Assembly (NCBI GenBank): GCA_965211995.1 | Contig: OZ243040.1 | Location: 1,235,363-1,299,362, forward strand | Direction: 5' to 3' | DNA length: 64,000 nucleotides | Origin: Candidatus Oxydemutatoraceae bacterium | Lineage (GTDB): Bacteria; Pseudomonadota; Gammaproteobacteria; Poriferisulfidales; Oxydemutatoraceae | Shown here: piece after piece, positions 1-64,000 of the stretch | How the letters are laid out: each line of letters opens with the position of its first letter | Numbering within the stretch: the first letter of the stretch is position 1 | Notes under the pieces: model-generated | The model's input: the letters and a program-made list of their open reading frames with translations, nothing else | Database searches by the model: none | Told to the model about the DNA's origin: nothing | Position numbers and translations under genes: made by a program

Positions 1-1
1 C

Positions 2-1807
2 GCCGCCGCCGCCGGCGGCCTCACAGCGATCAAGCGCCGGCACGGCCCGTCCGCCCTCGCCGGCTTCGGGTCGGCCAAAGGCTCGAACGAGGAAGCCTAT
101 CTGTTCCAGAAACTGGTGCGCACCGGCTTCGGCAGCAACAACGTTGACCACTGCACGCGGCTGTGTCACGCATCGTCGGTCGCCGCGCTGCTCGAAGGCA
201 TCGGCTCAGGCGCGGTTTCCAATCAGGTCGCCGACGTGGCCCAAGCCGAAGTGATTATCGTCATCGGCGCCAACCCGACCGACAATCACCCGGTCGCCGC
301 GACCTTCATAAAGAACGCCGCGCGGCACGGCAAGACCCTGATCGTGATAGACCCCCGCCGCACCGAACTCGCGCGCTACGCCGACTACTTTTTGCAGTTC
401 AAGCCCGACACCGACGTCGCACTGCTCAACGCGATCATGCATTCGCTCGTCAAACAGGGCCTGACCGACGAGACTTTCATCGCAAACCGCACCGAAGGTT
501 TTGCCGGGCTGCGCGAACATCTCGAAGACTTCAGCCCCGAGCGGGTCGAGAATATCTGCGGCGTTGACGCCGCCGTGATCCACGAAGTCGCAAGACTGTA
601 CGCATCGTCGCAAGGCTCGATGATCTTCTGGGGCATGGGCATCTCGCAACACGTTCACGGCACCGACAACGCGCGCTGCCTGATCGCGATGGCGATGATG
701 ACCGGTCAGATCGGCCGCCCCGGCACCGGCCTGCACCCGCTGCGCGGGCAGAACAACGTGCAGGGCGCCTCCGACGTCGGGCTGATCCCGATGGTGTTCC
801 CGGACTACCAACGCGTTGACGACGCCGACGCGCGCGCGCGCTTCGAGAAGTTGTGGGGTCTCGCGCTCGACCCGAAACCGGGGCTGACCGTCGTCGAGAT
901 CATGCACGCGATCAACGACGGGCAAATAAAAGGCATGTACGTCATGGGCGAAAACCCCGCGATGTCGGACCCCAACCTGTCCCACGCGCGCGCGGCTCTC
1001 GCCAAACTCGACCACCTGGTCGTGCAGGACATCTTCCTCACCGAAACGGCGCTGTTCGCCGACGTAGTGCTGCCGGCGTCGGCGTTTCCCGAAAAAACCG
1101 GCACCTTTACGAACACCGACCGCCGGGTGCAACTCGGGCGCCAGGCGGTTGCGCCGCCCGGCCGGGCGAAACAGGACTTGTGGATCATTCAGGAGATCGC
1201 AAACCGCATCGGATTGGATTGGCGTTACGAACACGTCTCCGAGGTGTTTGACGAAATGCGCCAAGGCATGGACAGCATCGCGGGCATTGATTGGGAGCGG
1301 CTTGAAAAAGACCATTCGGTCACCTACCCGTGCACCGAAAAAAACGACCCCGGACAACCCGTCATCTTCACCGAGCGGTTCCCGACCGCAAGCGGCCGCG
1401 GCAAGTTCGTGCCCGCCAAACTCACGAACGCCGATGAACTGCCCGACGGCGAGTATCCCTATATCTTCATCACCGGCCGCCAACTCGAGCATTGGCATAC
1501 CGGCGCGATGACCCGGCGCGCATCGGTGCTCAACGCACTCGAGCCTGCGCCCGTGGCTTCGATCCACCCCGACGACCTGAAGAAAATCAAGGTGCCGCCG
1601 GGGGGCACGGTCAGATTGTCCTCGCGCCGCGGCATGATCGAATGTTGCGCCCGCGCCGACGACGGCTTGACCCCGGGGCAAGTGTTCATGCCCTTCTGCT
1701 ACCGCGAAGCCGCCGCCAACCTGCTGACCAACGAGGCGCTCGACCCGTACGGCAAAATCCCGGAATTCAAGTTCTGCGCCCTGAAAATAGAGGCGGCGCC
1801 GCACTGA
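2..1807 (+). CDS. formate dehydrogenase alpha subunit / molybdopterin oxidoreductase catalytic subunit (5' end lies upstream of the window)
   Basis: 563-aa ORF runs in from the window edge. Molybdopterin oxidoreductase hallmarks include TRLCHASSV with GSGAVSNQV, IIVIGANPTDNHPV and a C-terminal molybdopterin-dinucleotide-binding region. Confidence 0.8.
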   Translation, partial: AAAAGGLTAIKRRHGPSALAGFGSAKGSNEEAYLFQKLVRTGFGSNNVDHCTRLCHASSVAALLEGIGSGAVSNQVADVAQAEVIIVIGANPTDNHPVAATFIKNAARHGKTLIVIDPRRTELARYADYFLQFKPDTDVALLNAIMHSLVKQGLTDETFIANRTEGFAGLREHLEDFSPERVENICGVDAAVIHEVARLYASSQGSMIFWGMGISQHVHGTDNARCLIAMAMMTGQIGRPGTGLHPLRGQNNVQGASDVGLIPMVFPDYQRVDDADARARFEKLWGLALDPKPGLTVVEIMHAINDGQIKGMYVMGENPAMSDPNLSHARAALAKLDHLVVQDIFLTETALFADVVLPASAFPEKTGTFTNTDRRVQLGRQAVAPPGRAKQDLWIIQEIANRIGLDWRYEHVSEVFDEMRQGMDSIAGIDWERLEKDHSVTYPCTEKNDPGQPVIFTERFPTASGRGKFVPAKLTNADELPDGEYPYIFITGRQLEHWHTGAMTRRASVLNALEPAPVASIHPDDLKKIKVPPGGTVRLSSRRGMIECCARADDGLTPGQVFMPFCYREAAANLLTNEALDPYGKIPEFKFCALKIEAAPH

Positions 1808-1887
1808 AAAGCGGCCGGACAACGGCCGCGCCTGTTAAAATAGGCGTGTCTTGTGGAATCACCAATCAACTTGGGGCGGAAAAAAAC

Positions 1888-2220
1888 ATGAAAAAGACTC
1901 TCTATAAAGTGACCTTCATAGATCAAGATGAAGCCTACTCGCTCTATGCCGCCAAGGTCTATCAGGCGGACTTGTTCGGCTTCATCGCGATCGAGGAAAT
2001 CAACTTCAACCAAAGCGATTCGCTGGTCGTGGACCCGTCCGAAGAGCGTATGAAACACGAATTTCGGGACGTCAAACGCTTCTTCGTCCCGATGCACTCG
2101 ATCATCCGCATCGAGGAAGTCGAGAAAACCGGCGTCGCCAAGATCACCGCCATCAGCGACCAAGTCACAAAACTGCACCGCCCGGTCTATACCGAAAATG
2201 GGACGAACAAGGCGAAGTAA
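1888..2220 (+). CDS. small conserved hypothetical protein (DUF-type, about 110 aa)
   Basis: Internal ATG at aa 133 of ORF 1492..2220. The 1492-1887 part is antisense to the fdh gene end. Codon usage is GC3-biased. Confidence 0.5.
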   Translation: MKKTLYKVTFIDQDEAYSLYAAKVYQADLFGFIAIEEINFNQSDSLVVDPSEERMKHEFRDVKRFFVPMHSIIRIEEVEKTGVAKITAISDQVTKLHRPVYTENGTNKAK

Positions 2221-2301
2221 AAATCCGGAATCAGGGATAGAGGCTGTTAAAATCACCGCCGACGGTGCCACGGACGGCGGACACGAAGAATAGAGACTAA
2301 C

Positions 2302-2392
2302 GGAGAGGTGGCCGAGTGGCTGAAGGCGCACGCTTGGAAAGCGTGTATACGGTTCTCCCGTATCGAGGGTTCGAATCCCTCTCTCTCCGCCA
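2302..2392 (+). tRNA. tRNA-Ser (anticodon GGA)
   Basis: GGAGAGGTGGCCGAGTGGCTGAAGGCGCACGCTTGGAAAGCGTG...GGTTCGAATCCCTCTCTCTCCGCCA. Long variable arm, GGA in the anticodon loop, CCA encoded. Confidence 0.85.
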
Positions 2393-2699
2393 TATTTTCA
2401 TCTCGAGAGACTTGCCGTTTAAAAAAACAGGATTTCAAAAGTGGGAAAAACAATAAAAATTTTCCTTGTTGATGGAGAACCTGATGGATTGAAACCCGCC
2501 GAACTAAGCAACCGGGCCGGTCAAACAACAGTTATTCCAAGAAATAAACTCAACGGTATCAAACAACGTTCTTAAGGGATTATAAGAAATAATCATGGCA
2601 AAAACGGAAGGAGACTTCCAGCCGACCATCCAAGACTTTCATTTGAAAAGGCATTTGGCCCACGGAATTTTTGCTTTTTACGGTCTTTATGAAAACGAA

Positions 2700-2810
2700 C
2701 GGCGCCCCTCGTCTGAAACGCCTCAACGCCGATGCCGCCAATGCGAACACCGCGAGCACAACGGCCGCCGCAATGACGATGCTCGGACCCGACAACGCAT
2801 CAATCAAGCA
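2700..2810 (-). pseudogene. fragment homologous to the znuB 3' end (about 35 codons, stop codon lost)
   Basis: Minus-strand translation reads SGPSIVIAAAVVLAVFALAASALRRFRR, against intact ZnuB SGPSIVTAAAGMFAVLALMSPVLARFRQ. DNA is about 70-75% identical to 6096-6200, in the same orientation. Confidence 0.55.
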
Positions 2811-2879
2811 CCCATTTCATCAAGGCGGCATTAGATTGGATCAGGCAAACTTATCCGATTCATTGAAACGCCGATCTAC

Positions 2880-3158
2880 ATGGGAGCCGAACGAGTTAAA
2901 AGCCCGAATCACCCCGCGCAAAAGCCGGTAAAAGTCCTGGAACACGTCATTAACCTTGCCTCGAACGAAGGCGACTTAGTGTTCGCCCCGTTCATGGGCG
3001 TCGGATCGACCGGGGTCGCCGCACTTAATCTGAACAGAAAATTTATCGGCATCGAGGCCGCTGAAAAATATCACGAAGCCGCAAAGAAAAGGCTGAATAA
3101 ACGACCCGCTAAATTATTCGCAGCCAAACGACAACTGAGCATAGCCGGGCAGTTATGA
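2880..3158 (+). pseudogene. C-terminal remnant of an N6/N4 DNA methyltransferase
   Basis: HPAQKPVKVLEHVI...GDLVFAPFMGVGSTGVAALNLNRKFIGIE is the conserved N4/N6 methylase C-terminal block. Only about 90 aa survive, with no N-terminal domain, and the upstream frame is disrupted. Confidence 0.55.
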
Positions 3159-3212
3159 ATATAGAAAGCGCAACATTTAATCGCAGAGAGTAAAAGACGC
3201 GAATGCTCCACC

Positions 3213-3246
3213 GGAAACCAACCGCAGCAAGCTGCGGTTGGTTTCC
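3213..3246. repeat. perfect inverted repeat GGAAACCAACCGCAGC-AA-GCTGCGGTTGGTTTCC (16-bp arms)
   Basis: Seen directly in the sequence, in the spacer between the convergent methylase remnant and hepT. A second perfect palindrome, CCGGACTAGTCCGG, lies about 100 bp further on. Confidence 0.6.
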
Positions 3247-3420
3247 GTCACGCCTACATAGTCGCCATCACGGAATCCCTTCACCTGCTCGCATAATTTC
3301 TGCACCGGCGGCGGCAACTTCTCCATGCGCGAACCGGACTAGTCCGGCACCCAACGGACGCCGGGATCCGGAACGTCCCAGGGGGGACGCGGGAAAATCC
3401 GGGGGAAGTGGCATGGGAAA

Positions 3421-3834
3421 TTATTTCAGTAAGTCGGCAAGTATGCCGGCGAATTCTATTAAGTCATCGGCATCTTTCTTGAGCACCTTTTCCACCAGCG
3501 TATAGTCAATCTCCCGATACTGATGAACGGTGATGTTTCTAAATCCCACCATGCCTTTTAATTTCTCTTCCAACTCAGCATCTATGATGTCCGCTTTCCA
3601 GAGCAAGGTAAAACTCTCGGCGCTTTCAGACGGAAGTCCAAGTTTTTTCAGACGAATTACATGGTTCGCCATGTCAATACACTGTTCGCAGGCTCTCTGT
3701 AAATTAACAACCACCGCATCTTGCTTATAAAAGTCATCGGTGAAAGGTTTTTCCGACGGGATTGCATAATAATCCCGCGCCTGCTTTATGCGCCGCTCTA
3801 TGCTGGCTTTTTTCTGCCAGAGAATATCAGACAT
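3421..3834 (-). CDS. hepT: HepT-family HEPN toxin (DUF86, nucleotidyltransferase substrate-binding protein-like)
   Basis: 137 aa. The Rx4HxY HEPN motif is present (RNITVHQY). It overlaps the upstream mntA by 8 nt. Confidence 0.8.
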   Translation of the reverse strand: MSDILWQKKASIERRIKQARDYYAIPSEKPFTDDFYKQDAVVVNLQRACEQCIDMANHVIRLKKLGLPSESAESFTLLWKADIIDAELEEKLKGMVGFRNITVHQYREIDYTLVEKVLKKDADDLIEFAGILADLLK

Positions 3835-4267
3835 CGTAAAACCTCCCGGTATTCAAACCACTTTCAACGATTTCCCGACGCTCCTCATTCAGTTTTTGAT
3901 AAAAAGACAGCGTCAGCATTTCAAATTCATCAGCCGCATTCTCATCAGCGCAGTAAATGCGCCGGTCGGCGGCGATAATTTCCTTGCGCAGAATCACCGG
4001 AGCCGTGCGTAGATTGACTAAATCAATACGATCCACTTTTGCGGCTGATGCAACTTCAACTGAAAGGTGGCCCCACGTTGAATAGTCAATGTCTCGCGCC
4101 GTTGTATTCGGAAGGAGCACGGCGATGTCCAAGTCGCTATCCTGGCGCTGGTATTCGGTGCCCCAGGTGCCGTAGATGTAAATGGCCTGGGTTTTGGGGT
4201 AAGCTTTCAAAATAGAATCAACAGATCTAGCAACAAATACTTCGATGCGTTTGGGAACAATAGTCAT
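3827..4267 (-). CDS. mntA: MntA-family minimal nucleotidyltransferase antitoxin
   Basis: 146 aa. The NTase motif GTWGTEYQRQDSDLDIAV (GS...DxD) is present. It overlaps the upstream gene by 4 nt and hepT by 8 nt. Confidence 0.8.
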   Translation of the reverse strand: MTIVPKRIEVFVARSVDSILKAYPKTQAIYIYGTWGTEYQRQDSDLDIAVLLPNTTARDIDYSTWGHLSVEVASAAKVDRIDLVNLRTAPVILRKEIIAADRRIYCADENAADEFEMLTLSFYQKLNEERREIVESGLNTGRFYDV

Positions 4268-5058
4268 AACTTATATCCCCAAATTTTATTGCGGTCTACA
4301 TGGCTCGTCATATCGGAGCATCGGTTTCCAGCGTGCTTTAACCACGAAAACATCCAAAGAAACCAAACAAAAAGAGAATTATCTTCTAGACACAAAAAAT
4401 CAAACATCTCGTTTCCTATTGCATCACGTTTAACTGGGGCTAGAGGTTTCTCATACGGACTATTCGGCTGACTCAATTTTGACAAAGATCGGTATGAACC
4501 ACCCGAAACAAGAAATTTTCCTGGGACAACAATGAAATCTGGGGATTCTCTATTAGGAATATCTTTAAGTATTAATTGAAGATTTTTTTTGACTGTCTTT
4601 GAGGCCGGTGCATCAAACGCCCAAAGGGTGAATAGCGAGTCCTTGATTTGTGGTATATGAGAATCACCGAACTCCCGAAGAAGTGTCTTGAACTTCCGAC
4701 ATTTTTTAACTGCATCTTGAATATCACGCGGATTGAGTTGCGTCTTAACTTCAATCAGGCTGTAAACAGATTCAACTAGGAAAATTTTTTTAGACATCTC
4801 TGAATGTAAACAGGTATTCCATATTTCATCATAAATAACTAAATCGGCTTCATTCGAAAATACCCCATTATGAGAAGTAATTAGTCCTGTATCCACGCCA
4901 AAGGCAGATGGCGGGTGTTTGCTTAAAAAATCAGCAAGAATACCTTCCCTGTTTTGCCCTGCTGAAAGATTGTGTGAGGTGAAATCACGATGGATACGTT
5001 CATGTTGGGAAGACATCTCCTTTGAGATTTCCCTCAGATATTCAGGCAACATGCTCAC
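4264..5058 (-). CDS. hypothetical protein with a PD-(D/E)xK-like nuclease motif, first gene of the mntA-hepT operon
   Basis: 264 aa (262 aa if the ATG at 5052, which has a GGAG RBS, is used). The motif ...EADLVIYDE...(x20)...LIEVK fits the D...(D/E)xK core. I recognise no named family. It overlaps the mntA start by 4 nt. Confidence 0.6.
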   Translation of the reverse strand: MSMLPEYLREISKEMSSQHERIHRDFTSHNLSAGQNREGILADFLSKHPPSAFGVDTGLITSHNGVFSNEADLVIYDEIWNTCLHSEMSKKIFLVESVYSLIEVKTQLNPRDIQDAVKKCRKFKTLLREFGDSHIPQIKDSLFTLWAFDAPASKTVKKNLQLILKDIPNRESPDFIVVPGKFLVSGGSYRSLSKLSQPNSPYEKPLAPVKRDAIGNEMFDFLCLEDNSLFVWFLWMFSWLKHAGNRCSDMTSHVDRNKIWGYKL

Positions 5059-5104
5059 ACTCCAATCTCCAAAATCTTCATCGTGTCATTCCCGAATATA
5101 TCCA

Positions 5105-5138
5105 CCACCTTGACGGCGATCTTCCGCCGTCAAGGTGG
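5105..5138. promoter_or_regulatory. perfect 14-bp inverted repeat CCACCTTGACGGCG-ATCTTC-CGCCGTCAAGGTGG about 50 nt upstream of the three-gene operon
   Basis: Seen directly. It overlaps the stop codon of the decayed upstream gene and is followed by a TATATT -10-like element and then a GGAG RBS. Candidate operator and/or terminator. Confidence 0.4.
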
Positions 5139-5139
5139 G

Positions 5140-5733
5140 CATTCTTGTTTCACGCTGGTCAATTCCAGCGAGCGGTCTTTCTTGGTGCGGAAACTTTGCC
5201 ATTCGTTTTCAAAGATGTAGTCGCCGCTCCATTGTTTTTCGGTTTCGCCGGTGTCTTCGTTTTTGACGCGGATGATTTCGCGTTTGCTTTCGAAGTCGAA
5301 GTCCACGGCTCAGTAGTCTATCCAGTCGGTTCAATGTTTGATTAGTTGTTCGCGGGAGATTTTACCATTTTTGTCTTTGCTGACGCGCACAATCTGGCCG
5401 TGGTCGGCGACAATTTTGGTTTTGCCGTCTTTGAGGGATTCTTCGGCGTTGGCGATACCCTGGGAGTAGTGTACGGAGAAGTCGGTCAATTCCACGGGCA
5501 CCGAAGCAAGTCCCCCTGACAAGAAGGATTTAGGGGGTTGCCTGTTCTCAACCCGACTCAGCAAATCAGTATGGACCCCTTCAAGATTATTCAGGATTGG
5601 TCTTACCCCGTTTTAACGGATACCGGTTTAGACTGAGGCCTCCTGCTGTTCATACACGACGGGCAGCGGCCTGCCGGCTTCGAGCAACCTTACGGCATCG
5701 CGCTTTTCACTATCTGTTAATTTCATTCGTTAG
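5140..5733 (-). pseudogene. remnants of one or more decayed genes of unknown function (in-frame stops)
   Basis: The minus-strand reading is broken by two in-frame stops: ...ISREQLIKH* TDWIDY* AVDFDFESKREIIRVKNEDTGETEKQWSGDYIFENEWQ... A 32-aa MKLTDSEKRDAVRLLEAGRPLPVVYEQQEASV stub sits at about 5635-5733. Confidence 0.35.
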
Positions 5734-6095
5734 TCGCTCCGCCGGGCGGCTGCTTAACTTGTTTTAATGACCAAATACATGCGCCCGCAAATCACGCCGA
5801 GATGGCTGCAAGCCTGCGGATTCGCCACGGGCTTCGACCGCAGATGACCTGCCCCTGAAGCATATACCAACAGCAACTTAGGAAAATTCATAGTGGCAAA
5901 TCCACACGCCCCGCTCCAGTTGCTGTTGCAGTATCTTCATGCAGGACCGCCACTTTGAACAGCGCGTAAAGCGAACTGCCCGCAGGGCGCGCGACGGAGA
6001 TAAATCTTATTTTTCCCGATCACCGGTTCAAATCTCGCTTGCAGAAAAACGTTTAACTCCCGCTATCAGGCTTATGCACGGCGGCTCCCCCGTAA

Positions 6096-6911
6096 CTATT
6101 GCCTGAAACGCGCAAGCACCGGCGACATCAATGCAAGCACCGCGAACATGCCGGCCGCCGCGGTGACGATGCTCGGGCCCGACGGCGTGTCAAACTTCAC
6201 CGAGCCGAAAATGCCGCCGATCACCGCGAGCACGCCGATCACCGCCGCGGCCACGGCCATCGCTTCGGGCGAGCGCGCCAACTGACGGGCGGCGGCGGCG
6301 GGAATAACCAGCAGCGCCGTGATCAGCAGGATGCCGACGATACGGATCGACACCGCCACCACGATCGTCATCAGAAACATCAGCAGCAACTGCGTCCAAA
6401 AAACACTTACGCCTTCCGCTTTGGCCAGGTCTTCGTGCACGGCCATCAGCACCAGCGACGGCCAGTTGACGAACAGCAGGCCGAGCACCACAACGCCGCC
6501 GCCGTAGATCCAATACAACTCTTGCGGCGTGACGGTCAGGACGTCGCCAAACAGGTAGCCGTGCAGATCAAAGCGCGGATTATCCAGAAAACTGATCGCC
6601 ACCATCCCGACGGCGAGCGCGGCGTGGGCCAGAATGCCGAGCAAGGTATCCGTCGCCAGCACCCGCTTTTGCTGCAGCCACACCAGCAGCACTGCAAAGA
6701 CGGAGCAGACCAGCACCGTCCCCGGACCGACGCCGAAGCCGTAGAGCAGGCCGAGGGCGACACCGAGCAAAGCGCTGTGGGCGAGCGAGTCGCCGAAATA
6801 AGCCATGCGCCGCCACACCACGAAGCAACCGAGCGCACCCGCAACGAGGGCGACGCCGACGCCCGCGCCCACCGCGCGGAGAATAAAGTCATCGGGCATT
6901 GCTGCCTGCAT
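6096..6911 (-). CDS. znuB: zinc ABC transporter permease ZnuB
   Basis: 271 aa polytopic membrane protein of the ZnuB/MntB family, sitting between znuC and the cluster end. Confidence 0.85.
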   Translation of the reverse strand: MQAAMPDDFILRAVGAGVGVALVAGALGCFVVWRRMAYFGDSLAHSALLGVALGLLYGFGVGPGTVLVCSVFAVLLVWLQQKRVLATDTLLGILAHAALAVGMVAISFLDNPRFDLHGYLFGDVLTVTPQELYWIYGGGVVVLGLLFVNWPSLVLMAVHEDLAKAEGVSVFWTQLLLMFLMTIVVAVSIRIVGILLITALLVIPAAAARQLARSPEAMAVAAAVIGVLAVIGGIFGSVKFDTPSGPSIVTAAAGMFAVLALMSPVLARFRQ

Positions 6912-7620
6912 CGTGCCGGTGGTCGTGCGTATGGTGATAAACCGTCATCATCCGCGCCATGTCGTCTCCGAACAGCGATATGAACTGCGGGTCTTTGGCG
7001 ACCGCCTGCGGCTCGCCGGAGCAGCACACGTGATGGAACAGGCACACCACCTTTCTGGTGCAGGACATCACCAAATGCAAATCGTGGGACACCATCAAAA
7101 TGCTGAGATCGCGCTCAGCGTAAATACGTTCCAGCAGTTTGTAGAACGCCAGTTGGCCTGAGACGTCGAGGTTCTGCGCGGGTTCATCCAGGATCAGCAA
7201 CTCCGGGGAATCCAGCAGCGCACGGGTCAGCAGCACGCGCTGCAATTCGCCTCCGGAAAGCGCATGCAGCGGCTTTGCGAGCAGCGCCCGAACGGCGGTT
7301 TCCTCTCCCGCCTTGCGGATCGCCGGGTCGTCCGCTCTTTTCCGCAGCGTCAGAAAACGCCGAACCGTGATCGGCATAACGCGGTCAACGGTCAGGGACT
7401 GAGGCACGTAGCCGATCTTGACGCCCCGTTTGCGAACGACGCCGCCTTTATCCGGCTCATAAAACCCCATCAGGCATTTAAGCAGCATTGATTTCCCCGC
7501 GCCGTTGGGGCCGATGACGGTAATAAAGTCACGTTCGCCGATCGTGAACGACACGTCTTTCAGAATCGCCCGCCGTTCACGGAAGACACTGACCTTCTCC
7601 GCCGTGATGAGTCCGTTCAT
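6889..7620 (-). CDS. znuC: zinc ABC transporter ATP-binding protein ZnuC
   Basis: Walker A GPNGAGKS, ABC signature LSGGELQ and Walker B LILDEP are present, plus a His-rich C-terminal tail. Start taken at MNGLITAEK. Confidence 0.85.
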   Translation of the reverse strand: MNGLITAEKVSVFRERRAILKDVSFTIGERDFITVIGPNGAGKSMLLKCLMGFYEPDKGGVVRKRGVKIGYVPQSLTVDRVMPITVRRFLTLRKRADDPAIRKAGEETAVRALLAKPLHALSGGELQRVLLTRALLDSPELLILDEPAQNLDVSGQLAFYKLLERIYAERDLSILMVSHDLHLVMSCTRKVVCLFHHVCCSGEPQAVAKDPQFISLFGDDMARMMTVYHHTHDHRHDAGSNAR

Positions 7621-7621
7621 T

Positions 7622-8089
7622 TCACGCCTCCCCGCGCCTGCATTCCCGGCACTTCCCCTCAATCTCCAAAGTGGTGTGCCTGGGCTCAAATTGATTCCTG
7701 CCGGTCGCTTTCCGGATCGCCCGCTTCAATTCGCCGCTGCAACACTCCTCGATCTCCCCGCAAGTGGAGCAAAACAGAAAATAACATTCATCGTGCTGCA
7801 GCGGATGGCTGCACCCGACGTAGGCGTTGAGACTGTTAAGCCGGTGCGCCAAGCCGTTGACCAGTAAAAAGTCCAGCGCCCGATACACCGTCGGCGGCTT
7901 GGCGCCGGCGGTGCCGACACCCAGTTTTTTCAAAATGTCGTAGGCTTTCGCCGGGCGGTGGCTCGCCCAGATCAGCCGCAGCACCTTGCGGCGCAATTTG
8001 GTGAAGCGCGCTTCCCGGTCGCGGCAAACCGCTTCAGCGTTGAGCAACGCCTCGCTGACGCAATCCTTGTGCGCGTGGCAAACCTGCAC
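7622..8089 (-). CDS. zur: zinc uptake regulator Zur (Fur family)
   Basis: Aligns with E. coli Zur (AKPPTVYRALDFLL, C-x2-C pairs). A GTG start preceded by GGGGGAGG gives about 155 aa. The upstream ATG at 8132-8134 would fall inside the Zur box, so I did not use it. Confidence 0.75.
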   Translation of the reverse strand: MQVCHAHKDCVSEALLNAEAVCRDREARFTKLRRKVLRLIWASHRPAKAYDILKKLGVGTAGAKPPTVYRALDFLLVNGLAHRLNSLNAYVGCSHPLQHDECYFLFCSTCGEIEECCSGELKRAIRKATGRNQFEPRHTTLEIEGKCRECRRGEA

Positions 8090-8117
8090 GGCGGCCTCCC
8101 CCGGAGCCACATAAGTT

Positions 8118-8134
8118 ACGTTATAATATAACAT
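8118..8134. promoter_or_regulatory. Zur box (GTTATA-a-TATAAC dyad) in the zur/znuA divergent region
   Basis: ACGTTATAATATAACAT matches the proteobacterial Zur-box core TGTTATAwTATAACA. It abuts the znuA ATG at 8136. Confidence 0.65.
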
Positions 8135-8135
8135 A

Positions 8136-9104
8136 ATGCGGAAAACGCTTGCCTGCTTCCTATCCGCGCTGCTTGCGGCCGGCGGCGCCCTCGCGGCGAC
8201 CGCGACCGACGGCAACGGCGTCGTGGTCAGCATCAAACCTCTGCACGCACTGGTGCAAGGGGTAATGGGCGGCACCGGAGAAGCTCGATTGCTGGTCGCA
8301 GACAACGCTTCACCCCACGGCTTCTCCTTCAAACCCTCGCACCTAAAGGCACTGCACGAGGCCGACGTCGTCTTTTACATTGACGAAACGTTCGAGCCGT
8401 TCCTGCACGGCGTCTTTGAAACCTTGCCGGCGCACGTGCGCAAAAACGCGGTGGCGCGGGCGGCGAACTTGACCGTTCTTGACCGCCGCGCAGGCGGCGC
8501 CTGGGAAGCGCACGCCCACGCAAGCCACGCACAAGAGGCCGGCGAAGAAGCCGAAGAAAACCGCAACAATCGCGACCCGCACGTGTGGCTCGACCCCGGC
8601 AACGCGAAAAAGATCGTAACGGCCGTCACCGGGGAACTCGGCGAGATTCACCCCGAAAACCGCGGTGTTTACAGGCACAACGCCCGCGCCGTGACCGCCC
8701 GCCTCGACGCGCTCGAGGCAAGGCTGGAGCGGGAACTCGCCGGCGTCCGCGACGTGCCGTTCGTCGTATTCCACGATGCTTATCAGTATTTTGAGCACCG
8801 TTACGGCCTGACCGGCGTCGGCTCGATCACTTTGAACCCGAACCTGCCTCCTTCGGTGGGCCGCATTCGGGAAATCCGCGGCAAGATCAGCGCCGCCGGC
8901 GCGGTCTGCGTCTTCCGCGAGCCGCAATTCTCCGACCGGCTGATAAAAGCGGTAACCCCCGCGGGCAACGTCAAAAGCGGCGTCCTCGACCCGCTCGGCG
9001 CCGGACTGGAGAACGGGGCGGACTTATATTTCAATCTGCTTGCAAACCTTGCGGAAAACTTCGTGCAATGCCTGGCCGATCCCGAGTCGGCGCGCACCCT
9101 CTAG
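8136..9104 (+). CDS. znuA: periplasmic zinc-binding protein ZnuA
   Basis: Signal peptide, cluster A-I substrate-binding-protein fold, and the characteristic His/acidic-rich loop HAHASHAQEAGEEAEENRNNRDPH. Confidence 0.85.
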   Translation: MRKTLACFLSALLAAGGALAATATDGNGVVVSIKPLHALVQGVMGGTGEARLLVADNASPHGFSFKPSHLKALHEADVVFYIDETFEPFLHGVFETLPAHVRKNAVARAANLTVLDRRAGGAWEAHAHASHAQEAGEEAEENRNNRDPHVWLDPGNAKKIVTAVTGELGEIHPENRGVYRHNARAVTARLDALEARLERELAGVRDVPFVVFHDAYQYFEHRYGLTGVGSITLNPNLPPSVGRIREIRGKISAAGAVCVFREPQFSDRLIKAVTPAGNVKSGVLDPLGAGLENGADLYFNLLANLAENFVQCLADPESARTL

Positions 9105-9408
9105 GTGTAGTTGCCGAATAGAATCTGAAATTGTCTGACCGATCATGAGTCGGCAGCAACTCCTTGGAGAGGCCCTGTTGTACCCGCAAACCTTACGGAT
9201 TGCAGCAGCTGAGCAGGCCCCCGCTTTTAAAGCCAAGCCCCTGCCGCGAAGCCTTGTTATACCGCTATTTCATCCGTGCCCGACTGCGAATCCGCCCTTG
9301 ATTTTTTCGGCTTCCGGTGGACTCGCTTCCGGCAGCCGTGATATTCTGCAAAATTCACCCCCTGAAAATTTATCGGCGAACCACTCTCAAAAAAACAACG
9401 GAGGCAAC

Positions 9409-10287
9409 ATGAAAAACGGCTTCGCAGGCGTCCGGGTCATTTTATTGTTTGCGCTCGGCTTAACGGCCGCATCCGCAGTTTCACAGGAGCGCAACGGGGC
9501 TTATTGGGGGCTCGACCTCGGCGTGTTTTTCCCGCAAAGCATCGCCTCCGATACCAACACCGACGACGTCGCCTCCACCAGTTGCGACGGCTTTCTGTTT
9601 GATAACTCAGCCCCGGCGTGTGCGCGACGCGGGGTGGATTTTATGAACCGCTTTGATATGGAAACCGGCGTGCTCGGCGGTGCCACTGTCGGATACATGA
9701 TGGACCACTTCCGTTTTGAACTCGAATACCTTTACAGAACGGGCGGAGGAGACACCTCTTCTCTGGGAATCATCAATAACAGAGGGGCCGGGGAGTTCGT
9801 GGTCGCCGATGAAAGCTTGGATGACTTTGAGTCGCACCACCTGTTTGCGAACATGTATTACGACTTTTTGAACAGTTCGAGATTTACGCCGTATTTCGGC
9901 ATCGGCATCGGCTGGACAAAAACCCAAGTTGACTACCAGGGGCTTTTTATCAGAAACAGCGCCGAGGTCTTCAGGAGTACTCCCGGCCTGAGAGACGTTG
10001 AAGCGGCGGCCGGAACCGTCTCCCGCAGCGAAGAAGAACTCGACGACGATGGATTCGGCTATCAACTTCTGGTCGGAGCCGATTACTGGATTGCGGAACA
10101 TCTTTCTCTCGGCATGAAAATCCGCTATGCCGAATTCGACGGGATCAGCGACGGACGCCACGAATGGGACCTGCTCAGAAGCCATGAATCGGCGCTCGAG
10201 CCCGGCGGCGACCGCGTCACCCTTGATGTTGACACCGACGATATTCGGTTCTGGGGCGCCTCGCTGAACCTGAAATACCAATTCTAG
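9409..10287 (+). CDS. outer-membrane beta-barrel protein (OmpA-like/Opa-like surface barrel family)
   Basis: Signal peptide MKNGFAGVRVILLFALGLTAASAVS, alternating amphipathic strands, C-terminal ...LNLKYQF ending in Phe. RBS GGAGG precedes the start. Confidence 0.6.
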   Translation: MKNGFAGVRVILLFALGLTAASAVSQERNGAYWGLDLGVFFPQSIASDTNTDDVASTSCDGFLFDNSAPACARRGVDFMNRFDMETGVLGGATVGYMMDHFRFELEYLYRTGGGDTSSLGIINNRGAGEFVVADESLDDFESHHLFANMYYDFLNSSRFTPYFGIGIGWTKTQVDYQGLFIRNSAEVFRSTPGLRDVEAAAGTVSRSEEELDDDGFGYQLLVGADYWIAEHLSLGMKIRYAEFDGISDGRHEWDLLRSHESALEPGGDRVTLDVDTDDIRFWGASLNLKYQF

Positions 10288-10336
10288 CCCGCATTTTTCA
10301 CGCGCGGGCGACGCGACGGGTTCACGGCGGAGAATT

Positions 10337-11299
10337 TCAATAACCGTCGGAGGTTGAGAACCATTTGTAACAGGAATGCCCCAGCCAGCGCCGAAAATGC
10401 CGAACCCCGGCGCACGGGCGGTAACGCCAAGACTTCTCCCTCGGTTTCTCCCGCGTTCTGAAAATCTCCTCAAATCTCGAAACGATGTTCTTTTCTTCCA
10501 GAAACCCGGGCTTGCGGTTATCCGAGAACGCCGGCTCGCTTAAATACTGCCGGTACAAATCATCGTTCCGATCCACTTCGATGACTCTTTGGATCACCGC
10601 GTCCCAACCGTCATAATCGCGGCAATTAATGAACGCTTTGGGGTTGAACTGCCGGTGCACCAACGGATCCCCCCAATAAATCGGAACGGTCGCACCGCCC
10701 AGTGCGTTCACCAGTTTTTCAGTGATATAGGCGGGATGTGAATTATTTTCAAAAGCGATCGTAAACTTGTAGGGACGATAAAAACCGGGCGTGCCGCCCG
10801 CATATCCGGGAACGCGCTTGCCCATGTTATTAAACGCCGCCCCGCCGGCGTCCACGCGCTTATATTCGGACAGTTTATGCAAAAAATCATTCCTGTATGC
10901 GACCCCCGGGTAGTAATTGAACAGTGTTCTCGGTCTCTTTCTGGAATAAACAAAATTGCAAAACCTGGTCTTTAATTTCATCAGTTCATCCACGTCTTTT
11001 TCCGCAAACAGCAACGGATACAGGGGCGAGAAAAAGTAGCCCGGCAGGTAATAATTCCTGCTTGAAGCGGGCGACATGCTGAAAGCGAAATCGTAATTGT
11101 AAAGATCCAGATTGCTTCTTTCATAAGTGTAAAAAATGCGGATGCATTGGTAGCGGCGATAATTGAGGCCCCCGGTCGAGCAGATCAAAAAATCCGGCGT
11201 ATCGCTGATTTCGAGGTCAAAATGCCCGGATAAAAAATCGCGCAACTTACCAGTCCAAGCGATGTTATCCGTAAACTGAATCTTGATGGGCCTGTTCAT
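10337..11299 (-). CDS. GT10 alpha-1,3-fucosyltransferase
   Basis: Carries the FucT signature ...KFTIAFENNSHPAYITEKLVNA... (FENS...Y[IV]TEK). GC content is clearly below the flanks (roughly 50%) and it lies adjacent to tRNA-Met. Confidence 0.75.
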   Translation of the reverse strand: MNRPIKIQFTDNIAWTGKLRDFLSGHFDLEISDTPDFLICSTGGLNYRRYQCIRIFYTYERSNLDLYNYDFAFSMSPASSRNYYLPGYFFSPLYPLLFAEKDVDELMKLKTRFCNFVYSRKRPRTLFNYYPGVAYRNDFLHKLSEYKRVDAGGAAFNNMGKRVPGYAGGTPGFYRPYKFTIAFENNSHPAYITEKLVNALGGATVPIYWGDPLVHRQFNPKAFINCRDYDGWDAVIQRVIEVDRNDDLYRQYLSEPAFSDNRKPGFLEEKNIVSRFEEIFRTREKPREKSWRYRPCAGVRHFRRWLGHSCYKWFSTSDGY

Positions 11300-11350
11300 G
11301 TCCTTGGTCGTGAGTTCCGGGGCACAGCAACGCCGCCGACCGGAGAAGAC

Positions 11351-11426
11351 GGTGGCTATGGCTGGACTTGAACCAGCGACACCGGCATTATGAATGCCGT
11401 GCTCTAACCGACTGAGCTACATAGCC
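11351..11426 (-). tRNA. tRNA-Met (anticodon CAU; elongator, or possibly the tRNA-Ile2 lysidine type)
   Basis: The reverse complement GGCTATGTAGCTCAGTCGGTTAGAGCACGGCATTCATAATGCC...GGTTCAAGTCCAGCCATAGCCACC is close to E. coli metT. Confidence 0.8.
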
Positions 11427-11479
11427 ACAACCCGCTTATTTTAGTACACCACCGAAAGCCCCGCAATCAATGCCGCGGT

Positions 11480-12574
11480 TCAGACGTTAAAGCGGAAATG
11501 CACGACGTCGCCTTCACACACGGCGTAATCCTTGCCTTCCAGCCGCAACTTGCCCGCCTCTTTGGCGCCGTGTTCGCCACCGCAGGCGACGTAGTCCTCG
11601 TAGGCGATCACTTCGGCGCGGATGAACCCTTGCTCAAAGTCGCTGTGGATGCAGCCGGCGGCCTGCGGCGCAAGCGACCCTGTCCGCGTCGTCCAGGCAC
11701 GCGCCTCTTTCGGGCCCGCGGTAAAAAAAGTCAGCAACTCGAGCGCCCGGTAACCCGCCGCGATCACGCGCTCGAGCCCCGACGCGCCGTCTCCCGCGTC
11801 CTCGGCAAAGGCCGCGCGCTCTTGTTCGTCGAGTTCCTGCAACTCGGCCTCAAGTTTCGCGCTCACCGTCAGCAGTTCCAGCCCATTGGCGTCAACGTAT
11901 TTGCGCACTTCGTCCACGCGGCGCGCGCCGTCCTCCCCCCCGCCTTCATCCACGTTGGCCACCACGATCATCGGCTTCGCCGTGATCAGGTTCAGTTCAC
12001 GCGCGGCGGCGCGTTCGGCGGCGTCGAGTTCCAACCCGCGCACGGGCTTGCCCTGAGCCAACTCGTCATAGAGGCGTTGCGCCGCGCGGCGGCGCGCGAG
12101 TTCATCTTTGCCGCCCGCCTTCGCGGCTTTTTCCGCACGCGCGGCGGCGCGTTCGGCGACCTCAAGATCGGCGAGCAGCAACTCGGTGCCGATGGTTTCG
12201 ATATCGGCGACCGGATCGACCCGGTCCGCGACGTGGATCACCTCGCCGCCTTCAAAGCAACGCACCACCTGGGCGATCGTGTGCGTGCGGCGGATATGCT
12301 CGAGAAAGCGGTTGCCGAGCCCCTCGCCCTTTGATGCGCCTGCGACCAACCCGGCGATATCCACGAATTCAAGCACGGTCGGAATCGTCCGCCGTGATTT
12401 TGCGATCCGTGAAATCCTGTCAAGACGCTCGTCGGGCACCGGCACCGTGCCGATGTTCGGCTCGATCGTGCAAAAAGGATAGTTCTCGGCGCCGACGCCC
12501 ATCCGAGTCAGCGCGTTGAACAACGTCGACTTGCCGACGTTCGGCAACCCGACAATGCCGCACTTAAAGCCCAT
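11480..12574 (-). CDS. ychF: ribosome-binding ATPase YchF (Obg-family GTPase)
   Basis: MGFKCGIVGLPNVGKSTLFNALT... G1 motif, TGS C-terminal domain. Start taken at MGFK. Confidence 0.9.
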   Translation of the reverse strand: MGFKCGIVGLPNVGKSTLFNALTRMGVGAENYPFCTIEPNIGTVPVPDERLDRISRIAKSRRTIPTVLEFVDIAGLVAGASKGEGLGNRFLEHIRRTHTIAQVVRCFEGGEVIHVADRVDPVADIETIGTELLLADLEVAERAAARAEKAAKAGGKDELARRRAAQRLYDELAQGKPVRGLELDAAERAAARELNLITAKPMIVVANVDEGGGEDGARRVDEVRKYVDANGLELLTVSAKLEAELQELDEQERAAFAEDAGDGASGLERVIAAGYRALELLTFFTAGPKEARAWTTRTGSLAPQAAGCIHSDFEQGFIRAEVIAYEDYVACGGEHGAKEAGKLRLEGKDYAVCEGDVVHFRFNV

Positions 12575-13160
12575 CGTGCCCGCCGTCTCTGTCGGCGTGC
12601 AGCGCATTGACCGCCGCGTCAAATTCGCCTTGCACGAGTTGCGCGATCACCGCCAGCGCGCAACCGAAACTCGCGCGGATGCCGGCCTCCTCCTCCATGC
12701 TCGCGTCTCCCAATACATGCGACACCACCCGCTCTTTGCTGCCGGGGTGACCGACGCCGATGCGCAACCGCCAGAAATCGGCGCCGAGGTACGCAATGAC
12801 GTCGCGCAGACCGTTGTGCCCGCCGTGGCCGCCGCCCCGCTTCAGCCGCACCCGCGCCGCCGGAAAATCAATTTCGTCGTGCGCGACCAACACCCGTTCC
12901 ATCGCGACTTTGTGAAACGCGGTGAACGCCTGCAAGGCGCGGCCGCTCTGATTCATGTAGGCCGCGGGCTTGAACAGCCACACCGGCGTCCCGGCGATCT
13001 CCACGCGCGCACTCGCGCCGTGCAGTTTCGGTTTGCCCTGCAACTCCGCGCTATATTCGCGCGCGAGCCGATCTACAAACCAGAAACCCGCGTTATGGCG
13101 GTTGTTCTCGTATTCCGCACCGGGATTGCCAAGACCGGCGATCAAAGTGATGCCGCTCAT
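12564..13160 (-). CDS. pth: peptidyl-tRNA hydrolase
   Basis: MSGITLIAGLGNPGAEYENNRHNAGF..., 198 aa. The upstream part of the ORF is an Arg-rich artefact. Confidence 0.9.
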   Translation of the reverse strand: MSGITLIAGLGNPGAEYENNRHNAGFWFVDRLAREYSAELQGKPKLHGASARVEIAGTPVWLFKPAAYMNQSGRALQAFTAFHKVAMERVLVAHDEIDFPAARVRLKRGGGHGGHNGLRDVIAYLGADFWRLRIGVGHPGSKERVVSHVLGDASMEEEAGIRASFGCALAVIAQLVQGEFDAAVNALHADRDGGHDGL

Positions 13161-13215
13161 ACGGTTTGAAGCAATGCTGAAGTGACGCGGCGGCCGGGCG
13201 GGCGCCGCGCCGGCT

Positions 13216-13917
13216 TTATTTCTTGTCGGGCGACTTCGGAGCTTCGGCCTGTTCCGCGGTGTCTTTCTCCGCGTCGGCTCCTTCTTCAGCCTCGGCGGCG
13301 TCCGCGGCCGCTTCGGCGGCGGCTTCCTCTTCCTCGATGACGCGCGGCCTGAACACGCTGACGATCGCGCTGTCGCTCTCCTCACCGTGCGCCAACGCAA
13401 CGAGGGTCACGCCGTCGGGCGCTTTGATGTCGGACAGATGCAGCGACTGCCCGAGGTTGAGTTGCGCAATATCGACTTCGATGAATTCGGGCAGGTCTTT
13501 CGGCAGGCACGACACTTCGACGTCGGTTTGCAGGTGATTGACCACGCCGCCTTCCTGCTTGACGCCGACGCACTCCTCCTGGCCTGCAAAGTGCAGCGGC
13601 ACATGCACCTTGATCTCCTGATCCTCCCTGATGCGCAGCAGATCCAAATGCAGGATCTGAAATTTGCTCGGGTGGCGCTGCAAGTCGCGCAGAATAACGC
13701 GCTCCTCCTTGCCGTTTACTTTCAGGTTCAGGATGTGCGAATAAAAAGCCTCATGTTCGAGGTGACGGATCAGTTCGTTGAATTGTACCGACAGATGCAC
13801 CGGTTCGCCGCCGCCGTACACCACCGCCGGCACCCGCCCGGCCTCGCGCAGACGCCGCATGGCGCTCCTGCCCGTATCGCTGCGCAGGCTTGCGTTCAAC
13901 TCAAATTGATTCTGCAT
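13216..13917 (-). CDS. rplY: 50S ribosomal protein L25 / general stress protein Ctc (long form with acidic tail)
   Basis: MQNQFELNASLRSDTGRSAMRRLREAGRVPAVVYGG... plus a C-terminal Glu/Ala-rich tail. Confidence 0.85.
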   Translation of the reverse strand: MQNQFELNASLRSDTGRSAMRRLREAGRVPAVVYGGGEPVHLSVQFNELIRHLEHEAFYSHILNLKVNGKEERVILRDLQRHPSKFQILHLDLLRIREDQEIKVHVPLHFAGQEECVGVKQEGGVVNHLQTDVEVSCLPKDLPEFIEVDIAQLNLGQSLHLSDIKAPDGVTLVALAHGEESDSAIVSVFRPRVIEEEEAAAEAAADAAEAEEGADAEKDTAEQAEAPKSPDKK

Positions 13918-14033
13918 GGCTGTGTTTCCAAGTCCGCCGCACCGGCGAAACAAGCACGTAGCCCGCCATTATACACAACGGCGCCGGCCATCCGCCCGCT
14001 TCAGAATAACGCGGACTTGTCTCGCGCAGCCGG

Positions 14034-14996
14034 TTACTCCACGAACAGGCTGCTGACGGACGACTCCTCGTGGATGTTGTAGATCGACTTGGCCAGCACC
14101 TCGGCGATGCTGATCTGACGGATGCGCCCGCATTGCGCCGCCTCCTGCGACAGCGGAATCGTGTCGGTCACAACCAGTTCATCGAGCACCGACGCGGCGA
14201 TGTTCGCGGCCGCGCCGCCCGACAGCACCGGGTGCGTCGCGTACGCGACGACCTGCTCCGCACCCCGTCCTTTCAAGGCCTCGGCGGCACGGCACAAAGT
14301 GCCCGCGGTATCAACCAGATCGTCAATGATGACGCAGGATTTGCCCTCGACGTCGCCGATAACGTTCATCACTTTCGCTTCGTTCGGGCGCGGGCGCCGC
14401 TTGTCTATGATCGCGAGGTCGGCGTCATCGAGGCGCTTGGCGATCGCGCGGGCCCTGACCACACCGCCGACGTCGGGCGACACCACCACCCGGTCGGCGC
14501 CGACCCGCTTGGAAACGTCGCCGATCAGCACCGGCGAGGCGTAAACGTTGTCCACCGGCATATTGAAAAAGCCCTGCACCTGCTCGGCGTGCAGGTCCAC
14601 GGTCAGCACGCGGCTGGTCGAAACGCGGTCTATCATGTCGGCGACCACCTTGGCCGAGATTGGCACGCGCATCGAGTGCACCCTGCGGTCCTGGCGGCAG
14701 TAGCCGAAGTAAGGGATCACCGCCGTGATCCTGCTCGCCGACGCGCGGTGCAACGCGTCCACCATGATCAACAACTCCATCAAGTGATCGTTGGTCGGCA
14801 CGCAGGTCGGCTGGATCACGAACACGTCGCCGCCTCTGACGTTCTCGCCGATCTCGACGCGGATCTCGCCGTCGCTGAAGCGGTCAACAACGGCGTTGCC
14901 TAATTTCATTTTCAGGCAGCCGGCGATGCGCTCGGCAAGCGGGCGGTTGGCGTTGCCGGAAAACAACACGATGCGGGCGGGGCCGTTGTGCATCAT
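14034..14996 (-). CDS. prs: ribose-phosphate pyrophosphokinase
   Basis: Prs family, PRPP-binding motif [12 protein letters not shown]. Confidence 0.9.
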
Positions 14997-15033
14997 TCAC
15001 TCCAGAAAATCAATGACTCCGAGCGGCGGAAGA

Positions 15034-15108
15034 TGGCTGGGCCGGCAGGATTCGAACCTGCGAATGCCGGGATCAAAACCCGGTGCCTTACCACTTGGCG
15101 ACGGCCCA
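15034..15108 (-). tRNA. tRNA-Gln (anticodon UUG)
   Basis: The reverse complement TGGGCCGTCGCCAAGTGGTAAGGCACCGGGTTTTGATCCCGGCATTCGCAGGTTCGAATCCTGCCGGCCCAGCCA sits between prs and ispE. Confidence 0.85.
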
Positions 15109-15123
15109 ATCGTCAACCCTGCG

Positions 15124-15942
15124 TCAAATCCCGCGCGCCGTAAAACCGTTCATCCCGCCGGGCCTCGCCGCGAACGCCGCGAGCACCCGCTTTCGGTCGT
15201 CGAATTCAGCGAACACCGCGCCCCCCGTCCCGCTCAATTTCGCCGCGCCGGCGCCGCGGTAGTCATCGAGCCAGTCCATCGCTGCCGCGACCTGCGGAAA
15301 ACGCCGCCTGACCAGCGGCTCAAACACATTGACCCCTCCACACGCACGGTAACTTTCTATTGTGAGGCGGGCGGCTGAACGTGTCAATTCCGGCGCAGCG
15401 AACAACTCGGCGGTCGCAATTTTCACTCGCGGCAGCAACACCAGGTACCACGCCTCGGGCAGCGCCACCGGTGTCAGCCGCTCGCCGGCGCCTTCGGCCC
15501 ACGCGCTGCGCCCGTGCACGAACACCGGCACGTCGGCGCCCACACAAAAGCCCAACTCGCTCAGCCGCTCGCTGCCGAAGCCGCAGCCCCACAAGCGGTT
15601 CAGCGCGCACAGCGCCGTCGCCGCGTCCGAACTGCCGCCGCCGAGGCCGGTCCCCGGCGGAATGCGCTTGCGCAGCCGCACGTCGGCGCCCATGGCGACG
15701 CCGCCGGTTTCCTTGAGCAACGTCGCGGCGCGCGTCACCAAGTTCGACGTTTCGTCTATCTCGGCCCCGTCGCAGTGCACGCGGATCACTCCGTCGGCGC
15801 GCGTCGAGACGTCGAGTTCGTCGCCGTAGTCGAGCAGCCTGAACAAGGTCTGCAAGTCGTGACGGCCGTCGGCGCGCCGCCCGGTGACGTGCAGAAACAG
15901 GTTCAACTTCGCCGGCGCGGGCAAACGCTTGAGTTCTCGCAT
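15124..15942 (-). CDS. ispE: 4-diphosphocytidyl-2-C-methyl-D-erythritol kinase
   Basis: GHMP kinase, PAPAKLNLFLHVTGRRADG..PGTGLGGGSSDAAT. Confidence 0.9.
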   Translation of the reverse strand: MRELKRLPAPAKLNLFLHVTGRRADGRHDLQTLFRLLDYGDELDVSTRADGVIRVHCDGAEIDETSNLVTRAATLLKETGGVAMGADVRLRKRIPPGTGLGGGSSDAATALCALNRLWGCGFGSERLSELGFCVGADVPVFVHGRSAWAEGAGERLTPVALPEAWYLVLLPRVKIATAELFAAPELTRSAARLTIESYRACGGVNVFEPLVRRRFPQVAAAMDWLDDYRGAGAAKLSGTGGAVFAEFDDRKRVLAAFAARPGGMNGFTARGI

Positions 15943-15958
15943 CGGCCCGGGCGGCGGG

Positions 15959-16648
15959 TCAGATCGTGCGCTCGACGGCGGGGTTGAGATCGAGCAGCCG
16001 CCAGCGGCTCGTCGCGACGGTGACTTCCAGACCCTCGCGGTTCAGCGTCAGCAGTGACGGCAACTCCAGCGCGCTCAGCGCCGCGGCGGCGACCGGCCGA
16101 TAATGCAGATAATTCACCCGCCAGCCCCGTTGTTCGAGTTCCTGCATCCGCCCGTTTCGATCGACGCGCATCGCCGTGACCCGCACGCGCGGGTCGGGCA
16201 CGCCCGCGACCCAGTGACGCAAACTCGAAACCGGAACTTCGACGCCGATCACTGCGGCGACGAGTTCCTCGAACGTGCCGGCGCGATAAACCCGCCCTTT
16301 GCCGTCTGTTGCGTCGGCACCGTCCGCACGGCCGTGCAAGCGCATCAGCACCCGCCCGCCCGGCTCCAGAAGATCCACGCGGTCGCCGGTTTGATCGTGC
16401 AGCCAGCTCAGCCCGGCGCGCCACCGCCACCCGGCGCGCCGGATGCCGACCTCGCCTACGAGTTGCCACGACGACACCCCCTCGACCCGTGTGCGGTGCA
16501 AGGCCCACAGCCGCTCGCTCCCGGTGACCGCCGCCGCGTCCCGCGGCAATTTCGCGCAGCCGCCCGCGCCCGCGGTCAGACCCGCGACCAAGCCCGCGGC
16601 GAACGTCAGTAATGCAGCGCGGCGCAGAGCTTCCATCCGGAGAGGCAT
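15959..16648 (-). CDS. lolB: outer-membrane lipoprotein LolB
   Basis: Lipobox-like LTAGAGGC, LolB fold, conserved position upstream of ispE. The start codon is uncertain (MPLRMEALRR...). Confidence 0.7.
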   Translation of the reverse strand: MPLRMEALRRAALLTFAAGLVAGLTAGAGGCAKLPRDAAAVTGSERLWALHRTRVEGVSSWQLVGEVGIRRAGWRWRAGLSWLHDQTGDRVDLLEPGGRVLMRLHGRADGADATDGKGRVYRAGTFEELVAAVIGVEVPVSSLRHWVAGVPDPRVRVTAMRVDRNGRMQELEQRGWRVNYLHYRPVAAAALSALELPSLLTLNREGLEVTVATSRWRLLDLNPAVERTI

Positions 16649-16661
16649 CGGCGCGCGTGCC

Positions 16662-18395
16662 TCAGCGGGCACAGCCCCCGCCCAACCCCCGCAGGTAATC
16701 GTCGCCGGGAAACTCCGACAGTCCCTGTGCGAGCAACGCTTCGGCTTCGCCGGCGCGTTGCCGCGAACACAGGATCTCGACCAGATGCCCCAACACCTCG
16801 GGGTGGCGCAAACCGGCCATCGCCCGGCGCACGAATCCTTCGGCGACGGCAACGTTGCGCAGGCGAAATTCGACCCAGCCCATGCTGTCGAGGATCGCGG
16901 GGTTGTCCGGCTGCAGCCGATACGCGCGCAGGATGTACGCCTTGGCCTCGTCCAGGCGAACGTTGTGGTCGGCGAGCACGTAGCCCAGCGAGTTCAGCAC
17001 GTCGGCGTTTTCAGGCTCGTTCTCGAGGATGCGCTGCAGATCGGCCTCGACCCGCCCGAGCAGGCCGAGTTCGGCGGCGGCAAGACCGCGCGCGTACAGC
17101 AGGTCGCTGAGTTCGCCGTGCTCCCGCATCGCCCGGGTGTACAGACTGATCGCTTCGCGATGGCGCCCGGCGTCGCTGAGCACCCGCCCGTGCACCAGAT
17201 AAAATTCGACCTTCTCCTGCTCGTCCTCGGCCAAAGCGCGCGCGGTCTCCAACTGCGCCGCCGCTTTTTCATGTTCGCCAAGTTTGCGGTACACCTCGGC
17301 GATCGAGATCTGCGCTTGCTTGAAAAACCCGCCTTGCGGAATCGCGCGGTAGATCACCAGCGCCGTTTGCATCTCCCCGCGCTCCTCGGCTACGCGCCCC
17401 TGATAATAGGCGGCTTCAACGCGCCGCCCCGGAGAGGCCTTGAGTTTGTCGAAAAAACCGGCGGCGGCGGCGAGTTCTCCCCGCTGCATGGACAAGATGC
17501 CGAGCGCCTGGATCACGTCGGCGTTATGCGGGCGGCGGTCATGCACACTGCGAAACTCGCGCAGGGCTTCGTCCGGTCTGCCGTTCTCGAGCAGCAGTCT
17601 TGCGTAGTTGCCCCTGATCTTAACGTTGTCGGGTGCGACCGCGACGCCCGCGGCGGCCGCGGTCAGCCCCGCCTCGACCCGGCCGTCCAAAATCAGCGCC
17701 CAGCCTTTCAATAAATGCGCGCCCGCAAAGCCGGGGTCGAGTTCGACCGCCTTCGCCGCCAACTCGGCGACCCGGCCGTAATCGCCGGTGTCGAGCAAAA
17801 ACACGGCATACACATATTGCGCCCTTGCGTTGCCGCTGAACCGCTGCGCCATCTCCTGCATCCGCTCCCGCGCCTCGACCGGCATTTCAGACAGCAAAGT
17901 CGCGCCGAGCGCCGTAAAGAGACGATTGTCGTTGATGCCCTCGTGTCCGACGACGTCTTCGAGGGCTTGCATCGCGTCTTCAAAACGGCGTCCCAGCAGG
18001 TAGGTGACCGCGAGCATCTGCCCGAGTTCGAGATTCGCGGGCTCGAGTTCGCGCCATTTCTCGCCGAGGCGGACCGCGCCGGCGTAGTCTTTGTTATGCA
18101 GCGCAAGTTTGAACGCGCTGCGCAGAACTTCGAGGTCGTCGGTGCGCCGCGCGGCGTCGAGGTAATGCCCGAGCGCGGCGGCAAAGTCGGCGCGGCGCAC
18201 CGCAAATTCACCGGCCAGCAGCGCGTAGGTCAGATCGGCGCGCCGGCTTGCCTCAACGCTCTTCTCGACCACCGCTCCGTGCTGCAGCAACGGCAGCCGC
18301 GCGGAGGAAGCGCAGGCCGACACAACGACCAGCAAAAACGCCGCGGCGAAACCGCGCAGCCTGAGCGACGGGCCGGTTGGCGGAAAAGTTTGCAT
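16662..18395 (-). CDS. tetratricopeptide-repeat lipoprotein
   Basis: 578 aa, signal peptide and lipobox LVVVSAC, multiple TPR repeats. In the conserved position between lolB and hemA. Confidence 0.75.
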   Translation of the reverse strand: MQTFPPTGPSLRLRGFAAAFLLVVVSACASSARLPLLQHGAVVEKSVEASRRADLTYALLAGEFAVRRADFAAALGHYLDAARRTDDLEVLRSAFKLALHNKDYAGAVRLGEKWRELEPANLELGQMLAVTYLLGRRFEDAMQALEDVVGHEGINDNRLFTALGATLLSEMPVEARERMQEMAQRFSGNARAQYVYAVFLLDTGDYGRVAELAAKAVELDPGFAGAHLLKGWALILDGRVEAGLTAAAAGVAVAPDNVKIRGNYARLLLENGRPDEALREFRSVHDRRPHNADVIQALGILSMQRGELAAAAGFFDKLKASPGRRVEAAYYQGRVAEERGEMQTALVIYRAIPQGGFFKQAQISIAEVYRKLGEHEKAAAQLETARALAEDEQEKVEFYLVHGRVLSDAGRHREAISLYTRAMREHGELSDLLYARGLAAAELGLLGRVEADLQRILENEPENADVLNSLGYVLADHNVRLDEAKAYILRAYRLQPDNPAILDSMGWVEFRLRNVAVAEGFVRRAMAGLRHPEVLGHLVEILCSRQRAGEAEALLAQGLSEFPGDDYLRGLGGGCAR

Positions 18396-18540
18396 GGGTC
18401 GGGCGAGCGTCCTCGCCGTCCCGTTCTGGTAAACTACCGGACAGACTGTATCAAGTGTAAGAAGCACATCCCAAACCACTGCATTGTCAGTTGCGCGTCC
18501 GCGCCCGCAATTTTATCACGCCCCGCTTCCCAAACCCGCC

Positions 18541-19869
18541 ATGGCACTGATCGTCTTCGGACTCAACCACAACAGCGCACCGCTGGAGGTGCTGGAAAAA
18601 ACCGTAATTCCGGAAAGCCGCCTCAGCGACGCGCTCAGCGGGTTCAACGCGGCGGCCGGCGCCGACGAGGCGGTGATCCTGTCAACCTGCAATCGCTGCG
18701 AGATCTACGGCGTCTGGGGCGGAAACGCGGACGAGGCGGCCGTCGCCGACTGGCTGTGCTCGTATTGCGGCGTCCCCAAAACCGAACTCAACGGTCATTG
18801 CTTCACTTACCGCGACCACGCCGCGATTCGCCACCTGATGCGGGTCGCCGGCAGCGTTGACTCGATGATCGTCGGCGAACCCCAGATTCTCGGGCAGGTC
18901 AAATCCGCCTACCGCACCGCACTCGATGCAAAATTTTCAGGCGCGGTGCTGTCACGTCTGTTTGAGAGAGCGATCTCGACCGCCAAACAAGTGCGCAGCG
19001 AAACCGCCCTCGGCGAGCACCCGGTGTCGTACGTGTCGGCGGCGATAACCGCCTGCCGCCGCCTGTTCGAAAACCTGTCGGACAAGCGCGTGCTGCTGCT
19101 CGGCACGGGCGAGATGATCGAGCAGGCCGCGGGCCGCTTCAAACACCACGGCGTCGCCGCGCTCGGCGTCGCCGGCCGCTCCGGCGGCAAAGTACGCGCG
19201 TTCGCCGCCGACTTCGACGCCAAACCCCTCAAACTCGGCGAGATCGGCGCGACCCTGCACACCTGGGACGTGGTCGTCAGTTGCACCGCGAGCACGACGC
19301 CAATCCTCGACGCCTCCACGGTCGTCGCCGCGCTCAAACGGCGCCGGCACAAGCCGATGTGCATGATTGACATGGCGCTGCCCCGCGACATAGACGCAGC
19401 GGTCGAACAGTTGCCCGACGTCTATCTCTACACGCTCGCAAGCCTCGCGGACGTCGTTGACGGCAACAAGCAACTGCGCCTCACGGCGGCGGCGCAGGCG
19501 GAAGCGATCATCCGGCACAAAGCCGGTGAATACGCCGAATGGATGAACTCGCGCAGAGCCGCGGATCTGATCGCGAGCCTGCTCGACGCGGCCGACGGCG
19601 TCCGCGCCGACGCGCTCAACAAAACGCTGAAAACGCTGCGCGGCGGCAAACCGCCCGAACAGGCGCTGGCACACTTGTCAACCACGCTGACCGGAAAACT
19701 CGCGCACCCGGTGCTCGCGGCTCTCAAACGCGCCGCCGAGCGCGGACAATTCGAGTTGCTCGACGCGGCCGCACACCAATTGAAGCGTCAATCCAAACGC
19801 CAAGCGGAACGCCGGCTCGACGCCAACGCCGATGCCGACGCCGCCGCGGGGACGGACGAACCGCAATGA
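18541..19869 (+). CDS. hemA: glutamyl-tRNA reductase
   Basis: [20 protein letters not shown]...[14 protein letters not shown]-binding GTGEMIE. Confidence 0.9.
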
Positions 19870-20948
19870 ACGCCTCGCTGCTCACCAAACTCGACGCGAT
19901 GGCCGCACGCCACACCGAAGTCACCGCGCTGCTGAGCGACCCGCAAGTCATCAATGACCAGGAGCGGTACCGCGAACTGGGCCGCGAACGCGCGCGGCTC
20001 GAAAAAGTAGTCGCGCATTACCGCGAATACGGCGGCTGCCGAAACGACCTCGAAGGGGCGTCGGCAATGCTCAACGACGACGACGACGGGATCAAAACGC
20101 TGGCGCAGCAGGAAAGCGAGACCCTCAAGCGGCGGCTCACGGCAATCGAGCGCGAGATCCGTCACTGCCTGCTGCCGCACGACCCGCACGACCACAGCAA
20201 CATCTATCTGGAGATCCGGGCCGGCACCGGCGGCGACGAAGCGGCGATCTTCGCCGGCGACCTGCTGCGGATGTACAGCCGCTACGCCGAAAGCCAGCGC
20301 TGGCGCATCGAGATCATCAACGCGAACGAAGGCGAGCACGGCGGCTTCAAGGAAGTCATCTCGCGCGTCATCGGCGAAGGCGCTTATTCGCGCCTGAAAT
20401 TCGAGTCGGGGGTGCATCGCGTGCAGCGCATTCCGGAAACCGAATCACAGGGCCGGATCCACACCTCGGCTGCGACCGTCGCGGTGCTGCCCGAAGCCGA
20501 GGAGATCGACCACATAGACCTCGACCCCGCCGATCTGCGCATAGATAAATTCCGCGCCTCGGGCGCCGGCGGGCAGCACGTGAACAAGACCGACTCGGCG
20601 ATCCGCGTCACCCACGCACCATCGGGGCTGGTCGCCGAATGTCAGGAGGAGCGCTCGCAGCACCGCAACAAAGCGCGCGCACTGGCGCTGCTCAAAGCCA
20701 AACTGCTCGACCTGGAACGACACAAGCAAAGCGAAGAGCAAGCGCAAACGCGCAAAAGCATGGTCGGCTCGGGCGACCGCTCGCAGCGCATCCGCACGTA
20801 TAACTTCCCGCAAGGCAGGATCACCGACCACCGCATCAACCTGACGCTGCATCGGCTGCCCGAGATCATCGCCGGCGCACTCGACCCGCTGATCGAGCAA
20901 TTGACCGGCGAACAACAGGCCGCGGCGCTCGTGCAGTTTAATGACTGA
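19866..20948 (+). CDS. prfA: peptide chain release factor 1
   Basis: ATG overlaps the hemA stop (ATGA). GGQ motif [11 protein letters not shown], PxT-region domain. Confidence 0.9.
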
Positions 20949-21819
20949 AACGTCTCCGCTGCCCGCCGCCGCCACGATTGGCACGGCGCGCGCGATCCTG
21001 CGCCGCCGTCTCAACAGCGGCATCGAAGCCGACTGCCTGCTGTGCCGCACGCTCGCTTGCGCCCGCCCGTATCTCTACGCGCACCCCGAAACCGTGCTTG
21101 CACCCGCGCGCAAGCGGCGTTTGGAAACCCTGTTGCAACGGCGGCTCGACGGCGTGCCGCTGGCTTATCTGACCGGCGTGCGCGAGTTCTTCTCATTGGA
21201 GTTTGAAGTGACGCCCGCAGTCCTGATCCCGCGCCCGGAAACCGAAACGCTGGTCGAGATCGCGATCAAGATTGCGCCCGGGAACGCCGACGTTCTCGAC
21301 CTCGGCACCGGCTGCGGCACGATCGCCGTCGCGCTGGCCCGCGCGCGCCCCGACGCGGCGATCACCGCCTGCGACAACAGCCGCGGCGCGCTCGCAGTCG
21401 CAATCCGCAACGCGCAACGTCTCGGCGCGTCCAACGTGTCGTTCGTCGCAAGCGACTGGTTCGAGCAACTGCCCGACGCCCGTTACGACGTGATCGTCGC
21501 CAACCCGCCGTACGTGCGCGACGGCGACCCTGATCTCGACCCCGCGGTCGCCGCGTACGAGCCGACCGCGGCGGTCGTGGCGCAAGACCACGGCCTCGCC
21601 GACCTGCGCCGGATTATCGGCGGGGCGCCGGCGCGGCTTCGCGACGGCGGCGCGCTGGCGGTCGAGCACGGCCACACTCAGGCCGCAGCCGTCGCCGGAC
21701 TGATGCACGCGGCGGGCTTCAGTGATATACACTGCGCGGCTGATCTCGCCGGACGTCCGCGGGTCAGCATCGGCACCAAGCGATCGAGGAGCGCAAATAA
21801 TGAAAAAAAACATCGTTGA
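20941..21819 (+). CDS. prmC: release-factor glutamine N5-methyltransferase PrmC/HemK
   Basis: SAM motif [13 protein letters not shown] and the NPPY motif. Overlaps the prfA end by 8 nt. Confidence 0.85.
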
Positions 21820-22207
21820 AATCTACGCGCTCGCGGTGTGCTTCATCTGCGCGGCGGTGTTCTCCATTTTCGTCTCGATCGGCATCTACAGCATTTTCGA
21901 AATAACCAACCCCGAACTCACGATGTGGTCCCACAACTACGAAGCGCATTACAGCAACGAAAAGTTTCTTGAACAAAAAATGGCTGTGGCCCGGGACGGC
22001 GCCAACCCCTACACAAATATGTCTCAGGCGGAATTGACGGACGCGAGAGAGCGCAGTTTTCAGGCGGCGCTCGCAACAGAGCGCCGCAGCGGACGCCAAA
22101 GCATATTGCAGTCGCTGATTGCGGTGCTGGTGCTGTCGCTGATGTTCGGCGTGCATTGGCTGATCGCGAAAAGGGCAAGACGCAGCACCGCGACGCTCGC
22201 GGCGTAA
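21800..22207 (+). CDS. small two-TM membrane protein
   Basis: 135 aa from [33 protein letters not shown], a second TM helix near the C-terminus. Unknown function. Confidence 0.5.
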   Translation: MKKNIVEIYALAVCFICAAVFSIFVSIGIYSIFEITNPELTMWSHNYEAHYSNEKFLEQKMAVARDGANPYTNMSQAELTDARERSFQAALATERRSGRQSILQSLIAVLVLSLMFGVHWLIAKRARRSTATLAA

Positions 22208-22407
22208 CCCCCGGTCATTTCCCGCTCCCCCCCGGCAATAGATTGCGCAGCCGGGTCAGCGTCGCGAACAGGGTAACCAGCGGTCATCCTCCGCTCCCTC
22301 CCCGGCCATCCCCCGCATGCCATCGCCTTGCCGCTCATTCCCGCCCCGTCTTCTTTCCTCCGGCTCCTATCCTCTTTATCAAACGGTTCGAGATAATTTA
22401 AGGGTCG

Positions 22408-22431
22408 TGATAATGAAAATAAATTTTCATC
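22408..22431. promoter_or_regulatory. AT-only dyad GATAATGAAAATAAATTTTCATC (8-2-8 perfect inverted repeat); Fur-box-like
   Basis: Seen directly, inside an otherwise roughly 70% GC convergent intergenic region. The first 8 nt match the Fur-box consensus GATAATGA. It overlaps the ATG of a 53-codon ORF (22413..22574). Confidence 0.35.
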
Positions 22432-22769
22432 GCCTCGATAAAAAACAAGCACCTCACCCATTCCGGAATTTCGGAGAGACCATCCGGGGAGATTCCGCGG
22501 CTGTAGCGGCATTGGAGCCGGCAAAGCAGCCGAAATTGCGGGGCTTGGATTCAATCTGCGCCGTAAAAACATAGACGGGCACGCCGGAGGCCAGCCTGAA
22601 GTACGACGTTTTCCCGTTATGCCCCGGCACCCGCCCGCGGCTTGCCGTATTTCCCCCCGCCGACCGAGTTGCTCCCGGCCGACTCCCCCCTCGAGGGTCG
22701 AGTGATTTTCAGCGGCCTGCTCTTCTTCCTTTGGCCGCAGTTCGAACTGCGGTTGGCCCCCCGCTGAAA

Positions 22770-22950
22770 CTGATCCAAAATCACCTCTTCAGTTATCTTG
22801 AACCTTAACCAAGCCGCTGCGGAGGGTCGGGGTTTTAAGGCTTTCCACGTTGCTGTCTTGTTCCGAGCCGCCTGGAAACCCTCAGCGGCCGCCTTTCTCT
22901 CCGGCCTCGTCCCGACACCGGTGTCGGCCGTGCTGCCGCCGCCAGCAACA
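22770..22950 (-). ncRNA. candidate 6S RNA (ssrS)-like structured RNA; boundaries uncertain
   Basis: The minus strand carries GAAAGCCUUAAAAC, then 18 nt, then CUUGGUUAAGGUUCAAG. This is the same motif, spacing and small hairpin as the E. coli 6S 3' central domain (GAGAAGCCUUAAAAC, 18 nt, CCUUGAACCAAGGGUUCAAGG). It lies in a 757-bp ORF-free spacer dense in nested inverted repeats. Confidence 0.35.
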
Positions 22951-22964
22951 CGGCGCCGCACGAC

Positions 22965-24404
22965 TCATCCGCCCAGTTCGTGCTTGAGAATGCGGTTGAC
23001 CTCGGCCGGGTCGGCCTTGCCTCCGGTCGCTTTCATCACCTGCCCGACGAAGTAGCCGAACACTTTTCCCTTGCCGGCGCGATACTGCTCGACCTGCCTG
23101 GGGTTATCGGCGATGACGCGCCGGGCGAGCGCTTCGAGTTCCGCGGCGTCGCTGATCTGGCGCAGGCCGCGCGCTTCGATCACGGCATCGGCGCCGGCGC
23201 CGTCCGCCCACATCGCGTCGAACACCTCTTTTGCGATCTTGCCGGATATCGTGCGGTCCTCGATCCGGTCGAGCAGGCCCGCGAGCGCCACCGGCGTCAC
23301 CGGCGCATCCGCGATCACGATTCCGTCGCGGTTCAGCGCCGCCGCGAGCGCCCCGTTGATCCAGTTCGCGACGCTCTGCGCGGGCGCCGCCGCAGCGCCC
23401 GCGCAGGCTTCAAAGTAATCGGCAACCGCGCGATCAAGCACAAGCCGCGCGGCCTCGTCCCCGCTCAAACCGTGTTCCGATACGAGCCGCGACCTGCGCG
23501 CGCCGGGCAGTTCGGGCAGGGCTGCGCGCACCGCCTCGATGAACGCCGCCTCAAGCACTACGGGCGCGAGGTCGGGGTCGGGGAAGTAACGGTAGTCGTT
23601 GGCCTCCTCTTTGCCGCGCATCGGGCGCGTCTCGTTGCTGTGCGGATCGAACAGCCGCGTCTCCTGCACCACCTTCCCGCCGGCTTCCAGCACTTCGGTC
23701 TGCCGCGCGATCTCGTAGTCGATCGCTTTCTCCACAAACCGGAAGGAATTGAGATTCTTGATCTCGGTGCGGGTGCCAAGCGCCGTGCTGTCGGCGCGGC
23801 GCAGCGATACGTTGGCGTCGCAACGGAAAGACCCCTCCTGCATATTGCCGTCGCAAATGTCGAGATAGCGCACGATGCTGTGGATCTTCTTCATGTAGGC
23901 GCCCGCCTCGGCGGCGCTGTGCATCTGCGGCTCGGACACGATTTCGATCAGCGGCGTGCCCGCACGGTTCAGATCAATGCCACTCATCCCCGCAACCCCC
24001 TCGTGCACCGACTTGCCCGCGTCCTCCTCAAGGTGCGCGCGCGTAATGCCGACGGTTTTGCGCGCGCCGCCGGCGAGCACGATCTCGAGGCTGCCCCCCG
24101 ACACGATCGGCAACTTGAACTGGCTGACCTGATACCCCTTGGGCAGATCGGGATAAAAATAATTCTTGCGCTCGAACACCGAGGTCGAATTGATCTCGGC
24201 GTGCACCGCGAGGCCGAAAGCAATCGCCATGCGCACCGCTTCGGCGTTGACCACCGGCAGCACCCCGGGCAGCGCGACGTCCACCGCACAGGCTTGGGTA
24301 TTGGGTGCGGCGCCATAGCCGGTCGCCGCACCTGAAAATATCTTGCTGCGGGTTTTGAGCCGCGTGTGAATCTCAAGACCGATGACCGGCCGCCATTGCA
24401 TCAT
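22965..24404 (-). CDS. gatB: Asp-tRNA(Asn)/Glu-tRNA(Gln) amidotransferase subunit B
   Basis: [15 protein letters not shown]..., GatB/GatE catalytic domain and a YqeY-like tail. Confidence 0.9.
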
Positions 24405-25882
24405 TCAAACCCTCGCGGCAAGCGCCGGTGCCAATCGGTTGCGCTTTGGTAGCGGTGGCCGAGCGCGAGCAACAACCCTTCGCTGAAATGGTCGCCGGTC
24501 AACTGCACCCCGACCGGCAGGCCGTTGCTGAAACCGCCCGGCAGCGCGAGCGCGGGCAGGCCCGCGAGATTGGCCGCGATCGTATAAATGTCCGACAGAT
24601 ACATCTTCACCGGGTCGTCGCTTTTTTCGCCGAGTTTGAACGCGGTGGTCGGCGAAACCGGGCCGATGATCGCATCTACTTGCTCGAAAGCGGCGGCGAA
24701 ATCGTCGCGGATCCGCCGGCGCGCCCGCTGCGCTTTCAGGTAATAAGCGTCGTAGTAGCCCGCGGACAGCACGTAGGTGCCGACCAGGATGCGCCGTTTC
24801 ACCTCGGCGCCGAAACCCTCGGCGCGCGAGCGAAAATACAAGTCCTCCAGGTCACGCGGCGACTCGCAGCGGTAGCCGTAGCGCACGCCGTCGTAACGGG
24901 CAAGATTGGAGGAACACTCGGCGGGCGCGAGAATGTAGTAAGCCGGGATTGCGAGCGCCGACGCGGCCAGCGTCGTCTCGACGATCTCGCAGCCGAGGCC
25001 GGCAAACTGCTCGGTCGCGGCCGCGACCGCCGCCCTGACCCCCGCGTCCACGCCTGCGCTCAGATACTCCGCGGGCACGCCGACGCGAACGCCTTTGGTT
25101 TCGCGCTCGAGGTCGCGCACGTAGTCCGGCACCGGCTGCTCCGCGCTGGTCGAATCCCTTGCGTCAAACCCGGCGACCGCGCCGAGCAGCCACGCGCAGT
25201 CTTCGGCCGAGGCGCCGAGCACGCCGGCCTGGTCGAGGCTTGAGGCGTAAGCGACCATGCCGTAGCGCGACACCCGCCCGTAGGTCGGCTTCAGGCCGGT
25301 GACGCCGCACAGCGAAGCGGGCTGGCGGATCGAGCCGCCGGTGTCGGTGCCGGTCGCGCAGGGCGCGAGCCGCGACGCGACCGCGGCGGCCGAGCCGCTG
25401 GACGAGCCGCCGGGCACGCGGTCGGCGGCCCAGGGGTTGCGGGTCGGGCCGAAATGGCTGTTCTCCCCGGAAGAACCCATCGCGAACTCATCCAGGTTGG
25501 TCTTGCCGAGCATCACCATCCCGGCGGCGTCCAGTTTCTCGGTGACGGCCGCATCGTAAGGCGAGAGAAAGTTATGCAGCATCCTTGAACCGCAGGTGGT
25601 GAGCACGCCGCGCGTGCAAAACAGATCCTTGTGCGCGTAAGGTATGCCGGTCAGCGGCGTATGTTCATCGGCGCGGATGCGCAGGTCCGCCGCACGCGCC
25701 TGTGCAAGCGCGCGTTCGCCGGTAACGGTGATGAAACTGTTGAGTTCGGCGTCGCGGCGGGCGATGCGTTCGAGAAAAAACCCGGTGAGTTCGACGCTCG
25801 AAAAATCACCGGCGGCGAGTCCCGCGGACAATTCCGCGAGAGAGCCGCCGAGCGCGGCGGCGGACACGGCGGACACGCTCAC
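24401..25882 (-). CDS. gatA: Glu-tRNA(Gln) amidotransferase subunit A
   Basis: Amidase signature GGSSGGSAAAVA. A GTG start overlaps the gatC stop. Confidence 0.9.
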
Positions 25883-26160
25883 TCGAGCACTTTGGGCACG
25901 AGATACAAACCGTCGCCGACTTGCGGCGCGATTGCTTGCAGGGATTCGCGGCGGTCGCTTTCGGTCACGCGGTCGGCGCGCAAACGCTGCACTACGTCGA
26001 GCGGGTGCGCCAGCGGCTCGACGCTTTCGAGGCCGGCGTCATCGAGTTCCGCGACCAACTTGAGAATGTCGGACAGCGTCCGCGCCGCCTCGCCGGCTTC
26101 GTCGTCGCTGAGCGCAAGTCGCGCGAGCCGCCCGATCTTTCGAACCTCATCAACTTTCAT
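25879..26160 (-). CDS. gatC: Glu-tRNA(Gln) amidotransferase subunit C
   Basis: 93 aa, [21 protein letters not shown]... The rest of ORF 25879..26559 is antisense to mreB. Confidence 0.85.
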
Positions 26161-26181
26161 CAGCGCGATACACTCCGTTAA

Positions 26182-27300
<1,119 letters not shown>

Positions 27301-27370
27301 CTGACCGCTGCGGAGGAGACGCAAAATCAAACCGCTTTTCACGCTCCGCGGAGCCACCCCCAAACTCACG

Positions 27371-28168
27371 GTGCTGATGCTGCTGTCGCTCGCGCTGATG
27401 TTCAGCGACTACCGCTACGACAGCCTGCATCAAGCCCGCTACTACCTCGGCACCGTCGTTTACCCGGTTTACTATCTCGCGAATCTGCCGGTGAAAATCG
27501 GCGACTGGGCCTACCGGGAACTGTCAGAGCACCGGCGGCTGGTGCTGGAGAACGAAGAACTCAAGGAAAACAACCTGCTGCTGAGTTCAAAATTGCAAAA
27601 ATTCGCCGCGCTCAAAAGCGAAAACAAACGGCTCAACGAATTGCTGAAATCGTCGTACGACAGGATCGGCGGCAACGCCGTCGTCGCCAAACTGATCGCG
27701 ACCGACTACACGCCGTTCAAACAGCGCATCGTGCTCGACAAGGGCGGACGCAGCAACGCGTACATCGGACAGCCGATACTCGGCGCGCGCGGCGTGATCG
27801 GGCAGGTCGTGGAAATCACGCCGTTCAGCGCCACCGGCATGCTGATCTCCGATCCGGGCCACGCGATGCTGACCCAGGTCAACCGCTCGGGGCTGCGCGT
27901 ACTCGCGGTCGGCACCGGCAATCCCCGGCAACTGCGGATCGACTACGTGCCGCTCGACGCCGACATCAGGGAAGGCGACACGATCGTCACGTCCGGTCTC
28001 GACGGCCGCTACCCGGCCGACTACCCGGTCGGAAGAATCTCGCGCGTGACGAAAGGCTCGGGCGACAACTTCGCCGCCATCACCCTCAAGCCGTTTGCCG
28101 AACTCGACAGTTACCGCGAGGTCCTGCTGGTGTGGGAAACGACCGACGGTCAAAGCGGCCGGCGATGA
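27371..28168 (+). CDS. mreC: rod-shape-determining protein MreC (true start probably upstream at a non-canonical codon, about 27326)
   Basis: MreC coiled-coil and beta domains. The conserved N-terminus IKPLFTLRGATPKLTVLM precedes the first ATG and begins at an ATC that sits 7 nt after GGAGGAG. Confidence 0.8.
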   Translation: MLMLLSLALMFSDYRYDSLHQARYYLGTVVYPVYYLANLPVKIGDWAYRELSEHRRLVLENEELKENNLLLSSKLQKFAALKSENKRLNELLKSSYDRIGGNAVVAKLIATDYTPFKQRIVLDKGGRSNAYIGQPILGARGVIGQVVEITPFSATGMLISDPGHAMLTQVNRSGLRVLAVGTGNPRQLRIDYVPLDADIREGDTIVTSGLDGRYPADYPVGRISRVTKGSGDNFAAITLKPFAELDSYREVLLVWETTDGQSGRR

Positions 28169-28217
28169 CACCGCCGTGACCGCCCTGCTCAAAACCGCCG
28201 GCCTCGGAAAATTGCAA

Positions 28218-28676
28218 ATGCTTGCGGCGTTCAGCGTCGTCACCGCCCTGGTGCTGACGGTATTGCCGATCCCGAGTTGGGCTTTGCCGTTTTGGCCGGA
28301 GTGGACCATCCTCGCGGTGACCTACTGGTGCCTCGCGCTGCCGCACAGGTTCAACTTGAAATTCGCGTGGGCCGCCGGGCTTTTGATGGACCTGATCAAA
28401 GGCTCCCTGCTCGGGCAGTACGCGCTGGCTTATCTGCTGGTCGCTTATATCTGCATCAACATCCACCAGCGGCTGCGCATCTACCCGCTGTTCCAGCAAG
28501 CCGTCGCGATCGGGGCGCTGCTGGTTCCGTATTTCCTGCTGTCGCTGTGGGTGGAGAGCGGCCTGCGCTCGGTCACGGCCGATTGGCGTTACTGGATGCC
28601 GATCGCCAGCAGCATGCTGCTGTGGCCGTGGGTGTTCTCGATGCTGAGACTGGTCCGGCAAAAAGCGTCGGAGTGA
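28218..28676 (+). CDS. mreD: rod-shape-determining protein MreD
   Basis: 152 aa polytopic membrane protein directly after mreC. Start codon uncertain (ATG at 28218, or an upstream GTG). Confidence 0.75.
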   Translation: MLAAFSVVTALVLTVLPIPSWALPFWPEWTILAVTYWCLALPHRFNLKFAWAAGLLMDLIKGSLLGQYALAYLLVAYICINIHQRLRIYPLFQQAVAIGALLVPYFLLSLWVESGLRSVTADWRYWMPIASSMLLWPWVFSMLRLVRQKASE

Positions 28677-28719
28677 ACGCCGCAACGCTCCGGCACGCAC
28701 ACCGGAAACGACCCGGGGA

Positions 28720-29208
28720 ATGACCGAACTACTCGCAGACCTGACGCGCGTGCTGCAAAACAGGCGCCCGCGGGACCTGCTGCTGCTGCGCCACTCCCCC
28801 GAACTCGACGCCGCACTCCAACCACTGCTGGACCGGCTTGACCCCGCGCCCGAACTGACGCTCGCCGACCCCGCCGCGTGGCTGAATCAGCCGCAACTCA
28901 AACACCGGCACCAACTGGGCCTGCTGTGGGATTCTCCGCCGTCGTTGTCCGACGCCGATTACGGCCATTTGCTCGCGCGGCTGCGCGACCTCGACTGCGA
29001 AGCGGTGTATATCCGCTGCCCCGAAGGAGGCGACGACGCGCAACAGCGGTCACCGCGGCTGCGCTCGCTCGGGTTCCTGCCGCTTAAACACTACGCCGAC
29101 GGCGCCGCGCTGTTTTATTTTGATATCTACGATTACAAACTGCTGCCGGATTGGCTTAACCGCAGATTCTGGGCCAACCCGGAAATGTGGAACAAGGCGA
29201 GGTGGTGA
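28720..29208 (+). CDS. conserved hypothetical protein (162 aa)
   Basis: GC3-biased ORF of unknown function. Its 3' 265 bp are tandemly duplicated (see the repeat feature). Confidence 0.5.
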   Translation: MTELLADLTRVLQNRRPRDLLLLRHSPELDAALQPLLDRLDPAPELTLADPAAWLNQPQLKHRHQLGLLWDSPPSLSDADYGHLLARLRDLDCEAVYIRCPEGGDDAQQRSPRLRSLGFLPLKHYADGAALFYFDIYDYKLLPDWLNRRFWANPEMWNKARW

Positions 29209-29493
29209 GCGGATAACACCGTTGTCCGACGCCGGCTGCGGCCATTTGCTCGCGCGGCTGCGCGACCTCGACTGCGAAGCGGTGTATATCCGCTGCGAAG
29301 GGTGCGACGACGCGCAACAGCGGTCACCGCGGCTGCGCTCGCTCGGATTCCTGCCGCTTAAACACTACGCCGGCGGCGCCGCGCTGTTTTATTTTGATAT
29401 CTACGATTACAAACTGCCGCCGGATTGGCTTAACCGCAGATTCCGGGCCAACCCGGAAATGTGGAACAAGGCGAGGTGGTGAGCGGATAACGC
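28943..29493. repeat. tandem direct duplication, 2 x about 277 bp (about 97% identical; the second copy has a 3-nt deletion)
   Basis: ORF 29120..29482 repeats the C-terminal 87 aa of ORF 28720..29208, including the stop and the 3' flank GGTGGTGAGCGGATAAC. Confidence 0.8.
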
Positions 29494-29537
29494 TGAACAA
29501 CACCGCCGGGATCGTTCACCACAAGCGCGTCACCCGC

Positions 29538-30290
29538 TCACCCCTGGTCGTGCACCTCACATGACTTCCGCATCCCCGGCGGCAGATTGTCGGGACACTG
29601 CCCGCAGCGCTCGTTGCCGGGTACCGCGTATTCCATCTTCGTGGGAACCGGCAGGTCGAGTTCCCGCATGATCCGGACAAACTCCTGTTTGTTGCGGTGA
29701 TTGCCGAGGCGCGGGTTGCGCCGCTTCTCCTGCCCGACCGTGGTCAGGAACCGCCCGGTGTAGTCGTGGGCGGGATACACCAGGGCGTCGTCGGGCAAAG
29801 TGAACAATTTGTCGTGGACGCTGTCGTACAGCGTAGCCGAGTCGCCGGACTGAAAATCGGTGCGCCCGCACGCGTCGATCAACAGCGCGTCGCCCGAAAA
29901 AACGATCTTGTGGATTGCGGTGTCGAGCAAAAAAGCGTGATGCGTGTCGGTGTGCCCCGGCGTAAACAATGGATGAACCTCCACGTTGCCGACCCGAAAA
30001 GGCTCGCCTTCACGCACGCCGATATCGCGGCACGGCAGGTCGTCCATCGCCGGGCCGGCGACTTTGCAGTCCGTCAGCGCGCGTAATTTGACCGCCCCCG
30101 TGATGTGGTCGGCGTGAATATGAGTCTCAAGCGTGTAGCTCAGCGTGAGCCCGAGTTCGCGCAACACTTCGAGATCGCGGTCGGTGCTTTCGATCACCGG
30201 GTCTATCAGCACGCTCTCGCCGGTGTCCGGGCACGCCAGCAGATAAGTGTAAGTGCTGGAAGTCTCTTCAAACAGTTGCCTGAACAGCAT
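29538..30290 (-). CDS. MBL-fold metallo-hydrolase, ETHE1/persulfide-dioxygenase-like
   Basis: MLFRQLFEETSSTYTYLL..., metal-binding HxHxDH (ETHIHADH). Start at aa 93 of the ORF. Confidence 0.75.
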   Translation of the reverse strand: MLFRQLFEETSSTYTYLLACPDTGESVLIDPVIESTDRDLEVLRELGLTLSYTLETHIHADHITGAVKLRALTDCKVAGPAMDDLPCRDIGVREGEPFRVGNVEVHPLFTPGHTDTHHAFLLDTAIHKIVFSGDALLIDACGRTDFQSGDSATLYDSVHDKLFTLPDDALVYPAHDYTGRFLTTVGQEKRRNPRLGNHRNKQEFVRIMRELDLPVPTKMEYAVPGNERCGQCPDNLPPGMRKSCEVHDQG

Positions 30291-30328
30291 CGCTTTGCCA
30301 TCCGTGTTCGGCTTGCGTTCCGCCGCTT

Positions 30329-30943
30329 TCAGCGCGTGTTGCCAAGTTCGATGCTGCTGAGGCCGGGGTGGTCGGCGAAATACCGCGACAACGCTTCCAT
30401 GCCCGCTTCGTCGAGCACCGCAACGATCCCGGTCATGATCGGGTTCGTGCGTTTGCCTTCCTTGTAACTGAGCAACGACCGGTACAGGTAATCCGCGTGC
30501 TGCCCCGCGATCTTGGGATACAAAGGGATCGGGCTGTTGCCGTCGTTGCCGTGGCAGACGCTGCACGTCACGATGAGGTGCTCGAGTTCGGCCGGGACCT
30601 GCGCTTCGGGATTCGGCGGCGCCGATTCAAAAGACGCGAAATAAGCGGCGACGTCGGCCACGCCCCGGCGGTCGAGCCGATGAGCCTGCGCGACCATCGT
30701 CGCGTGGCTGCGCTCGCCGTTCTTGTACGCGTTCAAAGCGGCGACGATGTAGTCGGCGTGCTGCCCGCCCAGCCGCGGCACCCGGTAAGTCGGATACACG
30801 TTGGTGTAAGTCGGAACGCCGTGGCAACCCAGGCAAGTCTGCGCTTTCCATTTTCCGGCCGCGGCGTCGCCGGCGGTTGCCGGCTGCATCGCCGCGGCAA
30901 CCGCAAGTGCCGCGCCGGCCATATACCCAATGGTCTTTCTCAT
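30329..30943 (-). CDS. dihaem cytochrome c4-type cytochrome
   Basis: Two CxxCH motifs (CLGCHG, CSVCHG), signal peptide. Start at MRKTIGYMAGAALA. Confidence 0.75.
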   Translation of the reverse strand: MRKTIGYMAGAALAVAAAMQPATAGDAAAGKWKAQTCLGCHGVPTYTNVYPTYRVPRLGGQHADYIVAALNAYKNGERSHATMVAQAHRLDRRGVADVAAYFASFESAPPNPEAQVPAELEHLIVTCSVCHGNDGNSPIPLYPKIAGQHADYLYRSLLSYKEGKRTNPIMTGIVAVLDEAGMEALSRYFADHPGLSSIELGNTR

Positions 30944-31092
30944 ATCAATGGATTTGGTTATTGCCGCGCTCGGGGAGTCCCCAAAACAATGCAACGACCT
31001 TGCGAATATTAGCACAAATCAAAACCGCAAACGCCTGCAAGTGATATACAATACGCCCCCACTCCAACTCACGGACGCAGGGGCGTGAACCG

Positions 31093-32379
31093 ATGAAATT
31101 TGAAACTGTCGCCATCCACGGGGGCTACGAGGCCGAGCCGACGACGCGCGCGGCGGTCACGCCGATTTATCAGACGACTTCCTACACTTTCAGAGACACC
31201 CAGCACGGCGCCGACCTGTTCGACCTGAAGGAAATCGGGAACATTTACACGCGCATTATGAACCCGACGACCGCGGTGCTCGAACAACGGGTCGCCGAGA
31301 TGGAAGGCGGCGTCGGCGCGCTCGCGCTGTCGTCGGGGATGGCGGCGATCAGTTACGCGCTGTTTACGATCACCGGACAGGGAGACAACGTTATCTCGGC
31401 GCCGACGCTGTACGGCGGCACCTATAACTTCTTCGCCCACACGCTGCCCCAGTTCGGCATCGGGATACGCTTCTGCGACCCGACGCCCGAGGTTGTCGCC
31501 AAGCACATAGACGACAAGACCAAGGTGGTTTTCTGCGAATCGATCGGCAATCCGGCGGGCAACGTCACCGACATCGCAGCGTTGGCCGAGGTCTGCCGCA
31601 GCCGCGGCGTAGTGCTGATAGTGGACAACACGGTGCCCTCGCCCTACCTGTGCCGTCCGTTCGAGCACGGCGCCGACGTCGTCGTGCACTCGCTGACCAA
31701 GTACATGGGCGGGCACGGCAACAGCATCGGCGGCATCATCGTGGACTCCGGAAAATTCCCGTGGAAAGAACACGCCGACCGCCACCCGGTGCTGAGCGAA
31801 CCCGACGCTTCGTACCACGGCATCGTCTATACCGACGCGATGGAGGATGCGGCCTATATCGGGCGCGCGCGCCTGGCGCCGCTCAGGAACATGGGCTCGG
31901 CGTTGTCGCCGTTCAACAGCTTTCTGGTGCTGCAGGGGCTTGAGACATTGCCGTTGCGCATGGAACGCCATTGCGAAAACGCGCTGACCGTCGCCAACTA
32001 CCTGCGGCAACACCCCCAGGTGACCTGGGTCAGGTACGCGGGGCTCGACGACCACCCGGACAAGCCGCTGGTTGACCACTATATGGGCGGCAAGGCGTCG
32101 GGCATCCTGAGCTTCGGCATCGAAGGCGGGCGTGAAACCGGCGCGCGCTTCATAGACGCGCTGCAACTGATCCTGCGGTTGGTCAATATCGGCGACGCAC
32201 GCTCGCTCGCGTGCCACCCGGCGACGACCACGCACCGCCAACTCGGACCGGCGGAACTCAAAAGCGCCGGCGTGTCCGAAGACCTCGTGCGACTGTCGAT
32301 CGGCATCGAGCACGCGGACGACATCATCGCAGACATCGAACAGGCGCTCGACGCCTGCCGCACGCGCAAAACCGCTTAA
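31093..32379 (+). CDS. metY: O-acetylhomoserine aminocarboxypropyltransferase / sulfhydrylase (PLP-dependent)
   Basis: MKFETVAIHGGYEAEPTTRAAVTPIYQTTSY..., Cys/Met-metabolism PLP family, PLP lysine in SLTKYMGGHG. Confidence 0.9.
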   Translation: MKFETVAIHGGYEAEPTTRAAVTPIYQTTSYTFRDTQHGADLFDLKEIGNIYTRIMNPTTAVLEQRVAEMEGGVGALALSSGMAAISYALFTITGQGDNVISAPTLYGGTYNFFAHTLPQFGIGIRFCDPTPEVVAKHIDDKTKVVFCESIGNPAGNVTDIAALAEVCRSRGVVLIVDNTVPSPYLCRPFEHGADVVVHSLTKYMGGHGNSIGGIIVDSGKFPWKEHADRHPVLSEPDASYHGIVYTDAMEDAAYIGRARLAPLRNMGSALSPFNSFLVLQGLETLPLRMERHCENALTVANYLRQHPQVTWVRYAGLDDHPDKPLVDHYMGGKASGILSFGIEGGRETGARFIDALQLILRLVNIGDARSLACHPATTTHRQLGPAELKSAGVSEDLVRLSIGIEHADDIIADIEQALDACRTRKTA

Positions 32380-32803
32380 CCCGCTTAGACTCACGCCCCC
32401 TCGCCGGCCGCGAGTTCTCCGTATGATCTTGCCGGGTTAAAACCCGCTCAGGTCACGCAGTTTCGCCGGCGGCTTGTTGAGCCGGTGACGATAGACAAGC
32501 GTGTAGAAAAGCACCGCGCGCACGTACCGGCGGGTTTCGTCGAACGCGACTGTCGATCGGCATCGAGCACGCGGACGACATCATCGCAGACATTGAGCAG
32601 GCACTCGACGCTTGCCGCACGCGCAAAACCGCTTAACCCGCTTAGACTCACGCCCCCTCGCCGGCCGCGAGTTCTCCGTATGATCTTGCCGGGTTAAAAC
32701 CCGCTCAGGTCACGCAGTTTCGCCGGCGGCTTGTTGAGCCGGTGACGATAGACGAGTGTGTAGAAAAGCACCGCGCGCACGTACCGGCGGGTTTCGTCGA
32801 ACG
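32290..32803. repeat. tandem direct duplication, 2 x 257 bp, across the metY/slt convergent junction
   Basis: ORFs 31069..32394(-) and 32448..32651(-) share identical 35-aa N-termini exactly 257 nt apart. Copy 1 carries an extra slt 3' fragment and copy 2 an extra metY 3' fragment. Confidence 0.8.
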
Positions 32804-34736
32804 GAATCGTATCCACCCATACCGCCCCCTCGGCGACCGGCGCGTTGTTCAGCCAGCGCCGGGCGTTGGTCGGCCCCGCGTTGTATCCGGCCAGACTCAC
32901 CGCCAATCTGTTATCGCTTCTGCGGTACAACTGCTTGATATAAGCGGTTCCGAGCCGGATGTTGATCGTCGGAGAGAGCAGTTTGCGGGGCGAGACTTCA
33001 CCGATGCCGAGGCGCGAGGCGACGGCCCGCGCGGTGCCCGGACGCAACTGCATCAGCCCCAACGCGCCGGCCGGCGACTTGATCTGCTCGACGAAACCGC
33101 TTTCCCTGCGCATGATGGCGTAGATCCACTCGGTCGGCACCTCGCTGCGGCGCGACTCCGCCTCGATGAGCCTCCGATAAGGCATTGGAAAACGCTGCCG
33201 CAGATGCCCGTCCGCGCCGCCGCTTGAGAGGCTGCGGATCGCGCCGATCGGCCAGCGCCAGCGGTCGGCCGCGACCGCAATTTTCAATTTCGTGCGGGCG
33301 TCCACGCGTTCGAGCAACGCCAGCAACTCGCGGCTCGCGTCGAACGGCCGCTTGAGGAGCCAGAGTTCACGCATCCGCGCCACCGCGGGATATGCGTTCA
33401 ACTCCGCCATCTCGGCGTCGGTGAATTCGAGCGCCGCCAGCGCGTGCGGGTAAGGCCGCGCGAGTCGGTCCGCCGCAAGATAGCCGTAGTAATCGTCCTT
33501 TTGCGCCAATTGCCCCCAAATCTCGTGCGCCTCGCCGCGGCGGCCCAACGCCGCGAGCGCGTGCGCGCGCCAGTAACGCCACTGCGGAAAAGCGCGGGCT
33601 TTGCCCTGAAGATCGTCAACGCTTGCGAGCACCTGCCGCCAGGCCTGCATCCGCAACGCGGCGCGTATGCGCCAATAGCGCGACTCGTCGTCGCGATGTT
33701 CGGGCGGCAGCCGCGACAGCCAGCGGTACGCCTCGCGCGGCATCAGGCGCCGTGCCGCGGTAATGCCAATCTCTTTCTCCAGCGCGCGATGCGCGAGGCA
33801 CACGCTGCAATCGCGCTTGATCCGGTCCCACGCCTGCCCCGCCTTGACTGCGTCCTTTGCGATCAGGCGGCGCAGCGCGAACACCATCACGTCGCCGGCG
33901 TAACGCGAAGCCGCAACCTGCTCGCGCATCTTGAACGCGGTGCGCTCGGGATGGTCACGCGCCCGCTTGAGCTCCCCGAACCAGCGGCGCGCATCGCCCT
34001 GCAACTTCCCGCCCAGATAATTCACCAGCCCCGACCGCCCCCGGCTCCACACCAGCAGCGCCCGCTCCCAGATCAGATCATCGTTGAACACGTTCCGCTC
34101 GAAGCCCCATTTGAAAGCGGGATCGCACGCCGGCGGCTGCGAAAAATCCACCAGCCACAGAGACTTGAGCAACTCTGCGGCTTCGTCCGTGCGCCCGGCG
34201 CGGATCAAGGCATACGCGTAGCGGCACCGGTTGTCCTTGTTATCGAAGTTCACCGACTCGTGGTAATGCTCAAGAAAACTGTCCCAGCGGCCGCGGTGCG
34301 CGAGTTGCGCGAGCCAACGATGGCGCAACTTCTCCGCGACCGGCGTCTCACCGCCGTAGGTTCTCAGAAAGGCGGCGATCTCGCCCTCGTCGGCGCGCGC
34401 AAGGCGGCCTTGCAGGTCATGGTGCAACAGATACGGATACAACGGATAACTCGCAAGCGCTTCGCGCCGGCGTTTGAACGGCTTGCGGCTGCCGGCCTTG
34501 AGCGCGCGCTCGACTGTAACGAACAACGCGCGCTGTTCCTCGATGCGGCCGTCGCCGCGCGCCTGCGAAGACAGCGGCGCCGCCAGCAACAGCACACTCA
34601 GGCAGACCGGCAACGCACCGCCCGGCACGCACGCCGACGCATGAGATAATGCACGCCGGCCCGCGGCAACGATCAAATTCGCCCCCCGCAACCACCTTGG
34701 AAACGCTGGCACAAATCTATACGAGCATCGAGGCAT
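32694..34736 (-). CDS. slt: soluble lytic murein transglycosylase (Slt70 family)
   Basis: Superhelical N-terminal domain plus the C-terminal SLT catalytic motifs ESGF...AGALGLMQL...YNAGP. The true start is probably an internal GTG near 34628 (signal peptide ALPVCLSVLLLAAPLSSQA). Confidence 0.85.
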   Translation of the reverse strand: MPRCSYRFVPAFPRWLRGANLIVAAGRRALSHASACVPGGALPVCLSVLLLAAPLSSQARGDGRIEEQRALFVTVERALKAGSRKPFKRRREALASYPLYPYLLHHDLQGRLARADEGEIAAFLRTYGGETPVAEKLRHRWLAQLAHRGRWDSFLEHYHESVNFDNKDNRCRYAYALIRAGRTDEAAELLKSLWLVDFSQPPACDPAFKWGFERNVFNDDLIWERALLVWSRGRSGLVNYLGGKLQGDARRWFGELKRARDHPERTAFKMREQVAASRYAGDVMVFALRRLIAKDAVKAGQAWDRIKRDCSVCLAHRALEKEIGITAARRLMPREAYRWLSRLPPEHRDDESRYWRIRAALRMQAWRQVLASVDDLQGKARAFPQWRYWRAHALAALGRRGEAHEIWGQLAQKDDYYGYLAADRLARPYPHALAALEFTDAEMAELNAYPAVARMRELWLLKRPFDASRELLALLERVDARTKLKIAVAADRWRWPIGAIRSLSSGGADGHLRQRFPMPYRRLIEAESRRSEVPTEWIYAIMRRESGFVEQIKSPAGALGLMQLRPGTARAVASRLGIGEVSPRKLLSPTINIRLGTAYIKQLYRRSDNRLAVSLAGYNAGPTNARRWLNNAPVAEGAVWVDTIPFDETRRYVRAVLFYTLVYRHRLNKPPAKLRDLSGF

Positions 34737-34945
34737 GGGGACTCCACCGCTACGGCTGGCTGTTCATCGCCGCGGTGCTGGTTATCCCGGCGGTCGTAGC
34801 GGGCAACATGGTGCAGTTCTACCTGACCGCGCTGGTTCGGCGTAAAGCACCCGCAGCCTCGCTGATCAAGCCTCTGGTCGGCAATTTTTTAGTCCTGATG
34901 ATCTGTTCGACGGTCATCGCCGTTGCATTTTACTTATATCTATAG
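34649..34945 (+). CDS. possible small membrane protein (weak call)
   Basis: GC3-biased 98-codon ORF with two hydrophobic helices in the slt/btuF divergent region. The start is ambiguous (ATG 34649 or TTG about 34685) and it overlaps the annotated slt N-terminus. Confidence 0.25.
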   Translation: MHAGPRQRSNSPPATTLETLAQIYTSIEAWGLHRYGWLFIAAVLVIPAVVAGNMVQFYLTALVRRKAPAASLIKPLVGNFLVLMICSTVIAVAFYLYL

Positions 34946-34951
34946 CCCGCA

Positions 34952-35920
34952 TTGCATCACCGCGCCATGCTAACACGGTCGAAAAGCGGCGTCCGCGCGC
35001 GCGCTCATTCGCTCCTCCATCTGTTCACGTCACTTGCGGTTTGCGCCGCGGCGGCGGGTCCGGCCCGGGCCGCCGACTCGACGGCAGCGGTCAACGACGA
35101 CCTGCAGCGCGCGGTCTCGCTCGACCGGCCCGCCGCGCGCATCGTCTCGCTTGCGCCGCACCTGACCGAACTGGTCCACTCCGCGGGCGCGGGCGGCAAA
35201 CTGGTCGGCGTCTCGCGCCATTGCGACTACCCGCCGTCGGTCGCGCAATTGCCCAAAGTATCGGACCACGTGACCTTCAACTACGAACTGATCAGCAAAC
35301 TTGAACCCGATCTGGTGCTGGTCTGGAAAGCCGGCCTCAAGGATGCCGCCCTGCGCAAACTGGTCTCGCTTTACCGCAACGTTTACGTCTCAAACCCGAC
35401 CGGCTTCACGGGCATCGCCGAAAACGTCGCCGAGATCGGCGCGCTCACCGGCAATGCAACACAGGCACAACGCGCCGCCGGCGCCTTTTTGCGCGAGATC
35501 AACGGCCTCGCTGCGCGCTACGCCCGGCCGCAGCCGGTCAAAACGCTGTACCTGCTGTGGCACGACCCGCCGATGACGATCGGCGGAAATCACTGGATCT
35601 CGCGCACGCTCGGCCTTTGCGGCGGCGTCAACGTCTTCGCCGACGCATTCACCGACGTCGTCAGGCTCAACCGTGAATCGCTGCAACTGACGCAGGCCGA
35701 CGTCGTGCTGCACAGCCTGAAAGATTATTCGGATCCAAACCGTTCAGCCGTATTCGGCAAGGCGCTCGGCCCGGCGGCGAGTAAAACGCCGGTCTTCTAC
35801 GTCGAAAGCGACTTGATCCGGCGCCCGTCGCTGAGGCTCGCGCAAAGCGCGATGCAACTATGCCGCCTTATCCGTCAAGCGGCCGCGGTTGCGGAGCACG
35901 ACACCGCGAACAGCCGGTGA
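34952..35920 (+). CDS. btuF: periplasmic cobalamin/siderophore-type ABC substrate-binding protein (BtuF-like)
   Basis: Signal peptide, cluster A-II binding-protein fold (RIVSLAPHLTELV...PDLVLVW). Confidence 0.75.
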   Translation: MHHRAMLTRSKSGVRARAHSLLHLFTSLAVCAAAAGPARAADSTAAVNDDLQRAVSLDRPAARIVSLAPHLTELVHSAGAGGKLVGVSRHCDYPPSVAQLPKVSDHVTFNYELISKLEPDLVLVWKAGLKDAALRKLVSLYRNVYVSNPTGFTGIAENVAEIGALTGNATQAQRAAGAFLREINGLAARYARPQPVKTLYLLWHDPPMTIGGNHWISRTLGLCGGVNVFADAFTDVVRLNRESLQLTQADVVLHSLKDYSDPNRSAVFGKALGPAASKTPVFYVESDLIRRPSLRLAQSAMQLCRLIRQAAAVAEHDTANSR

Positions 35921-36137
35921 CTTTATCCTGAAAATCTTCTACCGCGTTCATTCAGCCGGCGAGCACATCTTGCAGTTGGATTGATCTGACGCCGCTTCGA
36001 CGCAACGCCGAGGTCTCCGGCGGCAACCTTGCCGAATTGTTCCCCGTCTTGCGCGCATCAAGCGGCCGCCCCCGAAACTCACTCAAAATACGACGCCAAT
36101 GCGCCGCCTCAACCGCCGCGCGGCCGCGATACGCAGG

Positions 36138-38036
36138 CTATAAATCCGCTTCGACGCCGGCGTGAAACTCAAATCCGCGCCCGGCGTAGCCGTCAACCGG
36201 TTCGTAATCCTTATCAAACACGTTATTCACCCGCGCAAACAGAGCAAACGCCTCGTTGATCCGGCGCCGCGCCGAAATATGCGCCAACGCATAACCGCCC
36301 CGGGTGACGCGCGAAAAATCGTCGCGCCGTAGATCGTGCTGCGGGCCGACGTAATCCAGTTTCGCCGCCACCGACCATGCGGGATTCACCCAGTGCGCCG
36401 CCAGCCCCGCTTGGCTGAGCGGACGCCGCCGCAGGCGCTGATGGTCGCCGTCGTAGGCGCGCATGACCGTATAGTCCAGGCGCACGCTCACCCCCCCGGC
36501 GATTTCCAAAAACGCAAAAGACTCGACGCCTTCGATATGGGCGGACGCAATGTTTTGCAGGGTGGTTCCGTCAGCCGAGGCGCCGATCAAATCGCGAATG
36601 CGGTTGTCGAAGTGGGTCAAGCCCCACCCGGCGTCGGCACCGCCGATCGAAAGCGTCTGCTCGACGCCGAACTCCCGACCACGGCTGCTCTCCGGCTCGA
36701 GACCGGGATTGCCGCGAAAATTAAAGTCGGGAAAATAAGAGAAGCGGTCGCTCAACGTCGGCGCCTTGAACGCGGTGCCGTAAGAGGCGCGCAACCGCAC
36801 CCCGGACTCGCCCACGGCGTAAGCCGCCGCGGCCTGCCAGTTGCGGTCGCTGCCGAAATCGTCGGGGTCGTCGTTGCGCCAGCCGCCCGACAGCGACAAT
36901 GCATCAAACGGCTCAAACCACGCCTGCATATACACCGCGTTGGTGCGCGCATTGTGTTGCGATCGTCCGCGCATTTGCTCCAGTTCGGTCTCTGCGCCGA
37001 CTACAAACTTCATCGCATCCGAGAAAAACAAGTCGTTGCGCCATTCAAATTTGGTACGCTCCCCGCGCCCCGACTCAGCGGACCGTCTGCCGTAGTAAGC
37101 GCCCTGCAGCGAGGGCCGCCAGACCCTCTGCGCAGACTCGCCCGACCAGCGCACGGCGTAGCGCTTCTCAGAGACGGAACTCTTCAGCCCCGGCCGCTCG
37201 AACGGACGGACGTTGCCGTCAAATTCGACGTCCGCCTCGACGTAGCCGAAACTGAAATCAACACGGGACGCAGCGCCGGCCTCCACGCCGACCGCGGCTT
37301 TCACGTCGAGGTTATCGTAGCCATCGCGCTCCCCCCCGCGACCGTCCCGGAGCCGGCGCGGCGTGAGCGACTCGCCGTCGGTCTGCAACCAGGCGCCGCC
37401 GAACGAGAAATTAACGCGTGCGTGCCGCCCCGACAGGCTGAGCGCCGCGGCCTCCGTCGCAAACGAGCCGGTCTCAACGCGCGCCGACGCCCCGGGCGCA
37501 CCCTCGCCGCGCTTCGTGACAACGTTGATCACGCCGCCGATCCCTTCCGAGCCGTATTGCGCGCTGTACGGCCCGCGCAATACCTCGATGCGCTCGACGT
37601 CGTTCAATTGCAAATGCTCGAACGCGAACGAACCGCTGCCGGGGTCGGTCACCTCGACGCCGTCTATCAGCACCAGCACGTGATTGGACTCGGCGCCGCG
37701 CATGAACACCGACGTCTGCGCGCCGACGCCGCCGACCGACGCAACGTGCAGACCGGGCACGCCCGCGAGCGCGTCGGTGATGTCTTTGTACTGATGCAGT
37801 TTGATGTCGCGGGCGGTGATCACCGTCGCCGCGCCGGCAAAGCGGTCGAGCGGCGTCGGAATGCGGGCGCCGGTCACGACGACGGTTTCTTCCGCCTGCG
37901 CCGGTGCGACCGACAGCGCCGCCGCGATCACGGCCAGGCGAGCGGATTTCACGATCACTCGCACCGAGCTTCTCAACTCCTCTCGCGGAAAAGCGATGAC
38001 TCGATCCACCGGGCCGAAGCAACGGCCCGGCGGCAC
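36138..38036 (-). CDS. btuB: TonB-dependent outer-membrane receptor, BtuB (vitamin B12 transporter) family
   Basis: Strong similarity to E. coli BtuB across the plug and barrel (RGAESNHVLVLIDGVEV..., RGPYSAQYGSEGIGGVINVV, NVFDKDYEPVDGY). Its ATG directly abuts the thiC stop (TGAATG). The C-terminus ends ...GVEADL instead of the usual terminal aromatic. Confidence 0.8.
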   Translation of the reverse strand: MPPGRCFGPVDRVIAFPREELRSSVRVIVKSARLAVIAAALSVAPAQAEETVVVTGARIPTPLDRFAGAATVITARDIKLHQYKDITDALAGVPGLHVASVGGVGAQTSVFMRGAESNHVLVLIDGVEVTDPGSGSFAFEHLQLNDVERIEVLRGPYSAQYGSEGIGGVINVVTKRGEGAPGASARVETGSFATEAAALSLSGRHARVNFSFGGAWLQTDGESLTPRRLRDGRGGERDGYDNLDVKAAVGVEAGAASRVDFSFGYVEADVEFDGNVRPFERPGLKSSVSEKRYAVRWSGESAQRVWRPSLQGAYYGRRSAESGRGERTKFEWRNDLFFSDAMKFVVGAETELEQMRGRSQHNARTNAVYMQAWFEPFDALSLSGGWRNDDPDDFGSDRNWQAAAAYAVGESGVRLRASYGTAFKAPTLSDRFSYFPDFNFRGNPGLEPESSRGREFGVEQTLSIGGADAGWGLTHFDNRIRDLIGASADGTTLQNIASAHIEGVESFAFLEIAGGVSVRLDYTVMRAYDGDHQRLRRRPLSQAGLAAHWVNPAWSVAAKLDYVGPQHDLRRDDFSRVTRGGYALAHISARRRINEAFALFARVNNVFDKDYEPVDGYAGRGFEFHAGVEADL

Positions 38037-40307
<2,271 letters not shown>

Positions 40308-40332
40308 TCATGCCAAGCCCTGAGTGAGCAAT

Positions 40333-40420
40333 CGGTTCATCCCCACCCGCGTGGGGAACACAATAGCTAAATTATTTTTTTGATTTTTCGCCGGTTCATC
40401 CCCACCCGCGTGGGGAACAC
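40333..40420 (-). CRISPR. orphan CRISPR remnant, type I-E-like: two 29-nt repeats GTGTTCCCCACGCGGGTGGGGATGAACCG flanking one 30-nt spacer
   Basis: Repeats at 40333-40361 and 40392-40420 are identical, palindromic-core and I-E-like. The spacer is GCGAAAAATCAAAAAAATAATTTAGCTATT. An AT-rich (about 42% GC) leader-like stretch runs 40421-40700 on the transcription-proximal side. No cas genes are in the window. Confidence 0.7.
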
Positions 40421-40751
40421 GTGATACGCCAGTGGGTGCCACGAAGTCCCGGAACCTTCAACTGAATTGGCCTTACCCCAAAAATTAAGGCTATTTCCAG
40501 ATAAAACCATGTCACTGTCTCTTTTAATATTCTCAGTCATATTTGCTCTCTTGAAGCCGAAGCATTGCGTAATTTCTGCCTGACCGATCACAAAATATAG
40601 GGTGATTCCGCCTGTGTCAGTTATCTGGTGGAGAACCAGGGTGCCTTCGTGGATAGACTTCCCGCCCTCTGCAATCAGCAACGGTATCCACATTTCACCT
40701 TTGATATTATATGCTTCTCATCGCCCAATCATCGGCAAGCCGAGAAACATT

Positions 40752-41090
40752 GTGCTCGAATTTTCCCCCGCAGAACTGAAAAGCCGCCTTGCATCGGCTG
40801 AAACCTCAGCCCAAACTCCGCCGTTTTTGCTCGACGTGCGCGAGCAATGGGAATACGACGTCGCACACCTGCCGGACTCGGTGCTGATACCGGTCTCCGA
40901 GATCACGGCGAGACTCGGCGAACTCGACCCGCAACGTGAAACCGTCGTGATCTGCCATCACGGCATCCGCAGCATGAAAATTGCGCAACTACTTAAACAG
41001 GCCGGATTCGAGCGTGTGATAAACTTGCGCGGCGGTTTGGATGCGTGGGCGAAAGAAGTTGACCCGGCGATGCCGACTTACACCAAGTGA
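40752..41090 (+). CDS. single-domain rhodanese (GlpE-like sulfurtransferase)
   Basis: Active-site Cys in VVICHHGIRS, about 112 aa from a GTG. The rest of ORF 40602.. is CRISPR-leader sequence. Confidence 0.7.
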   Translation: MLEFSPAELKSRLASAETSAQTPPFLLDVREQWEYDVAHLPDSVLIPVSEITARLGELDPQRETVVICHHGIRSMKIAQLLKQAGFERVINLRGGLDAWAKEVDPAMPTYTK

Positions 41091-41134
41091 TTCCAGCGGC
41101 GGCCCGGCCCGGCCTAAGAAACCACCGCGCAACC

Positions 41135-42550
41135 ATGGCCCGCACTTTCCCCATTCGACGCACAGCCCCGAACGCCTCAAGGCGGGCGTCCCGGCGTTCG
41201 CAGGCGCCGGCCGCTCCGGCCTTGCTTGCGCCCGTGTGGCTGATGCCGTTGCTGATTCTGGCCGCCGCGCCGCTCGGCGCCGCACCCGGCCTCTCCGACC
41301 TGTACCGCCAGGCGCTTGAAAACGACACGCAGTTTCATGCGGCCGAAGCCCGGCAGGAAGCCGGATCGCTGTCGCCCGGCGTCGCCCGCGCCCGGCTGCT
41401 GCCGCAACTGAGCCTGAAAGCAAGTCGCACGCGCTTTGCCGAGCAGGAAATTCGAGGTACGAGTTTTGGCGGACCAGGAAACTACTCCTACAACGTTGAC
41501 CAGTTGAGCATTGACCTGACGCAGACTTTGTTCAATCTTAGCGACTACATCGAATTCAAACAGTCGAAGTCGGAAGCCGAAAGAGCCGGGCTGGAACTCG
41601 AAGCGGCGCGCCAAAGTTTGATCCTGCGCCTCGCCGAGGCTTACTTCGACGTATTGTCGTCCGAAGAGACGCTGAAATTTACCCGCTCGGAGAAAGAAGC
41701 CGTCGGCCGCCAGTTGGAACAGGCGCAGGAGCGTTTCGCGGTGGGGCTGGTGCCGATCACCGACGTCAAGGAAGCCGAAGCCGCGTTTGACCTGGCCGAA
41801 GCCGAGAGAATCTCGGCCGACAACCAGATGCACAACGCGATGCACGCGCTGTCGGTGATCACCAATTACGACGCACCGGCACTGCGCCCGCTGGCCGAGG
41901 AGATCCCGACCCCGGCCCCGGCCCCGGAAAACATGCAGGCGTGGGTGGACCGTGCGCTCGCCCAGAATCTCGACCTGCTCGCACAGCAGATCACGACCAA
42001 CGTCGCCGCCCGGGAAATCGAACTGCAGCGCGCCGGGCACTACCCTTCGGTGGGACTGTTCGCAAACCGCAGAGAGAACGACACCAGAAGCGGCAGCCCC
42101 GCTCCGCGAGAGTCCAAAGACTTCACCGTCGGCATCGAACTCAACGTGCCGATCTTCTCGGGCCAGGGTACCCGCTACCGCACCAAGCGCGCGGCACAGC
42201 TCCACCGCGAAGCGCTTGAGCAACTCGAAGGCGTGCACCGCGAAACCAAGCGCGCGGCGCGTGAAAACTATCTCAACATAGTCGCGAGCGTCAGCCGCGT
42301 TGCGGCGCTGAAACGCGCCGAGGAATCGGCCCGCACCGCGCTTGAGTCGAACGAAGCCGGGTTTCGGGTCGGCACACGCACCTCGGTTGACGTGCTGATC
42401 GCGCTTAGAGACCTGTTCCGCACCCGGCGCGACTACGCCGACGTGCGCTACGAATACCTGCTCAATACATTGAGGCTGAAACAAACCGCGGGCCTCCTGT
42501 CCGAGCAGGACATCGCACGGCTCGACGGCTATCTGCGCGATCCGCCCTGA
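41135..42550 (+). CDS. tolC: TolC-family outer-membrane efflux channel
   Basis: Two OEP repeats (LSDLYRQALENDTQF...; ...LDRALAQNLDLLAQQ), signal peptide. Start uncertain (41135 or 41243). Confidence 0.8.
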   Translation: MARTFPIRRTAPNASRRASRRSQAPAAPALLAPVWLMPLLILAAAPLGAAPGLSDLYRQALENDTQFHAAEARQEAGSLSPGVARARLLPQLSLKASRTRFAEQEIRGTSFGGPGNYSYNVDQLSIDLTQTLFNLSDYIEFKQSKSEAERAGLELEAARQSLILRLAEAYFDVLSSEETLKFTRSEKEAVGRQLEQAQERFAVGLVPITDVKEAEAAFDLAEAERISADNQMHNAMHALSVITNYDAPALRPLAEEIPTPAPAPENMQAWVDRALAQNLDLLAQQITTNVAAREIELQRAGHYPSVGLFANRRENDTRSGSPAPRESKDFTVGIELNVPIFSGQGTRYRTKRAAQLHREALEQLEGVHRETKRAARENYLNIVASVSRVAALKRAEESARTALESNEAGFRVGTRTSVDVLIALRDLFRTRRDYADVRYEYLLNTLRLKQTAGLLSEQDIARLDGYLRDPP

Positions 42551-42578
42551 CCCCCCCTGAACCGCCCCGAACGGCATC

Positions 42579-43907
42579 GTGAATGATCGCGCGACCCGGC
42601 CCGGCGCCTTTGTCTATCGTTGTTTGTTGCGGCTGCTGTTTCCGGCAATCGCCGCGGGCACGGCCGCGGTCGCACTGCGCGACGGCAGCCTGCGTTATCT
42701 AGCGCAACGTCTCGGGCATTTTCACGCCGTTGCCGCCGCGACGGCACAACCGCTGTGGATCCACTGCGCCTCGGTCGGCGAGACCAACGCCGCGCTGACG
42801 TTCGTCGAGGCGTGGCTCAAACGCCATCCCGGCGATGAGTTTGTGCTGACCACCAACACCGTCACCGCCGCGAAGATGCTCGCCTCGCGCGCACCGACCG
42901 CCGCGTCCGGGCGCGTGCGCCATTGCTATCTGCCGCTCGACTACCCTCTTTTCTGCCGCCGCTTTCTCGACGCAGTCAAGCCGCGCTGCGCCCTGATCAT
43001 CGAGACCGAGATCTGGCTGAACCTGTTTTGCGAATGTCACGGCAGAGGCATCCCGCTGCTCATCATCAACGCGCGCCTGTCACAACGCACGCTCGACGGC
43101 GCACGCCGGTTCAAGGACTACTACCGACAAAGCCTCGCCGCAGTGCAAGCGATACTCGCGCGCAGCGAAAAAGACGCCGCGGCGTTCGCCGCGCTCGGAA
43201 TTGCGGCGGACAAAATCACCGTCACCGGCAATTTGAAACGGGCGGGAAACAAGACGACAACGCTGCCCGACCTGATCGGCAGACGCTACGTCCTCGCGGC
43301 GTCAACTCATGCAGACGAAGAAGTGCAGGCCGCCGAAGCCTGGCGGCGTGCGCTCGCCCGGGGCCAGCCTCCGAGCGAGCGGCTGCTGGTGGTCGCACCG
43401 AGGCACCCGCGGCGCGGGCGTGCAATAGCGCGGCAACTGAAAAAGCGCGGCTTCGACGTGCGACTTAGAAGCCGCACGCAAGCGCCCCCTCAAGCCACAC
43501 CGGCGCGTATATCGGTGTATATCGCCGACACGCTCGGCGAACTGCCGGCGCTGATCCGCCACGCCGACCTCGTCTTCATGGGCGGCTCGCTGGCGCCCGT
43601 CGGCGGACATAACGTGCTCGAACCGGCGCAACTCGGCGTCCCTCAAGTTACCGGCCCGCACACGCACAGTTTTCACGAGGAGGTCGCCGCGCTCAAAGCC
43701 GTGGGCGGCCTGATCGAAGCGCCCGACCAAGACGCACTCGAGGCGGTGTTCCGGGCGGCGCTCGACGACGCGCCCGCGCACGCCGCCGCCGCGGAAAAAG
43801 CCCTGACGCTGATGCGGGAATACGCAGACGTCGTCGCCGCCTACGTCAACCAGGTCGAAGCCGCTGCGGCGGCACTTCACCCAAACTCCGCTTACTCAAA
43901 GCGATAA
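42579..43907 (+). CDS. waaA: 3-deoxy-D-manno-octulosonic acid (Kdo) transferase
   Basis: WIHCASVGETNAALTFVEAWL..., GT30 family. Confidence 0.85.
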   Translation: MNDRATRPGAFVYRCLLRLLFPAIAAGTAAVALRDGSLRYLAQRLGHFHAVAAATAQPLWIHCASVGETNAALTFVEAWLKRHPGDEFVLTTNTVTAAKMLASRAPTAASGRVRHCYLPLDYPLFCRRFLDAVKPRCALIIETEIWLNLFCECHGRGIPLLIINARLSQRTLDGARRFKDYYRQSLAAVQAILARSEKDAAAFAALGIAADKITVTGNLKRAGNKTTTLPDLIGRRYVLAASTHADEEVQAAEAWRRALARGQPPSERLLVVAPRHPRRGRAIARQLKKRGFDVRLRSRTQAPPQATPARISVYIADTLGELPALIRHADLVFMGGSLAPVGGHNVLEPAQLGVPQVTGPHTHSFHEEVAALKAVGGLIEAPDQDALEAVFRAALDDAPAHAAAAEKALTLMREYADVVAAYVNQVEAAAAALHPNSAYSKR

Positions 43908-44623
43908 CCCGCGAGCAGTTCGGAAAAATCCCGGTCTTCGTACATGAAAACAGCCGAGCGCGAGCGCAGTTTCAAAAGAGAGCGCCGCAACCTTTTCAGA
44001 TTGCCCGCAAAACGCGCGGCGCGCGCACCCGCAACGATACGCGCCTTATCAAAATCCACGAGGAAAATCGCTTGCGTGGCGTCGCCGAGCAGAACGTTAT
44101 GCGCGTTGAGATCGGCGTGATGAACGCCCGCAGCGTGAAAACGGCGCAGCACCGCGCCGAGCGCGCGCCAGTGTGCGGCGGGCAAACGCGCCTGCGTGAG
44201 CAGCCGCGACAACGGCCGTGCGTGCAGGCGAAACGTGATCAGATCCGCGCTGTAACACCCGCCGCTGCGGCGATAACGCGCCGCGCACGGTGCCGGCGCG
44301 GGCAGCCCCAGCCGCTGCAATTCGGCCAGCAGCCGCCATTCGCGGAACGAGCGCACCGCCGCCTCCCCGGCGTAACAATAGGTATCGCGGATGAAGCGCC
44401 CTGGCCAGCCGCCGCGCCGGTAATGCTTGAGCACGAACTCGCCGCCCCCGGCCACAGCATCGGCGGTGAAAAAAACCGCGGGTGCACGGCCGCCGTCGGT
44501 CTCCCGCGCCGCACCCGCCCGTTCCAGTGCATCGCGGTCGAACCAGGCGGAAGAAAATCGAGGAACGGCGTCGCCATCGTATAGGATATGCACGCCATCT
44601 TGTCGAATGAATCGCTGTTTCAC
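43892..44623 (-). CDS. kdkA: Kdo kinase KdkA
   Basis: HYRRGGWPGRF...HADLNAHNVLL...FLVDFDKA matches KdkA motifs. Convergent with waaA, overlapping it by 16 nt. A GTG start is proposed to avoid overlap with waaC. The alternative ATG at 44719 gives about 276 aa. Confidence 0.7.
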   Translation of the reverse strand: MKQRFIRQDGVHILYDGDAVPRFSSAWFDRDALERAGAARETDGGRAPAVFFTADAVAGGGEFVLKHYRRGGWPGRFIRDTYCYAGEAAVRSFREWRLLAELQRLGLPAPAPCAARYRRSGGCYSADLITFRLHARPLSRLLTQARLPAAHWRALGAVLRRFHAAGVHHADLNAHNVLLGDATQAIFLVDFDKARIVAGARAARFAGNLKRLRRSLLKLRSRSAVFMYEDRDFSELLAGYRFE

Positions 44624-44635
44624 GCCGATCGAACC

Positions 44636-45691
44636 ATGCCCCGTCCCGCCGCCATCCCCGACAACCCACCCCGGACGATCTGCCTGGTGCGCCTGTCGGC
44701 GATTGGAGACGTCACCCATACGCTGCCGGTGGTTAATACTATCAGGTCTCACTGGCCGCAAACTAAAATCACCTGGGTTATCGGCAAGTCCGAACTCGAA
44801 CTGGTGCGCGACCTGCCCGGCGTGGAGTTCATCACTTTCGACAAGCGCCTCGGTGCGCGCGCTTATCTCAACTTGCGCCGGCAACTGCGCGGCCGCCGCT
44901 TCGACGTGCTGTTGCTGATGCAACTGTCGCTGCGCGCGAACTTGATCCCGCTGTTCGTCACCGCGCCCGTCAGAATGGGTTTCGACCGGCGCCGCGCGAA
45001 AAACCTGCACGGTCTGTTCATCAACCGCAGGATCGAAGCAAAAGCGAACCAACACGTGCTCGACGCCTTCTTCTGCTTCACCGAAGCTTTGGGCATCACC
45101 GAAAGAAGACTCGCGTGGGACCTGTGTTGCGCGGACGAAGAACACGCGTTCGCCGAGAGGGTCCTGCCGGAAACCGGCCGGCATACGCTGCTGATCAGTC
45201 CGTGCTCAAGCCATGCACGCAGAAACTGGCCGCCCGAACGCTACGCCGAGATCGCCGACTACGCCGCCGAAACCCGCGCGCTGCGCGTCGTGCTCACCGG
45301 CGAGCGCAGCGCATGCGACTACGCCCGGCGAATCACCGGCGCAATGCGCACCCGCCCACTCGACCTGACCGGGCGCACGACGTTGCGCCAACTGATGGCC
45401 GTGATCCTGCGCGCCGATATCGTGCTCAGCCCCGACTCCGGCCCGGCGCACCTTGCGACCTGCGCCGGCAAGCCCGTCATCGGTTTGTACGCCGCGAGCA
45501 ACCCCGCCCGCACCGGCCCCTACCTAAGCCGGCGGCAATGCGTCAACCGCTACCCCGACGCGGTGCGCCGCTGCCTCGGCAAGGATTGGCGGACGCTCCC
45601 GTGGGGAACCCGCGTCAACAAATCCGGCGTGATGGAATTAATCACCGTCGCCGACGTGCGCGAAAAGCTCGACGAACTGGTTCAGAGTTAG
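44636..45691 (+). CDS. waaC: ADP-heptose:LPS heptosyltransferase I (GT9)
   Basis: ICLVRLSAIGDVTHTLPVVNTI... GT9 N-terminus, about 350 aa. Confidence 0.8.
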   Translation: MPRPAAIPDNPPRTICLVRLSAIGDVTHTLPVVNTIRSHWPQTKITWVIGKSELELVRDLPGVEFITFDKRLGARAYLNLRRQLRGRRFDVLLLMQLSLRANLIPLFVTAPVRMGFDRRRAKNLHGLFINRRIEAKANQHVLDAFFCFTEALGITERRLAWDLCCADEEHAFAERVLPETGRHTLLISPCSSHARRNWPPERYAEIADYAAETRALRVVLTGERSACDYARRITGAMRTRPLDLTGRTTLRQLMAVILRADIVLSPDSGPAHLATCAGKPVIGLYAASNPARTGPYLSRRQCVNRYPDAVRRCLGKDWRTLPWGTRVNKSGVMELITVADVREKLDELVQS

Positions 45692-45767
45692 AAAACTAAC
45701 GCGAAACTTGCGCCGTCCCCGGCACTGGCCTTTGCGGGGTCACCCGCCCTCGCGGGTCTCTCACCTC

Positions 45768-45859
45768 GGCGGAGAGGGTGGGATTCGAACCCACGTGCCG
45801 GTTTGCACCGACCATCTGATTTCGAGTCAGCGCCGTTATGACCACTTCGGTACCTCTCC
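45768..45859 (-). tRNA. tRNA-Ser (anticodon CGA)
   Basis: The reverse complement GGAGAGGTACCGAAGTGGTCATAACGGCGCTGACTCGAAATCAGATGGTCGGTGCAAACCGGCACGTGGGTTCGAATCCCACCCTCTCCGCC has a long variable arm and CGA in the anticodon loop. Confidence 0.8.
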
Positions 45860-45971
45860 GGCGAGGCCGCAGTATATCTCAGCAAGTTGGCGAAAAAGGC
45901 GGGGCTGGCTCGCGCCGTCCCCGGCGCTCGCTCCTGCGGGATAACCCGCCTCGCGAGTTTTCCAAATCGAC

Positions 45972-46060
45972 TGCCCTGCCGATTTGTCGAAACCCGCGGG
46001 CCGGTTTGCACCGACCCTCCGATTTCGAGTCAGCGCCGTTATGACCTCCGGTGCCTCTCC
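45972..46060 (-). pseudogene. decayed tandem copy of tRNA-Ser(CGA), including its 5' flank
   Basis: GGAGAGGCACCGGAGGTCATAACGGCGCTGACTCGAAATCGGAGGGTCGGTGCAAACCGGCCCGCGGGTTTCGAC... is about 85% identical over the 5' 75 nt, with the anticodon stem and T arm disrupted. The 14 nt upstream of each copy (CCTCGCCGGAGAGG) are also shared. Confidence 0.55.
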
Positions 46061-46278
46061 GGCGAGGCGGCAGGCTGTCTCAGGCGCCGGATTCAAGTTT
46101 GAAGTGCGGCGTTTGCCCGTCATCCTCTGCCCCCGCCCGCGCCGTCTTTGGTATTTCCTCTCCACCGGCCCGGTTGCGCCCGGCCGACTCCCCCTCAAGG
46201 AAGGAGTCATTTCAACAGCCTGCTTTTCTTCCTTTTATCGCGCTTTGGAGCGGAGGTTAGCGGCGCCCGGATGCTCGT

Positions 46279-47466
46279 TTAATGAAGCGGTTCAGTCCCG
46301 CGCCTGACGGCGACCTTCTGCCCGTCGGCGAGTTTGTCCACGTCGTGCAGAACCACGCGCAGGCCCGGCTCAAGACCCGACTCGACGATCACGTTGTCGG
46401 CGATGCGCGCGCCGAGCGACACTCTGATACGTTTCAAAGTGCCGTCGTACTCGGCGAACACGTAAGTATGACCGTCGAGATACTGCACCGCCGCAATCGG
46501 CACGGTGATCACGCCGTTTCGACGCGGCTGCGGCAGGCGCGCACGCGCGGTCATGCCGGCGCGCAACCCGTCATTGGCAACGCGGACGTGCGCCGCGTAA
46601 GTAAAAGTCTCCGGGTCGGGATCCACTTGCAGCGACGTCAACCTGCCTTGGATATTGGACGCGGTTGCTCCCGCCTCCGACAGTTCGATCTCAACGATCT
46701 CGCCGATTGCAAGCGCCGACGCCGTTTCTCCGCCGAGGTGCAGCAGCAGATCGAGTTTCGACACGTCCACCACCGTAGCCGCGACCTGTCCCGCGCCGAC
46801 GTAACTGCCGACCTCGGTAGCGATGCGGTTGACGACCCCCGTGAACGGCGCGACCAATTCGGTTCTTTCGAGATCGCGTTCGGCCCGGTCGCGCTCGGCG
46901 CGGATCAGGTCGAGCCGCGCCTTTGCAACCGACACCGAGTGCGCGATCTCCGCCTCTCCGGACTGCAAACTGATCAGTTCCCGCCGCGACGCGTCGAGCG
47001 ACGACTTTGTCGTGAGGTTCTTGGTGACCAGATCCGCCAAGCGCGCAACTTCCCGCTCTTGCAATTCGCTGCTGTTCTTCGCGAGTACAAGCAGCCGTTT
47101 GTCGCGCCCGACTTCGGCGGCAACCAAATCGAATTCGGCCTGCATTTTAGTCACCGCGTCGCGGTAGTCGCGGTCATCGAGTTTGAGCAAGACCTCGCCC
47201 GCGACAACCGGCTTGCCGGTCGCAACGTATCTGGCTTCGATGCGCCCGGCGACCTCGAACTTCAGGTCGCTGGTTTTAAGCGGCACGAAGCGCCCGGTCA
47301 ACATGCGCCACGGCTGCACGTCGCGCACCTGCAATTCCGACACCGTCACCGCAAGCGGCAAAGTCTCACGCTCGATCAGGCGCGGGCCGGGTTCAGTCAA
47401 AAACACGGCGGTGACCGCCGCGACCGTAATCAATACCGCCAACAGGCTGATGCTCTTCTGCTTCAA
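46279..47466 (-). CDS. efflux periplasmic adaptor subunit (HlyD/RND membrane-fusion-protein family)
   Basis: N-terminal TM anchor, coiled coil, lipoyl and beta-barrel domains. A TTG start with an AGGT RBS is preferred. A TATAAT box overlaps the upstream ATG. No cognate pump gene is adjacent. Confidence 0.7.
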   Translation of the reverse strand: MKQKSISLLAVLITVAAVTAVFLTEPGPRLIERETLPLAVTVSELQVRDVQPWRMLTGRFVPLKTSDLKFEVAGRIEARYVATGKPVVAGEVLLKLDDRDYRDAVTKMQAEFDLVAAEVGRDKRLLVLAKNSSELQEREVARLADLVTKNLTTKSSLDASRRELISLQSGEAEIAHSVSVAKARLDLIRAERDRAERDLERTELVAPFTGVVNRIATEVGSYVGAGQVAATVVDVSKLDLLLHLGGETASALAIGEIVEIELSEAGATASNIQGRLTSLQVDPDPETFTYAAHVRVANDGLRAGMTARARLPQPRRNGVITVPIAAVQYLDGHTYVFAEYDGTLKRIRVSLGARIADNVIVESGLEPGLRVVLHDVDKLADGQKVAVRRGTEPLH

Positions 47467-47665
47467 AGACTTACCTCGCTTGCAGCGAGAACAAAACATT
47501 ATAGCCCCGGCGGCTCTTGTTCCTTCCCGCACAAACCGAGCGCACCGGAAAACCGGAACAAAGCGCTGCAATAAAGTGCGGCTGCGCCGCAGTGGATTCG
47601 TCGGCTCCCCGCCTTTGCGGGAACGGCGATGAAGAGAAAGCGGAGATGGCGGCGAGGTGGCCGGG

Positions 47666-48058
47666 TTATTCGGCGGGGGCGGGCTCTCCGGGGTCTTCGC
47701 GCGGGCGGTCAACCAGTTCGACGAACGCCATCGGCGCGTTGTCGCCGGGGCGGAAGCCGCACTTGAGAATGCGCAGGTAGCCGCCCGGCCGGTCCTGATA
47801 GCGCGGGCCGAGTTCGGTGAACAGTTTGCCGACGGCGCGTTGATCGCGCAATTTTGCAAAGGCGCGGCGGCGCGAGGCGACGGTGTCGCTGCGTGACAGC
47901 GTGATCAGCGGCTCCAGCACGCGCCGCAACTCTTTTGCCCGTTTCAGCGTGGTTTTGATCGCCTCGTGCTCGATCAGCGAGGCGCTCATGTTCATCAGCA
48001 TCGCCTTGCGGCGTGCGTCGGTCATGTTCAGCTTTCTGCCGGCGTGAAGATGGCGCAT
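47666..48058 (-). CDS. rplQ: 50S ribosomal protein L17
   Basis: Direct family match. Confidence 0.95.
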
Positions 48059-48074
48059 CGCTTAGGCTCCGGCC

Positions 48075-49064
48075 TCAGTGAGGAATGCCGCCCGGCGGCT
48101 CGCGCTGGGGTTCGGGCGGCGACCAGTTCTCAAGGTGCACGCCGAGTTCGAGGTGGTTCACCTTGAGCACGTCCTTGATCTCCTCCAACGACTTCATGCC
48201 GATGTTCGGCGTGCGCTTGAGTTCGGCCTCGGTCTTCTGCACCAGATCGCCGACGCGGTAGATGTATTCGGCCTTGAGGCTGTTGACCGCGCGCCGGCTC
48301 AGACCTAATTCCTCGAGCGACCTCATCAGTATCGGGTTGACCGCGAGATCCAGCGGTCTCTCCTTTTCGGCCTGCATATCCCTGAGGTCCACGAAAGTTT
48401 CGAGTTGCGAGTACAGAATGCGCGCGGCAAACCGCACCGCCTCTTCGGGGTCTATCGTGCCGTCGGTCTCCATCTCGATGATCAATTTATCGAGGTCGGT
48501 GCGTTGTTCCACGCGCGCGCTTTCGACGCTGTAGAAAACCTCGCGCACGGGGCTGAAGCTCGCGTCGAGCAGCAGCGTGCCGATCGGGTGCTCGCCGTCG
48601 GTGCGCGACGCGGGCTGGTAGCCGCGCCCTTTGGCGACTTTCAGCGTCACGTTCAACTCGCCTTTCTCCGACAGGTTGGCGATGACGTGATTACGGTTGG
48701 CGAACTCGACGGTGTCATCGGTCTTGATGTCGGCGGCGGTCACCGCGCCGGCGCCTTTCTTGTTGAGCGTAATGACGGCGGCGTCCTTGTGCCCTATCAC
48801 CGCGAGCTCCTTGAGATTGAGCAGAATGTCGGCGACGTCTTCCTGCACGCCCTCGATCACGGTGTACTCATGCAACACCCCCTCGATCTGCACTTCGACG
48901 ATCGCGTAGCCGGGAATGGAGGACAGCAAAATGCGCCTCAATGCACTGCCGAGCGTGTGCCCGAAACCGCGCTCGAGCGGCTCCAGCGACACCCGCATCC
49001 GGGTGTCCGAAATTCTGCGCACATCTACTATGCGCGGCTTTAACAGCTCATCCTCGTAGGCCAC
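48075..49064 (-). CDS. rpoA: DNA-directed RNA polymerase alpha subunit
   Basis: Direct family match (N-terminal domain plus alpha-CTD). Confidence 0.95.
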
Positions 49065-49114
49065 TCTCCAATCCTCCGCTGGTTTGCAATGATTGCCGCC
49101 GGGAGTCTCGCCGA

Positions 49115-49735
49115 TTACTTGGAATACAGCTCGACCACCAACGACTCGTTAATGTCGCCGGACAATTCGCTTCTTACGGGAATCGCCTTGAACACGCCTT
49201 TCATCTCTTCGCCGTTGACCTCGACCCAGTCCGGAAACCCGATCTGGTCGGTAACGCTCAGCGCGTCTTTTATGCGCAGTTGCCCGCGGGCTTTTGCGGT
49301 CACCGAAATCAGGTCGGACGGATTGACCTGATACGACGGCACGTTGACGGTGTGCCCGTTCACCGCGATCGCCTTGTGCCCGACGAGTTGCCGGCACTCG
49401 GCGCGGGTCGCACCGAAACCCATGCGATAGACGATGTTGTCGAGACGGCATTCGAGCAGTTTCAGCAGGTTTTCGCCGGTCGAACCTTTGCTGCGCGCGG
49501 CCTGCTTGTAGTAGTTGCGGAACTGGCGCTCGAGCACCCCGTAGATGCGGCGCACTTTCTGTTTCTCGCGCAGTTGCACGCCGTAGTCCGACACGCGCGG
49601 CCTGCGGTCGCCGTGCTGCCCCGGCAGTCTTTCCATGTTGCACTTAGAGGCCAGCGAACGCGCGCGCCCCTTAAGCATCAGGTCGGTGCCCTCGCGCCGG
49701 CTCAGCTTGCAGGTTGCTCCGCGGTAACGCGCCAT
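49115..49735 (-). CDS. rpsD: 30S ribosomal protein S4
   Basis: Direct family match. Confidence 0.95.
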
Positions 49736-49748
49736 CGTCCCGGTCTCT

Positions 49749-50150
49749 CTACACGCGCCGGCGCTTGGGCGGGCGGCAGCCGTTGTGCGGAATCGGCGTC
49801 ACGTCGGTGATGCTGGTGATCTTGAAGCCGACCGCGTTCAACGCGCGCGCCGCCGATTCGCGCCCCGGCCCCGGCCCGCGCACGTTCACCTCGAGATGCT
49901 TGATCCCGAACTCAACCGCCGCGCGTCCGGCGCGGTCGGCCGCGACCTGCGCGGCAAACGGCGTGCTCTTGCGCGAACCGCGAAAGCCCGACGACCCCGC
50001 GGTCGCCCAGCACAGGGCGTTGCCCTCGCGGTCGGTGATCATCACGATGGTGTTGTTGAAAGTCGAAGTGATGTGCGCCACCGCCTCGGAAACCATTTTC
50101 CGCGCCTTTTTGCGGCTGCGCCCTTTTTTCGCCATCTTTGCCATCGCCAT
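49749..50150 (-). CDS. rpsK: 30S ribosomal protein S11
   Basis: Direct family match. Confidence 0.95.
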
Positions 50151-50507
50151 CTATCTCTTGATCGGTTTGCGCGGGCCTTTGCGTCCGCGCGCGTTGGTGC
50201 GCGTCCTTTGCCCGCGCACCGGCAGGCCGCGACGATGCCGGACGCCACGGTAACAGCCGAGGTCTCTGAGGCGCTTGATATTGAGATTGATCTCACGCCG
50301 CAGATCGCCCTCGATCAGGTACTTGACGACTTCCTTGCGCAAGTTTTCAAGGTCGGACTCGGGCAGGTCTTTGATCACCACGTCGTACTTGACGTTGCCG
50401 ACGGCGCAGATCTTGCGCGCGGTGCTTCTGCCGATGCCGAAGATCGCCGTCAACGCCACTTCGGCGTGCTTGCGATCGGGAATATTGATGCCTGCTATGC
50501 GTGCCAC
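50151..50507 (-). CDS. rpsM: 30S ribosomal protein S13
   Basis: Direct family match. Confidence 0.95.
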
Positions 50508-50644
50508 GACGTTGGCTCCCGGCCCGTCCGGGAATTCCGGATAGACAAAAAGGCGAAATTATAAACGAAGTCGCGGCGTCCATCCAACGCACAGCACCGA
50601 TCGCCGCCGCCGTGGCCATATTCGCGGGTCATCCCTCGTCTCTT

Positions 50645-50758
50645 CATTCCGGCGTCACCCCTGGCGCTGCTTGTGACGCGGGTCGGTGCAGATCACCCGC
50701 ACCACGCCCCTGCGGCGGATCAGTTTGCAATTCCTGCAGATCTTCTTGACCGAGGCTC
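50645..50758 (-). CDS. rpmJ: 50S ribosomal protein L36
   Basis: [37 protein letters not shown], 37 aa. Not in the ORF track because it is shorter than 60 aa. Confidence 0.9.
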
Positions 50759-50778
50759 TGACTTTCATCGCATCTGCC

Positions 50779-52119
50779 TCAACGAATAACCTTGCCGACC
50801 CCGCCGCGCCGTTGCGACTTGAGGTTGGCTTTCTTGAGCAGGCCCTCGTATTGGTGCGACAGCACGTACGACTGCACCTGCGCCATGAAGTCCATGATCA
50901 CGACAACGATGATCAGCAGCGAAGTGCCGCCGAAGTAAAACGGCACGTTCCAAGACAGGATCAGAAACTCGGGCAGCAGACACACCAGCGTGATGTAGAT
51001 CGCGCCCGCGGCGGTCAGCCGGCTGAGGATGCCGTCTATGTAGCGCGCGGTCTGCTCGCCCGGGCGGATACCCGGCACGAAAGCGCCGCCGCGCTTGAGA
51101 TTGTCCGCGGTGTCGCGCGCGTCGAACACGATCGCGGTGTAGAAAAAGCAGAAAAACACGATCGCGAGCGCATAAAACGCGATGTAGAGAGGCTGTCCGG
51201 GCGACAGCGCCGTGGCGAAGCCACCGAGCCAACCGAACCCCTGGGCGTTGCCGAACCATTGCCCGAGCGTCGCCGGAAACAGGATGATGCTCGACGCGAA
51301 AATCGGCGGGATCACGCCGGCCATGTTCAATTTAAGCGGCAAATGACTCGCCTGCGCCGCGTACATGCCGCGCTGGCGCCGTGCGTAGTTCACGGTCACC
51401 CGGCGCTGGCCTCTTTCGACGAACACGACAAAGCCCGTCACCGCGATTGCGAGCACGAACAGCAAAATCACGAACGCCGAGGACAGTTCGCCGGTGTTGG
51501 CAAGTTCCAAAGTGCCGCCGGCCGCGGCCGGCAGACCGGCGACGATGCCCGCGAAGATGATGATCGAAATGCCGTTGCCGATGCCGCGCTCGTTGATCTG
51601 CTCGCCGAGCCACATCAAAAACATCGTGCCGGTCACGAGCGAGACCGCAACGACGAAGATGAAGCCCGCGCCCGATACGAACGCGACGCCCTGCGTCTGC
51701 AACGCAACCGAGACGCCGACCGCCTGAAAGGTTGCGAGCAGCACCGTGCCGTAGCGCGTGTACTGCATGATCACGCGCCGGCCGCGCTCGCCCTCTTTTT
51801 TGAGTTCCTTGAGCGACGGGATCACCACCGTCATCAATTGCATGATGATCGAAGACGAAATGTACGGCATCACCCCGAGCGCGAACAGGCTCAGCCGCTC
51901 GAGTGCGCCGCCCGAAAACATATTGAACAGGTCGAGTATCGTGCCGCTGTTCTGATCGAAGAACCGCGCCATCGCTTCGGGGTTGATGCCCGGCGCGGGA
52001 ATGAAACTGCCGATGCGGTAGATCACCATCACCAGCAGCACAAAGCCGATGCGCCTGCGCAACTCGCCGACGCGATTGACTTTCGCAAGCGCGGCGAGTC
52101 CCTGCGGCGTCGCTGACAT
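50779..52119 (-). CDS. secY: preprotein translocase SecY
   Basis: Ten-TM SecY family. Start at MSATPQGL. Confidence 0.95.
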
Positions 52120-52132
52120 TACCCGGCTCCCC

Positions 52133-52579
52133 TCACTCGGCCTCGATCCTGCCGCCCGCGCGCGCAATCGCTTGCGCGGCGCCGGCGGTCGCGGCGAGAC
52201 CTTTCAAAACCACCGGCCTGGTGATCTCGCCCGCAAGGATCACCTTGGCGCGTTTGGCCGCAGCGGGAATCAGCCCGGCGGCGTGCAACGCCCGCATATC
52301 AATCACCTCGGCTTCGACCCGCGCGAGTTCATGCAGACGCACCTGCGCAGTCAACCCCGCCCGCGGCGAGCGAAAGCCGATCTTAGGCAAGCGCCGCTGC
52401 AACGGCATCTGTCCGCCTTCAAAACCGACCCTGGCGCCCCCGCCCGCCCGCGAACACTGCCCCTTGTGGCCGCGGCCGCAGGTCTTGCCGAAGCCGGAGC
52501 CGTTGCCGCGACCGACGCGGCGGCGCGATCGGTGGCTGCCGGCGGCGGGCTTCAATGAGTTGAGCTTGAGTTCAGGCAT
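52133..52579 (-). CDS. rplO: 50S ribosomal protein L15
   Basis: Direct family match. Confidence 0.95.
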
Positions 52580-52754
52580 CTTCCACCTTCAGCATATATT
52601 GCACTTTGTTGATCATGCCGCGGTTCTCGGGCGTGTCGTCCACCACCACCGCATGGTGCATCCGGCGCAGGCCGAGGCCCCTGACGCAAGCCTGGTGCTT
52701 GTGCAGCCTGCCGGCGGTGCTGCGCACCAGCGTAACTTTGAGTTGTCCCGCCAT
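52572..52754 (-). CDS. rpmD: 50S ribosomal protein L30
   Basis: Direct family match. Confidence 0.95.
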
Positions 52755-52769
52755 CTTCGTCTTCCCGCG

Positions 52770-53279
52770 TTACCCGGCGGTGATCTCCGCGACCGGTTTG
52801 CCGCGCTTCGCCGCGATCTGCCGCGGCGACTTCATCCGCCGCAAGCCTTCGAAAGTCGCGCGCACCACGTTGATCGGATTGCGCGAACCGATGCTCTTGG
52901 CGAGCACGTCCTTGACGCCGAGCACTTCAAAAACCGCGCGCATCGGGCCGCCGGCGATGATGCCGGTCCCCGGAGACGCGGGCTGTATGATCACCTTGGC
53001 GGCACCGTGATTGCTGACGGTCGGGTAATGGAACGTGCCGTTGCGCAGCGGCACTTCGATCATGTCCTTGCGCGCCGCCTCCATCGCTTTCTGGATCGCC
53101 GGCGGCACTTCCCTGGCCTTGCCGTAGCCGAGACCGACTTTGCCGTTGCCGTCGCCGACCACGGTCAGCGCGGTGAAACCGAACTGCCTGCCGCCCTTGA
53201 TCACCTTGGCCACGCGGTTCACCGTGACCAGTTTCTCGAGATAGCCGTCCGTCAGTTCCGCTTTTTCTATGTTTGACAC
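52770..53279 (-). CDS. rpsE: 30S ribosomal protein S5
   Basis: Direct family match. Confidence 0.95.
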
Positions 53280-53289
53280 CGCTGCCTCC

Positions 53290-53652
53290 TCAGAATTTCA
53301 GCCCGTGACTGCGCGCCGCTTCGGCCAGCGCCTTAATCCGCCCGTGATATTGAAACCCGGAACGGTCGAAAGCGACGCGTTCAACGCCTTTCCCCTGCGC
53401 GCGCTTGGCGATCAACTCCCCGACTTTTTCGGCGGCCTCGATCTTGCCCGGCCGCTTGCGCACCGGCGCGGCGGCTTTCTCCAAAGTCGAGGCGGCCGCC
53501 AACGTCGAAGCGCCGTCGGGCGCGATGATCTGCGCGTAAATATGCCGCGGTGTGCGGTTGACGCACAACCGGTGGACGCTGAGCCTGCGCGCACGGGAGC
53601 GTGCTTTGTGCGCGCGCCTCAATCTGGCGTTCTTCTTGTCCGCGTCGCTCAC
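53290..53652 (-). CDS. rplR: 50S ribosomal protein L18
   Basis: Direct family match. Confidence 0.95.
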
Positions 53653-54176
53653 TTCTTCTTGCCTTCCTTGCGCAGGATGCGTTCGTCGGCGTAGCGCACG
53701 CCCTTGCCTTTGTACGGCTCGGGCGGGCGAAACCCGCGGATCTCCGACGCCGCCTGCCCGACTTTCTGCTTGTCGGGCCCCTTGATGACGATCTCGGTCT
53801 GGCTCGGGGTTTCGGCTGTGACGCCCTCGGGCAGGTCGTAGGTGATCGGGTGCGAATAGCCGAGTTGCAAGTTCAGCGCCTTGCCTTTAAGTTGCGCGCG
53901 ATAACCCACGCCCTGCAACTCCAGCCGCTTTTCAAACCCCTTGCTGACGCCGGTGATCATGTTCAGCGCCAGCGCGCGCATCGTGCCGACCGCGGCTTTC
54001 GCCTTTTCGGCGCGGGCGCGGAACGAAAACGAGCCTGCGCTCTGCGTACATTCGACGTGTTCGTGCAGCACCAGCACCATCTCCCCGTTCGGCCCTTTCA
54101 GGCGCAGGCCGCCGTCCGCCAACTTCAACTCGACGCCGGCTGGTATTTCAATCGGTTTTTCGGATACGCCTGCCAT
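53649..54176 (-). CDS. rplF: 50S ribosomal protein L6
   Basis: Direct family match. Confidence 0.95.
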
Positions 54177-54179
54177 CGT

Positions 54180-54575
54180 TCACTCGACAATGCACAAAAT
54201 TTCTCCGCCCTGGCGCTTGACGCGGGCCTCGCGGTCGCTCATCACGCCCTGCGGCGTCGATACCACCGCGATACCGAGGCCGCCGAGCACCCGCGGCAGG
54301 TCGTCGGCACCGCGGTAGATGCGCAACCCCGGCCTGCTGACGCGCTTGATGCGCGTAATCACCGGCGCGTCGTCGTGATATTTCAACTTGAACACCATCC
54401 GCCGCTTGCCGTCTTGTTCCTCGCTCCGATAAGACTCGATGTAGCCTTCGCGCTTCAGCACCTCGGCGATCGCGCTCTTGACCCGCGACGCCGGCACGCT
54501 GACTTCCTTGTCGCCGATCATCTGCGCGTTGCGGATGCGCGTCAGCATATCGGCTATCGGATCGCTCATGCTCAT
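54180..54575 (-). CDS. rpsH: 30S ribosomal protein S8
   Basis: Direct family match. Confidence 0.95.
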
Positions 54576-54582
54576 GTCTTGT

Positions 54583-54888
54583 TCACCAACTCGCTTTGAC
54601 CAGGCCGGGGATGTTGCCCTCCATCGCGTGCTCGCGCAGTTTGTTGCGCGCCAGGCCGAACTTGCGGTAATAGCCGCGCGGCCGGCCGGTCAGGAGACAG
54701 CGGTTGCGTTGGCGGCACGGGCTCGCGTTGCGCGGAAGTTTCTGCAACGCAACCACCGCGTAGTCGCGTTCCTCGGTCGTGCTCCGCGGGCTTTTGACGA
54801 TCTTTTTCAACTCGGCGCGCTTTTTGCTGTATTTCGCAACCACTTTGGCGCGCTTGACCTCCCTTTGGACCATCGAAACTTTAGCCAT
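54583..54888 (-). CDS. rpsN: 30S ribosomal protein S14
   Basis: Direct family match. Confidence 0.95.
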
Positions 54889-54891
54889 GCT

Positions 54892-55455
54892 TCACCTGTT
54901 TGACTGAAACGGGAAATTGAATTTTTCCAGCAGCGCCCGCGCTTCCTCATCGGAACCCGCGGTCGTCGTGATCGCGACGTCGAGCCCGCGCAAGCCGTCT
55001 ATCTTGTCGTAATCAATCTCCGGAAAAACGATCTGCTCGCCGATGCCGAAACTGTAGTTACCGCGCCCGTCAAACGCCTTGCCGCTGAAGCCGCGAAAGT
55101 CACGGATCCGCGGAATCGCGATACTGATCAGGCGCTCCAGAAACTCGTACATGCGCTCGCGCCTGAGCGTCACCTTGCAGCCGACCGGCCAGCCCTCGCG
55201 GATGTTGAACCCGGCAATTGATTTGCGCGCGCGCGTCGTCACCGGCTTCTGCCCGCAGATCCTCGCCATGTCGTCGAACGACGCGGTCATCACGTTTTTG
55301 TCACGCGCACTTTCGCCGAGCCCCATGTTGACCGTGATCTTCGCAAGGCGCGGCACGCGCATCGGGTTTTTATACCCGAGTTGCCGCATCAGTTCCGCGG
55401 CGATCACGCTGCGGTAGCGTTCCCGGAACCCCTGCATCACTGCGTTGTCGCTCAT
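54892..55455 (-). CDS. rplE: 50S ribosomal protein L5
   Basis: Direct family match. Confidence 0.95.
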
Positions 55456-55470
55456 CTCCGCCTCCGCCGC

Positions 55471-55782
55471 TCAATCAATGCGTTCGCCGTCGGACCTGAA
55501 GCAGCGGACTTTGCCGCCGTCGTCGAGCCGCTTGAACCCGACGCGGTCGCCCTTGCCCGAAGACGGGTTGAAGATCATCACGTTGGAAAGATGCAGCGGC
55601 ATTTCTTTCTCTATGATGCCTCCGGCTTCGCCGGTGTTCGGATTCGGGTTCACCGTCTTTTTCACGATATTGACGTTTTCCACGGTCGCCCGCTCGTCTC
55701 CGACTTTGAGCACTTTGCCGCGTCGGCCTTTGTCCTTGCCGGCGATGACGATCACCTCATCACCTTTTCTGATGCGTTTCAT
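55471..55782 (-). CDS. rplX: 50S ribosomal protein L24
   Basis: Direct family match. Confidence 0.95.
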
Positions 55783-55791
55783 CGGATTGCC

Positions 55792-56160
55792 TCACAGCAC
55801 TTCGGGCGCAAGCGAAACAATTTTCATAAACCGCTCGCTTCTGAGTTCGCGCGTGACCGGGCCGAAGATGCGGGTGCCGACCGGCTGCAACTGGGCGTTC
55901 AGCAACACCGCCGCGTTGTCGTCAAACCGGATCAGCGAGCCGTCGGTTCTGCGCACGCCTTTGGCGGTGCGCACGACCACGGCGTTGTACACCTCGCCCC
56001 GCTTGACCCGCCCGCGCGGGATTGCGTCCTTGATGCTGACTTTGATCACGTCGCCGACGTGAGCGTAGCGGCGGCGCGACCCGCCGAGCACTTTGATGCA
56101 CTGGACTTTGCGCGCGCCGCTGTTGTCGGCGACGTCCAACACCGTTTGCATCTGGATCAT
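55792..56160 (-). CDS. rplN: 50S ribosomal protein L14
   Basis: [17 protein letters not shown]..., start at aa 11 of the ORF. Confidence 0.95.
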
Positions 56161-56227
56161 TTTCCTCTCCGTTCTCCCCGGCGAGAGCACGCCCTCAGTG
56201 CTCCCGGGAAAGTATTTTTCCGGCCTT

Positions 56228-56509
56228 TCATTGTTCCGCTTTCTCCAAAACCTTCAGCAATTTCCAAGCCTTGGTCTTGGACAACGGCCGGCACGCGAAA
56301 ATCGCGACGACGTCGCCGACGCCGCACTCGTTGTGTTCATCGTGCGCGTGCAATTTGGTCGTGCGGGTTATGTATTTCCCGTACATCGGATGCTTGACCC
56401 GGCGGCGCACCAGCACGGTGATGGTCTTGTTCATCTTGTCGCTGACGACGCTGCCGACGATCGAGCGCTGTCCGCCGCCCGCCGCCTTGTTCACGGCTTC
56501 TGCGCTCAT
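56228..56509 (-). CDS. rpsQ: 30S ribosomal protein S17
   Basis: Direct family match. Confidence 0.95.
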
Positions 56510-56715
56510 GAGCCCGCCTCCGCGGTGCGCGCCATTTCGTTCAACACCGTGTTTATCCGCGCGATGTCGCGCCGGTTCTTTTTGATGCGGTCGTACTTGA
56601 ACGACTGCCCGGTGCGCCCCTGCATCCGCAACTTGAACTGCTGCTCGCGCAACTCCACCAGTTCATCGCGCAACTCCTCGGCCCTCTTTTTCCTGAATTC
56701 CGACGCTTTCATCAC
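56506..56715 (-). CDS. rpmC: 50S ribosomal protein L29
   Basis: Direct family match. Confidence 0.9.
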
Positions 56716-57125
56716 ATGATGCTCCTGTGCGTGAACGCGGTCTTGACCGGCAACTTGGCGGCGGCCCGCCGGAACGCCTCGCGCGCGACGCTTTCGCCGA
56801 CGCCTTCCATCTCGTACAGCATCCTGCCGGGCTGCACCGGCGCGACCCAGTATTCGACGTTGCCCTTGCCTTTGCCCTGTCTCACTTCAAGCGGCTTTTT
56901 GGTGACCGGCTTGTCCGGGAAGATGCGGATCCAGATCTTGCCGCCGCGCTTGATGTGGTGGCTCATCGCACGTCGCGCGGCTTCGATCTGGCGCGCGGTG
57001 ATGCGCCCGCGCGCGATCGCCTTCAGGCCGAACTCGCCGAAACTGACCTTGTTGCCGATGGTGGCAAGCCCGCGGTTTCTCCCCTTATGGGTCTTTCTGT
57101 ACTTTGTCTTTTTCGGTTGCAGCAT
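56712..57125 (-). CDS. rplP: 50S ribosomal protein L16
   Basis: Direct family match. Confidence 0.95.
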
Positions 57126-57160
57126 GGTCTTGCCTCAAAATCGCTCCCGGGCTTGCGCCC

Positions 57161-57829
57161 TCAGGATGCTTTCCTGATGCCTCCCGGTTCTTTTTTGCCG
57201 TCCTCGTCCTTGTAGATCCAAACCTTGACGCCGATGACCCCGTAGGTCGTGTTCGCTTCGGCCAGGCCGTAGTCAATTTTGGCCGACAAAGTGTGCAACG
57301 GCACGCGCCCTTCGCGGTACCACTCAGTGCGCGCAATCTCGGCGCCGTTGAGGCGTCCCGCGACGCAGATCTTGATGCCGCCCGCGCCGAGGCGCAGCGC
57401 GTTCTGCACCGCGCGCTTGAGCGCGCGCCGGAACATGATCCGCCGTTCCAACTGCTGCGCGACGCTCTCGGCGACGAGACGCGCGTCTATCTCGGGCTTT
57501 CTGATCTCCTCGATGTTGATCTTGACGTTGTTGAGATTCAACTTCATCCGCCGCGCGACTTCGCGCCGCAACGCTTCGACGTCCTCGCCTTTCTTGCCGA
57601 TCACAATACCCGGCCGCGCGGTATGGATAACGATGTAGGCCGCGCGCGCGGGGCGTTCAATCTGGATGCGGCTGACCGAAGCCTGCGCCAGTTTTCTGCG
57701 CAGGTAATCGCGAACTTCGAGGTCGCTGTGCAGGATGCTGGTGTAGTCCTTGCCTTCGGCGTACCACTTCGACGCCCAGTCGGAGGAGATCCCCAGCCTG
57801 AAACCCAGCGGATGAACTTTCTGCCCCAT
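57161..57829 (-). CDS. rpsC: 30S ribosomal protein S3
   Basis: Direct family match. Confidence 0.95.
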
Positions 57830-57840
57830 GCCGGCGCCTC

Positions 57841-58173
57841 CTATTCGTCGCTCACAGCCAAACTGATGTGGCTGGTTCTTTTCATAATGTCGGACGCGCG
57901 GCCGCGCGCGCGCGGCCGGTAGCGCTTGTGCACCGGCCCCTGATCAACGCAGATGCGGCTGATCTTCAACTCGTCTATGTCGGCGCCTTCATTATGCTCG
58001 GCGTTCGCGATCGCGGATTCGAGGAGTTTCTTGATCAGAAAAGCGCCTTTCTTGTCGCTGAACTGCAACAATTCCATCGCGCGCCCGACGTCGAGCCCGC
58101 GCACCTGAGCGGCGACCAGCCGGCATTTCTGCGGCGACAGGCGGACCGCTTTCAATTTGGCTGATACTTCCAT
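57841..58173 (-). CDS. rplV: 50S ribosomal protein L22
   Basis: Direct family match. Confidence 0.95.
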
Positions 58174-58451
58174 TACGCCGTCTTCGCCTTGCGGTCCCCG
58201 GAGTGGACCTTGAACGTGCGGGTCAACGCAAACTCACCGAGTTTATGCCCGACCATGTTTTCGGAAATAAAGACCGGCAAGTGGTTGCGCCCGTTGTGCA
58301 CCGCGATCGTCAACCCCACCATATCGGGCACGATCATCGAACGCCGCGACCAGGTCTTGATCGGGCGCTTGTCCCTTTTCTCGACGGCCACGCGCACCTT
58401 CTTCATCAGGTGCTCATCCACGAAAGGCCCTTTGGAGAGAGAACGCGGCAT
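58173..58451 (-). CDS. rpsS: 30S ribosomal protein S19
   Basis: Direct family match. Confidence 0.95.
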
Positions 58452-58463
58452 CGGATCGCTCGG

Positions 58464-59294
58464 TTATTTTTTCCTGCGGCGCACGATCATGTTGTCGGTG
58501 CGCTTGTTGTTGCGGGTCCTGAATCCCTTGGTCGGAATCCCCGACGGCGAAACCGGGTGGCGGCCCCCGGAGGTCTTGCCTTCGCCGCCGCCGTGCGGAT
58601 GGTCCACCGGATTCATCGCGACACCGCGCACGGTCGGGCGCACGCCGCGCCAGCGCTTCGCGCCGGCCTTGCCCAACTTGCGCAAACCGTGCTGAAGATT
58701 GCCGACCTCGCCCACCGTCGCACGGCAGTCGAGTATCACCTTGCGCGTCTCGCCCGAGCGCAACCGCAGGGTTGCGTAGTTGCCTTCACGCGCGACGTAC
58801 TGCACCGAACCGCCCGCGGCGCGCGCGATCTGTGCGCCCTTGCCGGGCTTCATTTCGACGCAGTGCACGATGGTGCCGACCGGGATGCTGCGCAGCGGCA
58901 GGGCGTTGCCGGCCTTCACCGACGCCGCGCCGCCCGACGCCACGGTATCGCCGCTCTTGATCCCTCGCGGGCAGATGATGTAGCGGCGCTCGCCGTCGGC
59001 GTACAGCACCAGCGCAATGTTGGCGCTGCGGTTCGGGTCGTATTCGATGCGCTCGACGCGCCCTTCAATGCCGTCCTTGTCGCGCTTGAAATCTATCACC
59101 CGGTAGCGGCGCTTGTGTCCGCCGCCGATATGGCGGGTGGTGATGCGCCCGACGTTGTTGCGCCCGCCGGACTTCTTCTTGCCCGCGACCAGCGACGCCA
59201 GCGGCTTGCCCTTGTACAGGGACTTGTCCACCACCTTGACGGCGAAACGCCGCCCCGGGGACGTCGGTTTCAATTTAACCGCGATCGAAGCCAT
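58464..59294 (-). CDS. rplB: 50S ribosomal protein L2
   Basis: [16 protein letters not shown]..., start at aa 6 of the ORF. Confidence 0.95.
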
Positions 59295-59305
59295 GCCATC
59301 CTCCG

Positions 59306-59602
59306 TCAATCGGTGCCGCCGAGTTCAATGTCGTGGCCTTCGGCCAGCGCGACGTAGGCCTTTTTCCAGTGCTTGCGGCGGCCGCGGCGGCGCCCCAGTC
59401 CTTTGCTTTTGCCTTTCATGTTGACAACGTTGACGCTGTCAACCCGGACCTCGAACATCTTTTCCACCGCGCCCCGAATTTCGGCTTTGGTCGCGTCCGG
59501 CACGACCCTGAAGACGTGGCAGCGCACGCTGTCGGCGAGGCGCGTGGCTTTCTCCGACACGTACGGCGCGATCAGCACCTGCATCAAGCGATTCCGGTTC
59601 AC
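59306..59602 (-). CDS. rplW: 50S ribosomal protein L23
   Basis: Direct family match. Confidence 0.95.
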
Positions 59603-60204
59603 GCCAGCCGCCCCTCAAGTTGCGCGATCGCGCTTTTGGTCAACAGCACTTTGTCAAAGCGCAGCACGTTCACCGGGTCGAGGCTGCTCGCTTCAAGCAC
59701 GCCCACCGCCGGCAGATTGTTGCTCGCAAGCCGCAGGTTTTCGCTCGGCTCGGCATCCACGATCAGCACCGATTCAAGCGACAGCGACTTGAGCCTGGCC
59801 GCCAGATCACGGGTCTTCGGCGTCGCGACCGCGAACTCGTCCACCGCCACCAGGCAACCGCGGCGATTGAGTTCCGACAGGATCGAACACAAGGCGCTGC
59901 GATACATCTTGCGGTTGACCTTTTGCGAAAAATTGCACGCCGACGCCGCGAACGCGCGCCCGCCGCCGCGCCAGATCGGGCTTCTGATCGTGCCCGCGCG
60001 TGCGCGTCCCGTGCCTTTCTGCCGCCACGGTTTGCCGCCGCCGCCGGCGACCTGCGCGCGCGTCTTCTGCGCTTTGGTGCCGCTGCGCGCACCCGCCAGA
60101 AACGCCGTCACCACCTGATGGATCAGCGCTTCATTGAATTCACGGCCGAACACGGCGTCGCCCGCCTCGAGCGTGCCGCCTTGCGCCAACTTCAGTTGCA
60201 TCAC
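59599..60204 (-). CDS. rplD: 50S ribosomal protein L4
   Basis: Direct family match. Confidence 0.95.
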
Positions 60205-61040
60205 TTCTTATCCCCGCTCTCGTCGTCCTTGCTCCCGGCGGCGTCACCGACGGCGGTGCCGCGGCCGTCATCCGCCGTGGTCTTTTGCCCGGCTTCGGGT
60301 TCGGTCTCGGGTTGAGCGGCGGACGTTTCGGCGACGACTTGTTCCGCTTGAGATTGTTCCTGCCGGGCTTGTTCTTCCACCCGTTCTTCGGTGGTTTCCT
60401 CCGCCGGCGGCACCGGCGCGAGATGACGCACCAGCACTTTGCCGCCGCGCCCGCCCGGCACCGCGCCCTTGAGCAACAGCAACTCGCGCGCTTCGTCCAC
60501 CTGCACCACCGTCAGGTTTTTAACGGTGACGCGGCTGTCGCCGAGGTGTCCCGCCATCTTCTTGCCCTTGAACACCTTGCCCGGCGTCTGGCATTGGCCG
60601 ATCGAGCCGCCCACCCTGTGCGACAGCGAATTGCCGTGGGTCGCGTCCTGGCTTTTGAAATGGTGGCGCTTGATCACGCCGGCAAAGCCCTTGCCTTTGC
60701 TGACGCCGACCACGTTGACCTTTTCGCCGGCGCTGAACGACGCGACCCCGACGCGGGCGCCGCTTTTTCTCAACTCTTCCCCGGCGATGCGGAACTCGCG
60801 CAACGTGCGCCGCGCGCCGATCCCCGCTTTCTTGAAATGTCCCGCCATCGGCTTGTTCACCCGCTCCGGCTTGCACTCGCCCATCGCCATCTGCAAAGCA
60901 AGATAGCCGTCGCTGTCGGGCGTCTTGACCTGCGCCACGCAATTGGCCGGCGCGTGCACGACCGTCACCGGCACCGAGGCGCCGGCCTCGGTGAACACCC
61001 GGGTCATGCCCATCTTCTTTCCAATCAGACCAATCGCCAT
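60201..61040 (-). CDS. rplC: 50S ribosomal protein L3, with an unusual acidic/Gln-rich C-terminal extension of about 65 aa
   Basis: The L3 core [20 protein letters not shown]...[19 protein letters not shown] is followed by [40 protein letters not shown]...DDESGDKK. The stop overlaps the rplD ATG. Confidence 0.9.
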
Positions 61041-61086
61041 TGCTCGTTTCCCAACTCTTTCCTTAATTGCCGGCCCTATTCCGGCC

Positions 61087-61413
61087 TTAATTCAACTTGA
61101 TCTGGACGTCCACGCCCGCGGCGAGGTCGAGCTTCATCAGCGCGTCCACCGTTTTCTCGGTCGGGTCGAGAATGTCCATCAGGCGCTTGTGCGTACGCAT
61201 CTCGTACTGATCGCGCGCGTCCTTGTCCACGTGCGGCGAGATCAATATGGTGAAGCGCTCGATTTTTGTCGGCAGCGGCACCGGGCCCCTGACGCGGGCG
61301 CCCGTGCGCTTGGCGGTCTCGACGATCTCACTCGCGGATTTGTCGATAAGCCTGTGATCGAAGGCCTTGAGGCGTATCCTGATGCGTTGCCCGCTTTGCA
61401 CGTTCTCGGCCAT
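61087..61413 (-). CDS. rpsJ: 30S ribosomal protein S10
   Basis: Direct family match. Confidence 0.95.
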
Positions 61414-61434
61414 GATCCGATGACTCCGGCGGCT

Positions 61435-62625
<1,191 letters not shown>

Positions 62626-62634
62626 GGCGTTCTC

Positions 62635-64000
62635 CTATTTGCCGCCTCCGCTGCGGCTTTTGATGACTTCTTCGGAAATATTGTTCGGCGTTTCCGCATA
62701 CTGTGAAAACTCCATCGTATAAGTCGCGCGCCCCTGGGTCGCGGAACGCAGATCGGTGGCGTAGCCGAACATCTCCCTGAGCGGCACCTTGGCGTCGATC
62801 ACCTTGCCCGCGGGCGAGTCGTCCATGTTGCCGACCATGCCGCGGCGGCGATTGAGGTCGCCGACGACGTCGCCCATATACTCTTCGGGCGTCACGACTT
62901 CGACTTTCATCACCGGCTCGAGCAACACCGGCGACGCATGCAGCGCGCCGTCCCTGAAGCAGCGCGCACCCGCGATCTTGAACGCGATTTCCGACGAATC
63001 CACGTCGTGGTAAGAACCGTCGTACAGCGTCACCTTCACGTCCATGACCGGGTAACCCGCGAGAATGCCGTTTTGTATCTGCTCCTTAACGCCCTTGTCC
63101 ACCGCCGGGATGTACTCTTTCGGGATGGCGCCGCCGACGATCTTGTTGACGAATTCGTAGCCTTCGCCGCGGTCGAGCGGTTCGATCTTGAGCCATACGT
63201 GCCCGTACTGTCCGCGCCCGCCGGTCTGGCGAATGAACTTCGCCTCCTGATCAACTTTCTTCCTGACCGTCTCGCGGTACGCGACCTGCGGCGCGCCGAC
63301 GCTCGCTTCGATATTGAATTCGCGCTTGAGGCGGTCAACGATGATCTCAAGGTGAAGTTCCCCCATGCCGGAGATGATCGTCTGCCCCGACTCCTCGTCG
63401 GTCTGCACGCGAAAGGACGGGTCTTCCTGCGCGAGTTTCTGCAAAGCCAGCCCCATCTTCTCCTGGTCGGGCTTGGTCTTGGGCTCGACCGCAATCGAGA
63501 TCACCGGCTCCGGAAACTCCATGCGCTCAAGCGTGATCGGCTTGTCCAGCGCGCATAGGGTTTCGCCGGTGGTCACGTTCTTGAGGCCGACCGCCGCCGC
63601 GATGTCGCCGGCGTGTACCTCCTTGATCTCCTCGCGCGAGTTTGAGTGCATCTGCAAAATGCGCCCGATGCGCTCCTTGTTCGACTTGTTCGGATTGAAA
63701 ATGGTCTCGCCCGAATTCAGCACCCCGGAATACACGCGGAAGAAAGTCAGCGAGCCGACGAACGGGTCGGACGCAATCTTGAACGCGAGCGCCGCAAACT
63801 TGGCCTCGTCGGAAGCCTCGCGCTGCGGCGCCTGATCCTCGCCGTTTTGGGGCACGCCCTTGACCGGCGGCACGTCCGTCGGTGACGGCAGGTATTGCAC
63901 CACCGCGTCGAGCAGCGCCTGCACGCCCTTGTTCTTGAACGCCGAACCGCACAGGATCGGCACGATCTCGTTGTTCAAAGTGCGGAGCCTGAGCCCTTTG
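62635..64000 (-). CDS. fusA: elongation factor G (3' part; the N-terminal G domain lies beyond the window end)
   Basis: Domains III-V of EF-G. The ORF runs off the window edge. Confidence 0.9.

What the first reader, a model, noticed from the sequence alone, without database searches (positions are those of the whole stretch)
2393..6095. AT-rich degraded genomic island inserted at the 3' end of tRNA-Ser(GGA)
GC content drops sharply right after the tRNA and recovers near 5.75 kb. The interval holds only gene fragments (a methylase C-terminus, a znuB-like stub, multi-stop remnants) plus the TA-like operon. No integrase or recognisable att repeat survives, so this looks like an old, eroded island with one selected module. 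A weak 3'-tRNA-like stretch (ACCGGTTCAAATCTCGC) sits near 6030.
Basis: seen in the sequence. Interest (0 to 1): 0.55.

Follow-up and report, generated by a model that had tools for sequence, protein, structure and literature searches.

The report
Decayed restriction-system island beside tRNA-Ser
The AT-rich stretch between tRNA-Ser(GGA) and znuB is real foreign DNA: mostly the wreck of a type III restriction-modification operon whose embedded nuclease and toxin-antitoxin genes are still intact, a well-known kind of eroded defence island.

Summary
Bases 2393-6095 have 47% GC against 63 +/- 4% elsewhere, and GC3 is 0.27-0.63 against 0.72-0.83 in host genes. A relative with the same gene order (L031) has only 277 bp between tRNA-Ser(GGA) and znuB. 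Another (L043) has 3.3 kb of unrelated genes there, so this gap is a variable hotspot.

The content is a composite, not one island. The core (3198-5726, minus strand) is a decayed type III R-M operon. mod keeps 25 N-terminal codons plus about 180 C-terminal codons with three stops. res keeps 72 codons with frameshifts.

Between them sit three intact, overlapping genes: a NucC-fold DUF6602 nuclease, mntA and hepT. Bases 4115-5521 are 92% identical to an intact mod-DUF6602-NTase-res locus in an unrelated 2.8-Mb genome (L034).

To the left lie three unrelated scraps: a GIY-YIG nuclease N-terminus, a type II methylase C-terminus and a 97-nt copy of the znuB tail. That copy forms a 73-75% direct repeat with the resident znuB tail and brackets most of the interval.

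There is no integrase and no tRNA-derived att repeat. The "tRNA-like" stretch at 6022-6038 is at chance level. How the DNA was inserted remains unresolved.

This is an ordinary, eroded defence island of modest interest.

The parts
2302..2392 (+). tRNA-Ser(GGA). It forms the left border of the variable region. The next 9 nt (2393-2401, TATTTTCAT) are shared with relative L031.
   Evidence: ARAGORN; Rfam tRNA, 57 bits; alignments.
2441..2575 (+). The first 43 codons of a GIY-YIG nuclease family gene (PADLOC candidate PDC-S14; the full protein is about 300 aa). It is a truncated fragment.
   Evidence: PADLOC PDC-S14, E 6e-12, profile positions 16-57 of 301. tblastn hits to annotated GIY-YIG nuclease genes on plasmids. 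GC 0.40, GC3 0.27.
2576..2712 (.). Unassigned filler (GC 0.44). It includes a weak hairpin plus T-run at 2701-2722 on the minus strand, directly after the znuB-tail copy.
   Evidence: Terminator scan. The fold z-score is only -1.6. It shows no similarity to the right-hand spacer.
2713..2809 (-). A 5'-truncated copy of the last 32 codons of znuB, with the stop codon lost. It is the left arm of a diverged direct repeat with 6103-6193.
   Evidence: the repeat finder D2: 91 nt, 75% identity. Codon alignment. Identity is 73% to the resident tail, 68% to L032 and 57% to L031. Alignment score 70 against 23.5 +/- 2.1 for shuffles.
2877..3158 (+). C-terminal third of a beta-class (type II-like) N6/N4 DNA methyltransferase. 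It has the AdoMet motif FxGxG but lacks the catalytic DPPY region, so it is a fragment.
   Evidence: Pfam PF01555 positions 160-221 of 221. PADLOC MTase_II positions 187-256 of 260. Only 37% identical to the Mod of L034.
3198..3414 (-). Remnant of the type III res gene: about 72 N-terminal codons, with a frameshift near codon 9, one stop, a 2-nt deletion, and then truncation. It contains a perfect 17-bp palindrome at 3212-3247.
   Evidence: tblastn with L034 Res (893 aa): aa 1-11 are 100% identical and aa 7-64 are 66% identical. DNA alignment. Palindrome.
3421..3834 (-). hepT, the type VII toxin (a HEPN RNase). It is intact and the RnitvHqY motif is present.
   Evidence: Pfam HepT-like, E 3e-30. 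NCBIfam HepT_toxin, 136 bits against a cut-off of 60. Matches PDB 6m6u/5yep, E 1e-29.
3827..4267 (-). mntA, the adenylyltransferase antitoxin. It is intact and the G[ST]x10DxD motif is present. It overlaps hepT by 8 nt.
   Evidence: Pfam Polbeta, E 8e-16. NCBIfam MntA_antitoxin, 86.5 bits against a cut-off of 60. Matches PDB 5yep_A, E 2e-13, with the motif aligned.
4264..5052 (-). Intact DUF6602 protein (262 aa), a NucC-fold PD-(D/E)xK nuclease of the same domain family as the single-gene defence 'Damona'. Its TGA stop overlaps the mntA ATG (ATGA).
   Evidence: Pfam DUF6602, E 2e-22. PADLOC PD_DExK E 2e-32 and NucC E 2.5e-20. The AF2 model (pLDDT 85.7) has NucC as its top 14 PDB matches, TM 0.67-0.82. 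The family-invariant residues D70, E94, E101 and K103 are present. Literature.
5055..5597 (-). C-terminal remnant of the type III mod gene, corresponding to aa 769-982 of the L034 Mod. It has three in-frame stops. It contains a perfect 14-bp palindrome at 5105-5138.
   Evidence: tblastn, 71% identity, E 4e-84. blastn, 92.5% identity over 4115-5521 to L034. Matches to methyltransferase genes on plasmids.
5628..5726 (-). N-terminal remnant of mod, a 32-codon ORF (MKLTDSEKRDAVRLLEAGRPLP...). About 740 codons are deleted between it and the C-terminal remnant.
   Evidence: Translation. tblastn to L034 Mod aa 1-25, 56% identity.
5727..5945 (.). Sequence of unassigned origin upstream of mod. It presumably holds the promoter of the former operon. 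The right edge of the inserted DNA lies somewhere in this stretch.
   Evidence: No homologue found. GC 0.54.
5946..6095 (.). Native tRNA-Ser/znuB spacer. Bases 5946-5993 are homologous to the unique 74 nt of the L031 spacer.
   Evidence: Local alignment, 36 of 48 matches, score 41 against 18.2 +/- 2.1 for shuffles. Chance-level tests.
6096..6911 (-). Resident znuB (the gene call starts at MPDD, 267 aa). Its tail at 6103-6193 is the right arm of the direct repeat. znuC, zur and znuA follow.
   Evidence: NCBIfam ZnuB, E 6e-76. P0001 is 100% identical. Repeat.

Best explanation
The interval is a pile of horizontally acquired, mostly dead defence genes. It sits in a variable gap between the 3' end of tRNA-Ser(GGA) and the 3' end of znuB.

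Its core was a type III restriction-modification operon: mod, then a DUF6602 (NucC-fold) nuclease, mntA, hepT, then res. It probably came from a lower-GC donor. In this genome mod lost about 740 internal codons and gained three stop codons. res was cut down to about 72 frameshifted codons. The restriction system is therefore dead.

The three embedded, translationally coupled genes remain intact. They are presumably still transcribed from the old mod promoter (inferred). The most likely reason they persist is addiction: losing mntA while the HepT RNase is present is toxic (inferred from what is established for type VII toxin-antitoxin systems). An extra anti-phage benefit from the nuclease is possible (inferred).

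To the left lie debris from other events: a GIY-YIG nuclease start, a type II methylase end, and a foreign or displaced copy of the znuB tail.

The entry route is not settled. One possibility is a tRNA-targeting integrase whose gene and attR are now gone. The other is recombination through the znuB tail, which would explain the 97-nt flanking repeat.
For: - **Foreign composition.** GC is 0.474 against 0.631 +/- 0.040 outside, and GC3 is 0.27-0.63 against 0.72-0.83 in host genes.
- **Variable site.** L031 (ZnuB 79% identical, same FDH-DUF1820-tRNA-Ser-znuBC-zur-znuA order) has a 277-bp spacer. L043 (ZnuB 76%) has 3.26 kb of unrelated genes. The sequences diverge 0-10 nt after the tRNA in all three genomes.
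- **Native spacer.** It resumes at 5946-5993.
- **R-M identity.** Mod aa 1-25 and 769-982 and Res aa 1-64 of L034 map to 5726-5652, 5597-5058 and 3414-3222, with stops and frameshifts. L034 Mod matches PADLOC MTase_III (E 2e-112) and L034 Res matches REase_III (E 9e-20).
- **Recurring architecture.** Intact loci show the same layout: L034 has mod-DUF6602-Polbeta-res, and L035-38 have mod-...-DUF6602-...-Polbeta-HepT-res.
- **Horizontal transfer.** There is 92.5% DNA identity over 1407 nt to L034, which lies in a different genomic context, and the cassette is AT-rich there too (0.39 against 0.58-0.64 in the flanks).
- **Possible donor type.** The L035 and L039 loci (16.8 kb each) have GC of about 0.45, similar to the cassette.
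- **Intact cassette.** Family cut-offs are passed and catalytic motifs are present. The fold is NucC. The genes overlap by 4 nt and 8 nt. The 4-nt overlap is conserved in L034 and L039.
- **Long-term constraint.** dN/dS against L039 is 0.12-0.23 for all three genes.
- **Literature.** HEPN genes embedded in R-M operons are a known theme (PMC3710099). DUF6602 is the domain of the 'Damona' defence gene.
Against: - No closer relative than 79% ZnuB identity exists in the collections. No empty site or intact island is therefore available in the same species, and the boundaries rest on one 48-nt homology and a 9-nt trailer.
- Selection on the cassette in this lineage is not demonstrated. DUF6602 against L034 gives dN/dS 0.73 (35 nonsynonymous, 13 synonymous changes), which is compatible with neutrality. 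Only about one nonsense hit would be expected there by chance.
- Transcription and activity are untested.
- The promoter scan found nothing convincing upstream of the cassette.
- The origin of 2576-2712, 2810-2876 and 5727-5945 is unknown.
Confidence: 0.8

Rival explanations
1. This is a classical tRNA-targeting integrative island. A tyrosine-integrase element inserted into the 3' end of tRNA-Ser(GGA), and later deletions removed the integrase and attR.
For: - The variable DNA starts 0-10 nt after the tRNA in three lineages.
- L031 carries a 104-nt, 99% direct repeat that begins with the last 19 nt of the same tRNA. This looks like an att scar and shows that the tRNA is used as an integration site in this clade.
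- The first gene after the tRNA is a defence-type GIY-YIG fragment.
Against: - There is no integrase or recombinase within about 9 kb.
- There is no second copy of the tRNA 3' end at up to 3 mismatches in 16-25 nt.
- The best tRNA-like stretch is at chance level.
- The related intact R-M loci (L034, L035-38) are not next to tRNAs and carry no integrase.
Confidence: 0.3
2. The DNA entered through the znuB tail. A circular or linear DNA carrying a homologous znuB 3' end, for example an island excised imprecisely from the same hotspot in a related genus, recombined with the resident znuB tail. The recombination could have been Campbell-type or homology-facilitated illegitimate. It left one native and one xenologous tail as direct repeats around the cargo.
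For: - A 91-97-nt direct repeat (73-75% identity) brackets 2810-6102.
- Both copies keep the ZnuB reading frame across 32 codons.
- The longest near-identical block, TGACGATGCTCGG(A/G)CCCGAC, lies at the inner edge of the homology.
- The left copy reproduces the native geometry: tRNA facing a znuB tail 320 nt away, followed by a hairpin plus T-run.
- The divergence equals that between orthologues of different genera. It is far larger than the decay seen in the mod remnant (92% identity to an intact gene). One copy therefore arrived already diverged.
- A parallel exists in L035-38, where the last 40 nt of mod are duplicated exactly at the border of an inserted gene block.
Against: - 27% divergence is high for RecA-dependent recombination.
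- The identical block encodes the conserved SGPSIV motif, so it may simply reflect protein conservation.
- No protein in 5.8 billion sequences has a tail close to the stub.
- The two spacers share no similarity, so which copy is native cannot be told.
- The GIY-YIG fragment lies outside the repeats and needs a separate event.
Confidence: 0.35
3. This is ancestral, native low-GC intergenic or core DNA that merely looks foreign. No horizontal transfer is involved.
For: The neighbouring native DUF1820 gene is also somewhat low in GC (0.51), so local GC dips occur in native DNA.
Against: - Syntenic relatives lack the region.
- GC3 is far below that of host genes, whereas DUF1820 keeps GC3 of 0.73.
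- There is 92.5% DNA identity to a locus in a different genome and context.
- The content is made of defence-gene fragments.
Confidence: 0.03

Closest known systems
Type III restriction-modification systems (mod-res, EcoP15I-like) carrying embedded second-line defence genes. The paradigm is the HEPN anticodon nuclease PrrC inside the type Ic R-M locus EcoprrI (Anantharaman et al. 2013, PMC3710099).
   Same: - A HEPN RNase gene sits, with other genes, between the methylase and the restriction subunit in one operon.
- The same layout is seen intact in L034 and L035-38.
- Mod and Res of those loci match the PADLOC MTase_III and REase_III models.
   Different: - The frame here is type III, not type I.
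- The embedded genes are a NucC-fold nuclease plus a two-gene HepT/MntA module, not an ABC-HEPN fusion.
- In the window, mod and res are pseudogene scraps, so no R-M activity can remain.
Type VII toxin-antitoxin system HepT/MntA (Shewanella oneidensis SO_3166/SO_3165; PMC7641770).
   Same: - Both NCBIfam equivalog cut-offs are passed.
- The Rx4HxY motif, with the Tyr that is AMPylated in SO_3166, is present.
- The G[ST]x10DxD motif is present.
- The antitoxin gene lies upstream and overlaps the toxin gene.
   Different: It is preceded by, and translationally coupled to, a third gene (DUF6602). It also sits inside a former R-M operon. Activity was not tested.
NucC, the cA3-activated endonuclease effector of CBASS and type III CRISPR, and the single-gene DUF6602 defence 'Damona' from Vibrio chromosomal integrons (bioRxiv 10.1101/2024.07.02.601686).
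   Same: - The full-length predicted fold matches NucC (TM 0.67-0.82).
- The D...ExK catalytic residues align.
- The Pfam domain is DUF6602, as in Damona.
   Different: - Sequence identity to NucC is 15-18%.
- There is no CD-NTase or Cas10 nearby.
- cA3 binding is untested.
- Unlike Damona and the more distant homologues (L040-L042), this subclade is coupled to a Polbeta nucleotidyltransferase gene.
tRNA-associated genomic or defence islands (P4-like integrase islands at tRNA 3' ends).
   Same: It adjoins a tRNA 3' end, has deviant composition, differs in content between relatives, and carries defence-gene cargo.
   Different: There is no integrase and no tRNA-derived direct repeat. The only flanking repeat derives from the neighbouring znuB gene.

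Membership tests
tRNA-targeting integrative genomic island | Inserted DNA starts at or within the 3' end of a tRNA gene. | tested here: met
   The window, L031 and L043 diverge 0-10 nt after the CCA end of tRNA-Ser(GGA).
tRNA-targeting integrative genomic island | A direct repeat of the tRNA 3' end (attR) lies at the far border. | tested here: not met
   No second copy at up to 3 mismatches. The best local match is equalled by 54 of 300 shuffles.
tRNA-targeting integrative genomic island | An integrase or recombinase gene lies next to the att site. | tested here: not met
   ORF and Pfam survey of 1-11.4 kb: formate dehydrogenase, DUF1820, the island genes, znuBC-zur-znuA, an outer-membrane protein and a GT10 glycosyltransferase. 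No recombinase was found.
tRNA-targeting integrative genomic island | Deviant composition, and absence from related genomes. | tested here: met
   GC 0.474 against 0.631 +/- 0.040. The spacer is 277 bp in L031 and holds different cargo in L043. Only distant relatives (76-79% ZnuB identity) were available.
Type III R-M system | A Mod subunit with a complete N6/N4 methyltransferase domain (catalytic DPPY plus the AdoMet motif). | tested here: not met
   Only aa 1-25 and 769-982 of the homologous 982-aa Mod remain, with three stops. The methyltransferase domain (about aa 37-450 in L034) is deleted.
Type III R-M system | A Res subunit with the SF2 helicase (ResIII) and endonuclease domains. | tested here: not met
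   Only about 72 N-terminal codons remain, frameshifted. The helicase region (aa 280-550 in L034) is absent.
Type III R-M system | Homology of the remnants to a bona fide mod/res pair in operon order. | tested here: met
   71% and 66% aa identity to L034 Mod and Res. The order mod-cassette-res is preserved, and L034 Mod and Res match MTase_III and REase_III.
Type VII TA HepT/MntA | A HepT HEPN domain with Rx4HxY, and a score above the equivalog cut-off. | tested here: met
   136 bits against a cut-off of 60. RNITVHQY aligns to RNIAVHDY of 6m6u.
Type VII TA HepT/MntA | An MntA minimal nucleotidyltransferase with G[ST]x10DxD, lying upstream of and overlapping hepT. | tested here: met
   86.5 bits against a cut-off of 60. 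The motif aligns to 5yep_A. The overlap is 8 nt.
Type VII TA HepT/MntA | Toxicity of HepT, and its neutralisation by AMPylation. | not testable with these tools
   This needs expression and biochemical assays.
NucC / DUF6602 (Damona-like) nuclease | A PD-(D/E)xK fold of NucC type with the catalytic D...ExK residues. | tested here: met
   Pfam DUF6602, 79 bits against a cut-off of 27. AF2 model pLDDT 85.7, with NucC as the top 14 hits. D70, E94, E101 and K103 are invariant in the family and present here.
NucC / DUF6602 (Damona-like) nuclease | For NucC proper: activation by cA3 made by a partner CD-NTase or Cas10. | tested here: not met
   No CD-NTase or Cas10 is in the window interval or in L034-L039. 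The only nucleotidyltransferase is MntA-type. Ligand binding is not testable here.

The most novel reading that the evidence does not exclude
The DUF6602 (NucC-fold) nuclease, the MntA-type nucleotidyltransferase and HepT may be one three-component abortive-infection module rather than two neighbours. In this reading the minimal nucleotidyltransferase controls both effectors, by AMPylation or by making a nucleotide signal. Type III mod-res operons would then act as a frame into which such cassettes are inserted as a second line of defence. The module would be able to outlive the R-M system, as it has here.

Points in favour:
- The ATGA coupling of DUF6602 to the nucleotidyltransferase gene is conserved in three contexts (window, L034, L039).
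- L034 keeps DUF6602 plus the nucleotidyltransferase without HepT.

Points against:
- More distant DUF6602 genes are solitary.
- Damona works as a single gene.
- HepT/MntA is a self-sufficient toxin-antitoxin pair.
Probability: 0.12. Interest if true: 0.55.

Novelty: new member of a known kind. Interest (0 to 1): 0.27.

Why it matters
- It turns a vague "eroded island" into a specific history: a type III R-M operon that died while its embedded toxin-antitoxin and nuclease cargo survived. This is a small, clean example of addiction modules outliving the defence system that carried them.
- It shows the tRNA-Ser(GGA)/znuB gap to be a hotspot with different cargo in each lineage.
- For annotation, mod, res, the type II methylase, the GIY-YIG piece and the znuB stub should be flagged as pseudogene fragments. 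No active R-M system should be predicted at this locus.
- None of this changes current understanding of defence islands.

Tried and rejected
1. **Own genome.** Exact-protein look-ups for it (ZnuB, HepT, P0001) found nothing on record. The genome is one 1.94-Mb contig known only through P0001 and P0121.
2. **Strain-level comparison.** This was impossible. The best ZnuB relative in GTDB representatives is 75% identical and in the 5.8-billion protein set 79%.
3. **A tRNA-derived attR.** Pattern searches and local alignment against shuffles were negative.
4. **Homology between the two spacers** (2393-2712 against 5727-6102). None was found.
5. **A donor for the znuB stub.** A peptide search returned no hit (the first attempt was too short). 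Comparison with 120 ZnuB tails showed the stub equally distant from many, at 18 of 31 at best. Which repeat arm is native therefore stays open.
6. **Is the methylase C-terminus at 2880-3158 the missing part of mod, moved by an inversion?** Rejected: it is 37% identical, against 71% for the true remnant.
7. **Is the palindrome at 3212-3247 a fold-back junction or the methylase terminator?** Rejected: both arms align to res coding sequence of L034 and L038.
8. **DNA searches of plasmids and phages.** Only mod-like methyltransferase genes on two plasmids matched, and nothing matched in phages.
9. **Rfam.** Only the tRNA was found.
10. **Promoter and terminator scan.** No more sites than in shuffles.
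11. **L043 cargo against PADLOC.** No defence family matched, so "defence hotspot" cannot be generalised to that lineage.
12. **Not used.** The metagenome scan and the representative-protein search were left unused, because the protein collection already showed that no close relatives exist.

Full report
**Observation.**
tRNA-Ser(GGA) lies at 2302-2392 on the plus strand. The interval 2393-6095 has 47.4% GC. 500-nt windows outside it average 63.1 +/- 4.0%, and every window from 2251 to 5501 is more than 2 sd low.

GC3 of the reading frames inside is 0.27-0.63, against 0.72-0.83 for fdhA, znuA, znuB and znuC. The drop is patchy. It is lowest (0.38-0.39) at 2400-2700 and 4200-5100, and sits at 0.50-0.54 from 5.1 to 6.0 kb. 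Host level returns only at about 6.0-6.1 kb, not at 5.75 kb.

The lower GC just before the tRNA belongs to the conserved DUF1820 gene (GC3 0.73; syntenic in relatives), so that part is native.

**Is it an insertion?**
The window's own genome is represented only by P0001 and P0121, on one 1.94-Mb contig. The nearest ZnuB is 79% identical, so no strain-level comparison is possible.

Two relatives keep the gene order FDH-DUF1820-tRNA-Ser(GGA)/znuB-znuC-zur-znuA:
- In L031 (79%) the tRNA 3' end and the znuB stop are 277 bp apart.
- In L043 (76%) they are 3.26 kb apart, with four unrelated genes between them: a caspase-like C14 peptidase, a weak NERD hit and two unknowns.

The window has 3.70 kb there. 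Downstream of the tRNA the three genomes diverge after 0-10 nt. Window and L031 share only TATTTTCAT (2393-2401).

On the other side, window 5946-5993 is homologous to the unique 74 nt of the L031 spacer. The match is 36 of 48, with score 41 against 18.2 +/- 2.1 for shuffles. The inserted DNA therefore spans about 2402 to somewhere in 5727-5945. The gap is a hotspot with different cargo in each lineage.

**What the cargo is.**
Three intact genes on the minus strand overlap one another.

- DUF6602 (4264-5052) overlaps mntA through an ATGA.
- mntA (3827-4267) overlaps hepT by 8 nt.
- hepT runs from 3421 to 3834.

HepT and MntA pass the NCBIfam equivalog cut-offs (136 and 86.5 bits against 60). 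They match the Shewanella SO_3166/SO_3165 structures, with Rx4HxY and G[ST]x10DxD aligned.

The DUF6602 protein matches PADLOC PD_DExK and NucC models and NucC sequences in the PDB. A model built from 17 homologues (pLDDT 85.7) has NucC as its top 14 structural matches, with TM 0.67-0.82. The family-invariant residues D70, E94, E101 and K103 are present. DUF6602 is the domain of the single-gene defence 'Damona'.

**The decisive context.**
The closest DUF6602 homologue (P0122, 87% aa) lies in L034, on a 2.77-Mb circular contig. There it sits between a 982-aa Mod and an 893-aa Res, in the order mod-DUF6602-Polbeta-res. That Mod matches PADLOC MTase_III (E 2e-112) and that Res matches REase_III (E 9e-20).

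L035-38 have mod-(extra genes)-DUF6602-...-Polbeta-HepT-res. L039 has the triad without R-M.

Mapping the L034 proteins onto the window gives the following:
- Mod aa 1-25 map to 5726-5652.
- Mod aa 769-982 map to 5597-5058, at 71% identity, with three in-frame stops.
- Res aa 1-72 map to 3414-3198, with a frameshift, a stop and a 2-nt deletion.

Window 4115-5521 is 92.5% identical in DNA to L034. The core of the "island" is therefore a dead type III R-M operon whose embedded cassette survives.

The cassette is AT-rich in L034 as well (0.39 against flanks of 0.58-0.64). It resembles in GC the L035 and L039 loci (0.45 over 16.8 kb each), which points to horizontal spread from lower-GC hosts.

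**Other debris.**
- Bases 2441-2575 hold the first 43 codons of a GIY-YIG nuclease family gene (PDC-S14).
- Bases 2877-3158 hold the last third of a beta-class methyltransferase. It is only 37% identical to the Mod, so it comes from a different gene.
- Bases 2713-2809 hold a 5'-truncated copy of the last 32 codons of znuB.

**The flanking repeat.**
The znuB stub and the resident tail (6103-6193) form a gapless, in-frame direct repeat of 73-75% identity. Its score is 70 against 23.5 +/- 2.1 for shuffles, and it brackets 2810-6102.

The stub is as far from the resident tail (73%) as the tails of different genera are from each other (67-76%). The mod remnant has decayed far less, at 92% to an intact gene. 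One of the two tails therefore arrived already diverged.

The left copy mimics the native geometry, with the tRNA facing a znuB tail 320 nt away. The right-hand spacer, however, is the one homologous to L031. I could not decide which copy is native. No donor-like tail exists among 120 ZnuB homologues or in the large protein set.

This repeat is the only candidate insertion scar. No tRNA-derived repeat and no integrase is present.

**Selection.**
Long-term dN/dS against L039 is 0.12-0.23 for the three genes. On the short branch to L034, DUF6602 gives 0.73 (35 nonsynonymous, 13 synonymous changes), which cannot be told from neutrality.

Intactness is shown. Current selection is inferred only from the logic of toxin-antitoxin addiction.

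**Comparison with known systems and verdict.**
HEPN genes embedded in R-M operons, with PrrC in EcoprrI as the paradigm, are well documented. HepT/MntA is the commonest toxin-antitoxin type (PMC7641770, listed).

This is a new member of a known kind: an eroded defence island, or R-M relic. It missed what the island was, that it is composite, and that the znuB stub is a flanking repeat.

The least ordinary reading still open is that the NucC-fold nuclease, MntA and HepT form one module. The coupling is conserved in three contexts, and L034 keeps the nuclease plus the nucleotidyltransferase without HepT. I put this at about 0.12.

Noticed in passing
window 5105-5138 and 3212-3247: Two perfect palindromes flank the intact cassette. 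One has 14-bp arms and a 6-nt loop (-30.7 kcal/mol, z -7.1). The other has 17-bp arms and a 2-nt loop (-33.5 kcal/mol, z -5.5). In intact homologues (L034, L035, L038) the same coding positions are only quasi-palindromes (9 of 14 pairs at the mod site in L034, by my reading of the alignment). The changes that perfect them in the window are the same changes that create a TGA stop in mod (CCGGGA to CCTTGA) and the 2-nt frameshift in res. This looks like quasi-palindrome template-switch mutation.
   Followed up: partly
L031 10819-10922 and 10997-11100: In the syntenic relative, a 104-nt direct repeat (99% identical, spacing 178 nt) starts with the last 19 nt of tRNA-Ser(GGA) and flanks only 74 nt. 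It looks like an att-like scar of an excised or deleted element at the same tRNA. Each unit also holds a 15-nt inverted copy of the tRNA T-arm.
   Followed up: partly
L043 8838-12096: A third lineage has 3.26 kb of different genes in the same tRNA-Ser/znuB gap: a caspase-like Peptidase_C14 and a weak NERD hit. There is also a 30-nt tandem repeat array at 10169-10348. None of the proteins matches PADLOC.
   Followed up: partly
L035-L038, about 586-626 and 3930-3975: The last 40 nt or so of mod are duplicated exactly at the end of a block of extra genes inserted between mod and DUF6602. Cassettes therefore seem to enter the mod-res frame with duplication of the upstream gene's 3' end. This parallels the znuB-tail repeat in the window.
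   Followed up: partly
L034 10771-11260: The closest intact locus lacks hepT. Its Polbeta gene is about 90% identical to the window's mntA for the first 50 codons, then diverges (56% overall). About 40 nt resembling the hepT 3' end remain before res. This points to a recombination or deletion breakpoint inside mntA.
   Followed up: partly
L035-L038 631-7866: A large set of other defence-like genes sits between mod and res. It includes AAA_15/AAA_21 ATPases, SMC_N/AAA_23 proteins, a second small Polbeta and a SLFN_AlbA_2 plus HATPase_c_4 protein. The type III frame there carries about 9 kb of embedded cargo.
   Followed up: no
window 9001-11300: A second low-GC stretch (0.47-0.55) lies between znuA and tRNA-Met(CAT). 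It holds an outer-membrane beta-barrel gene (9145-10287) and a GT10 fucosyltransferase-like gene (10337-11299). It may be another acquired segment next to a tRNA.
   Followed up: partly
window 39750-40750: A short low-GC dip (0.47-0.54) lies just upstream of a long minus-strand ORF (38037-40277), which I did not identify.
   Followed up: no
L042 (Halomonas elongata, GCA_029081005.1) 7001-14800: A distant DUF6602 homologue heads a run of small same-strand genes: an AadA-like nucleotidyltransferase, glyoxalases and acetyltransferases. The run looks like an integron cassette array, which fits the reported integron origin of Damona.
   Followed up: no

What the first reader, a model, noticed from the sequence alone, without database searches (positions are those of the whole stretch)
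3421..5140. Intact three-gene operon: PD-(D/E)xK-like protein + MntA + HepT, embedded in a decayed tRNA-Ser island - candidate tripartite TA/defence module
Three minus-strand genes are translationally coupled (4-nt and 8-nt overlaps): a 262/264-aa protein, an MNT nucleotidyltransferase (GS...DxD motif) and a HEPN HepT toxin (Rx4HxY motif). HepT/MntA is the established type VII toxin-antitoxin pair. The extra upstream gene is not part of the canonical pair, and I recognise no named family for it. Its EADLVIYDE...LIEVK core fits a PD-(D/E)xK nuclease fold. It is the only intact coding unit left in an otherwise eroded, AT-rich island and has its own palindromic upstream site, so selection is evidently maintaining it. 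It could be a third toxin or effector component, or a sensor coupled to the AMPylation-based TA pair.
Basis: partly seen in the sequence, partly recalled or inferred. Interest (0 to 1): 0.85.

Follow-up and report, generated by a model that had tools for sequence, protein, structure and literature searches.

The report
NucC-like nuclease beside HepT/MntA toxin-antitoxin pair
The three overlapping genes are real, but they are two separately exchangeable defence modules (a NucC-type DNA nuclease lacking NucC's signal-sensing residues, and an ordinary HepT/MntA toxin-antitoxin pair) left as the only intact cargo of a Type III restriction-modification operon whose own genes have decayed.

Summary
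Three minus-strand ORFs (264, 146 and 137 aa) overlap by 4 and 8 nt in a low-GC, gene-poor patch.

The flanks are pseudogene stubs of a Type III methylase (mod) and restriction subunit (res). Relatives carry the intact operon mod–DUF6602–MntA–HepT–res.

The "tripartite system" reading is weak:
- About 75 more distant DUF6602 loci lack MNT/HEPN neighbours.
- The closest HepT/MntA relatives (80% and 75% identity) sit in the same operon slot with no DUF6602 gene.
- The modules differ in GC3 (0.34 vs 0.50).
- Repeat scars show cargo swapping.
- Gene 1's recent evolution looks neutral (dN/dS 0.77), whereas MntA/HepT are under purifying selection.

Best reading: two independent cargo modules nested in a dead R-M operon, probably kept by toxin-antitoxin addiction. 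Moderate interest: a sensor-less NucC variant and a repeat-bounded cargo slot.

The parts
4264..5058 (-). Gene 1: 264-aa DUF6602 / NucC-fold PD-(D/E)xK DNA endonuclease. Catalytic D72, E103 and K105 are intact. NucC's cA3-sensing residues are not conserved.
3827..4267 (-). MntA: minimal nucleotidyltransferase antitoxin, 146 aa, motif G33-T34-x10-D45-x-D47. Its start overlaps the gene 1 stop by 4 nt.
   Evidence: NCBIfam MntA_antitoxin 86.5 bits, cut-off 60. Pfam Polbeta 7.9e-16. Motif. Omega 0.15-0.27 against the nearest relatives.
3421..3834 (-). HepT: HEPN RNase toxin, 137 aa, motif R99-x4-H104-x-Y106. Its start overlaps the MntA stop by 8 nt.
   Evidence: NCBIfam HepT_toxin 136 bits, cut-off 60. 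Pfam HepT-like 3e-30. Motif. Omega 0.10-0.15.
5058..5597 (-). Pseudogene: C-terminal remnant of the Type III Mod methylase, equivalent to L001 Mod residues 769-982. It has three in-frame stops (about 5331-5333, 5310-5312 and 5130-5132) and an internal gap. Its stop codon overlaps the gene 1 start.
   Evidence: tblastn 71% identity, 1e-85. Frame translation compared with L001. L001 Mod matches PADLOC MTase_III at 2.3e-112.
5652..5726 (-). Pseudogene: N-terminal 25 codons of the same Mod methylase. Residues about 26-768 are deleted.
   Evidence: tblastn. Translation MKLTDSEKRDAVRLLEAGRPLP compared with L001 VNLSDNEKRDVVKLIESGKPLP.
5065..5102 (-). Junction element: the last codons of the mod ORF (..VVDIFGNDTMKILEIGV*) plus the Shine-Dalgarno sequence. 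In related loci it recurs in front of every cargo gene.
   Evidence: Fuzzy DNA and peptide search over all loci. Alignment of six loci. Extended repeats in L006 and L004.
5105..5138 (.). Perfect 14-nt inverted repeat with a 6-nt spacer, inside the dead mod ORF. It is perfect only in this window.
3203..3414 (-). Pseudogene: stub of the Type III Res subunit. It covers the first 64 or so codons, with a frameshift near codon 11 and an in-frame stop. Homology ends at about 3200.
   Evidence: tblastn to L001, L002 and L036 Res. blastn collinearity with L036. Frame translations. PADLOC REase_III 8.7e-20 for L001 Res.
2880..3158 (+). C-terminal fragment (92 aa) of a different N6/N4 DNA methylase on the opposite strand. 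It is not syntenic with the operon's Mod.
   Evidence: Pfam N6_N4_Mtase 2.3e-22, profile positions 160-221 only. Only 37% identical to L001 Mod residues 361-433.
2713..2803 (.). Left copy of a 91-nt direct repeat. It is a displaced pseudo-copy of the 3' end of the ABC-3 (ZnuB-like) permease gene, and the probable island boundary.
   Evidence: the repeat finder D1, 75% identity. ORF 2580..2807 translation resembles the permease C-terminus.
6103..6193 (.). Right copy of the 91-nt direct repeat. It forms the functional 3' end of the ABC-3 permease gene 6096..6911(-).
   Evidence: Pfam ABC-3 8.7e-67.
2302..2392 (+). tRNA-Ser(GGA), adjacent to the island.
   Evidence: ARAGORN. Rfam tRNA 57 bits.

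Best explanation
The locus is the wreck of a Type III restriction-modification operon that carried nested defence cargo between its mod and res genes.

Shown: in this window mod has an internal deletion plus three nonsense codons. res is frameshifted and truncated after about 64 codons. Both are dead, and only the cargo is intact.

Inferred: the cargo consists of two functionally independent modules that happen to share one transcription unit.

(a) MntA/HepT, a type VII toxin-antitoxin pair. By homology to the Shewanella pair, MntA uses ATP to attach AMP units to the tyrosine of HepT's Rx4HxY motif (Y106 here) and so blocks the RNase. When MntA supply fails, unmodified HepT cleaves RNA and arrests the cell.

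(b) A NucC-fold, Mg2+-dependent DNA endonuclease with an intact catalytic centre (D72/E103/K105). It lacks NucC's cyclic-tri-AMP contacts and gate loop. It is therefore probably a stand-alone defence nuclease of the DUF6602 kind (like the single-gene 'Damona' system), and its trigger is something other than cA3.

Inferred: the cassette outlived the R-M genes mainly because the TA pair is addictive. Any deletion that removes the shared upstream promoter or MntA unleashes HepT. Gene 1 lies between the promoter and MntA, so it is carried along, and it currently evolves at about the neutral rate.
For: Identity of the parts.

R-M ancestry:
- The window flanks align to Mod residues 1-25 and 769-982 and to Res residues 1-64 of L001.
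- The window is collinear with L036 over 3203-5527.
- Stops and a frameshift are seen directly in the translations.
- Intact operons exist in L001/L010, L002-L004 and L036, with Mod = MTase_III at 2.3e-112 and Res = REase_III at 8.7e-20.

Independence of the modules:
1. 83 distinct DUF6602 loci were collected. Of the roughly 75 outside the close clade, 51 have at least 600 nt downstream. None of these has MntA/HepT, apart from one weak, differently arranged pair in L034. No Polbeta or HepT family recurs among 48 downstream ORFs.
2. The HepT and MntA closest to the window's (80-81% and 73-76% identity) lie in L100, L101 and L102 with no DUF6602 gene. In L100 an AAA_15 ATPase occupies the same slot. 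The HepT and MntA of DUF6602-bearing loci are more distant (59-75% and 56-72%).
3. GC3 is 0.34 for gene 1 against 0.50-0.51 for MntA/HepT.
4. In L004 a 243-nt AAA_15 fragment separates gene 1 from MntA, so gene 1 was inserted there without the TA pair.
5. L001 keeps an intact gene 1 even though HepT is deleted and the MntA DxD motif is broken (DLG).

Loss of the sensor: Ec NucC R53 aligns to A52. H136 and Y141 fall in a 7-aa deletion. T226 aligns to C247, a variable position. Only Y81 to W80 is conservative. No CD-NTase, Cas10 or CRISPR hit was found among 59 other window ORFs.

Selection: MntA and HepT have omega 0.10-0.27 with a third-position excess. Gene 1 against L001 has omega 0.77, differences spread 17/16/17 over codon positions, and rejects omega 0.2 at P = 4e-6.

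Precedent: L102 shows the same decay independently, with a mini-Mod remnant, an intact MntA-HepT pair and a roughly 200-nt Res stub.
Against: - Within the close clade the order DUF6602-MntA-HepT, with a 4-nt overlap between gene 1 and MntA, is kept in four loci although synonymous sites are saturated (dS about 1).
- In L006 the three genes sit together outside any R-M operon and are bracketed as one block by repeats. They can therefore move as a unit.
- MntA here has GT rather than the canonical GS, so AMPylation activity is assumed, not shown.
- A nuclease that is non-specific and sensor-less needs some control, and none was identified.
- No experiment supports defence activity for this subfamily. 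The link to Damona rests on shared domain hits, not on a sequence comparison.
- The addiction argument does not explain why gene 1 has kept an open frame. Simulation gives about a 32% chance of that under neutrality, so this point is uninformative either way.
Confidence: 0.6

Rival explanations
1. Integrated tripartite system. Gene 1 is a second toxin or effector of the same module: a DNase kept in check by MntA (for example by AMPylation) or by the HepT-MntA complex. One antitoxin would then control both an RNase and a DNase.
For: Gene 1 and MntA are translationally coupled (ATGA overlap) in the window, L001, L006 and L036. The gene order is conserved in five other loci at 58-87% identity with saturated dS. 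In L006 the triad stands alone and is repeat-bracketed as a block. L001 kept gene 1 and MntA after losing HepT.
Against: About 75 more distant family members have no MNT partner. In L001 the MntA catalytic DxD is broken while gene 1 stays intact. The window's MntA and HepT are closer to those of DUF6602-free loci, so there is no co-evolution. GC3 differs between the modules. In L004 an AAA_15 remnant separates gene 1 from MntA. In L100 the slot is occupied by an unrelated ATPase.
Confidence: 0.15
2. Gene 1 in this genome is a passenger on its way to becoming a pseudogene. It is open by chance, no longer under selection, and retained only because it lies between the promoter and the addictive TA pair.
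For: Against L001, omega is 0.77 and not different from 1 (P = 0.22). Differences are spread 17/16/17 over codon positions. An open frame after about 25 random substitutions is expected 32% of the time. The window-specific changes L49P and G196S hit positions conserved in at least 28 of 30 relatives. mod and res in the same operon are already dead.
Against: All invariant family residues, including the catalytic ones, are retained. There are no indels against L001 over 795 nt. L001 shows a similar number of derived changes (13 against 15), which also fits fast, diversifying evolution typical of defence genes. The adjacent mod tail acquired three nonsense codons while gene 1 acquired none.
Confidence: 0.15
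3. Nucleotide-signal effector. Gene 1 works like canonical NucC and is allosterically activated by a cyclic or linear oligoadenylate. The signal would be made by a cyclase elsewhere in the genome or, more exotically, derive from MntA's tri-AMP chemistry.
For: The fold is NucC over the full length, including the N-terminal helix that NucC uses for hexamer formation. An aromatic residue (W80) sits at the position of the base-stacking Y81. R246 is invariant in a C-terminal loop near where NucC's T226/V227 align. MntA of the Shewanella system adds exactly three AMPs (PMC7641770).
Against: R53, H136, Y141 and T226, each of which is required for cA3 activation in E. coli NucC (bioRxiv 10.1101/694703), are absent or replaced, and the gate loop is 7 residues shorter. 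No cyclase or CRISPR component was found in the window. No conserved neighbour exists in the roughly 75 other family loci.
Confidence: 0.05

Closest known systems
NucC (cA3-activated endonuclease effector of CBASS and type III CRISPR; PDB 6P7O/6P7P, 6UXF, 7ZGV)
   Different: Only 15-18% identical. The cA3 phosphate contact R53 is replaced by Ala. Gate-loop latch residues H136 and Y141 are deleted. T226 is not conserved. There is an extra insert of about 28 aa (191-218) and a 2-aa insert carrying the invariant R246. It is not encoded next to a CD-NTase or Cas10.
Damona (single-gene DUF6602 anti-phage system from Vibrio cholerae integron cassettes; bioRxiv 10.1101/2024.07.02.601686)
   Same: The same combination of hits is reported for Damona: DUF6602, the Cas PD_DExK model and the CBASS small endonuclease model. 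Most members of the present subfamily are also solo genes in variable defence or mobile contexts.
   Different: The present ~265-aa subfamily has no full-length relative in the phage or plasmid collections, whereas Damona homologues are reported in Acinetobacter prophages. Defence activity is untested here.
HepT/MntA type VII toxin-antitoxin (Shewanella oneidensis SO_3166/SO_3165; PMC7641770)
   Same: Both NCBIfam equivalog models score above their cut-offs. MNT lies upstream of HEPN with overlapping genes. The Rx4HxY motif with the acceptor Tyr is present. The DxD metal site is present.
   Different: The MNT motif is GT-x10-DxD across this whole sponge-symbiont clade, instead of GS-x10-DxD. 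The pair is habitually placed directly upstream of a Type III res gene.
PrrC / EcoprrI and other HEPN nucleases nested in R-M operons (Anantharaman et al. 2013, PMC3710099)
   Same: A latent HEPN RNase gene is embedded inside an R-M operon, which is interpreted as second-line defence. Clustering of NT-associated HEPN genes with R-M operons is already described.
   Different: PrrC is an ABC-ATPase-HEPN fusion held inactive by a Type Ic enzyme. Here the host operon is Type III, the RNase has its own MNT antitoxin, a DNase is added, and in this window the R-M partner is dead.
Integron cassette arrays
   Same: In related loci each cargo module is preceded by the same short repeat, and alternative cargos occupy identical flanks.
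   Different: There is no integrase and no attC-like palindrome. The repeat is the coding 3' tail of mod together with the ribosome-binding site of the next gene. Exchange would have to be by homologous recombination, which is an inference.

Membership tests
HepT/MntA type VII TA | HEPN toxin with an Rx4HxY motif (catalytic R and H plus the acceptor Tyr) | tested here: met
   R99-NITV-H104-Q-Y106. NCBIfam HepT_toxin 136 bits against a cut-off of 60.
HepT/MntA type VII TA | MNT antitoxin with a GSx10DxD motif | tested here: inconclusive
   The motif is G33-T34-x10-D45-L-D47: Thr replaces Ser, as in all seven clade members that have the motif. NCBIfam MntA_antitoxin still scores 86.5 bits against a cut-off of 60. 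In the Shewanella study only the double change GS to AT was tested (PMC7641770).
HepT/MntA type VII TA | Antitoxin gene immediately upstream of the toxin gene in one operon | tested here: met
   MntA 3827..4267 and HepT 3421..3834 on the same strand with an 8-nt overlap.
HepT/MntA type VII TA | MntA poly-AMPylates HepT, and HepT is a growth-arresting RNase | not testable with these tools
   Requires expression, toxicity assays and mass spectrometry.
NucC (cA3-activated effector nuclease) | NucC-type restriction-endonuclease fold with family-specific embellishments | tested here: met
NucC (cA3-activated effector nuclease) | Active-site motif IDx30EAK (D73, E104, K106) | tested here: met
   A-D72-x30-E103-V-K105. 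D72 and K105 are invariant and E103 is at least 90% conserved in 32 relatives.
NucC (cA3-activated effector nuclease) | cA3 pocket residues R53, Y81 and T226, each essential in E. coli NucC | tested here: not met
   R53 aligns to A52 (mostly A, K or S in the family). T226 aligns to C247, a variable position. Only Y81 to W80 is conservative, and only in the close clade. The C-terminal part of the alignment is of low confidence.
NucC (cA3-activated effector nuclease) | Gate loop with the H136/Y141 latch | tested here: not met
   The loop is 7-8 residues shorter and both latch residues fall in the deletion, by hhalign and by MAFFT --add.
NucC (cA3-activated effector nuclease) | Encoded with a CD-NTase (CBASS) or a type III CRISPR Cas10 | tested here: not met
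   No such gene was found among 59 other window ORFs. There is no conserved neighbour in the other family loci. The rest of the genome was not searchable.
NucC (cA3-activated effector nuclease) | Homotrimer that forms a hexamer on activation | not testable with these tools
   Only monomer prediction is available.
Pfam DUF6602 (PF20247) | Score above the gathering threshold | tested here: met
   79.2 bits against 27, residues 26-126. All 34 homologues carry PF20247.
Damona (single-gene DUF6602 defence system) | DUF6602 protein that confers phage defence on its own | not tested
   The domain signature matches the published description.
Type III restriction-modification system | Intact Mod methyltransferase and Res helicase-nuclease genes | tested here: not met
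   In the window Mod lacks residues about 26-768 and has three nonsense codons. Res is frameshifted and cut after about 64 codons. Both genes are intact in relatives L001, L002-L004, L036 and L100.

The most novel reading that the evidence does not exclude
The three genes form a real dual-nuclease toxin-antitoxin and defence unit. MntA, the enzyme that builds a tri-AMP chain on HepT, would also control the NucC-derived DNase. It could do so either by AMPylating the DNase or because the DNase has re-purposed NucC's tri-adenylate pocket to read the AMPylation state of HepT or released oligo-A. Loss of MntA activity during infection would then unleash an RNase and a DNase together.
Probability: 0.06. 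Interest if true: 0.85.

Novelty: new variant of a known kind. Interest (0 to 1): 0.4.

Why it matters
Three points could be of use.

1. NucC is the textbook example of a nuclease gated by a cyclic trinucleotide. This rare subfamily (37 clusters at 50% identity among 1.84 billion representatives) keeps the fold and the catalytic site but has lost the sensor residues and any cyclase partner. It therefore poses a clear, testable question: how is a NucC-type DNase controlled without cA3?

2. In sponge-symbiont-like genomes the mod-res interval of a Type III R-M operon acts as a slot for interchangeable defence cargo: DUF6602 nuclease, AriA-like ATPase, Ppl, a Schlafen-like protein and MntA/HepT. 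A repeat derived from the mod tail bounds the cargo modules. This suggests a simple recombination route for shuffling defence genes.

3. The window and L102 illustrate how a toxin-antitoxin pair can outlive the defence system that carried it.

None of this overturns current ideas. The 'tripartite system' claim that made the finding look exciting is the least supported part.

Tried and rejected
- **Close-clade scan of JGI metagenome contigs:** pattern hits only, no relatives.
- **Viral contig scan with the family alignment:** none.
- **tblastn of gene 1 against the phage and plasmid collections:** only N-terminal DUF6602-domain matches under 35% identity, with no full-length relative.
- **The window's own record:** The nearest relative is a Candidatus Poriferihabitaceae MAG.
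- **AFDB fold library:** unavailable.
- **Rfam on 1800-6400:** only the tRNA.
- **Promoter and terminator scan of 3000-6100:** no more hits than in shuffles, and no convincing promoter directly upstream of gene 1. Transcription is assumed to start at the old mod promoter.
- **Palindrome as an operator:** considered and rejected because it is imperfect in relatives and lies in coding sequence.
- **tRNA-Ser as the integration site:** considered, but no repeat of the tRNA 3' end was found.
- **The opposite-strand methylase fragment (2880-3158) as the operon's Mod:** rejected on strand and on 37% identity.
- **PADLOC hits to mad2, mad3, mad8 and AriA-like models elsewhere in the window:** not localised. 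Ten low-GC3 ORFs tested were negative.
- **Damona sequence:** not found in the supplements or in a citing paper.


Full report
**1. Observation**

The three minus-strand ORFs are present exactly as described (sequence read):
- gene 1, 4264..5058, 264 aa from GTG
- MntA, 3827..4267, 146 aa
- HepT, 3421..3834, 137 aa

They overlap by 4 nt (ATGA) and 8 nt (ATGTCTGA). In relatives an ATG or GTG lies at the position of the window's GTG, so 264 aa is the likelier product.

The region is compositionally foreign. GC is 0.39-0.53 against 0.60-0.65 around it. GC3 is 0.34-0.51 against 0.75-0.85 for host genes.

One detail needs correcting: MntA reads GT-x10-DxD, not GS.

**2. Identity of the proteins**

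HepT and MntA pass NCBI's equivalog models for the type VII system, at 136 and 86.5 bits against cut-offs of 60.

Gene 1 is not family-less:
- It matches Pfam DUF6602 (79 bits).
- It matches PADLOC's CRISPR-associated PD_DExK model and its NucC models.
- It matches solved NucC structures by sequence, E = 8.6e-9 alone and 1.9e-19 with a family profile.

The catalytic residues D72, E103 and K105 correspond to NucC's D73, E104 and K106. D72 and K105 are invariant and E103 nearly invariant in the family.

Lau et al. showed which residues are essential for cyclic-tri-AMP activation of E. coli NucC (bioRxiv 10.1101/694703). They are not kept here:
- R53 aligns to Ala52.
- The gate loop is 7-8 residues shorter and lacks H136 and Y141.
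- T226 aligns to a variable position.
- Only Y81 to W80 is conservative.

No cyclase or CRISPR gene was detected among 59 other ORFs of the window.

The full-length subfamily is rare. It has 37 clusters at E of 1e-30 or better among 1.84 billion representatives, within a DUF6602 superfamily of about 2,000 clusters.

**3. What the flanks are**

Proteins from related loci, searched by tblastn against the window, show the following:
- Window 5597..5058 encodes the last 214 or so residues of a Type III Mod methylase (71% identity to L001).
- Window 5726..5652 encodes its first 25 residues.
- Window 3414..3222 encodes the first 64 or so residues of the Type III Res subunit.

Direct translation shows a large internal deletion and three nonsense codons in mod. 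In res it shows a frameshift, an in-frame stop and truncation.

The window is collinear with L036 from 3203 to 5527.

In relatives the operon is intact:
- L001/L010, a Candidatus Poriferihabitaceae MAG: Mod-DUF6602-MntA-Res.
- L036: Mod-DUF6602-MntA-HepT-Res.
- L002-L004: the same, with extra cargo.

Mod and Res of these loci score as Type III enzymes, MTase_III at 2.3e-112 and REase_III at 8.7e-20.

The island itself is about 3.3 kb. It is bracketed by a 91-nt direct repeat that duplicates the 3' end of the adjacent ABC-3 permease gene. The tRNA-Ser lies just outside it.

**4. Is it a tripartite system?**

For:
- In the close clade (58-87% identity; five other distinct loci) gene 1 is always followed by MntA, and usually by HepT.
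- Gene 1 and MntA overlap by 4 nt in four of these loci, even though synonymous sites are saturated.
- In L006 the three genes occur without any R-M genes.

Against:
1. 83 distinct loci encoding family members were collected. Outside the close clade, none of the 51 with enough downstream sequence has an MntA/HepT pair, apart from one weak, differently arranged pair in L034. There is no conserved neighbour at all. The neighbours are miscellaneous defence genes: Schlafen/AlbA_2, AAA_15/21, GmrSD, TIR and, twice, a Type I HsdR.
2. The converse test is the most telling. Close HepT relatives are far more numerous than close gene 1 relatives. The three examined have no DUF6602 gene. At 80-81% for HepT and 73-76% for MntA, they are closer to the window than any pair from a DUF6602-bearing locus. 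L100 has Mod-AAA_15 ATPase-MntA-HepT-Res. L101 has the pair inside another Type III cluster. L102 has a bare pair between a mini-Mod remnant and a Res stub. The constant feature is therefore MntA-HepT directly upstream of res. The slot between mod and MntA is variable.
3. Gene 1 and the TA pair differ in GC3, 0.34 against 0.50.
4. In L004 the two 'small ORFs' between gene 1 and MntA are a 243-nt fragment of an AAA_15 gene. Gene 1 was therefore inserted into an AAA_15-MntA-HepT unit of the L100 type.
5. In L001 HepT is deleted and MntA's DxD is mutated to DLG, yet gene 1 is intact. This argues against MntA activity being needed to restrain gene 1.

**5. Selection**

MntA and HepT show ordinary purifying selection against their nearest relatives, with omega 0.10-0.27 and a third-position excess.

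Gene 1 shows omega of about 0.2 in deep comparisons. Against its closest relative L001 (dS 0.08) the picture differs:
- Omega is 0.77.
- The 50 differences fall 17/16/17 on the three codon positions.
- Omega of 0.2 is rejected (P = 4e-6) while neutrality is not.
- Derived changes are shared between both lineages, 15 against 13. They include L49P and G196S in the window, at otherwise conserved positions.

A frame that stays open after about 25 random substitutions is expected 32% of the time. The claim that selection is visibly maintaining gene 1 is therefore not supported for the recent past. Relaxed and diversifying selection cannot be told apart with two sequences.

**6. Mechanism proposed**

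*Shown:* the anatomy, the family assignments, the catalytic motifs, the pseudogenisation of mod and res, and the modular exchange.

*From established knowledge (PMC7641770):* MntA transfers AMP from ATP to the tyrosine of HepT's Rx4HxY motif and thereby blocks the RNase. HepT cleaves mRNA when unmodified.

*Inferred:*
- The cassette was second-line cargo of a Type III R-M operon. This is analogous in logic to PrrC in EcoprrI and to other HEPN genes nested in R-M operons (PMC3710099).
- After mod and res decayed, the cassette persisted because loss of MntA or of the shared promoter would release HepT.
- Gene 1 is a stand-alone NucC-derived DNase whose trigger is not cA3. In behaviour it may be comparable to the single-gene DUF6602 system Damona.

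I put this at 0.6. The alternatives are an integrated tripartite system at 0.15, a decaying passenger at 0.15 and a nucleotide-activated NucC-like effector at 0.05.

**7. Side finding**

The last 45 or so nt of the mod ORF encode ..VVDIFGNDTMKI(V/L)EVxV*, and the stop overlaps the next start codon. This sequence recurs in front of every cargo gene, not only gene 1. There are three copies in L004 and three in L006, which has no mod gene.

In L006 the repeat extends to 300 nt at 97% identity. Together with right-hand repeats that include the last 60 nt of hepT, it brackets two alternative cargos.

This looks like a recombination-based cargo slot. I rate that reading at about 0.3.

**8. Verdict**

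Gene 1 is a recognisable, sensor-less NucC relative. The proposed three-component system is most likely two neighbours in a shared cargo slot of a dead Type III R-M operon.

Novelty: a new variant of known kinds. Interest: 0.4.

Noticed in passing
window 5065-5102(-); L004 8-45, 1927-1964, 5957-5994; L006 2912-2949, 6477-6514, 7957-7994; L001 5936-5973; L036 698-735; L037 65-102; L100 ~4764; L101 ~9571; L102 ~6507: A ~45-nt junction element recurs immediately before each cargo gene. It is the 3' tail of the Type III mod ORF (..DIFGNDTMKI[VL]EVxV*), and its stop overlaps the next gene's start. Cargo genes preceded by it include DUF6602, an AriA-like AAA_15 ATPase, Ppl and a Peptidase_M78 gene. 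It is present even in L006, which has no mod gene. It may be a homologous-recombination boundary for swapping defence cargo.
   Followed up: partly
L006 2652-2951 vs 7697-7996; 4770-4962 vs 9576-9780: A 300-nt left repeat (97% identity) and about 200 nt of right repeats bracket two alternative cargos: AAA_15 plus a 144-aa gene, or DUF6602-MntA-HepT. The copy next to the AAA_15 cargo retains a stub of the last ~60 nt of hepT, as if one cargo had replaced the other.
   Followed up: partly
L004 859-1101 vs 6877-7119; 1595-1812 vs 7120-7337: The 43-aa and 76-aa 'ORFs' between the DUF6602 gene and MntA are a fragment of an AAA_15 gene (90% identical to the full copy upstream). A truncated MntA copy (117 aa) is fused to the mod-tail peptide. 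Both are scars of an insertion into an AAA_15-MntA-HepT unit.
   Followed up: partly
window 2713-2803 and 6103-6193: A 91-nt direct repeat (75% identity) duplicates the 3' end of the ZnuB-like ABC-3 permease gene. The ~3.3-kb island therefore seems to have entered at the end of that gene rather than at the tRNA-Ser. No integrase remains.
   Followed up: partly
window 5105-5138: The inverted repeat is perfect (14/14) only in the window and about 9-10/14 in L001 and L036. One of the changes that perfects it is the GGA-to-TGA nonsense mutation in mod. This is reminiscent of quasi-palindrome correction by template switching.
   Followed up: partly
L001 6771-7196 and 7196-7261: In the nearest relative hepT is cleanly deleted, the 3' part of mntA is diverged, and MntA's catalytic DxD reads DLG. 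It is an orphan, probably inactive antitoxin next to an intact DUF6602 gene.
   Followed up: partly
L102 6342-6554, 6586-7420, 7424-7632: An independent example of the same decay pattern as the window. A 70-aa mini-Mod (the N-terminal piece fused to the tail peptide) and a ~200-nt Res stub flank an intact MntA-HepT pair among housekeeping genes.
   Followed up: partly
L084 4907-5638 / 5635-9048; L087 364-1134 / 1131-4544: Remote DUF6602 relatives (27-29% identity) end 4 nt inside the start of a 1137-aa Type I HsdR gene. NucC-like nucleases are therefore also nested in Type I R-M operons.
   Followed up: no
L007 8906-9481 and L008 1395-1970: In one branch of the family (44% identity) the DUF6602 gene is followed 27 nt later by a 191-aa protein with no Pfam hit. 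This may be a different partner.
   Followed up: no
L037 882-1643: An ORF that starts as MntA and continues into sequence matching the mod C-terminal region (window 5466-5593). It is either another recombination scar or an assembly chimera in a short Logan contig.
   Followed up: no
L002 7556-7969: HepT of this locus has Kx4HxY instead of Rx4HxY, so the catalytic Arg is replaced.
   Followed up: no
window 2880-3158(+): A 92-aa C-terminal fragment of a second, unrelated N6/N4 DNA methylase on the opposite strand. It is the remnant of another modification gene in the same small island.
   Followed up: partly
window, ORFs outside 2400-6100 (not localised): Single PADLOC hits to MADS components (mad3 4e-24, mad2 2e-22, mad8 1e-9) and to AriA/PtuA-like ATPases among the 59 other ORFs. 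Ten low-GC3 ORFs tested individually were negative. The hits may be housekeeping ATPases or another defence locus.
   Followed up: partly
window ~48900-56400, next to tRNA-Ser(CGA) 45768-45859: A run of ORFs with reduced GC3 (0.57-0.69, against about 0.8) lies a few kb from a second tRNA-Ser. It may be another horizontally acquired patch.
   Followed up: no

What the first reader, a model, noticed from the sequence alone, without database searches (positions are those of the whole stretch)
10337..11430. Horizontally acquired GT10 alpha-1,3-fucosyltransferase next to tRNA-Met
The gene carries the diagnostic FucT motif (IAFENNSHPAYITEKL), is markedly lower in GC than its neighbours, stands alone with no other glycosylation genes, and abuts tRNA-Met, a classic insertion hotspot. 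The adjacent plus-strand gene encodes an OmpA-like surface barrel. Bacterial GT10 enzymes build Lewis-x-like or fucosylated LPS/O-antigen epitopes, for example in Helicobacter. Finding one in this genomic context suggests fucosylated surface glycans, and possibly host-mimicry or phage-receptor variation.
Basis: partly seen in the sequence, partly recalled or inferred. Interest (0 to 1): 0.55.

Follow-up and report, generated by a model that had tools for sequence, protein, structure and literature searches.

The report
Orphan GT10 fucosyltransferase in variable slot
The gene is a real, intact GT10-family fucosyltransferase sitting alone after tRNA-Met; it is an accessory gene that has been lost, moved and probably swapped among members of one uncultured small-genome gammaproteobacterial clade, which makes it an ordinary surface-sugar-decorating gene, not a new kind of system.

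Summary
ORF 10337-11299(-) encodes a 320-aa GT10 enzyme. Both Pfam domains pass their cut-offs, the AF2 model matches H. pylori FucT (TM 0.69), and all six catalytic/GDP-fucose residues are conserved. It lies 51 nt after an elongator tRNA-Met. Its GC3s is 0.60 against 0.80±0.045 for 51 window genes (z=-4.4).

The gene belongs to a four-member subfamily (52-71% identical to each other, ≤48% to anything else among 5.8 billion proteins). All four sit in one uncultured clade of ~1.3-2.1 Mb genomes. In that clade the ychF-tRNA-Met…znuA interval is a variable slot. GT10 occupies it in 3 of 11 genomes, at different positions, and lies elsewhere in a fourth.

The GT10 tree (WIN+L001+L091, 99%) conflicts with the flanking-gene tree (WIN+L085+L002, 98-100%). 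This points to old lateral exchange inside the clade. There is no integrase, att repeat or phage gene.

Horizontal acquisition is therefore partly supported: the source is within the clade, the event is not recent, and it is not a classical tRNA island. Alpha-1,3 specificity, Lewis-like products and host mimicry remain untested. This is a new member of a known kind, of low to moderate interest.

The parts
10337..11299 (-). GT10 fucosyltransferase CDS (320 aa, ATG start, TGA stop)
   Evidence: PF00852 scores 74.4 bits (cut-off 23.9) and PF18025 FucT_N 39.2 bits (cut-off 27.2). The best PDB sequence hit is H. pylori FucT 2nzw, E 6.6e-19. The AF2 model has pLDDT 87.9, and the top Foldseek hit is 2nzx with TM 0.69.
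10712..10759 (-). GT10 alpha1,3/4-FucT motif IAFENNSHPAYITEKL (residues 181-196), holding N185, Y191, E194 and K195
   Evidence: These residues align to H. pylori FucT N240, Y246, E249 and K250. E60 (codon 11120-11122) aligns to the catalytic E95, and R136 (codon 10892-10894) to R195.
10340..10447 (-). Basic/aromatic C-terminal tail (residues 285-320; predicted helix 294-314), a putative peripheral membrane anchor; ends in the subfamily-specific SDGY
   Evidence: The last 36 residues hold 9 K/R and 8 F/W/Y. This segment has the highest hydrophobic moment in the protein (0.52), and there is no transmembrane segment. DSSP assigns a helix at 294-314. The tail is shared only by P0001-P0004.
11300..11350 (-). 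51-nt spacer between tRNA-Met and the GT10 ATG, with an AAGGA ribosome-binding site; no promoter or terminator match
   Evidence: Sequence read; consensus scan. Co-transcription with tRNA-Met or ychF is inferred, not shown.
11351..11426 (-). Elongator tRNA-Met (CAT); conserved after ychF in 10 of 11 clade genomes; the terminal A of CCA is not encoded here
   Evidence: ARAGORN and Rfam. Clade comparison. Homology between genomes ends exactly at the tRNA 3' end.
10288..10336 (.). 49-nt convergent intergenic spacer between the GT10 stop and the OMP stop
   Evidence: It shows no significant similarity to the 'empty' L085 spacer.
9409..10287 (+). Outer-membrane beta-barrel protein (OMP_b-brl), an ancestral resident of the slot and not part of the GT10 acquisition
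   Evidence: PF13505 56.9 bits. Orthologues at 57-70% identity sit in the same slot without GT10 in L083, L084 and L085. The true start is given.
8136..9104 (+). znuA, the distal conserved flank of the variable slot (followed by zur, znuC and znuB on the other strand)
   Evidence: PF01297 207.8 bits; synteny.
11480..12574 (-). ychF, the proximal conserved flank of the slot
   Evidence: PF06071 and PF01926. Clade members are 71-84% identical, everything else is ≤66%.
42579..45691 (+). WaaA Kdo transferase (42579-43907) and GT9 heptosyltransferase (44588-45691). They show the cell builds an LPS/LOS inner core, a candidate scaffold for the acceptor
   Evidence: PF04413 194 bits and PF01075 163.5 bits. 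GC3s is typical for the genome (z -0.9 and 0.0). The link to GT10 is inferred only.

Best explanation
The ORF encodes a functional, cytoplasmic, peripherally membrane-associated GT-B inverting glycosyltransferase of family GT10.

Mechanism (inferred): like H. pylori FucT, it most likely takes GDP-beta-L-fucose and uses Glu60 as general base, with Arg136, Asn185, Tyr191, Glu194 and Lys195 holding the donor. It would add one alpha-linked fucose as a terminal decoration on a glycan assembled elsewhere. The most plausible acceptor is the LOS/LPS outer core or another surface polysaccharide, built at the inner face of the inner membrane. It probably rides on the tRNA-Met/ychF transcript, because only 51 nt with a ribosome-binding site separate it from the tRNA.

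Evolution: it is a single-gene accessory cassette belonging to a GT10 lineage endemic to one uncultured clade of small-genome Gammaproteobacteria. Within that clade the ychF-tRNA-Met…znuA interval is a gain/loss hotspot. The window's copy most likely came by old lateral exchange, through recombination with a clade relative (L001/L091-like, lower GC), into a lineage whose close relative L085 has the slot empty.

Shown: family, fold, active-site conservation, intactness, patchy distribution, composition, tree conflict.
Inferred: donor and acceptor, linkage, transcription, direction and mechanism of transfer.
For: Family and function:
- Both Pfam GT10 domains score above their cut-offs.
- The best PDB sequence hit is H. 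pylori FucT.
- E60, R136, N185, Y191, E194 and K195 correspond to Hp E95, R195, N240, Y246, E249 and K250. R136, Y191 and K195 are invariant across 54 homologues, and E60, N185 and E194 are ≥90% conserved.
- The AF2 model has pLDDT 87.9. Its top structural hits are Hp FucT (TM 0.69), then plant and human GT10 FUTs.
- There is no transmembrane segment, and the tail is basic and amphipathic.
- All four subfamily copies are intact ORFs of about 320 aa.
- WaaA and a GT9 in the window show that an LPS core is made.

Accessory and lateral:
- In 11 clade genomes the slot holds GT10 (WIN, L002, L091), RRM±OMP (L083, L084, L088, L090), OMP only (L085), nothing (L089), or unrelated cargo (L086, L087; TnpB in L084).
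- L001 carries the closest copy (71%) next to rplU-rpmA-obg. It is a clade member by Obg.
- GC3s gives z=-4.4 in WIN and z=-4.8 in L001, but only -1.9 in the lower-GC host L002.
- The four GT10s are monophyletic (100%). {WIN, L001, L091} excludes L002 at 99%. Core and flank genes give {WIN, L085, L002} at 100% and 98%, excluding L091.
- None of 80 outgroup Gammaproteobacteria has GT10 or znuA after ychF.
Against: - There is no biochemical evidence for donor, acceptor or linkage.
- GDP-fucose synthesis genes (gmd/fcl or fkp) could not be looked for, because only 64 kb of the 1.94 Mb genome is available.
- No glycan genes are adjacent.
- Low GC3 is also seen in the vertically inherited RRM gene and partly in the OMP of the same slot, so composition is not decisive.
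- L002's GT10 branch is about 1.5x longer than the others. Part of the tree conflict could therefore be a rate artefact.
- L091 is placed from only YchF C-terminus + OMP + ZnuA, and L001 from Obg alone.
- No recombination junctions could be recognised, because the intergenic sequences are too diverged.
Confidence: 0.6

Rival explanations
1. Purely vertical history. GT10 was in the ychF…znuA slot of the clade ancestor and has since been lost repeatedly during genome reduction and shuffled locally. Its low GC3 is a gene-intrinsic property (weak expression, or a Phe/Tyr/Asn/Lys-rich composition), not a transfer signal.
For: - The subfamily is clade-specific and monophyletic.
- GT10 abuts znuA convergently in both L002 and L091, which belong to different subclades. 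This suggests an old shared arrangement.
- GT10 divergence between WIN and L002 (55%) is similar to ZnuA (52%). L001-WIN Obg is 75% against GT10 71%.
- The syntenic RRM gene also has persistently low GC3.
- The slot shows decay elsewhere, such as the OMP fragment in L088.
- No pair of genomes has GT10 more similar than its core genes.
Against: - The GT10 tree (99%) conflicts with the flank and core trees (98-100%).
- WIN has GT10 on the other side of the OMP compared with L091, in the same orientation. A simple inversion or deletion cannot produce this.
- GC3s stays at 0.59-0.62 in hosts ranging from 0.67 to 0.83.
- No GT10 remnants were found in the genomes that lack it.
Confidence: 0.27
2. 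Recent import from a distant phylum by a tRNA-targeting integrative element or phage (a classical genomic island or serotype-converting prophage remnant).
For: - The gene is adjacent to the tRNA 3' end, and homology between genomes breaks exactly at that end.
- Composition is atypical.
- GT10 relatives exist on IMG/VR viral contigs (269 matches).
Against: - There are no integrase, recombinase, transposase or phage genes within 10 kb.
- There is no direct repeat of the tRNA 3' end.
- The insert is a bare ~1.0 kb ORF.
- The nearest non-clade homologues are ≤48% identical and viral ones ≤42%.
- Relatives within the clade at 55-71% show long residence.
- The deviation (z -4.4) is much milder than that of the truly foreign-looking HepT/MNT/DUF6602 patch in the same window (z -6.8 to -10.8).
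Confidence: 0.04
3. A GT10-fold enzyme with a non-canonical job, for example protein O-fucosylation (as shown for animal FUT10/FUT11) or glycosylation of the neighbouring OMP, or use of a different GDP-sugar, as opposed to Lewis-type LPS decoration.
For: - The subfamily has a unique 10-13-residue insertion just before the donor-binding R136, 'ER' instead of the usual 'EN' after the catalytic Glu, and a unique tail.
- No glycan cluster is nearby.
- Members of GT10 are now known to act as protein O-fucosyltransferases (title and abstract of PMC11949838, listed).
Against: - All donor-binding residues of Hp FucT are kept.
- The OMP and GT10 occur independently of each other across the clade.
- There is no signal peptide, so the enzyme is cytoplasmic while the OMP folds in the outer membrane.
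Confidence: 0.09

Closest known systems
Helicobacter pylori alpha1,3- and alpha1,3/4-fucosyltransferases FutA/FutB/FucTa (CAZy GT10; PDB 2NZW/2NZX/2NZY, 5ZOI)
   Same: - Both have the FucT_N + Glyco_transf_10 architecture and the GT-B fold (TM 0.69).
- The catalytic Glu and the R/N/Y/E/K donor-binding set are conserved.
- Both are cytoplasmic enzymes with a basic amphipathic C-terminus.
- Both are stand-alone genes outside an O-antigen cluster that add a terminal decoration.
- PMC4202792 describes these as inverting GT-B enzymes with Glu95 as catalytic residue.
   Different: - Only about 23% identical overall.
- 320 aa against roughly 425-480 aa.
- No C-terminal heptad-repeat region and no poly-C phase-variation tract; the longest homopolymer is 6 nt.
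- The acceptor-specificity segment near the Hp C-terminus has no counterpart.
- The host is an uncultured marine-metagenome gammaproteobacterium.
Uncharacterised environmental bacterial GT10 proteins (for example 'glycosyltransferase family 10 domain-containing protein' of Planctomycetota, Pirellulaceae and Geomonas subterranea)
   Same: These are the closest sequence relatives outside the clade: 40-48% identity over about 90% of the length, the same two domains, and a similar size of 305-350 aa.
   Different: The window's subfamily (P0001-P0004) differs by a deletion in the N-terminal 'DFWH…' segment, an insertion (LFNYYPGVAY) before R136, ER in place of EN at the catalytic Glu, and a WRYRPC…SDGY tail. 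None of these relatives has been tested experimentally.
Eukaryotic GT10 FUTs (human FUT9 8D0O, Arabidopsis FUT11 9S6A, mango FUT13 7YRO)
   Same: Same family, and the same C-terminal donor-binding domain and motif.
   Different: 18-20% identity. The eukaryotic enzymes are type II Golgi membrane proteins with stem regions and disulfides, and they act on N-glycans or LacNAc.
tRNA-associated genomic islands
   Same: Location directly 3' of a tRNA, atypical composition, and variable presence among relatives.
   Different: No integrase, no att direct repeats, and a single gene only. The slot looks like a recombination and gene-loss hotspot between conserved flanks, not an integration site.

Membership tests
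CAZy GT10 / Pfam Glyco_transf_10 fucosyltransferases | C-terminal GT10 catalytic domain (PF00852) above the curated threshold | tested here: met
   74.4 bits against a cut-off of 23.9, residues 135-253.
CAZy GT10 / Pfam Glyco_transf_10 fucosyltransferases | Bacterial-type N-terminal acceptor domain (PF18025 FucT_N) | tested here: met
   39.2 bits against a cut-off of 27.2, residues 17-86.
CAZy GT10 / Pfam Glyco_transf_10 fucosyltransferases | GT-B two-Rossmann fold superposable on a solved GT10 structure | tested here: met
   AF2 pLDDT 87.9, pTM 0.86. The Foldseek top 7 hits are H. pylori FucT (E 2.8e-18, TM 0.69), followed by FUT13, FUT9 and FUT11.
CAZy GT10 / Pfam Glyco_transf_10 fucosyltransferases | Catalytic base and GDP-fucose-binding residues (Hp E95, R195, N240, Y246, E249, K250) and the FxxxFENxxxxxYxTEK motif | tested here: met
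   E60, R136, N185, Y191, E194 and K195 are all present. They are invariant or ≥90% conserved in 54 homologues.
CAZy GT10 / Pfam Glyco_transf_10 fucosyltransferases | GDP-L-fucose-dependent alpha1,3 (or alpha1,4) transfer activity | not testable with these tools
   Needs an enzyme assay. The linkage and acceptor cannot be read from the sequence.
Helicobacter-type Lewis-antigen FucT (FutA/FutB) | C-terminal heptad (DD/NLRV/INY) repeats and homopolymeric phase-variation tracts | tested here: not met
   The protein is only 320 aa with no tandem repeats, and the longest homopolymer is 6 nt.
tRNA-integrated genomic island | Integrase or recombinase gene next to the tRNA | tested here: not met
   The neighbours are ychF, pth, L25, prs, OMP, znuA, zur, znuC and znuB.
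tRNA-integrated genomic island | Direct repeat of the tRNA 3' end at the distal boundary (attL/attR) | tested here: not met
   Only chance-level 13-16-nt matches were found in 8900-11700.
tRNA-integrated genomic island | Atypical composition and variable presence among close relatives | tested here: met
   GC3s z=-4.4. GT10 is in the slot in 3 of 11 clade genomes.
O-antigen / LPS outer-core biosynthesis cluster | Co-location with nucleotide-sugar synthesis genes, other glycosyltransferases, and a flippase, polymerase or ligase | tested here: not met
   None lies within about 10 kb on either side. The nearest glycosyltransferases are WaaA and a GT9 about 31 kb away.

The most novel reading that the evidence does not exclude
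The clade may consist of host-associated (for example coral- or sponge-associated) reduced-genome symbionts. In that case this endemic GT10 cassette would be a strain-variable determinant, exchanged between clade members by homologous recombination in the conserved ychF/tRNA-Met and znuA flanks. It would put a fucosylated, host-like epitope on the cell surface, making it a single-gene switch for host recognition or phage evasion. The subfamily-specific insertion next to the donor-binding Arg and the unique tail could give it a new acceptor specificity.
Probability: 0.12. Interest if true: 0.5.

Novelty: new member of a known kind. Interest (0 to 1): 0.25.

Why it matters
If active, the enzyme would make surface fucosylation a strain-variable trait in an uncultured clade of small-genome marine Gammaproteobacteria. 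Few bacterial GT10 enzymes have been characterised, so it would also add a compact 320-aa bacterial GT10 scaffold with a distinct acceptor-side architecture. For genome interpretation, the case is a useful caution. A gene next to a tRNA with low GC is not necessarily a classical island. Here the signal reflects a long-lived recombination and gene-loss hotspot, and vertically inherited genes in the same slot also show depressed GC3.

Tried and rejected
It returned only distant Gammaproteobacteria (≤63% identity), so it served as an outgroup panel and did not sample the clade.
2. The exact-protein look-up of the window's own GT10 returned no contig. Cluster look-ups returned no organism names. 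Accession searches in the literature found nothing.
3. The search for att-like repeats, promoters and terminators around the gene found nothing above chance.
4. Aligning the 'empty' L085 spacer to the window's two GT10 flanks gave scores no better than shuffles (p about 0.3-0.4). Aligning the sequence downstream of tRNA-Met across 10 genomes showed no conserved stretch beyond the tRNA. No breakpoints could be defined.
5. A tblastn search found no GT10 pseudogene remnants in GT10-less clade genomes at E≤1.
6. The phage-vector idea was rejected: viral GT10 relatives are ≤42% identical, and there are no phage genes nearby.
7. The idea that the OMP is co-acquired cargo was rejected, because the OMP is present without GT10 in L083, L084 and L085.
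8. L001 could not be placed using window genes, because none are shared. It was placed through Obg, matching contig lengths to clade genomes.
Full report
OBSERVATION. The ORF at 10337-11299 on the minus strand is real (320 aa). It carries IAFENNSHPAYITEKL at residues 181-196, window 10712-10759. A tRNA-Met(CAT) lies at 11351-11426 on the same strand, immediately upstream. It is an elongator type with G1-C72 paired, and only 51 nt with an AAGGA ribosome-binding site separate it from the ATG. A consensus scan finds no promoter or terminator in that spacer. Gene GC is 0.50, against 0.64-0.65 for the flanking znuA and ychF. In a leave-one-out test against 51 other genes of the window, its GC3s is 0.603 against a mean of 0.803 (sd 0.045). 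That gives z=-4.4, lower than every reference gene, and synonymous-codon typicality gives z=-2.7. The plus-strand neighbour is an outer-membrane beta-barrel (PF13505, 56.9 bits). Its true start is 9409 (GGAGG ribosome-binding site, signal peptide), not 9145. The claim 'no other glycosylation genes' holds within about 10 kb. The window also holds WaaA (42579-43907) and a GT9 heptosyltransferase (44588-45691), so the cell makes an LPS/LOS inner core.

WHAT THE PROTEIN IS. Both GT10 Pfam domains pass their curated thresholds: Glyco_transf_10 at 74.4 bits and FucT_N at 39.2 bits. The best solved relative by sequence is H. pylori alpha1,3-FucT (2nzw, E 6.6e-19). In that alignment the catalytic base and all donor-binding residues are kept. 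Hp E95, R195, N240, Y246, E249 and K250 correspond to E60, R136, N185, Y191, E194 and K195. These positions are invariant or ≥90% conserved across 54 homologues. An AlphaFold2 model is confident (pLDDT 87.9, pTM 0.86). Its best structural matches are the H. pylori enzyme (TM 0.69), then mango FUT13, human FUT9 and Arabidopsis FUT11. There is no transmembrane segment or signal peptide. The last 36 residues are rich in Arg/Lys (9) and aromatics (8), and form a predicted helix with the highest hydrophobic moment in the protein. This resembles the peripheral membrane anchor of bacterial FucTs. The H. pylori-type heptad repeats and homopolymeric phase-variation tracts are absent. GT10 membership is therefore established. 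Donor, acceptor and linkage are inferred by analogy only. The review PMC4202792 describes GT10 as inverting GT-B alpha3/4-fucosyltransferases with Glu95 as the catalytic residue in the H. pylori structure.

WHERE IT COMES FROM. Among about 5.8 billion proteins, only three exceed 50% identity: P0002 (71%), P0003 (67-68%) and P0004 (55%). Everything else is ≤48%, and the named hits are Planctomycetota, Pirellulaceae and Geomonas. The four form a subfamily with shared derived characters: a 10-13-residue insertion before R136, ER instead of EN after the catalytic Glu, and a WRYRPC…SDGY tail. They are monophyletic at 100% bootstrap. All four are intact ORFs of about 320 aa; the shorter gene calls were start-codon artefacts.

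A YchF search defines the host clade. About 15 genomes are 71-84% identical, then there is a gap down to ≤66%. Many of them are single contigs of 1.3-2.1 Mb, and the window's own contig is 1,943,614 bp. The gene order hemA-prfA…lolB-ispE-tRNA-Gln-prs-L25-pth-ychF is gammaproteobacterial. Eighty outgroup Gammaproteobacteria (YchF ≤63%) have neither GT10 nor znuA after ychF.

THE SLOT. Read with ychF on the plus strand, the interval between ychF-tRNA-Met and the znu operon holds different contents in different genomes:
- WIN: GT10(+) OMP(-) znuA(-).
- L002: GT10(+) znuA(-).
- L091/L092: RRM(+) OMP(-) GT10(+) znuA(-).
- L083: RRM, OMP.
- L084: IS605-type TnpB, RRM, OMP, with znuA missing.
- L085: OMP, znuA.
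- L088: RRM, an OMP pseudogene fragment, znuA.
- L090: RRM, znuA.
- L089: nothing (ychF then zur, and no tRNA-Met).
- L086 and L087: unrelated cargo (a methylase plus a duplicated ychF 3' fragment, and defence-like genes).

L001 carries the closest GT10 (71%) at a different locus, next to rplU-rpmA-obg. Its Obg best matches the window's own genome (75%) and then other clade genomes, so L001 is a clade member. GT10 is thus an accessory gene found in 4 of 12 sampled genomes, at three different positions within the slot and one position outside it. The OMP is an ancestral resident of the slot and not GT10-linked cargo. The stretch after tRNA-Met is indeed a hotspot. However, there is no integrase, att repeat or mobile-element gene at the window's copy. 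Sequence homology between genomes simply stops at the tRNA 3' end.

VERTICAL OR LATERAL? A concatenated core alignment (2,895 columns) gives {WIN, L085, L002} 100% bootstrap support, with the internal order unresolved. The flank genes (YchF C-terminus + OMP + ZnuA) give the same split at 98%, excluding L091. They also give WIN+L085 at 90%, and ZnuA alone gives L091+L088 at 90%. The GT10 tree, in contrast, groups {WIN, L001, L091} at 99% and excludes L002. Consistent with this, WIN-L091 GT10 identity (68%) exceeds that of their OMP (57%) and ZnuA (50%). WIN-L002 GT10 identity (55%) does not exceed OMP (63%) or ZnuA (52%). WIN also has GT10 on the opposite side of the OMP from L091, in the same orientation. 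The simplest reading has three steps. The GT10 lineage is old in the clade, probably originally next to znuA as in L002 and L091. It has been lost often. The window's copy was then regained by recombination from an L001/L091-like relative into a lineage resembling L085, whose slot is empty.

Composition fits this reading but is not decisive. GT10 GC3s stays at 0.59-0.62 in hosts whose core GC3s ranges from 0.67 to 0.83. It is an outlier in WIN (z -4.4) and L001 (z -4.8) but not in L002 (z -1.9). However, the highly conserved (80-93%), syntenic RRM gene also sits about 0.2 below host GC3. The event is not recent, because no pair of genomes has GT10 more similar than its core proteins. Caveats are that the L002 GT10 branch is about 1.5x longer, and that L091 and L001 are placed from few genes.

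RIVALS. Purely vertical descent with repeated loss remains possible at about 0.27. A recent cross-phylum import through a tRNA-targeting element or phage is essentially excluded. GT10 relatives do exist on viral contigs, but at ≤42% identity. A non-canonical activity, such as protein O-fucosylation, cannot be excluded given the subfamily-specific insertion next to the donor-binding Arg.

COMPARISON AND VERDICT. The protein works like, and is a member of, GT10. It is not a Helicobacter-type phase-variable Lewis-antigen enzyme, and the locus is not a classical tRNA island or an O-antigen cluster. It is a new member, a small clade-specific subfamily, of a known kind. The horizontal-acquisition reading is partly supported in a modified form: old exchange inside the clade, within a recombination and gene-loss hotspot. 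Interest is low to moderate.

Noticed in passing
window 2400-5600 (next to tRNA-Ser(GGA) 2302-2392): A second and much stronger low-GC patch. It holds an N6/N4 DNA-methylase fragment (2880-3158), a HepT/MNT toxin-antitoxin pair (3421-3834 and 3827-4267) and a DUF6602 gene (4264-5058), with GC3s z of -6.8 to -10.8. The equivalent tRNA-Ser…znuB gap holds a transposase plus a HindIII-type restriction-modification system in L002 and a transposase in L084, so this is the more dynamic hotspot.
   Followed up: partly
window 9145-9408: The mechanical ORF for the OMP starts at 9145. The real start is 9409 (GGAGG ribosome-binding site, signal peptide; orthologues are 292-301 aa). The 88 upstream codons are probably not translated.
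   Followed up: yes
window 40602-41090: A rhodanese-domain gene also has low GC3s (0.61, z=-4.2; codon typicality z=-3.6) although it sits among typical genes next to a TolC-like OEP gene. The origin was not examined.
   Followed up: no
window 11351-11353; L086 12727; L087 11235: The tRNA-Met gene lacks the encoded terminal A of CCA (…CCACC|G) in WIN, L086 and L087, which are three genomes with non-standard cargo directly downstream. L002, L083-L085, L088, L090 and L091 encode CCACCA. This could mark a recombination breakpoint exactly at the tRNA 3' end, or it could be chance.
   Followed up: partly
L086 11427-12582: An N6/N4 methylase gene is followed by a 143-aa duplicate of the YchF C-terminal domain, inserted between ychF and tRNA-Met. 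This looks like a footprint of an insertion that duplicated the ychF 3' end. LPS genes (Kdo kinase-like x2, GT9) and a 7,958-aa LRR/Calx-beta protein lie downstream.
   Followed up: no
L084 11380-12480: An IS605-family TnpB/OrfB gene sits directly after tRNA-Met, and znuA is missing from the znu operon in this genome.
   Followed up: no
L088 12014-12313: The 99-aa ORF between RRM and znuA is the C-terminal third of the OMP (66% identical to residues 194-292 of the window's OMP), so it is a decaying pseudogene. Two GT25 glycosyltransferase genes follow znuB in this genome.
   Followed up: partly
L083, L084, L088, L090, L091 (RRM gene after tRNA-Met); absent from the window: A small RRM_1 RNA-binding protein (91-104 aa, 80-93% identical across the clade) is the commonest occupant of the slot. 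Its GC3 is persistently low (0.40-0.56) despite vertical inheritance. It is not found anywhere in the 64-kb window.
   Followed up: partly
L093-L172 (IMG/VR contigs): 269 viral-collection stretches encode GT10 relatives (27-42% identity), several of them on giant-virus MAG contigs (GVMAG). This shows the wider family is carried by viruses, though not this subfamily.
   Followed up: no
L001 9346-9714: In L001 the GT10 is followed by a 122-aa EamA/TMEM234-like small membrane protein. It might be a flippase-type partner (reminiscent of ArnE/F-type small transporters, from memory). The window has no counterpart.
   Followed up: no
window 38037-40600: The thiC ORF is called at 746 aa, and the ThiC-associated domain begins only at residue 138, so the ORF may be over-extended at its 5' end. 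Rfam at gathering threshold reports no TPP riboswitch upstream; only the four tRNAs were found in the window.
   Followed up: no

What the first reader, a model, noticed from the sequence alone, without database searches (positions are those of the whole stretch)
40333..40700. Orphan type I-E-like CRISPR remnant (leader + 2 repeats + 1 AT-rich spacer) upstream of thiC, with no cas genes
Two identical 29-nt repeats GTGTTCCCCACGCGGGTGGGGATGAACCG (classic I-E repeat architecture) flank a 30-nt spacer GCGAAAAATCAAAAAAATAATTTAGCTATT. The spacer is about 17% GC against the roughly 65% genome, so it has a foreign, AT-rich phage or plasmid origin. A 280-bp AT-rich leader-like stretch follows on the transcription-proximal side. 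The nearest gene on that side is an unrelated rhodanese, so the cas operon has been lost or is elsewhere. Orphan mini-arrays can still make crRNA used by a distant Cas complex, or act as regulatory or anti-invader decoys. Read-through from the array's leader would also run toward thiC. ORF 40367..40693 in the track is an artefact reading through the repeat (VFPTRVGMNR).
Basis: partly seen in the sequence, partly recalled or inferred. Interest (0 to 1): 0.7.

Follow-up and report, generated by a model that had tools for sequence, protein, structure and literature searches.

The report
Orphan one-spacer type I-E CRISPR remnant
Two perfect copies of a genuine type I-E CRISPR repeat flank one short AT-rich spacer in a stretch of extra DNA between a rhodanese gene and thiC, with no cas genes within 64 kb; this is an ordinary orphan mini-array, most likely a leftover.

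Summary
Two exact 29-nt copies of GTGTTCCCCACGCGGGTGGGGATGAACCG lie on the minus strand (40392-40420 and 40333-40361) around a 30-nt spacer of 20% GC.

The same 29-mer is the repeat of real arrays. One sits directly after a complete cas3-cse1-cse2-cas7-cas5-cas6e-cas1-cas2 operon in a Syntrophobacter MAG, so the sequence is CRISPR-derived and type I-E.

No I-E Cas homologue and no further repeat occurs in the 64-kb window. Six syntenic relatives have only 106-511 bp between the rhodanese gene and thiC, and no repeat. The window has 789 bp, so the unit lies in a lineage-specific insertion of about 670 bp and 47-51% GC. It is not a conserved thiC leader.

- The "leader" has no demonstrable leader features.
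- No protospacer was found, so a foreign origin of the spacer is unproven.
- The spacer is 2 nt shorter than in all about 75 intervals of true arrays with this repeat (61-62 nt period against 59).

The ORF through the repeat is probably spurious. The most likely reading is an inert, horizontally acquired relic. It would be usable only if a compatible I-E Cascade is encoded elsewhere in the genome. This is a known kind of feature and of low interest.

The parts
40392..40420 (-). CRISPR repeat 1 (upstream, 'leader-proximal' copy), GTGTTCCCCACGCGGGTGGGGATGAACCG
   Evidence: Exact match. Identical to the repeats of I-E arrays in L001, L005, L002, L003 and L004. It forms a 6-bp CCCCAC/GTGGGG hairpin with a GCGG loop, read directly from the sequence.
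40362..40391 (-). Single spacer, 30 nt, 20% GC: GCGAAAAATCAAAAAAATAATTTAGCTATT
   Evidence: No protospacer found. It is 2 nt shorter than the 32-33 nt spacers of all true arrays with this repeat.
40333..40361 (-). CRISPR repeat 2 (downstream copy), identical to repeat 1 and not degenerate
   Evidence: Exact match.
40421..40695 (-).
   Evidence: No cas2 remnant. No Pfam, PADLOC, PHROG or NCBIfam hit. No excess RNA structure, z = 0.04. One sigma-70-like site at 40620-40592, at chance frequency. Leader similarity test uninformative.
40030..40332 (-). Downstream flank of the insertion (trailer), about 51% GC, with no repeat remnants
   Evidence: No degenerate repeat. No structure signal, z = -0.10. 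No Rfam hit. No similarity to other loci.
40030..40695 (.). Lineage-specific insertion of about 670 bp carrying the mini-array; boundaries approximate to about +/-20 bp
   Evidence: The gap between the rhodanese gene and thiC is 789 bp here, against 139, 511, 167, 106, 142 and 143 bp in syntenic relatives L006-L011. Only the two ends align with the relatives. GC is 48%, against 57-73% for the other intergenic gaps.
40367..40693 (-). 108-codon ORF that runs through repeat 1 and the spacer; probably not a gene
   Evidence: Among 1.84 billion representatives, the only hits are three weak ones to internally repetitive proteins. GC3 is 0.54, against 0.68-0.88 for host genes. No family hits.
40006..40033 (-). 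thiC-proximal promoter-like site (TATAAT/TAAAAT), orthologous to the TATAAT of relatives
   Evidence: The mini-array lies about 300 bp upstream of it.
38037..39962 (-). thiC (context gene downstream of the array, same strand)
   Evidence: Pfam ThiC_Rad_SAM at 1.7e-185.
40752..41090 (+). Single-domain rhodanese gene (divergent neighbour)
   Evidence: Pfam Rhodanese at 1.9e-19. Start fixed by comparison with L006.

Best explanation
This is an orphan, minimal type I-E CRISPR array of repeat-spacer-repeat. It sits inside a lineage-specific insertion of about 670 bp and lower GC, in the otherwise short intergenic region between the rhodanese gene and thiC.

The most likely reading is an inert leftover of horizontally acquired CRISPR DNA. 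It could be what remains of a I-E locus after the rest was lost, or a small array-bearing fragment that recombined in.

Shown:
- The repeat is identical to a I-E repeat.
- There is one spacer only.
- There are no cas genes within 64 kb.
- The unit is absent from six syntenic relatives.

Inferred:
- If transcribed on the minus strand (toward thiC), and if a compatible Cas6e/Cascade is encoded elsewhere in the genome, the transcript would be cut at the base of each repeat hairpin. That would give one 59-nt crRNA: an AUGAACCG 5' handle, the 30-nt spacer, and a 21-nt hairpin 3' handle.
- Without such proteins it does nothing.
For: - Two exact 29-mers, none expected by chance.
- The identical 29-mer is the repeat of arrays with a 61-nt period. 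In Syntrophobacter (L001) the array directly follows cas3-cse1-cse2-cas7-cas5-cas6e-cas1-cas2. In Nitrosospira (L003) the repeat directly follows cas1-cas2.
- The L001 Cas proteins find nothing in the window except the translated repeats. There is no cas2 remnant. The flanking ORFs have no defence-family or Pfam hit.
- Six relatives keep the rhodanese-thiC synteny with 106-511 bp between the genes and no repeat.
- The intergenic region is 48% GC, against 57-73% for other intergenic gaps.
- The 59-nt period lies outside the 61-62 nt seen in about 75 native intervals. That fits decay, for example slippage in the A5 or A7 runs, or a non-canonical origin.
- No protospacer, self-target or anti-cas match was found.
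- Another cas-less mini-array with the same repeat exists in Aquincola (L002), so such orphans recur.
Against: - Both repeats are perfect, including the distal one, which is usually degenerate in old arrays (compare L002 and L004). That argues for a young or maintained unit rather than a long-decayed relic.
- The rest of the genome is unseen, so a I-E cas operon may exist elsewhere.
- E. coli Cascade works with spacers longer than 20 nt (PMC5159557), so 30 nt does not preclude function.
- No cas pseudogene fragments flank the unit, which a simple in-place deletion of a cas operon might have left.
Confidence: 0.6

Rival explanations
1. It is a functional satellite array. A type I-E cas operon elsewhere in the genome supplies Cas6e and Cascade, and perhaps Cas1-Cas2. 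This isolated unit then contributes one crRNA against an AT-rich invader and may be a young array that has taken up a single spacer.
For: - Both repeats are perfect and the hairpin is intact.
- Two repeats and one spacer is exactly what a single acquisition at a solitary repeat would produce. A solitary repeat next to cas1-cas2 is seen in L003.
- Isolated arrays far from cas genes can be active and horizontally acquired (PMC13142298, for type I-F).
- Spacers longer than 20 nt still support interference in E. coli I-E (PMC5159557).
Against: - There are no cas genes within 64 kb.
- The spacer length is off the 32-33 nt ruler seen in all true arrays with this repeat (a 31-33 nt preference for I-E is reported in PMC5159557).
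- No recognisable leader elements.
- No protospacer.
- The leader-repeat junction is absent from the metagenome collection, so nothing suggests a population-level, expanding array.
Confidence: 0.28
2. It is a regulatory cr-like mini-array. The single spacer guides Cascade by partial complementarity to a host promoter, as proposed for mini-arrays inside I-E, I-F and I-B cas loci and for CreA. Alternatively, the unit modulates thiC through read-through transcription.
For: - Same strand as thiC, about 300 bp upstream of its promoter, with no terminator predicted in between.
- One-spacer mini-arrays with regulatory targets are described in about 19% of bacterial I-E loci (PMC10120712).
Against: - Those elements lie inside cas loci, usually between cas3 and cas8. 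This one does not.
- The only seed-type matches in the window are two 10-mers, at 34139 and 36311. They have non-canonical flanks (GCT, CGC) and occur at near-chance frequency: 3 found including the spacer itself, against 0.55 expected.
- thiC keeps its own promoter, orthologous to that of relatives that lack the insert.
- The flanks show no RNA structure or Rfam signal.
Confidence: 0.05
3. It is an assembly artefact. A fragment from another organism's CRISPR locus, for example a Nitrosospira-like I-E array in the same sample, was stitched into this contig.
For: - The insert has a foreign composition.
- The exact repeat occurs in unrelated taxa: Nitrosospira, Aquincola and Syntrophobacter.
- Exact-sequence look-ups of three window proteins found no record, so the source genome appears absent from the collections searched.
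Against: - It would need two chimeric junctions about 670 bp apart, placed exactly inside one intergenic region while leaving the synteny on both sides intact.
- The flanks of the repeats are not array sequence and match none of the known loci.
Confidence: 0.04
4. It is not CRISPR-derived at all. It would be a chance or REP-like palindromic duplicate, of the kind that fills the same intergenic region in the closest relative.
For: L007 carries REP-like palindromes (GGATTCCCGCCTGCGCGGGAATGACG) in the orthologous intergenic region.
Against: - The 29-mer is identical over its whole length to repeats of bona fide I-E arrays next to cas genes.
- It bears no resemblance to the L007 palindromes.
- No match was expected by chance.
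Confidence: 0.01

Closest known systems
Orphan or isolated CRISPR arrays (arrays away from cas genes), e.g. the E. coli I-E CRISPR2.2-2.3 and I-F CRISPR4 arrays and the P. aeruginosa isolated CRISPR3
   Same: It has a canonical subtype-specific repeat and no adjacent cas genes. It sits in an ordinary chromosomal intergenic region and was probably acquired horizontally. Another cas-less mini-array with the identical repeat exists in Aquincola agrisoli (L002).
   Different: - It has only one spacer.
- The spacer is 2 nt shorter than the native ruler.
- No leader shared with a cas-adjacent array can be shown. In P. aeruginosa the isolated array's leader nearly matches that of CRISPR2 (PMC13142298).
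- There is no anti-cas spacer match, unlike E. coli CRISPR4 (reviewed in PMC8616872; tested).
Canonical type I-E CRISPR-Cas locus (cas3-cse1-cse2-cas7-cas5-cas6e-cas1-cas2-leader-array), as in L001 (Syntrophobacter MAG)
   Same: The 29-nt repeat is identical, with the hairpin and the ATGAACCG 3' part that would give the 8-nt crRNA 5' handle.
   Different: There are no cas genes, one spacer instead of tens, a 59-nt instead of a 61-nt period, and no cas2 directly upstream of the leader.
Regulatory mini-arrays or cr-like RNAs inside CRISPR-cas loci (Shmakov et al. 2023, PMC10120712) and CreA of CreTA modules
   Same: Two repeats flank a single spacer.
   Different: Those lie within cas loci, usually have degenerate repeats, and carry a spacer with a seed plus PAM match to a nearby promoter. 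Here the repeats are perfect, the locus has no cas genes, and no such target exists in the window.
Virus- or provirus-borne mini-CRISPR arrays and solitary repeat units (reviewed in PMC8616872)
   Same: A single spacer flanked by two complete repeats that are identical to the repeats of complete systems.
   Different: There are no phage or mobile-element genes around it. The repeat and the flank sequences are absent from 2.9 million viral contigs. The spacer has no detectable target, whereas most viral mini-array spacers do have one.

Membership tests
Type I-E CRISPR array | A 28-29 nt partially palindromic repeat of the I-E type, the same as repeats that flank I-E cas operons | tested here: met
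   The exact 29-mer is found in arrays next to cas3-cse1-cse2-cas7-cas5-cas6e-cas1-cas2 (L001) and next to cas1-cas2 (L003). The hairpin is CCCCAC-GCGG-GTGGGG.
Type I-E CRISPR array | Regular spacing with spacers of 31-33 nt (61-62 nt period) | tested here: not met
   The period is 59 nt and the spacer 30 nt. All of about 75 intervals in L001, L002, L004 and L005 are 61-62 nt. A 31-33 nt preference for I-E is reported in PMC5159557.
Type I-E CRISPR array | Several different spacers (an array rather than one unit) | tested here: not met
   There are only two repeats and one spacer. No degenerate extra repeat occurs anywhere in the window.
Type I-E CRISPR array | AT-rich leader with a promoter and IHF or leader-anchoring elements abutting the first repeat | tested here: inconclusive
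   The upstream 100 nt are not significantly similar to the leaders of L001-L003, but those leaders are not similar to each other either. One sigma-70-like site lies 170 nt upstream, at chance frequency. No clear WATCAANNNNTTR site was seen by eye.
Type I-E CRISPR array | Adjacent cas genes (cas3, cse1, cse2, cas7, cas5, cas6e, cas1, cas2) | tested here: not met
   tblastn with all L001 and L003 Cas ORFs hits only the translated repeats. The neighbours are thiC, a TonB-dependent receptor, a rhodanese, a TolC-like protein and KdtA. The rest of the genome is not available.
Type I-E CRISPR array | Spacer derived from a mobile element (a protospacer with an AAG-type PAM) | tested here: inconclusive
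   No match in viral contigs or metagenome contigs, whether exact or with every sixth base free. Only chance-level hits (E >= 2) in phages and plasmids. Most CRISPR spacers have no known match, so this is not evidence against.
Type I-E CRISPR array | Transcription and Cas6e processing into crRNA | not testable with these tools
   Needs RNA-seq or a northern blot.
Regulatory mini-array / CreA-like cr-like RNA | Located inside a CRISPR-cas locus, with a spacer seed plus PAM match to a nearby promoter | tested here: not met
   No cas locus. The best seed matches are two 10-mers with GCT and CGC flanks, at near-chance frequency.
Anti-cas orphan array (E. coli CRISPR4 type) | Spacer matches the cognate cas genes | tested here: not met
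   No position in the fetched loci L001-L008, including the I-E cas genes of L001 and L003, reaches 19 of 30 identities. Only two cas loci were available.
Virus- or mobile-element-borne mini-array | Embedded in a provirus or mobile element | tested here: not met
   There are no mobile-element genes nearby. The repeat, the spacer and both flanks are absent from viral contigs. The flanks have no PHROG hits.
Conserved thiC leader / TPP riboswitch | Conserved structured 5' leader upstream of thiC | tested here: not met
   No Rfam hit in the window or in five relatives. The segment is absent from six syntenic relatives.

The most novel reading that the evidence does not exclude
The unit could be a live, newly seeded neo-array. 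In this reading, a single I-E repeat arrived in a housekeeping intergenic region by horizontal transfer. It then took up one non-canonical 30-nt spacer through a I-E adaptation machinery encoded elsewhere. It is now co-transcribed toward thiC, so that thiC expression and crRNA production are coupled.
Probability: 0.05. Interest if true: 0.5.

Novelty: new member of a known kind. Interest (0 to 1): 0.2.

Why it matters
It matters little beyond annotation. The locus should be labelled as an orphan one-spacer I-E CRISPR remnant, and the 108-codon ORF across it should not be called a gene. It shows that an uncultured gammaproteobacterial lineage near Thiohalobacter and Ectothiorhodospira has met I-E CRISPR DNA that also circulates in Nitrosospira, Aquincola and Syntrophobacter. 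It also shows that the rhodanese-thiC spacer is a hot spot for inserted DNA in this lineage. If the full genome turned out to carry a matching I-E system, the locus would be a neat example of a minimal satellite array, but even that would be a known phenomenon.

Tried and rejected
- **cas2 remnant upstream of repeat 1.** tblastn with two Cas2 proteins from arrays with the same repeat gave nothing credible. The best hit lies in the rhodanese gene on the other strand.
- **I-E cas genes anywhere in the window.** None found.
- **Real gene in the 'leader' ORF.** No PADLOC, Pfam, PHROG or NCBIfam hit. A HMMER search of 1.84 billion representatives gave three weak hits to internally repetitive proteins, two of them large Ig-like-repeat proteins. 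These were rejected as repeat-inflated chance.
- **Protospacer search.** Exact and 'every sixth base free' patterns in viral and metagenome contigs, and blastn against phages and plasmids, gave only chance-level hits.
- **Whole intergenic region against phages and plasmids.** Only the repeats match other CRISPR arrays.
- **Same locus in other genomes or metagenomes.** The leader-repeat junction was not found. The exact-repeat scan of representative genomes returned only other taxa. Exact-protein look-ups for three window proteins found nothing.
- **Self-target, regulatory target or anti-cas target.** None found.
- **Structured RNA or riboswitch in the flanks.** z-scores are about 0 and there is no Rfam hit.
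- **Leader homology.** Uninformative, because true leaders of this repeat family do not resemble each other.
- **Terminal repeats or target-site duplication at the insert ends.** Only short chance-level inverted repeats.
- **Second TATAAT.** A TATAAT near 40710-40715 first looked like the ancestral thiC promoter. The alignment shows that the thiC-proximal TATAAT, about 40013-40018, is the orthologous one.

Full report
**Observation.** The sequence is as described. GTGTTCCCCACGCGGGTGGGGATGAACCG occurs twice without mismatch on the minus strand, at 40392-40420 and 40333-40361. None was found in 100 dinucleotide shuffles, even with three mismatches allowed. The two copies enclose 30 nt, GCGAAAAATCAAAAAAATAATTTAGCTATT (40362-40391). 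The spacer is 20% GC, against 62.2% for the window. No third copy, however degenerate, exists. The best other match in the 64 kb is 20 of 29, inside coding sequence, and no half-repeat occurs elsewhere.

**Is it CRISPR?** Yes. A scan of one genome per species (185,579 species) found the identical 29-mer in five stretches.
- Two stretches come from a Syntrophobacter MAG, with 8 and at least 47 exact copies (L001 and L005). One comes from Aquincola agrisoli (L002) and two from Nitrosospira MAGs (L003, L004).
- In L001 the array directly follows ORFs with Pfam matches to Cas3 (C-terminal part), Cse1, Cse2, Cas7 (CT1975), Cas5, Cas6e, Cas1 and the I-E type of Cas2. That is the canonical type I-E operon.
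- In L003 a single copy follows cas1-cas2 and a short leader.

The repeat is therefore a bona fide I-E repeat, and it occurs in distantly related Proteobacteria. This disposes of the idea that it is a chance or REP-like palindrome.

**Departures from a normal I-E array.**
- There is only one spacer.
- The period is 59 nt. About 75 intervals measured in L001, L002, L004 and L005 are all 61 nt or occasionally 62 nt. Published surveys give 31-33 nt as the strongly preferred I-E spacer length (PMC5159557). The spacer contains A5 and A7 runs, so loss of 2 nt by slippage is a plausible inference, but it is not shown.
- Both repeats are perfect, including the distal one, whereas the distal repeats of L002 and L004 are degenerate.

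**cas genes.**
- All ORF segments of at least 90 aa from L001, L003 and L005, which include the whole I-E operon, were run against the window by tblastn. They hit only the translated repeats at 40230-40496.
- Two Cas2 proteins were run against 39900-41000 with very permissive settings and gave nothing credible.
- The neighbours are thiC (38037-39962, minus strand), a TonB-dependent receptor, a rhodanese (GTG at 40752 to 41090, plus strand), a TolC-like protein, KdtA and a Kdo kinase.

The array is therefore orphan on the scale of the window. The rest of the genome cannot be examined. Exact-sequence look-ups of three window proteins found no record, and the repeat scan did not return this locus. 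The source genome thus appears to be absent from the collections searched.

**Comparative context.** The closest ThiC proteins (88, 85, 84, 83 and 82% identity) come from uncultured gammaproteobacteria. The nearest named relatives, at about 75% identity, are Thiohalobacter and Ectothiorhodospira.
- Six of their loci (L006-L011) keep the arrangement KdtA, TolC-like and rhodanese on one strand with thiC, the TonB-dependent receptor and a periplasmic binding protein diverging from them.
- The rhodanese-thiC spacers are 139, 511, 167, 106, 142 and 143 bp. None contains anything resembling the repeat.
- The window has 789 bp. In the alignment, only about the first 55 nt next to the rhodanese gene, and the TATAAT-to-ATG segment next to thiC, have counterparts in the relatives.
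- About 670 bp (roughly 40030-40695) is therefore a lineage-specific insertion.
- The intergenic region is 48% GC, while the other intergenic gaps of the window are 57-73%.
- The only other comparably low-GC patch is a small toxin-antitoxin island next to a tRNA-Ser gene.
- In the closest relative (L007) the same spacer is filled with REP-like palindromes, so this site tolerates inserted DNA.

The motif is not part of a conserved thiC leader.

**The flanks.** The 273 nt upstream of repeat 1, the proposed leader, form most of a 108-codon ORF (40693-40367).
- That ORF has no Pfam, PADLOC, PHROG or NCBIfam match.
- A HMMER scan of 1.84 billion representative proteins gave three weak hits, all to internally repetitive proteins. 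Their repeats each match the same 35-60 residues. I regard these as repeat-inflated chance.
- GC3 of the ORF is 0.54, against 0.68-0.88 for the host genes.

Neither flank folds better than shuffled sequence (z = 0.04 and -0.10). Neither matches Rfam, the other loci, the rest of the window, phages or plasmids, or viral contigs. The upstream 100 nt are not significantly similar to the leaders of L001-L003. Those leaders are not significantly similar to one another either, so leader identity can be neither confirmed nor excluded. One sigma-70-like site (CTGACA, 17 nt, TATTTT; 40620-40592, minus strand) lies 170 nt upstream of repeat 1, but such sites occur at chance frequency in this region.

**The spacer.** No target was found in any search.
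- There is no exact match in 2.9 million viral contigs, and none when every sixth base is left free, as I-E targeting allows. The every-sixth-base-free pattern also finds nothing in 241 million metagenome records.
- blastn against phages and plasmids gives only hits with E of 2 or more, in AT-rich genomes.
- It does not match the cas genes of L001 or L003, so there is no anti-cas signal.
- In the window, the only seed-type matches are two 10-mers (34139 and 36311) with non-canonical flanks. The count is 3 including the spacer itself, against 0.55 expected.

A foreign origin is plausible from the composition, but it is unproven. A regulatory target in the window is not supported.

**How it most likely works.**
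- Shown: it is a CRISPR-derived repeat-spacer-repeat unit of I-E type. It has no local cas genes, it lies in recently inserted DNA, and its sense strand is that of thiC.
- Inferred, function: I think it most likely does nothing now (about 0.6). It is too small, its spacer is off the ruler, it has no recognisable leader and it has no partner genes nearby.
- Inferred, activity if a I-E system exists elsewhere: any minus-strand transcript through 40420-40333 would be cut by Cas6e at the base of each hairpin. The product would be one 59-nt crRNA. E. coli Cascade tolerates spacers longer than 20 nt (PMC5159557), so this crRNA could be active. That satellite-array reading gets about 0.28. Its best support is that both repeats are perfect.
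- Inferred, effect on thiC: read-through toward thiC is possible because no terminator is predicted. thiC nevertheless retains the promoter it shares with relatives that lack the insert, so an effect on thiC is not needed to explain anything.
- Regulatory mini-array, chimera and non-CRISPR readings are each minor, for the reasons given under the rival explanations.

**Comparison with known systems and novelty.** Orphan or isolated arrays are well documented (PMC8616872, PMC13142298). So are one-spacer mini-arrays, both inside cas loci (PMC10120712) and on viruses. This is a new instance of the first kind, in an uncultured lineage, with two mild oddities: a 30-nt spacer and a perfect distal repeat. 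Interest is low, at 0.2.

Noticed in passing
window 1808-6095: A low-GC island (48%, against 62% for the window) lies directly after tRNA-Ser(gga) at 2302-2392. It holds a truncated N6/N4 DNA methylase fragment (2880-3158, +), a HepT RNase (3421-3834, -) with its MntA-like nucleotidyltransferase partner (3827-4267, -), which together form a HEPN/MNT toxin-antitoxin pair, and a DUF6602 protein (4264-5058, -). An imperfect 91-nt direct repeat (2713-2803 and 6103-6193, 75%) brackets it. It looks like a small integrated defence or toxin-antitoxin islet.
   Followed up: partly
window 38037-40033; L006-L010: thiC has no TPP riboswitch. Rfam finds nothing in the window or in five syntenic relatives, whose thiC upstream regions are only 106-167 bp in four of the five. 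In the window and in L006-L012, thiC is followed by a TonB-dependent receptor and an oppositely oriented periplasmic binding protein. How thiC is regulated in this lineage is open.
   Followed up: partly
L007 3596-4106: In the closest relative (ThiC 88% identical), the rhodanese-thiC spacer is filled with several copies of a REP-like palindrome, GGATTCCCGCCTGCGCGGGAATGACG. The same intergenic site has taken up different inserted DNA in different lineages.
   Followed up: no
window 32289-32803 and 28943-29491: There are two near-perfect tandem duplications: 2 x 257 nt (97-98%) and 2 x 274 nt (95%). The first spans the end of one ORF and the 3' end of the lytic transglycosylase gene. The second lies within overlapping ORFs at 28720-29482. 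They could be recent duplications or assembly artefacts.
   Followed up: no
window 45768-46046: tRNA-Ser(cga) at 45768-45859 (-) has a 56-nt partial copy, 93% identical, 203 nt away at 45991-46046. This could be a scar of an integration or excision event at the tRNA.
   Followed up: no
L003 3575-3603: A Nitrosospira MAG carries cas1-cas2, a leader of about 55 nt and then a single copy of the same repeat, followed by non-array sequence. That is a 'zero-spacer' state. The contig ends 150 nt later, so this is not certain.
   Followed up: no
L002 1150-1400: Aquincola agrisoli has a 4-5 repeat mini-array with the same repeat and a degenerate, truncated last repeat. No cas gene lies directly upstream; the neighbouring ORF looks like a membrane permease by eye. 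It is another orphan of the same repeat family.
   Followed up: no
window 39963-40277 (-): The thiC reading frame stays open for 105 codons upstream of the real ATG, into the inserted DNA, which gives a mechanical 746-aa ORF. The extension has no family hits, and relatives start at the conserved MxxK...RG motif, so it is probably not translated. Automatic gene callers could still over-extend thiC here.
   Followed up: partly
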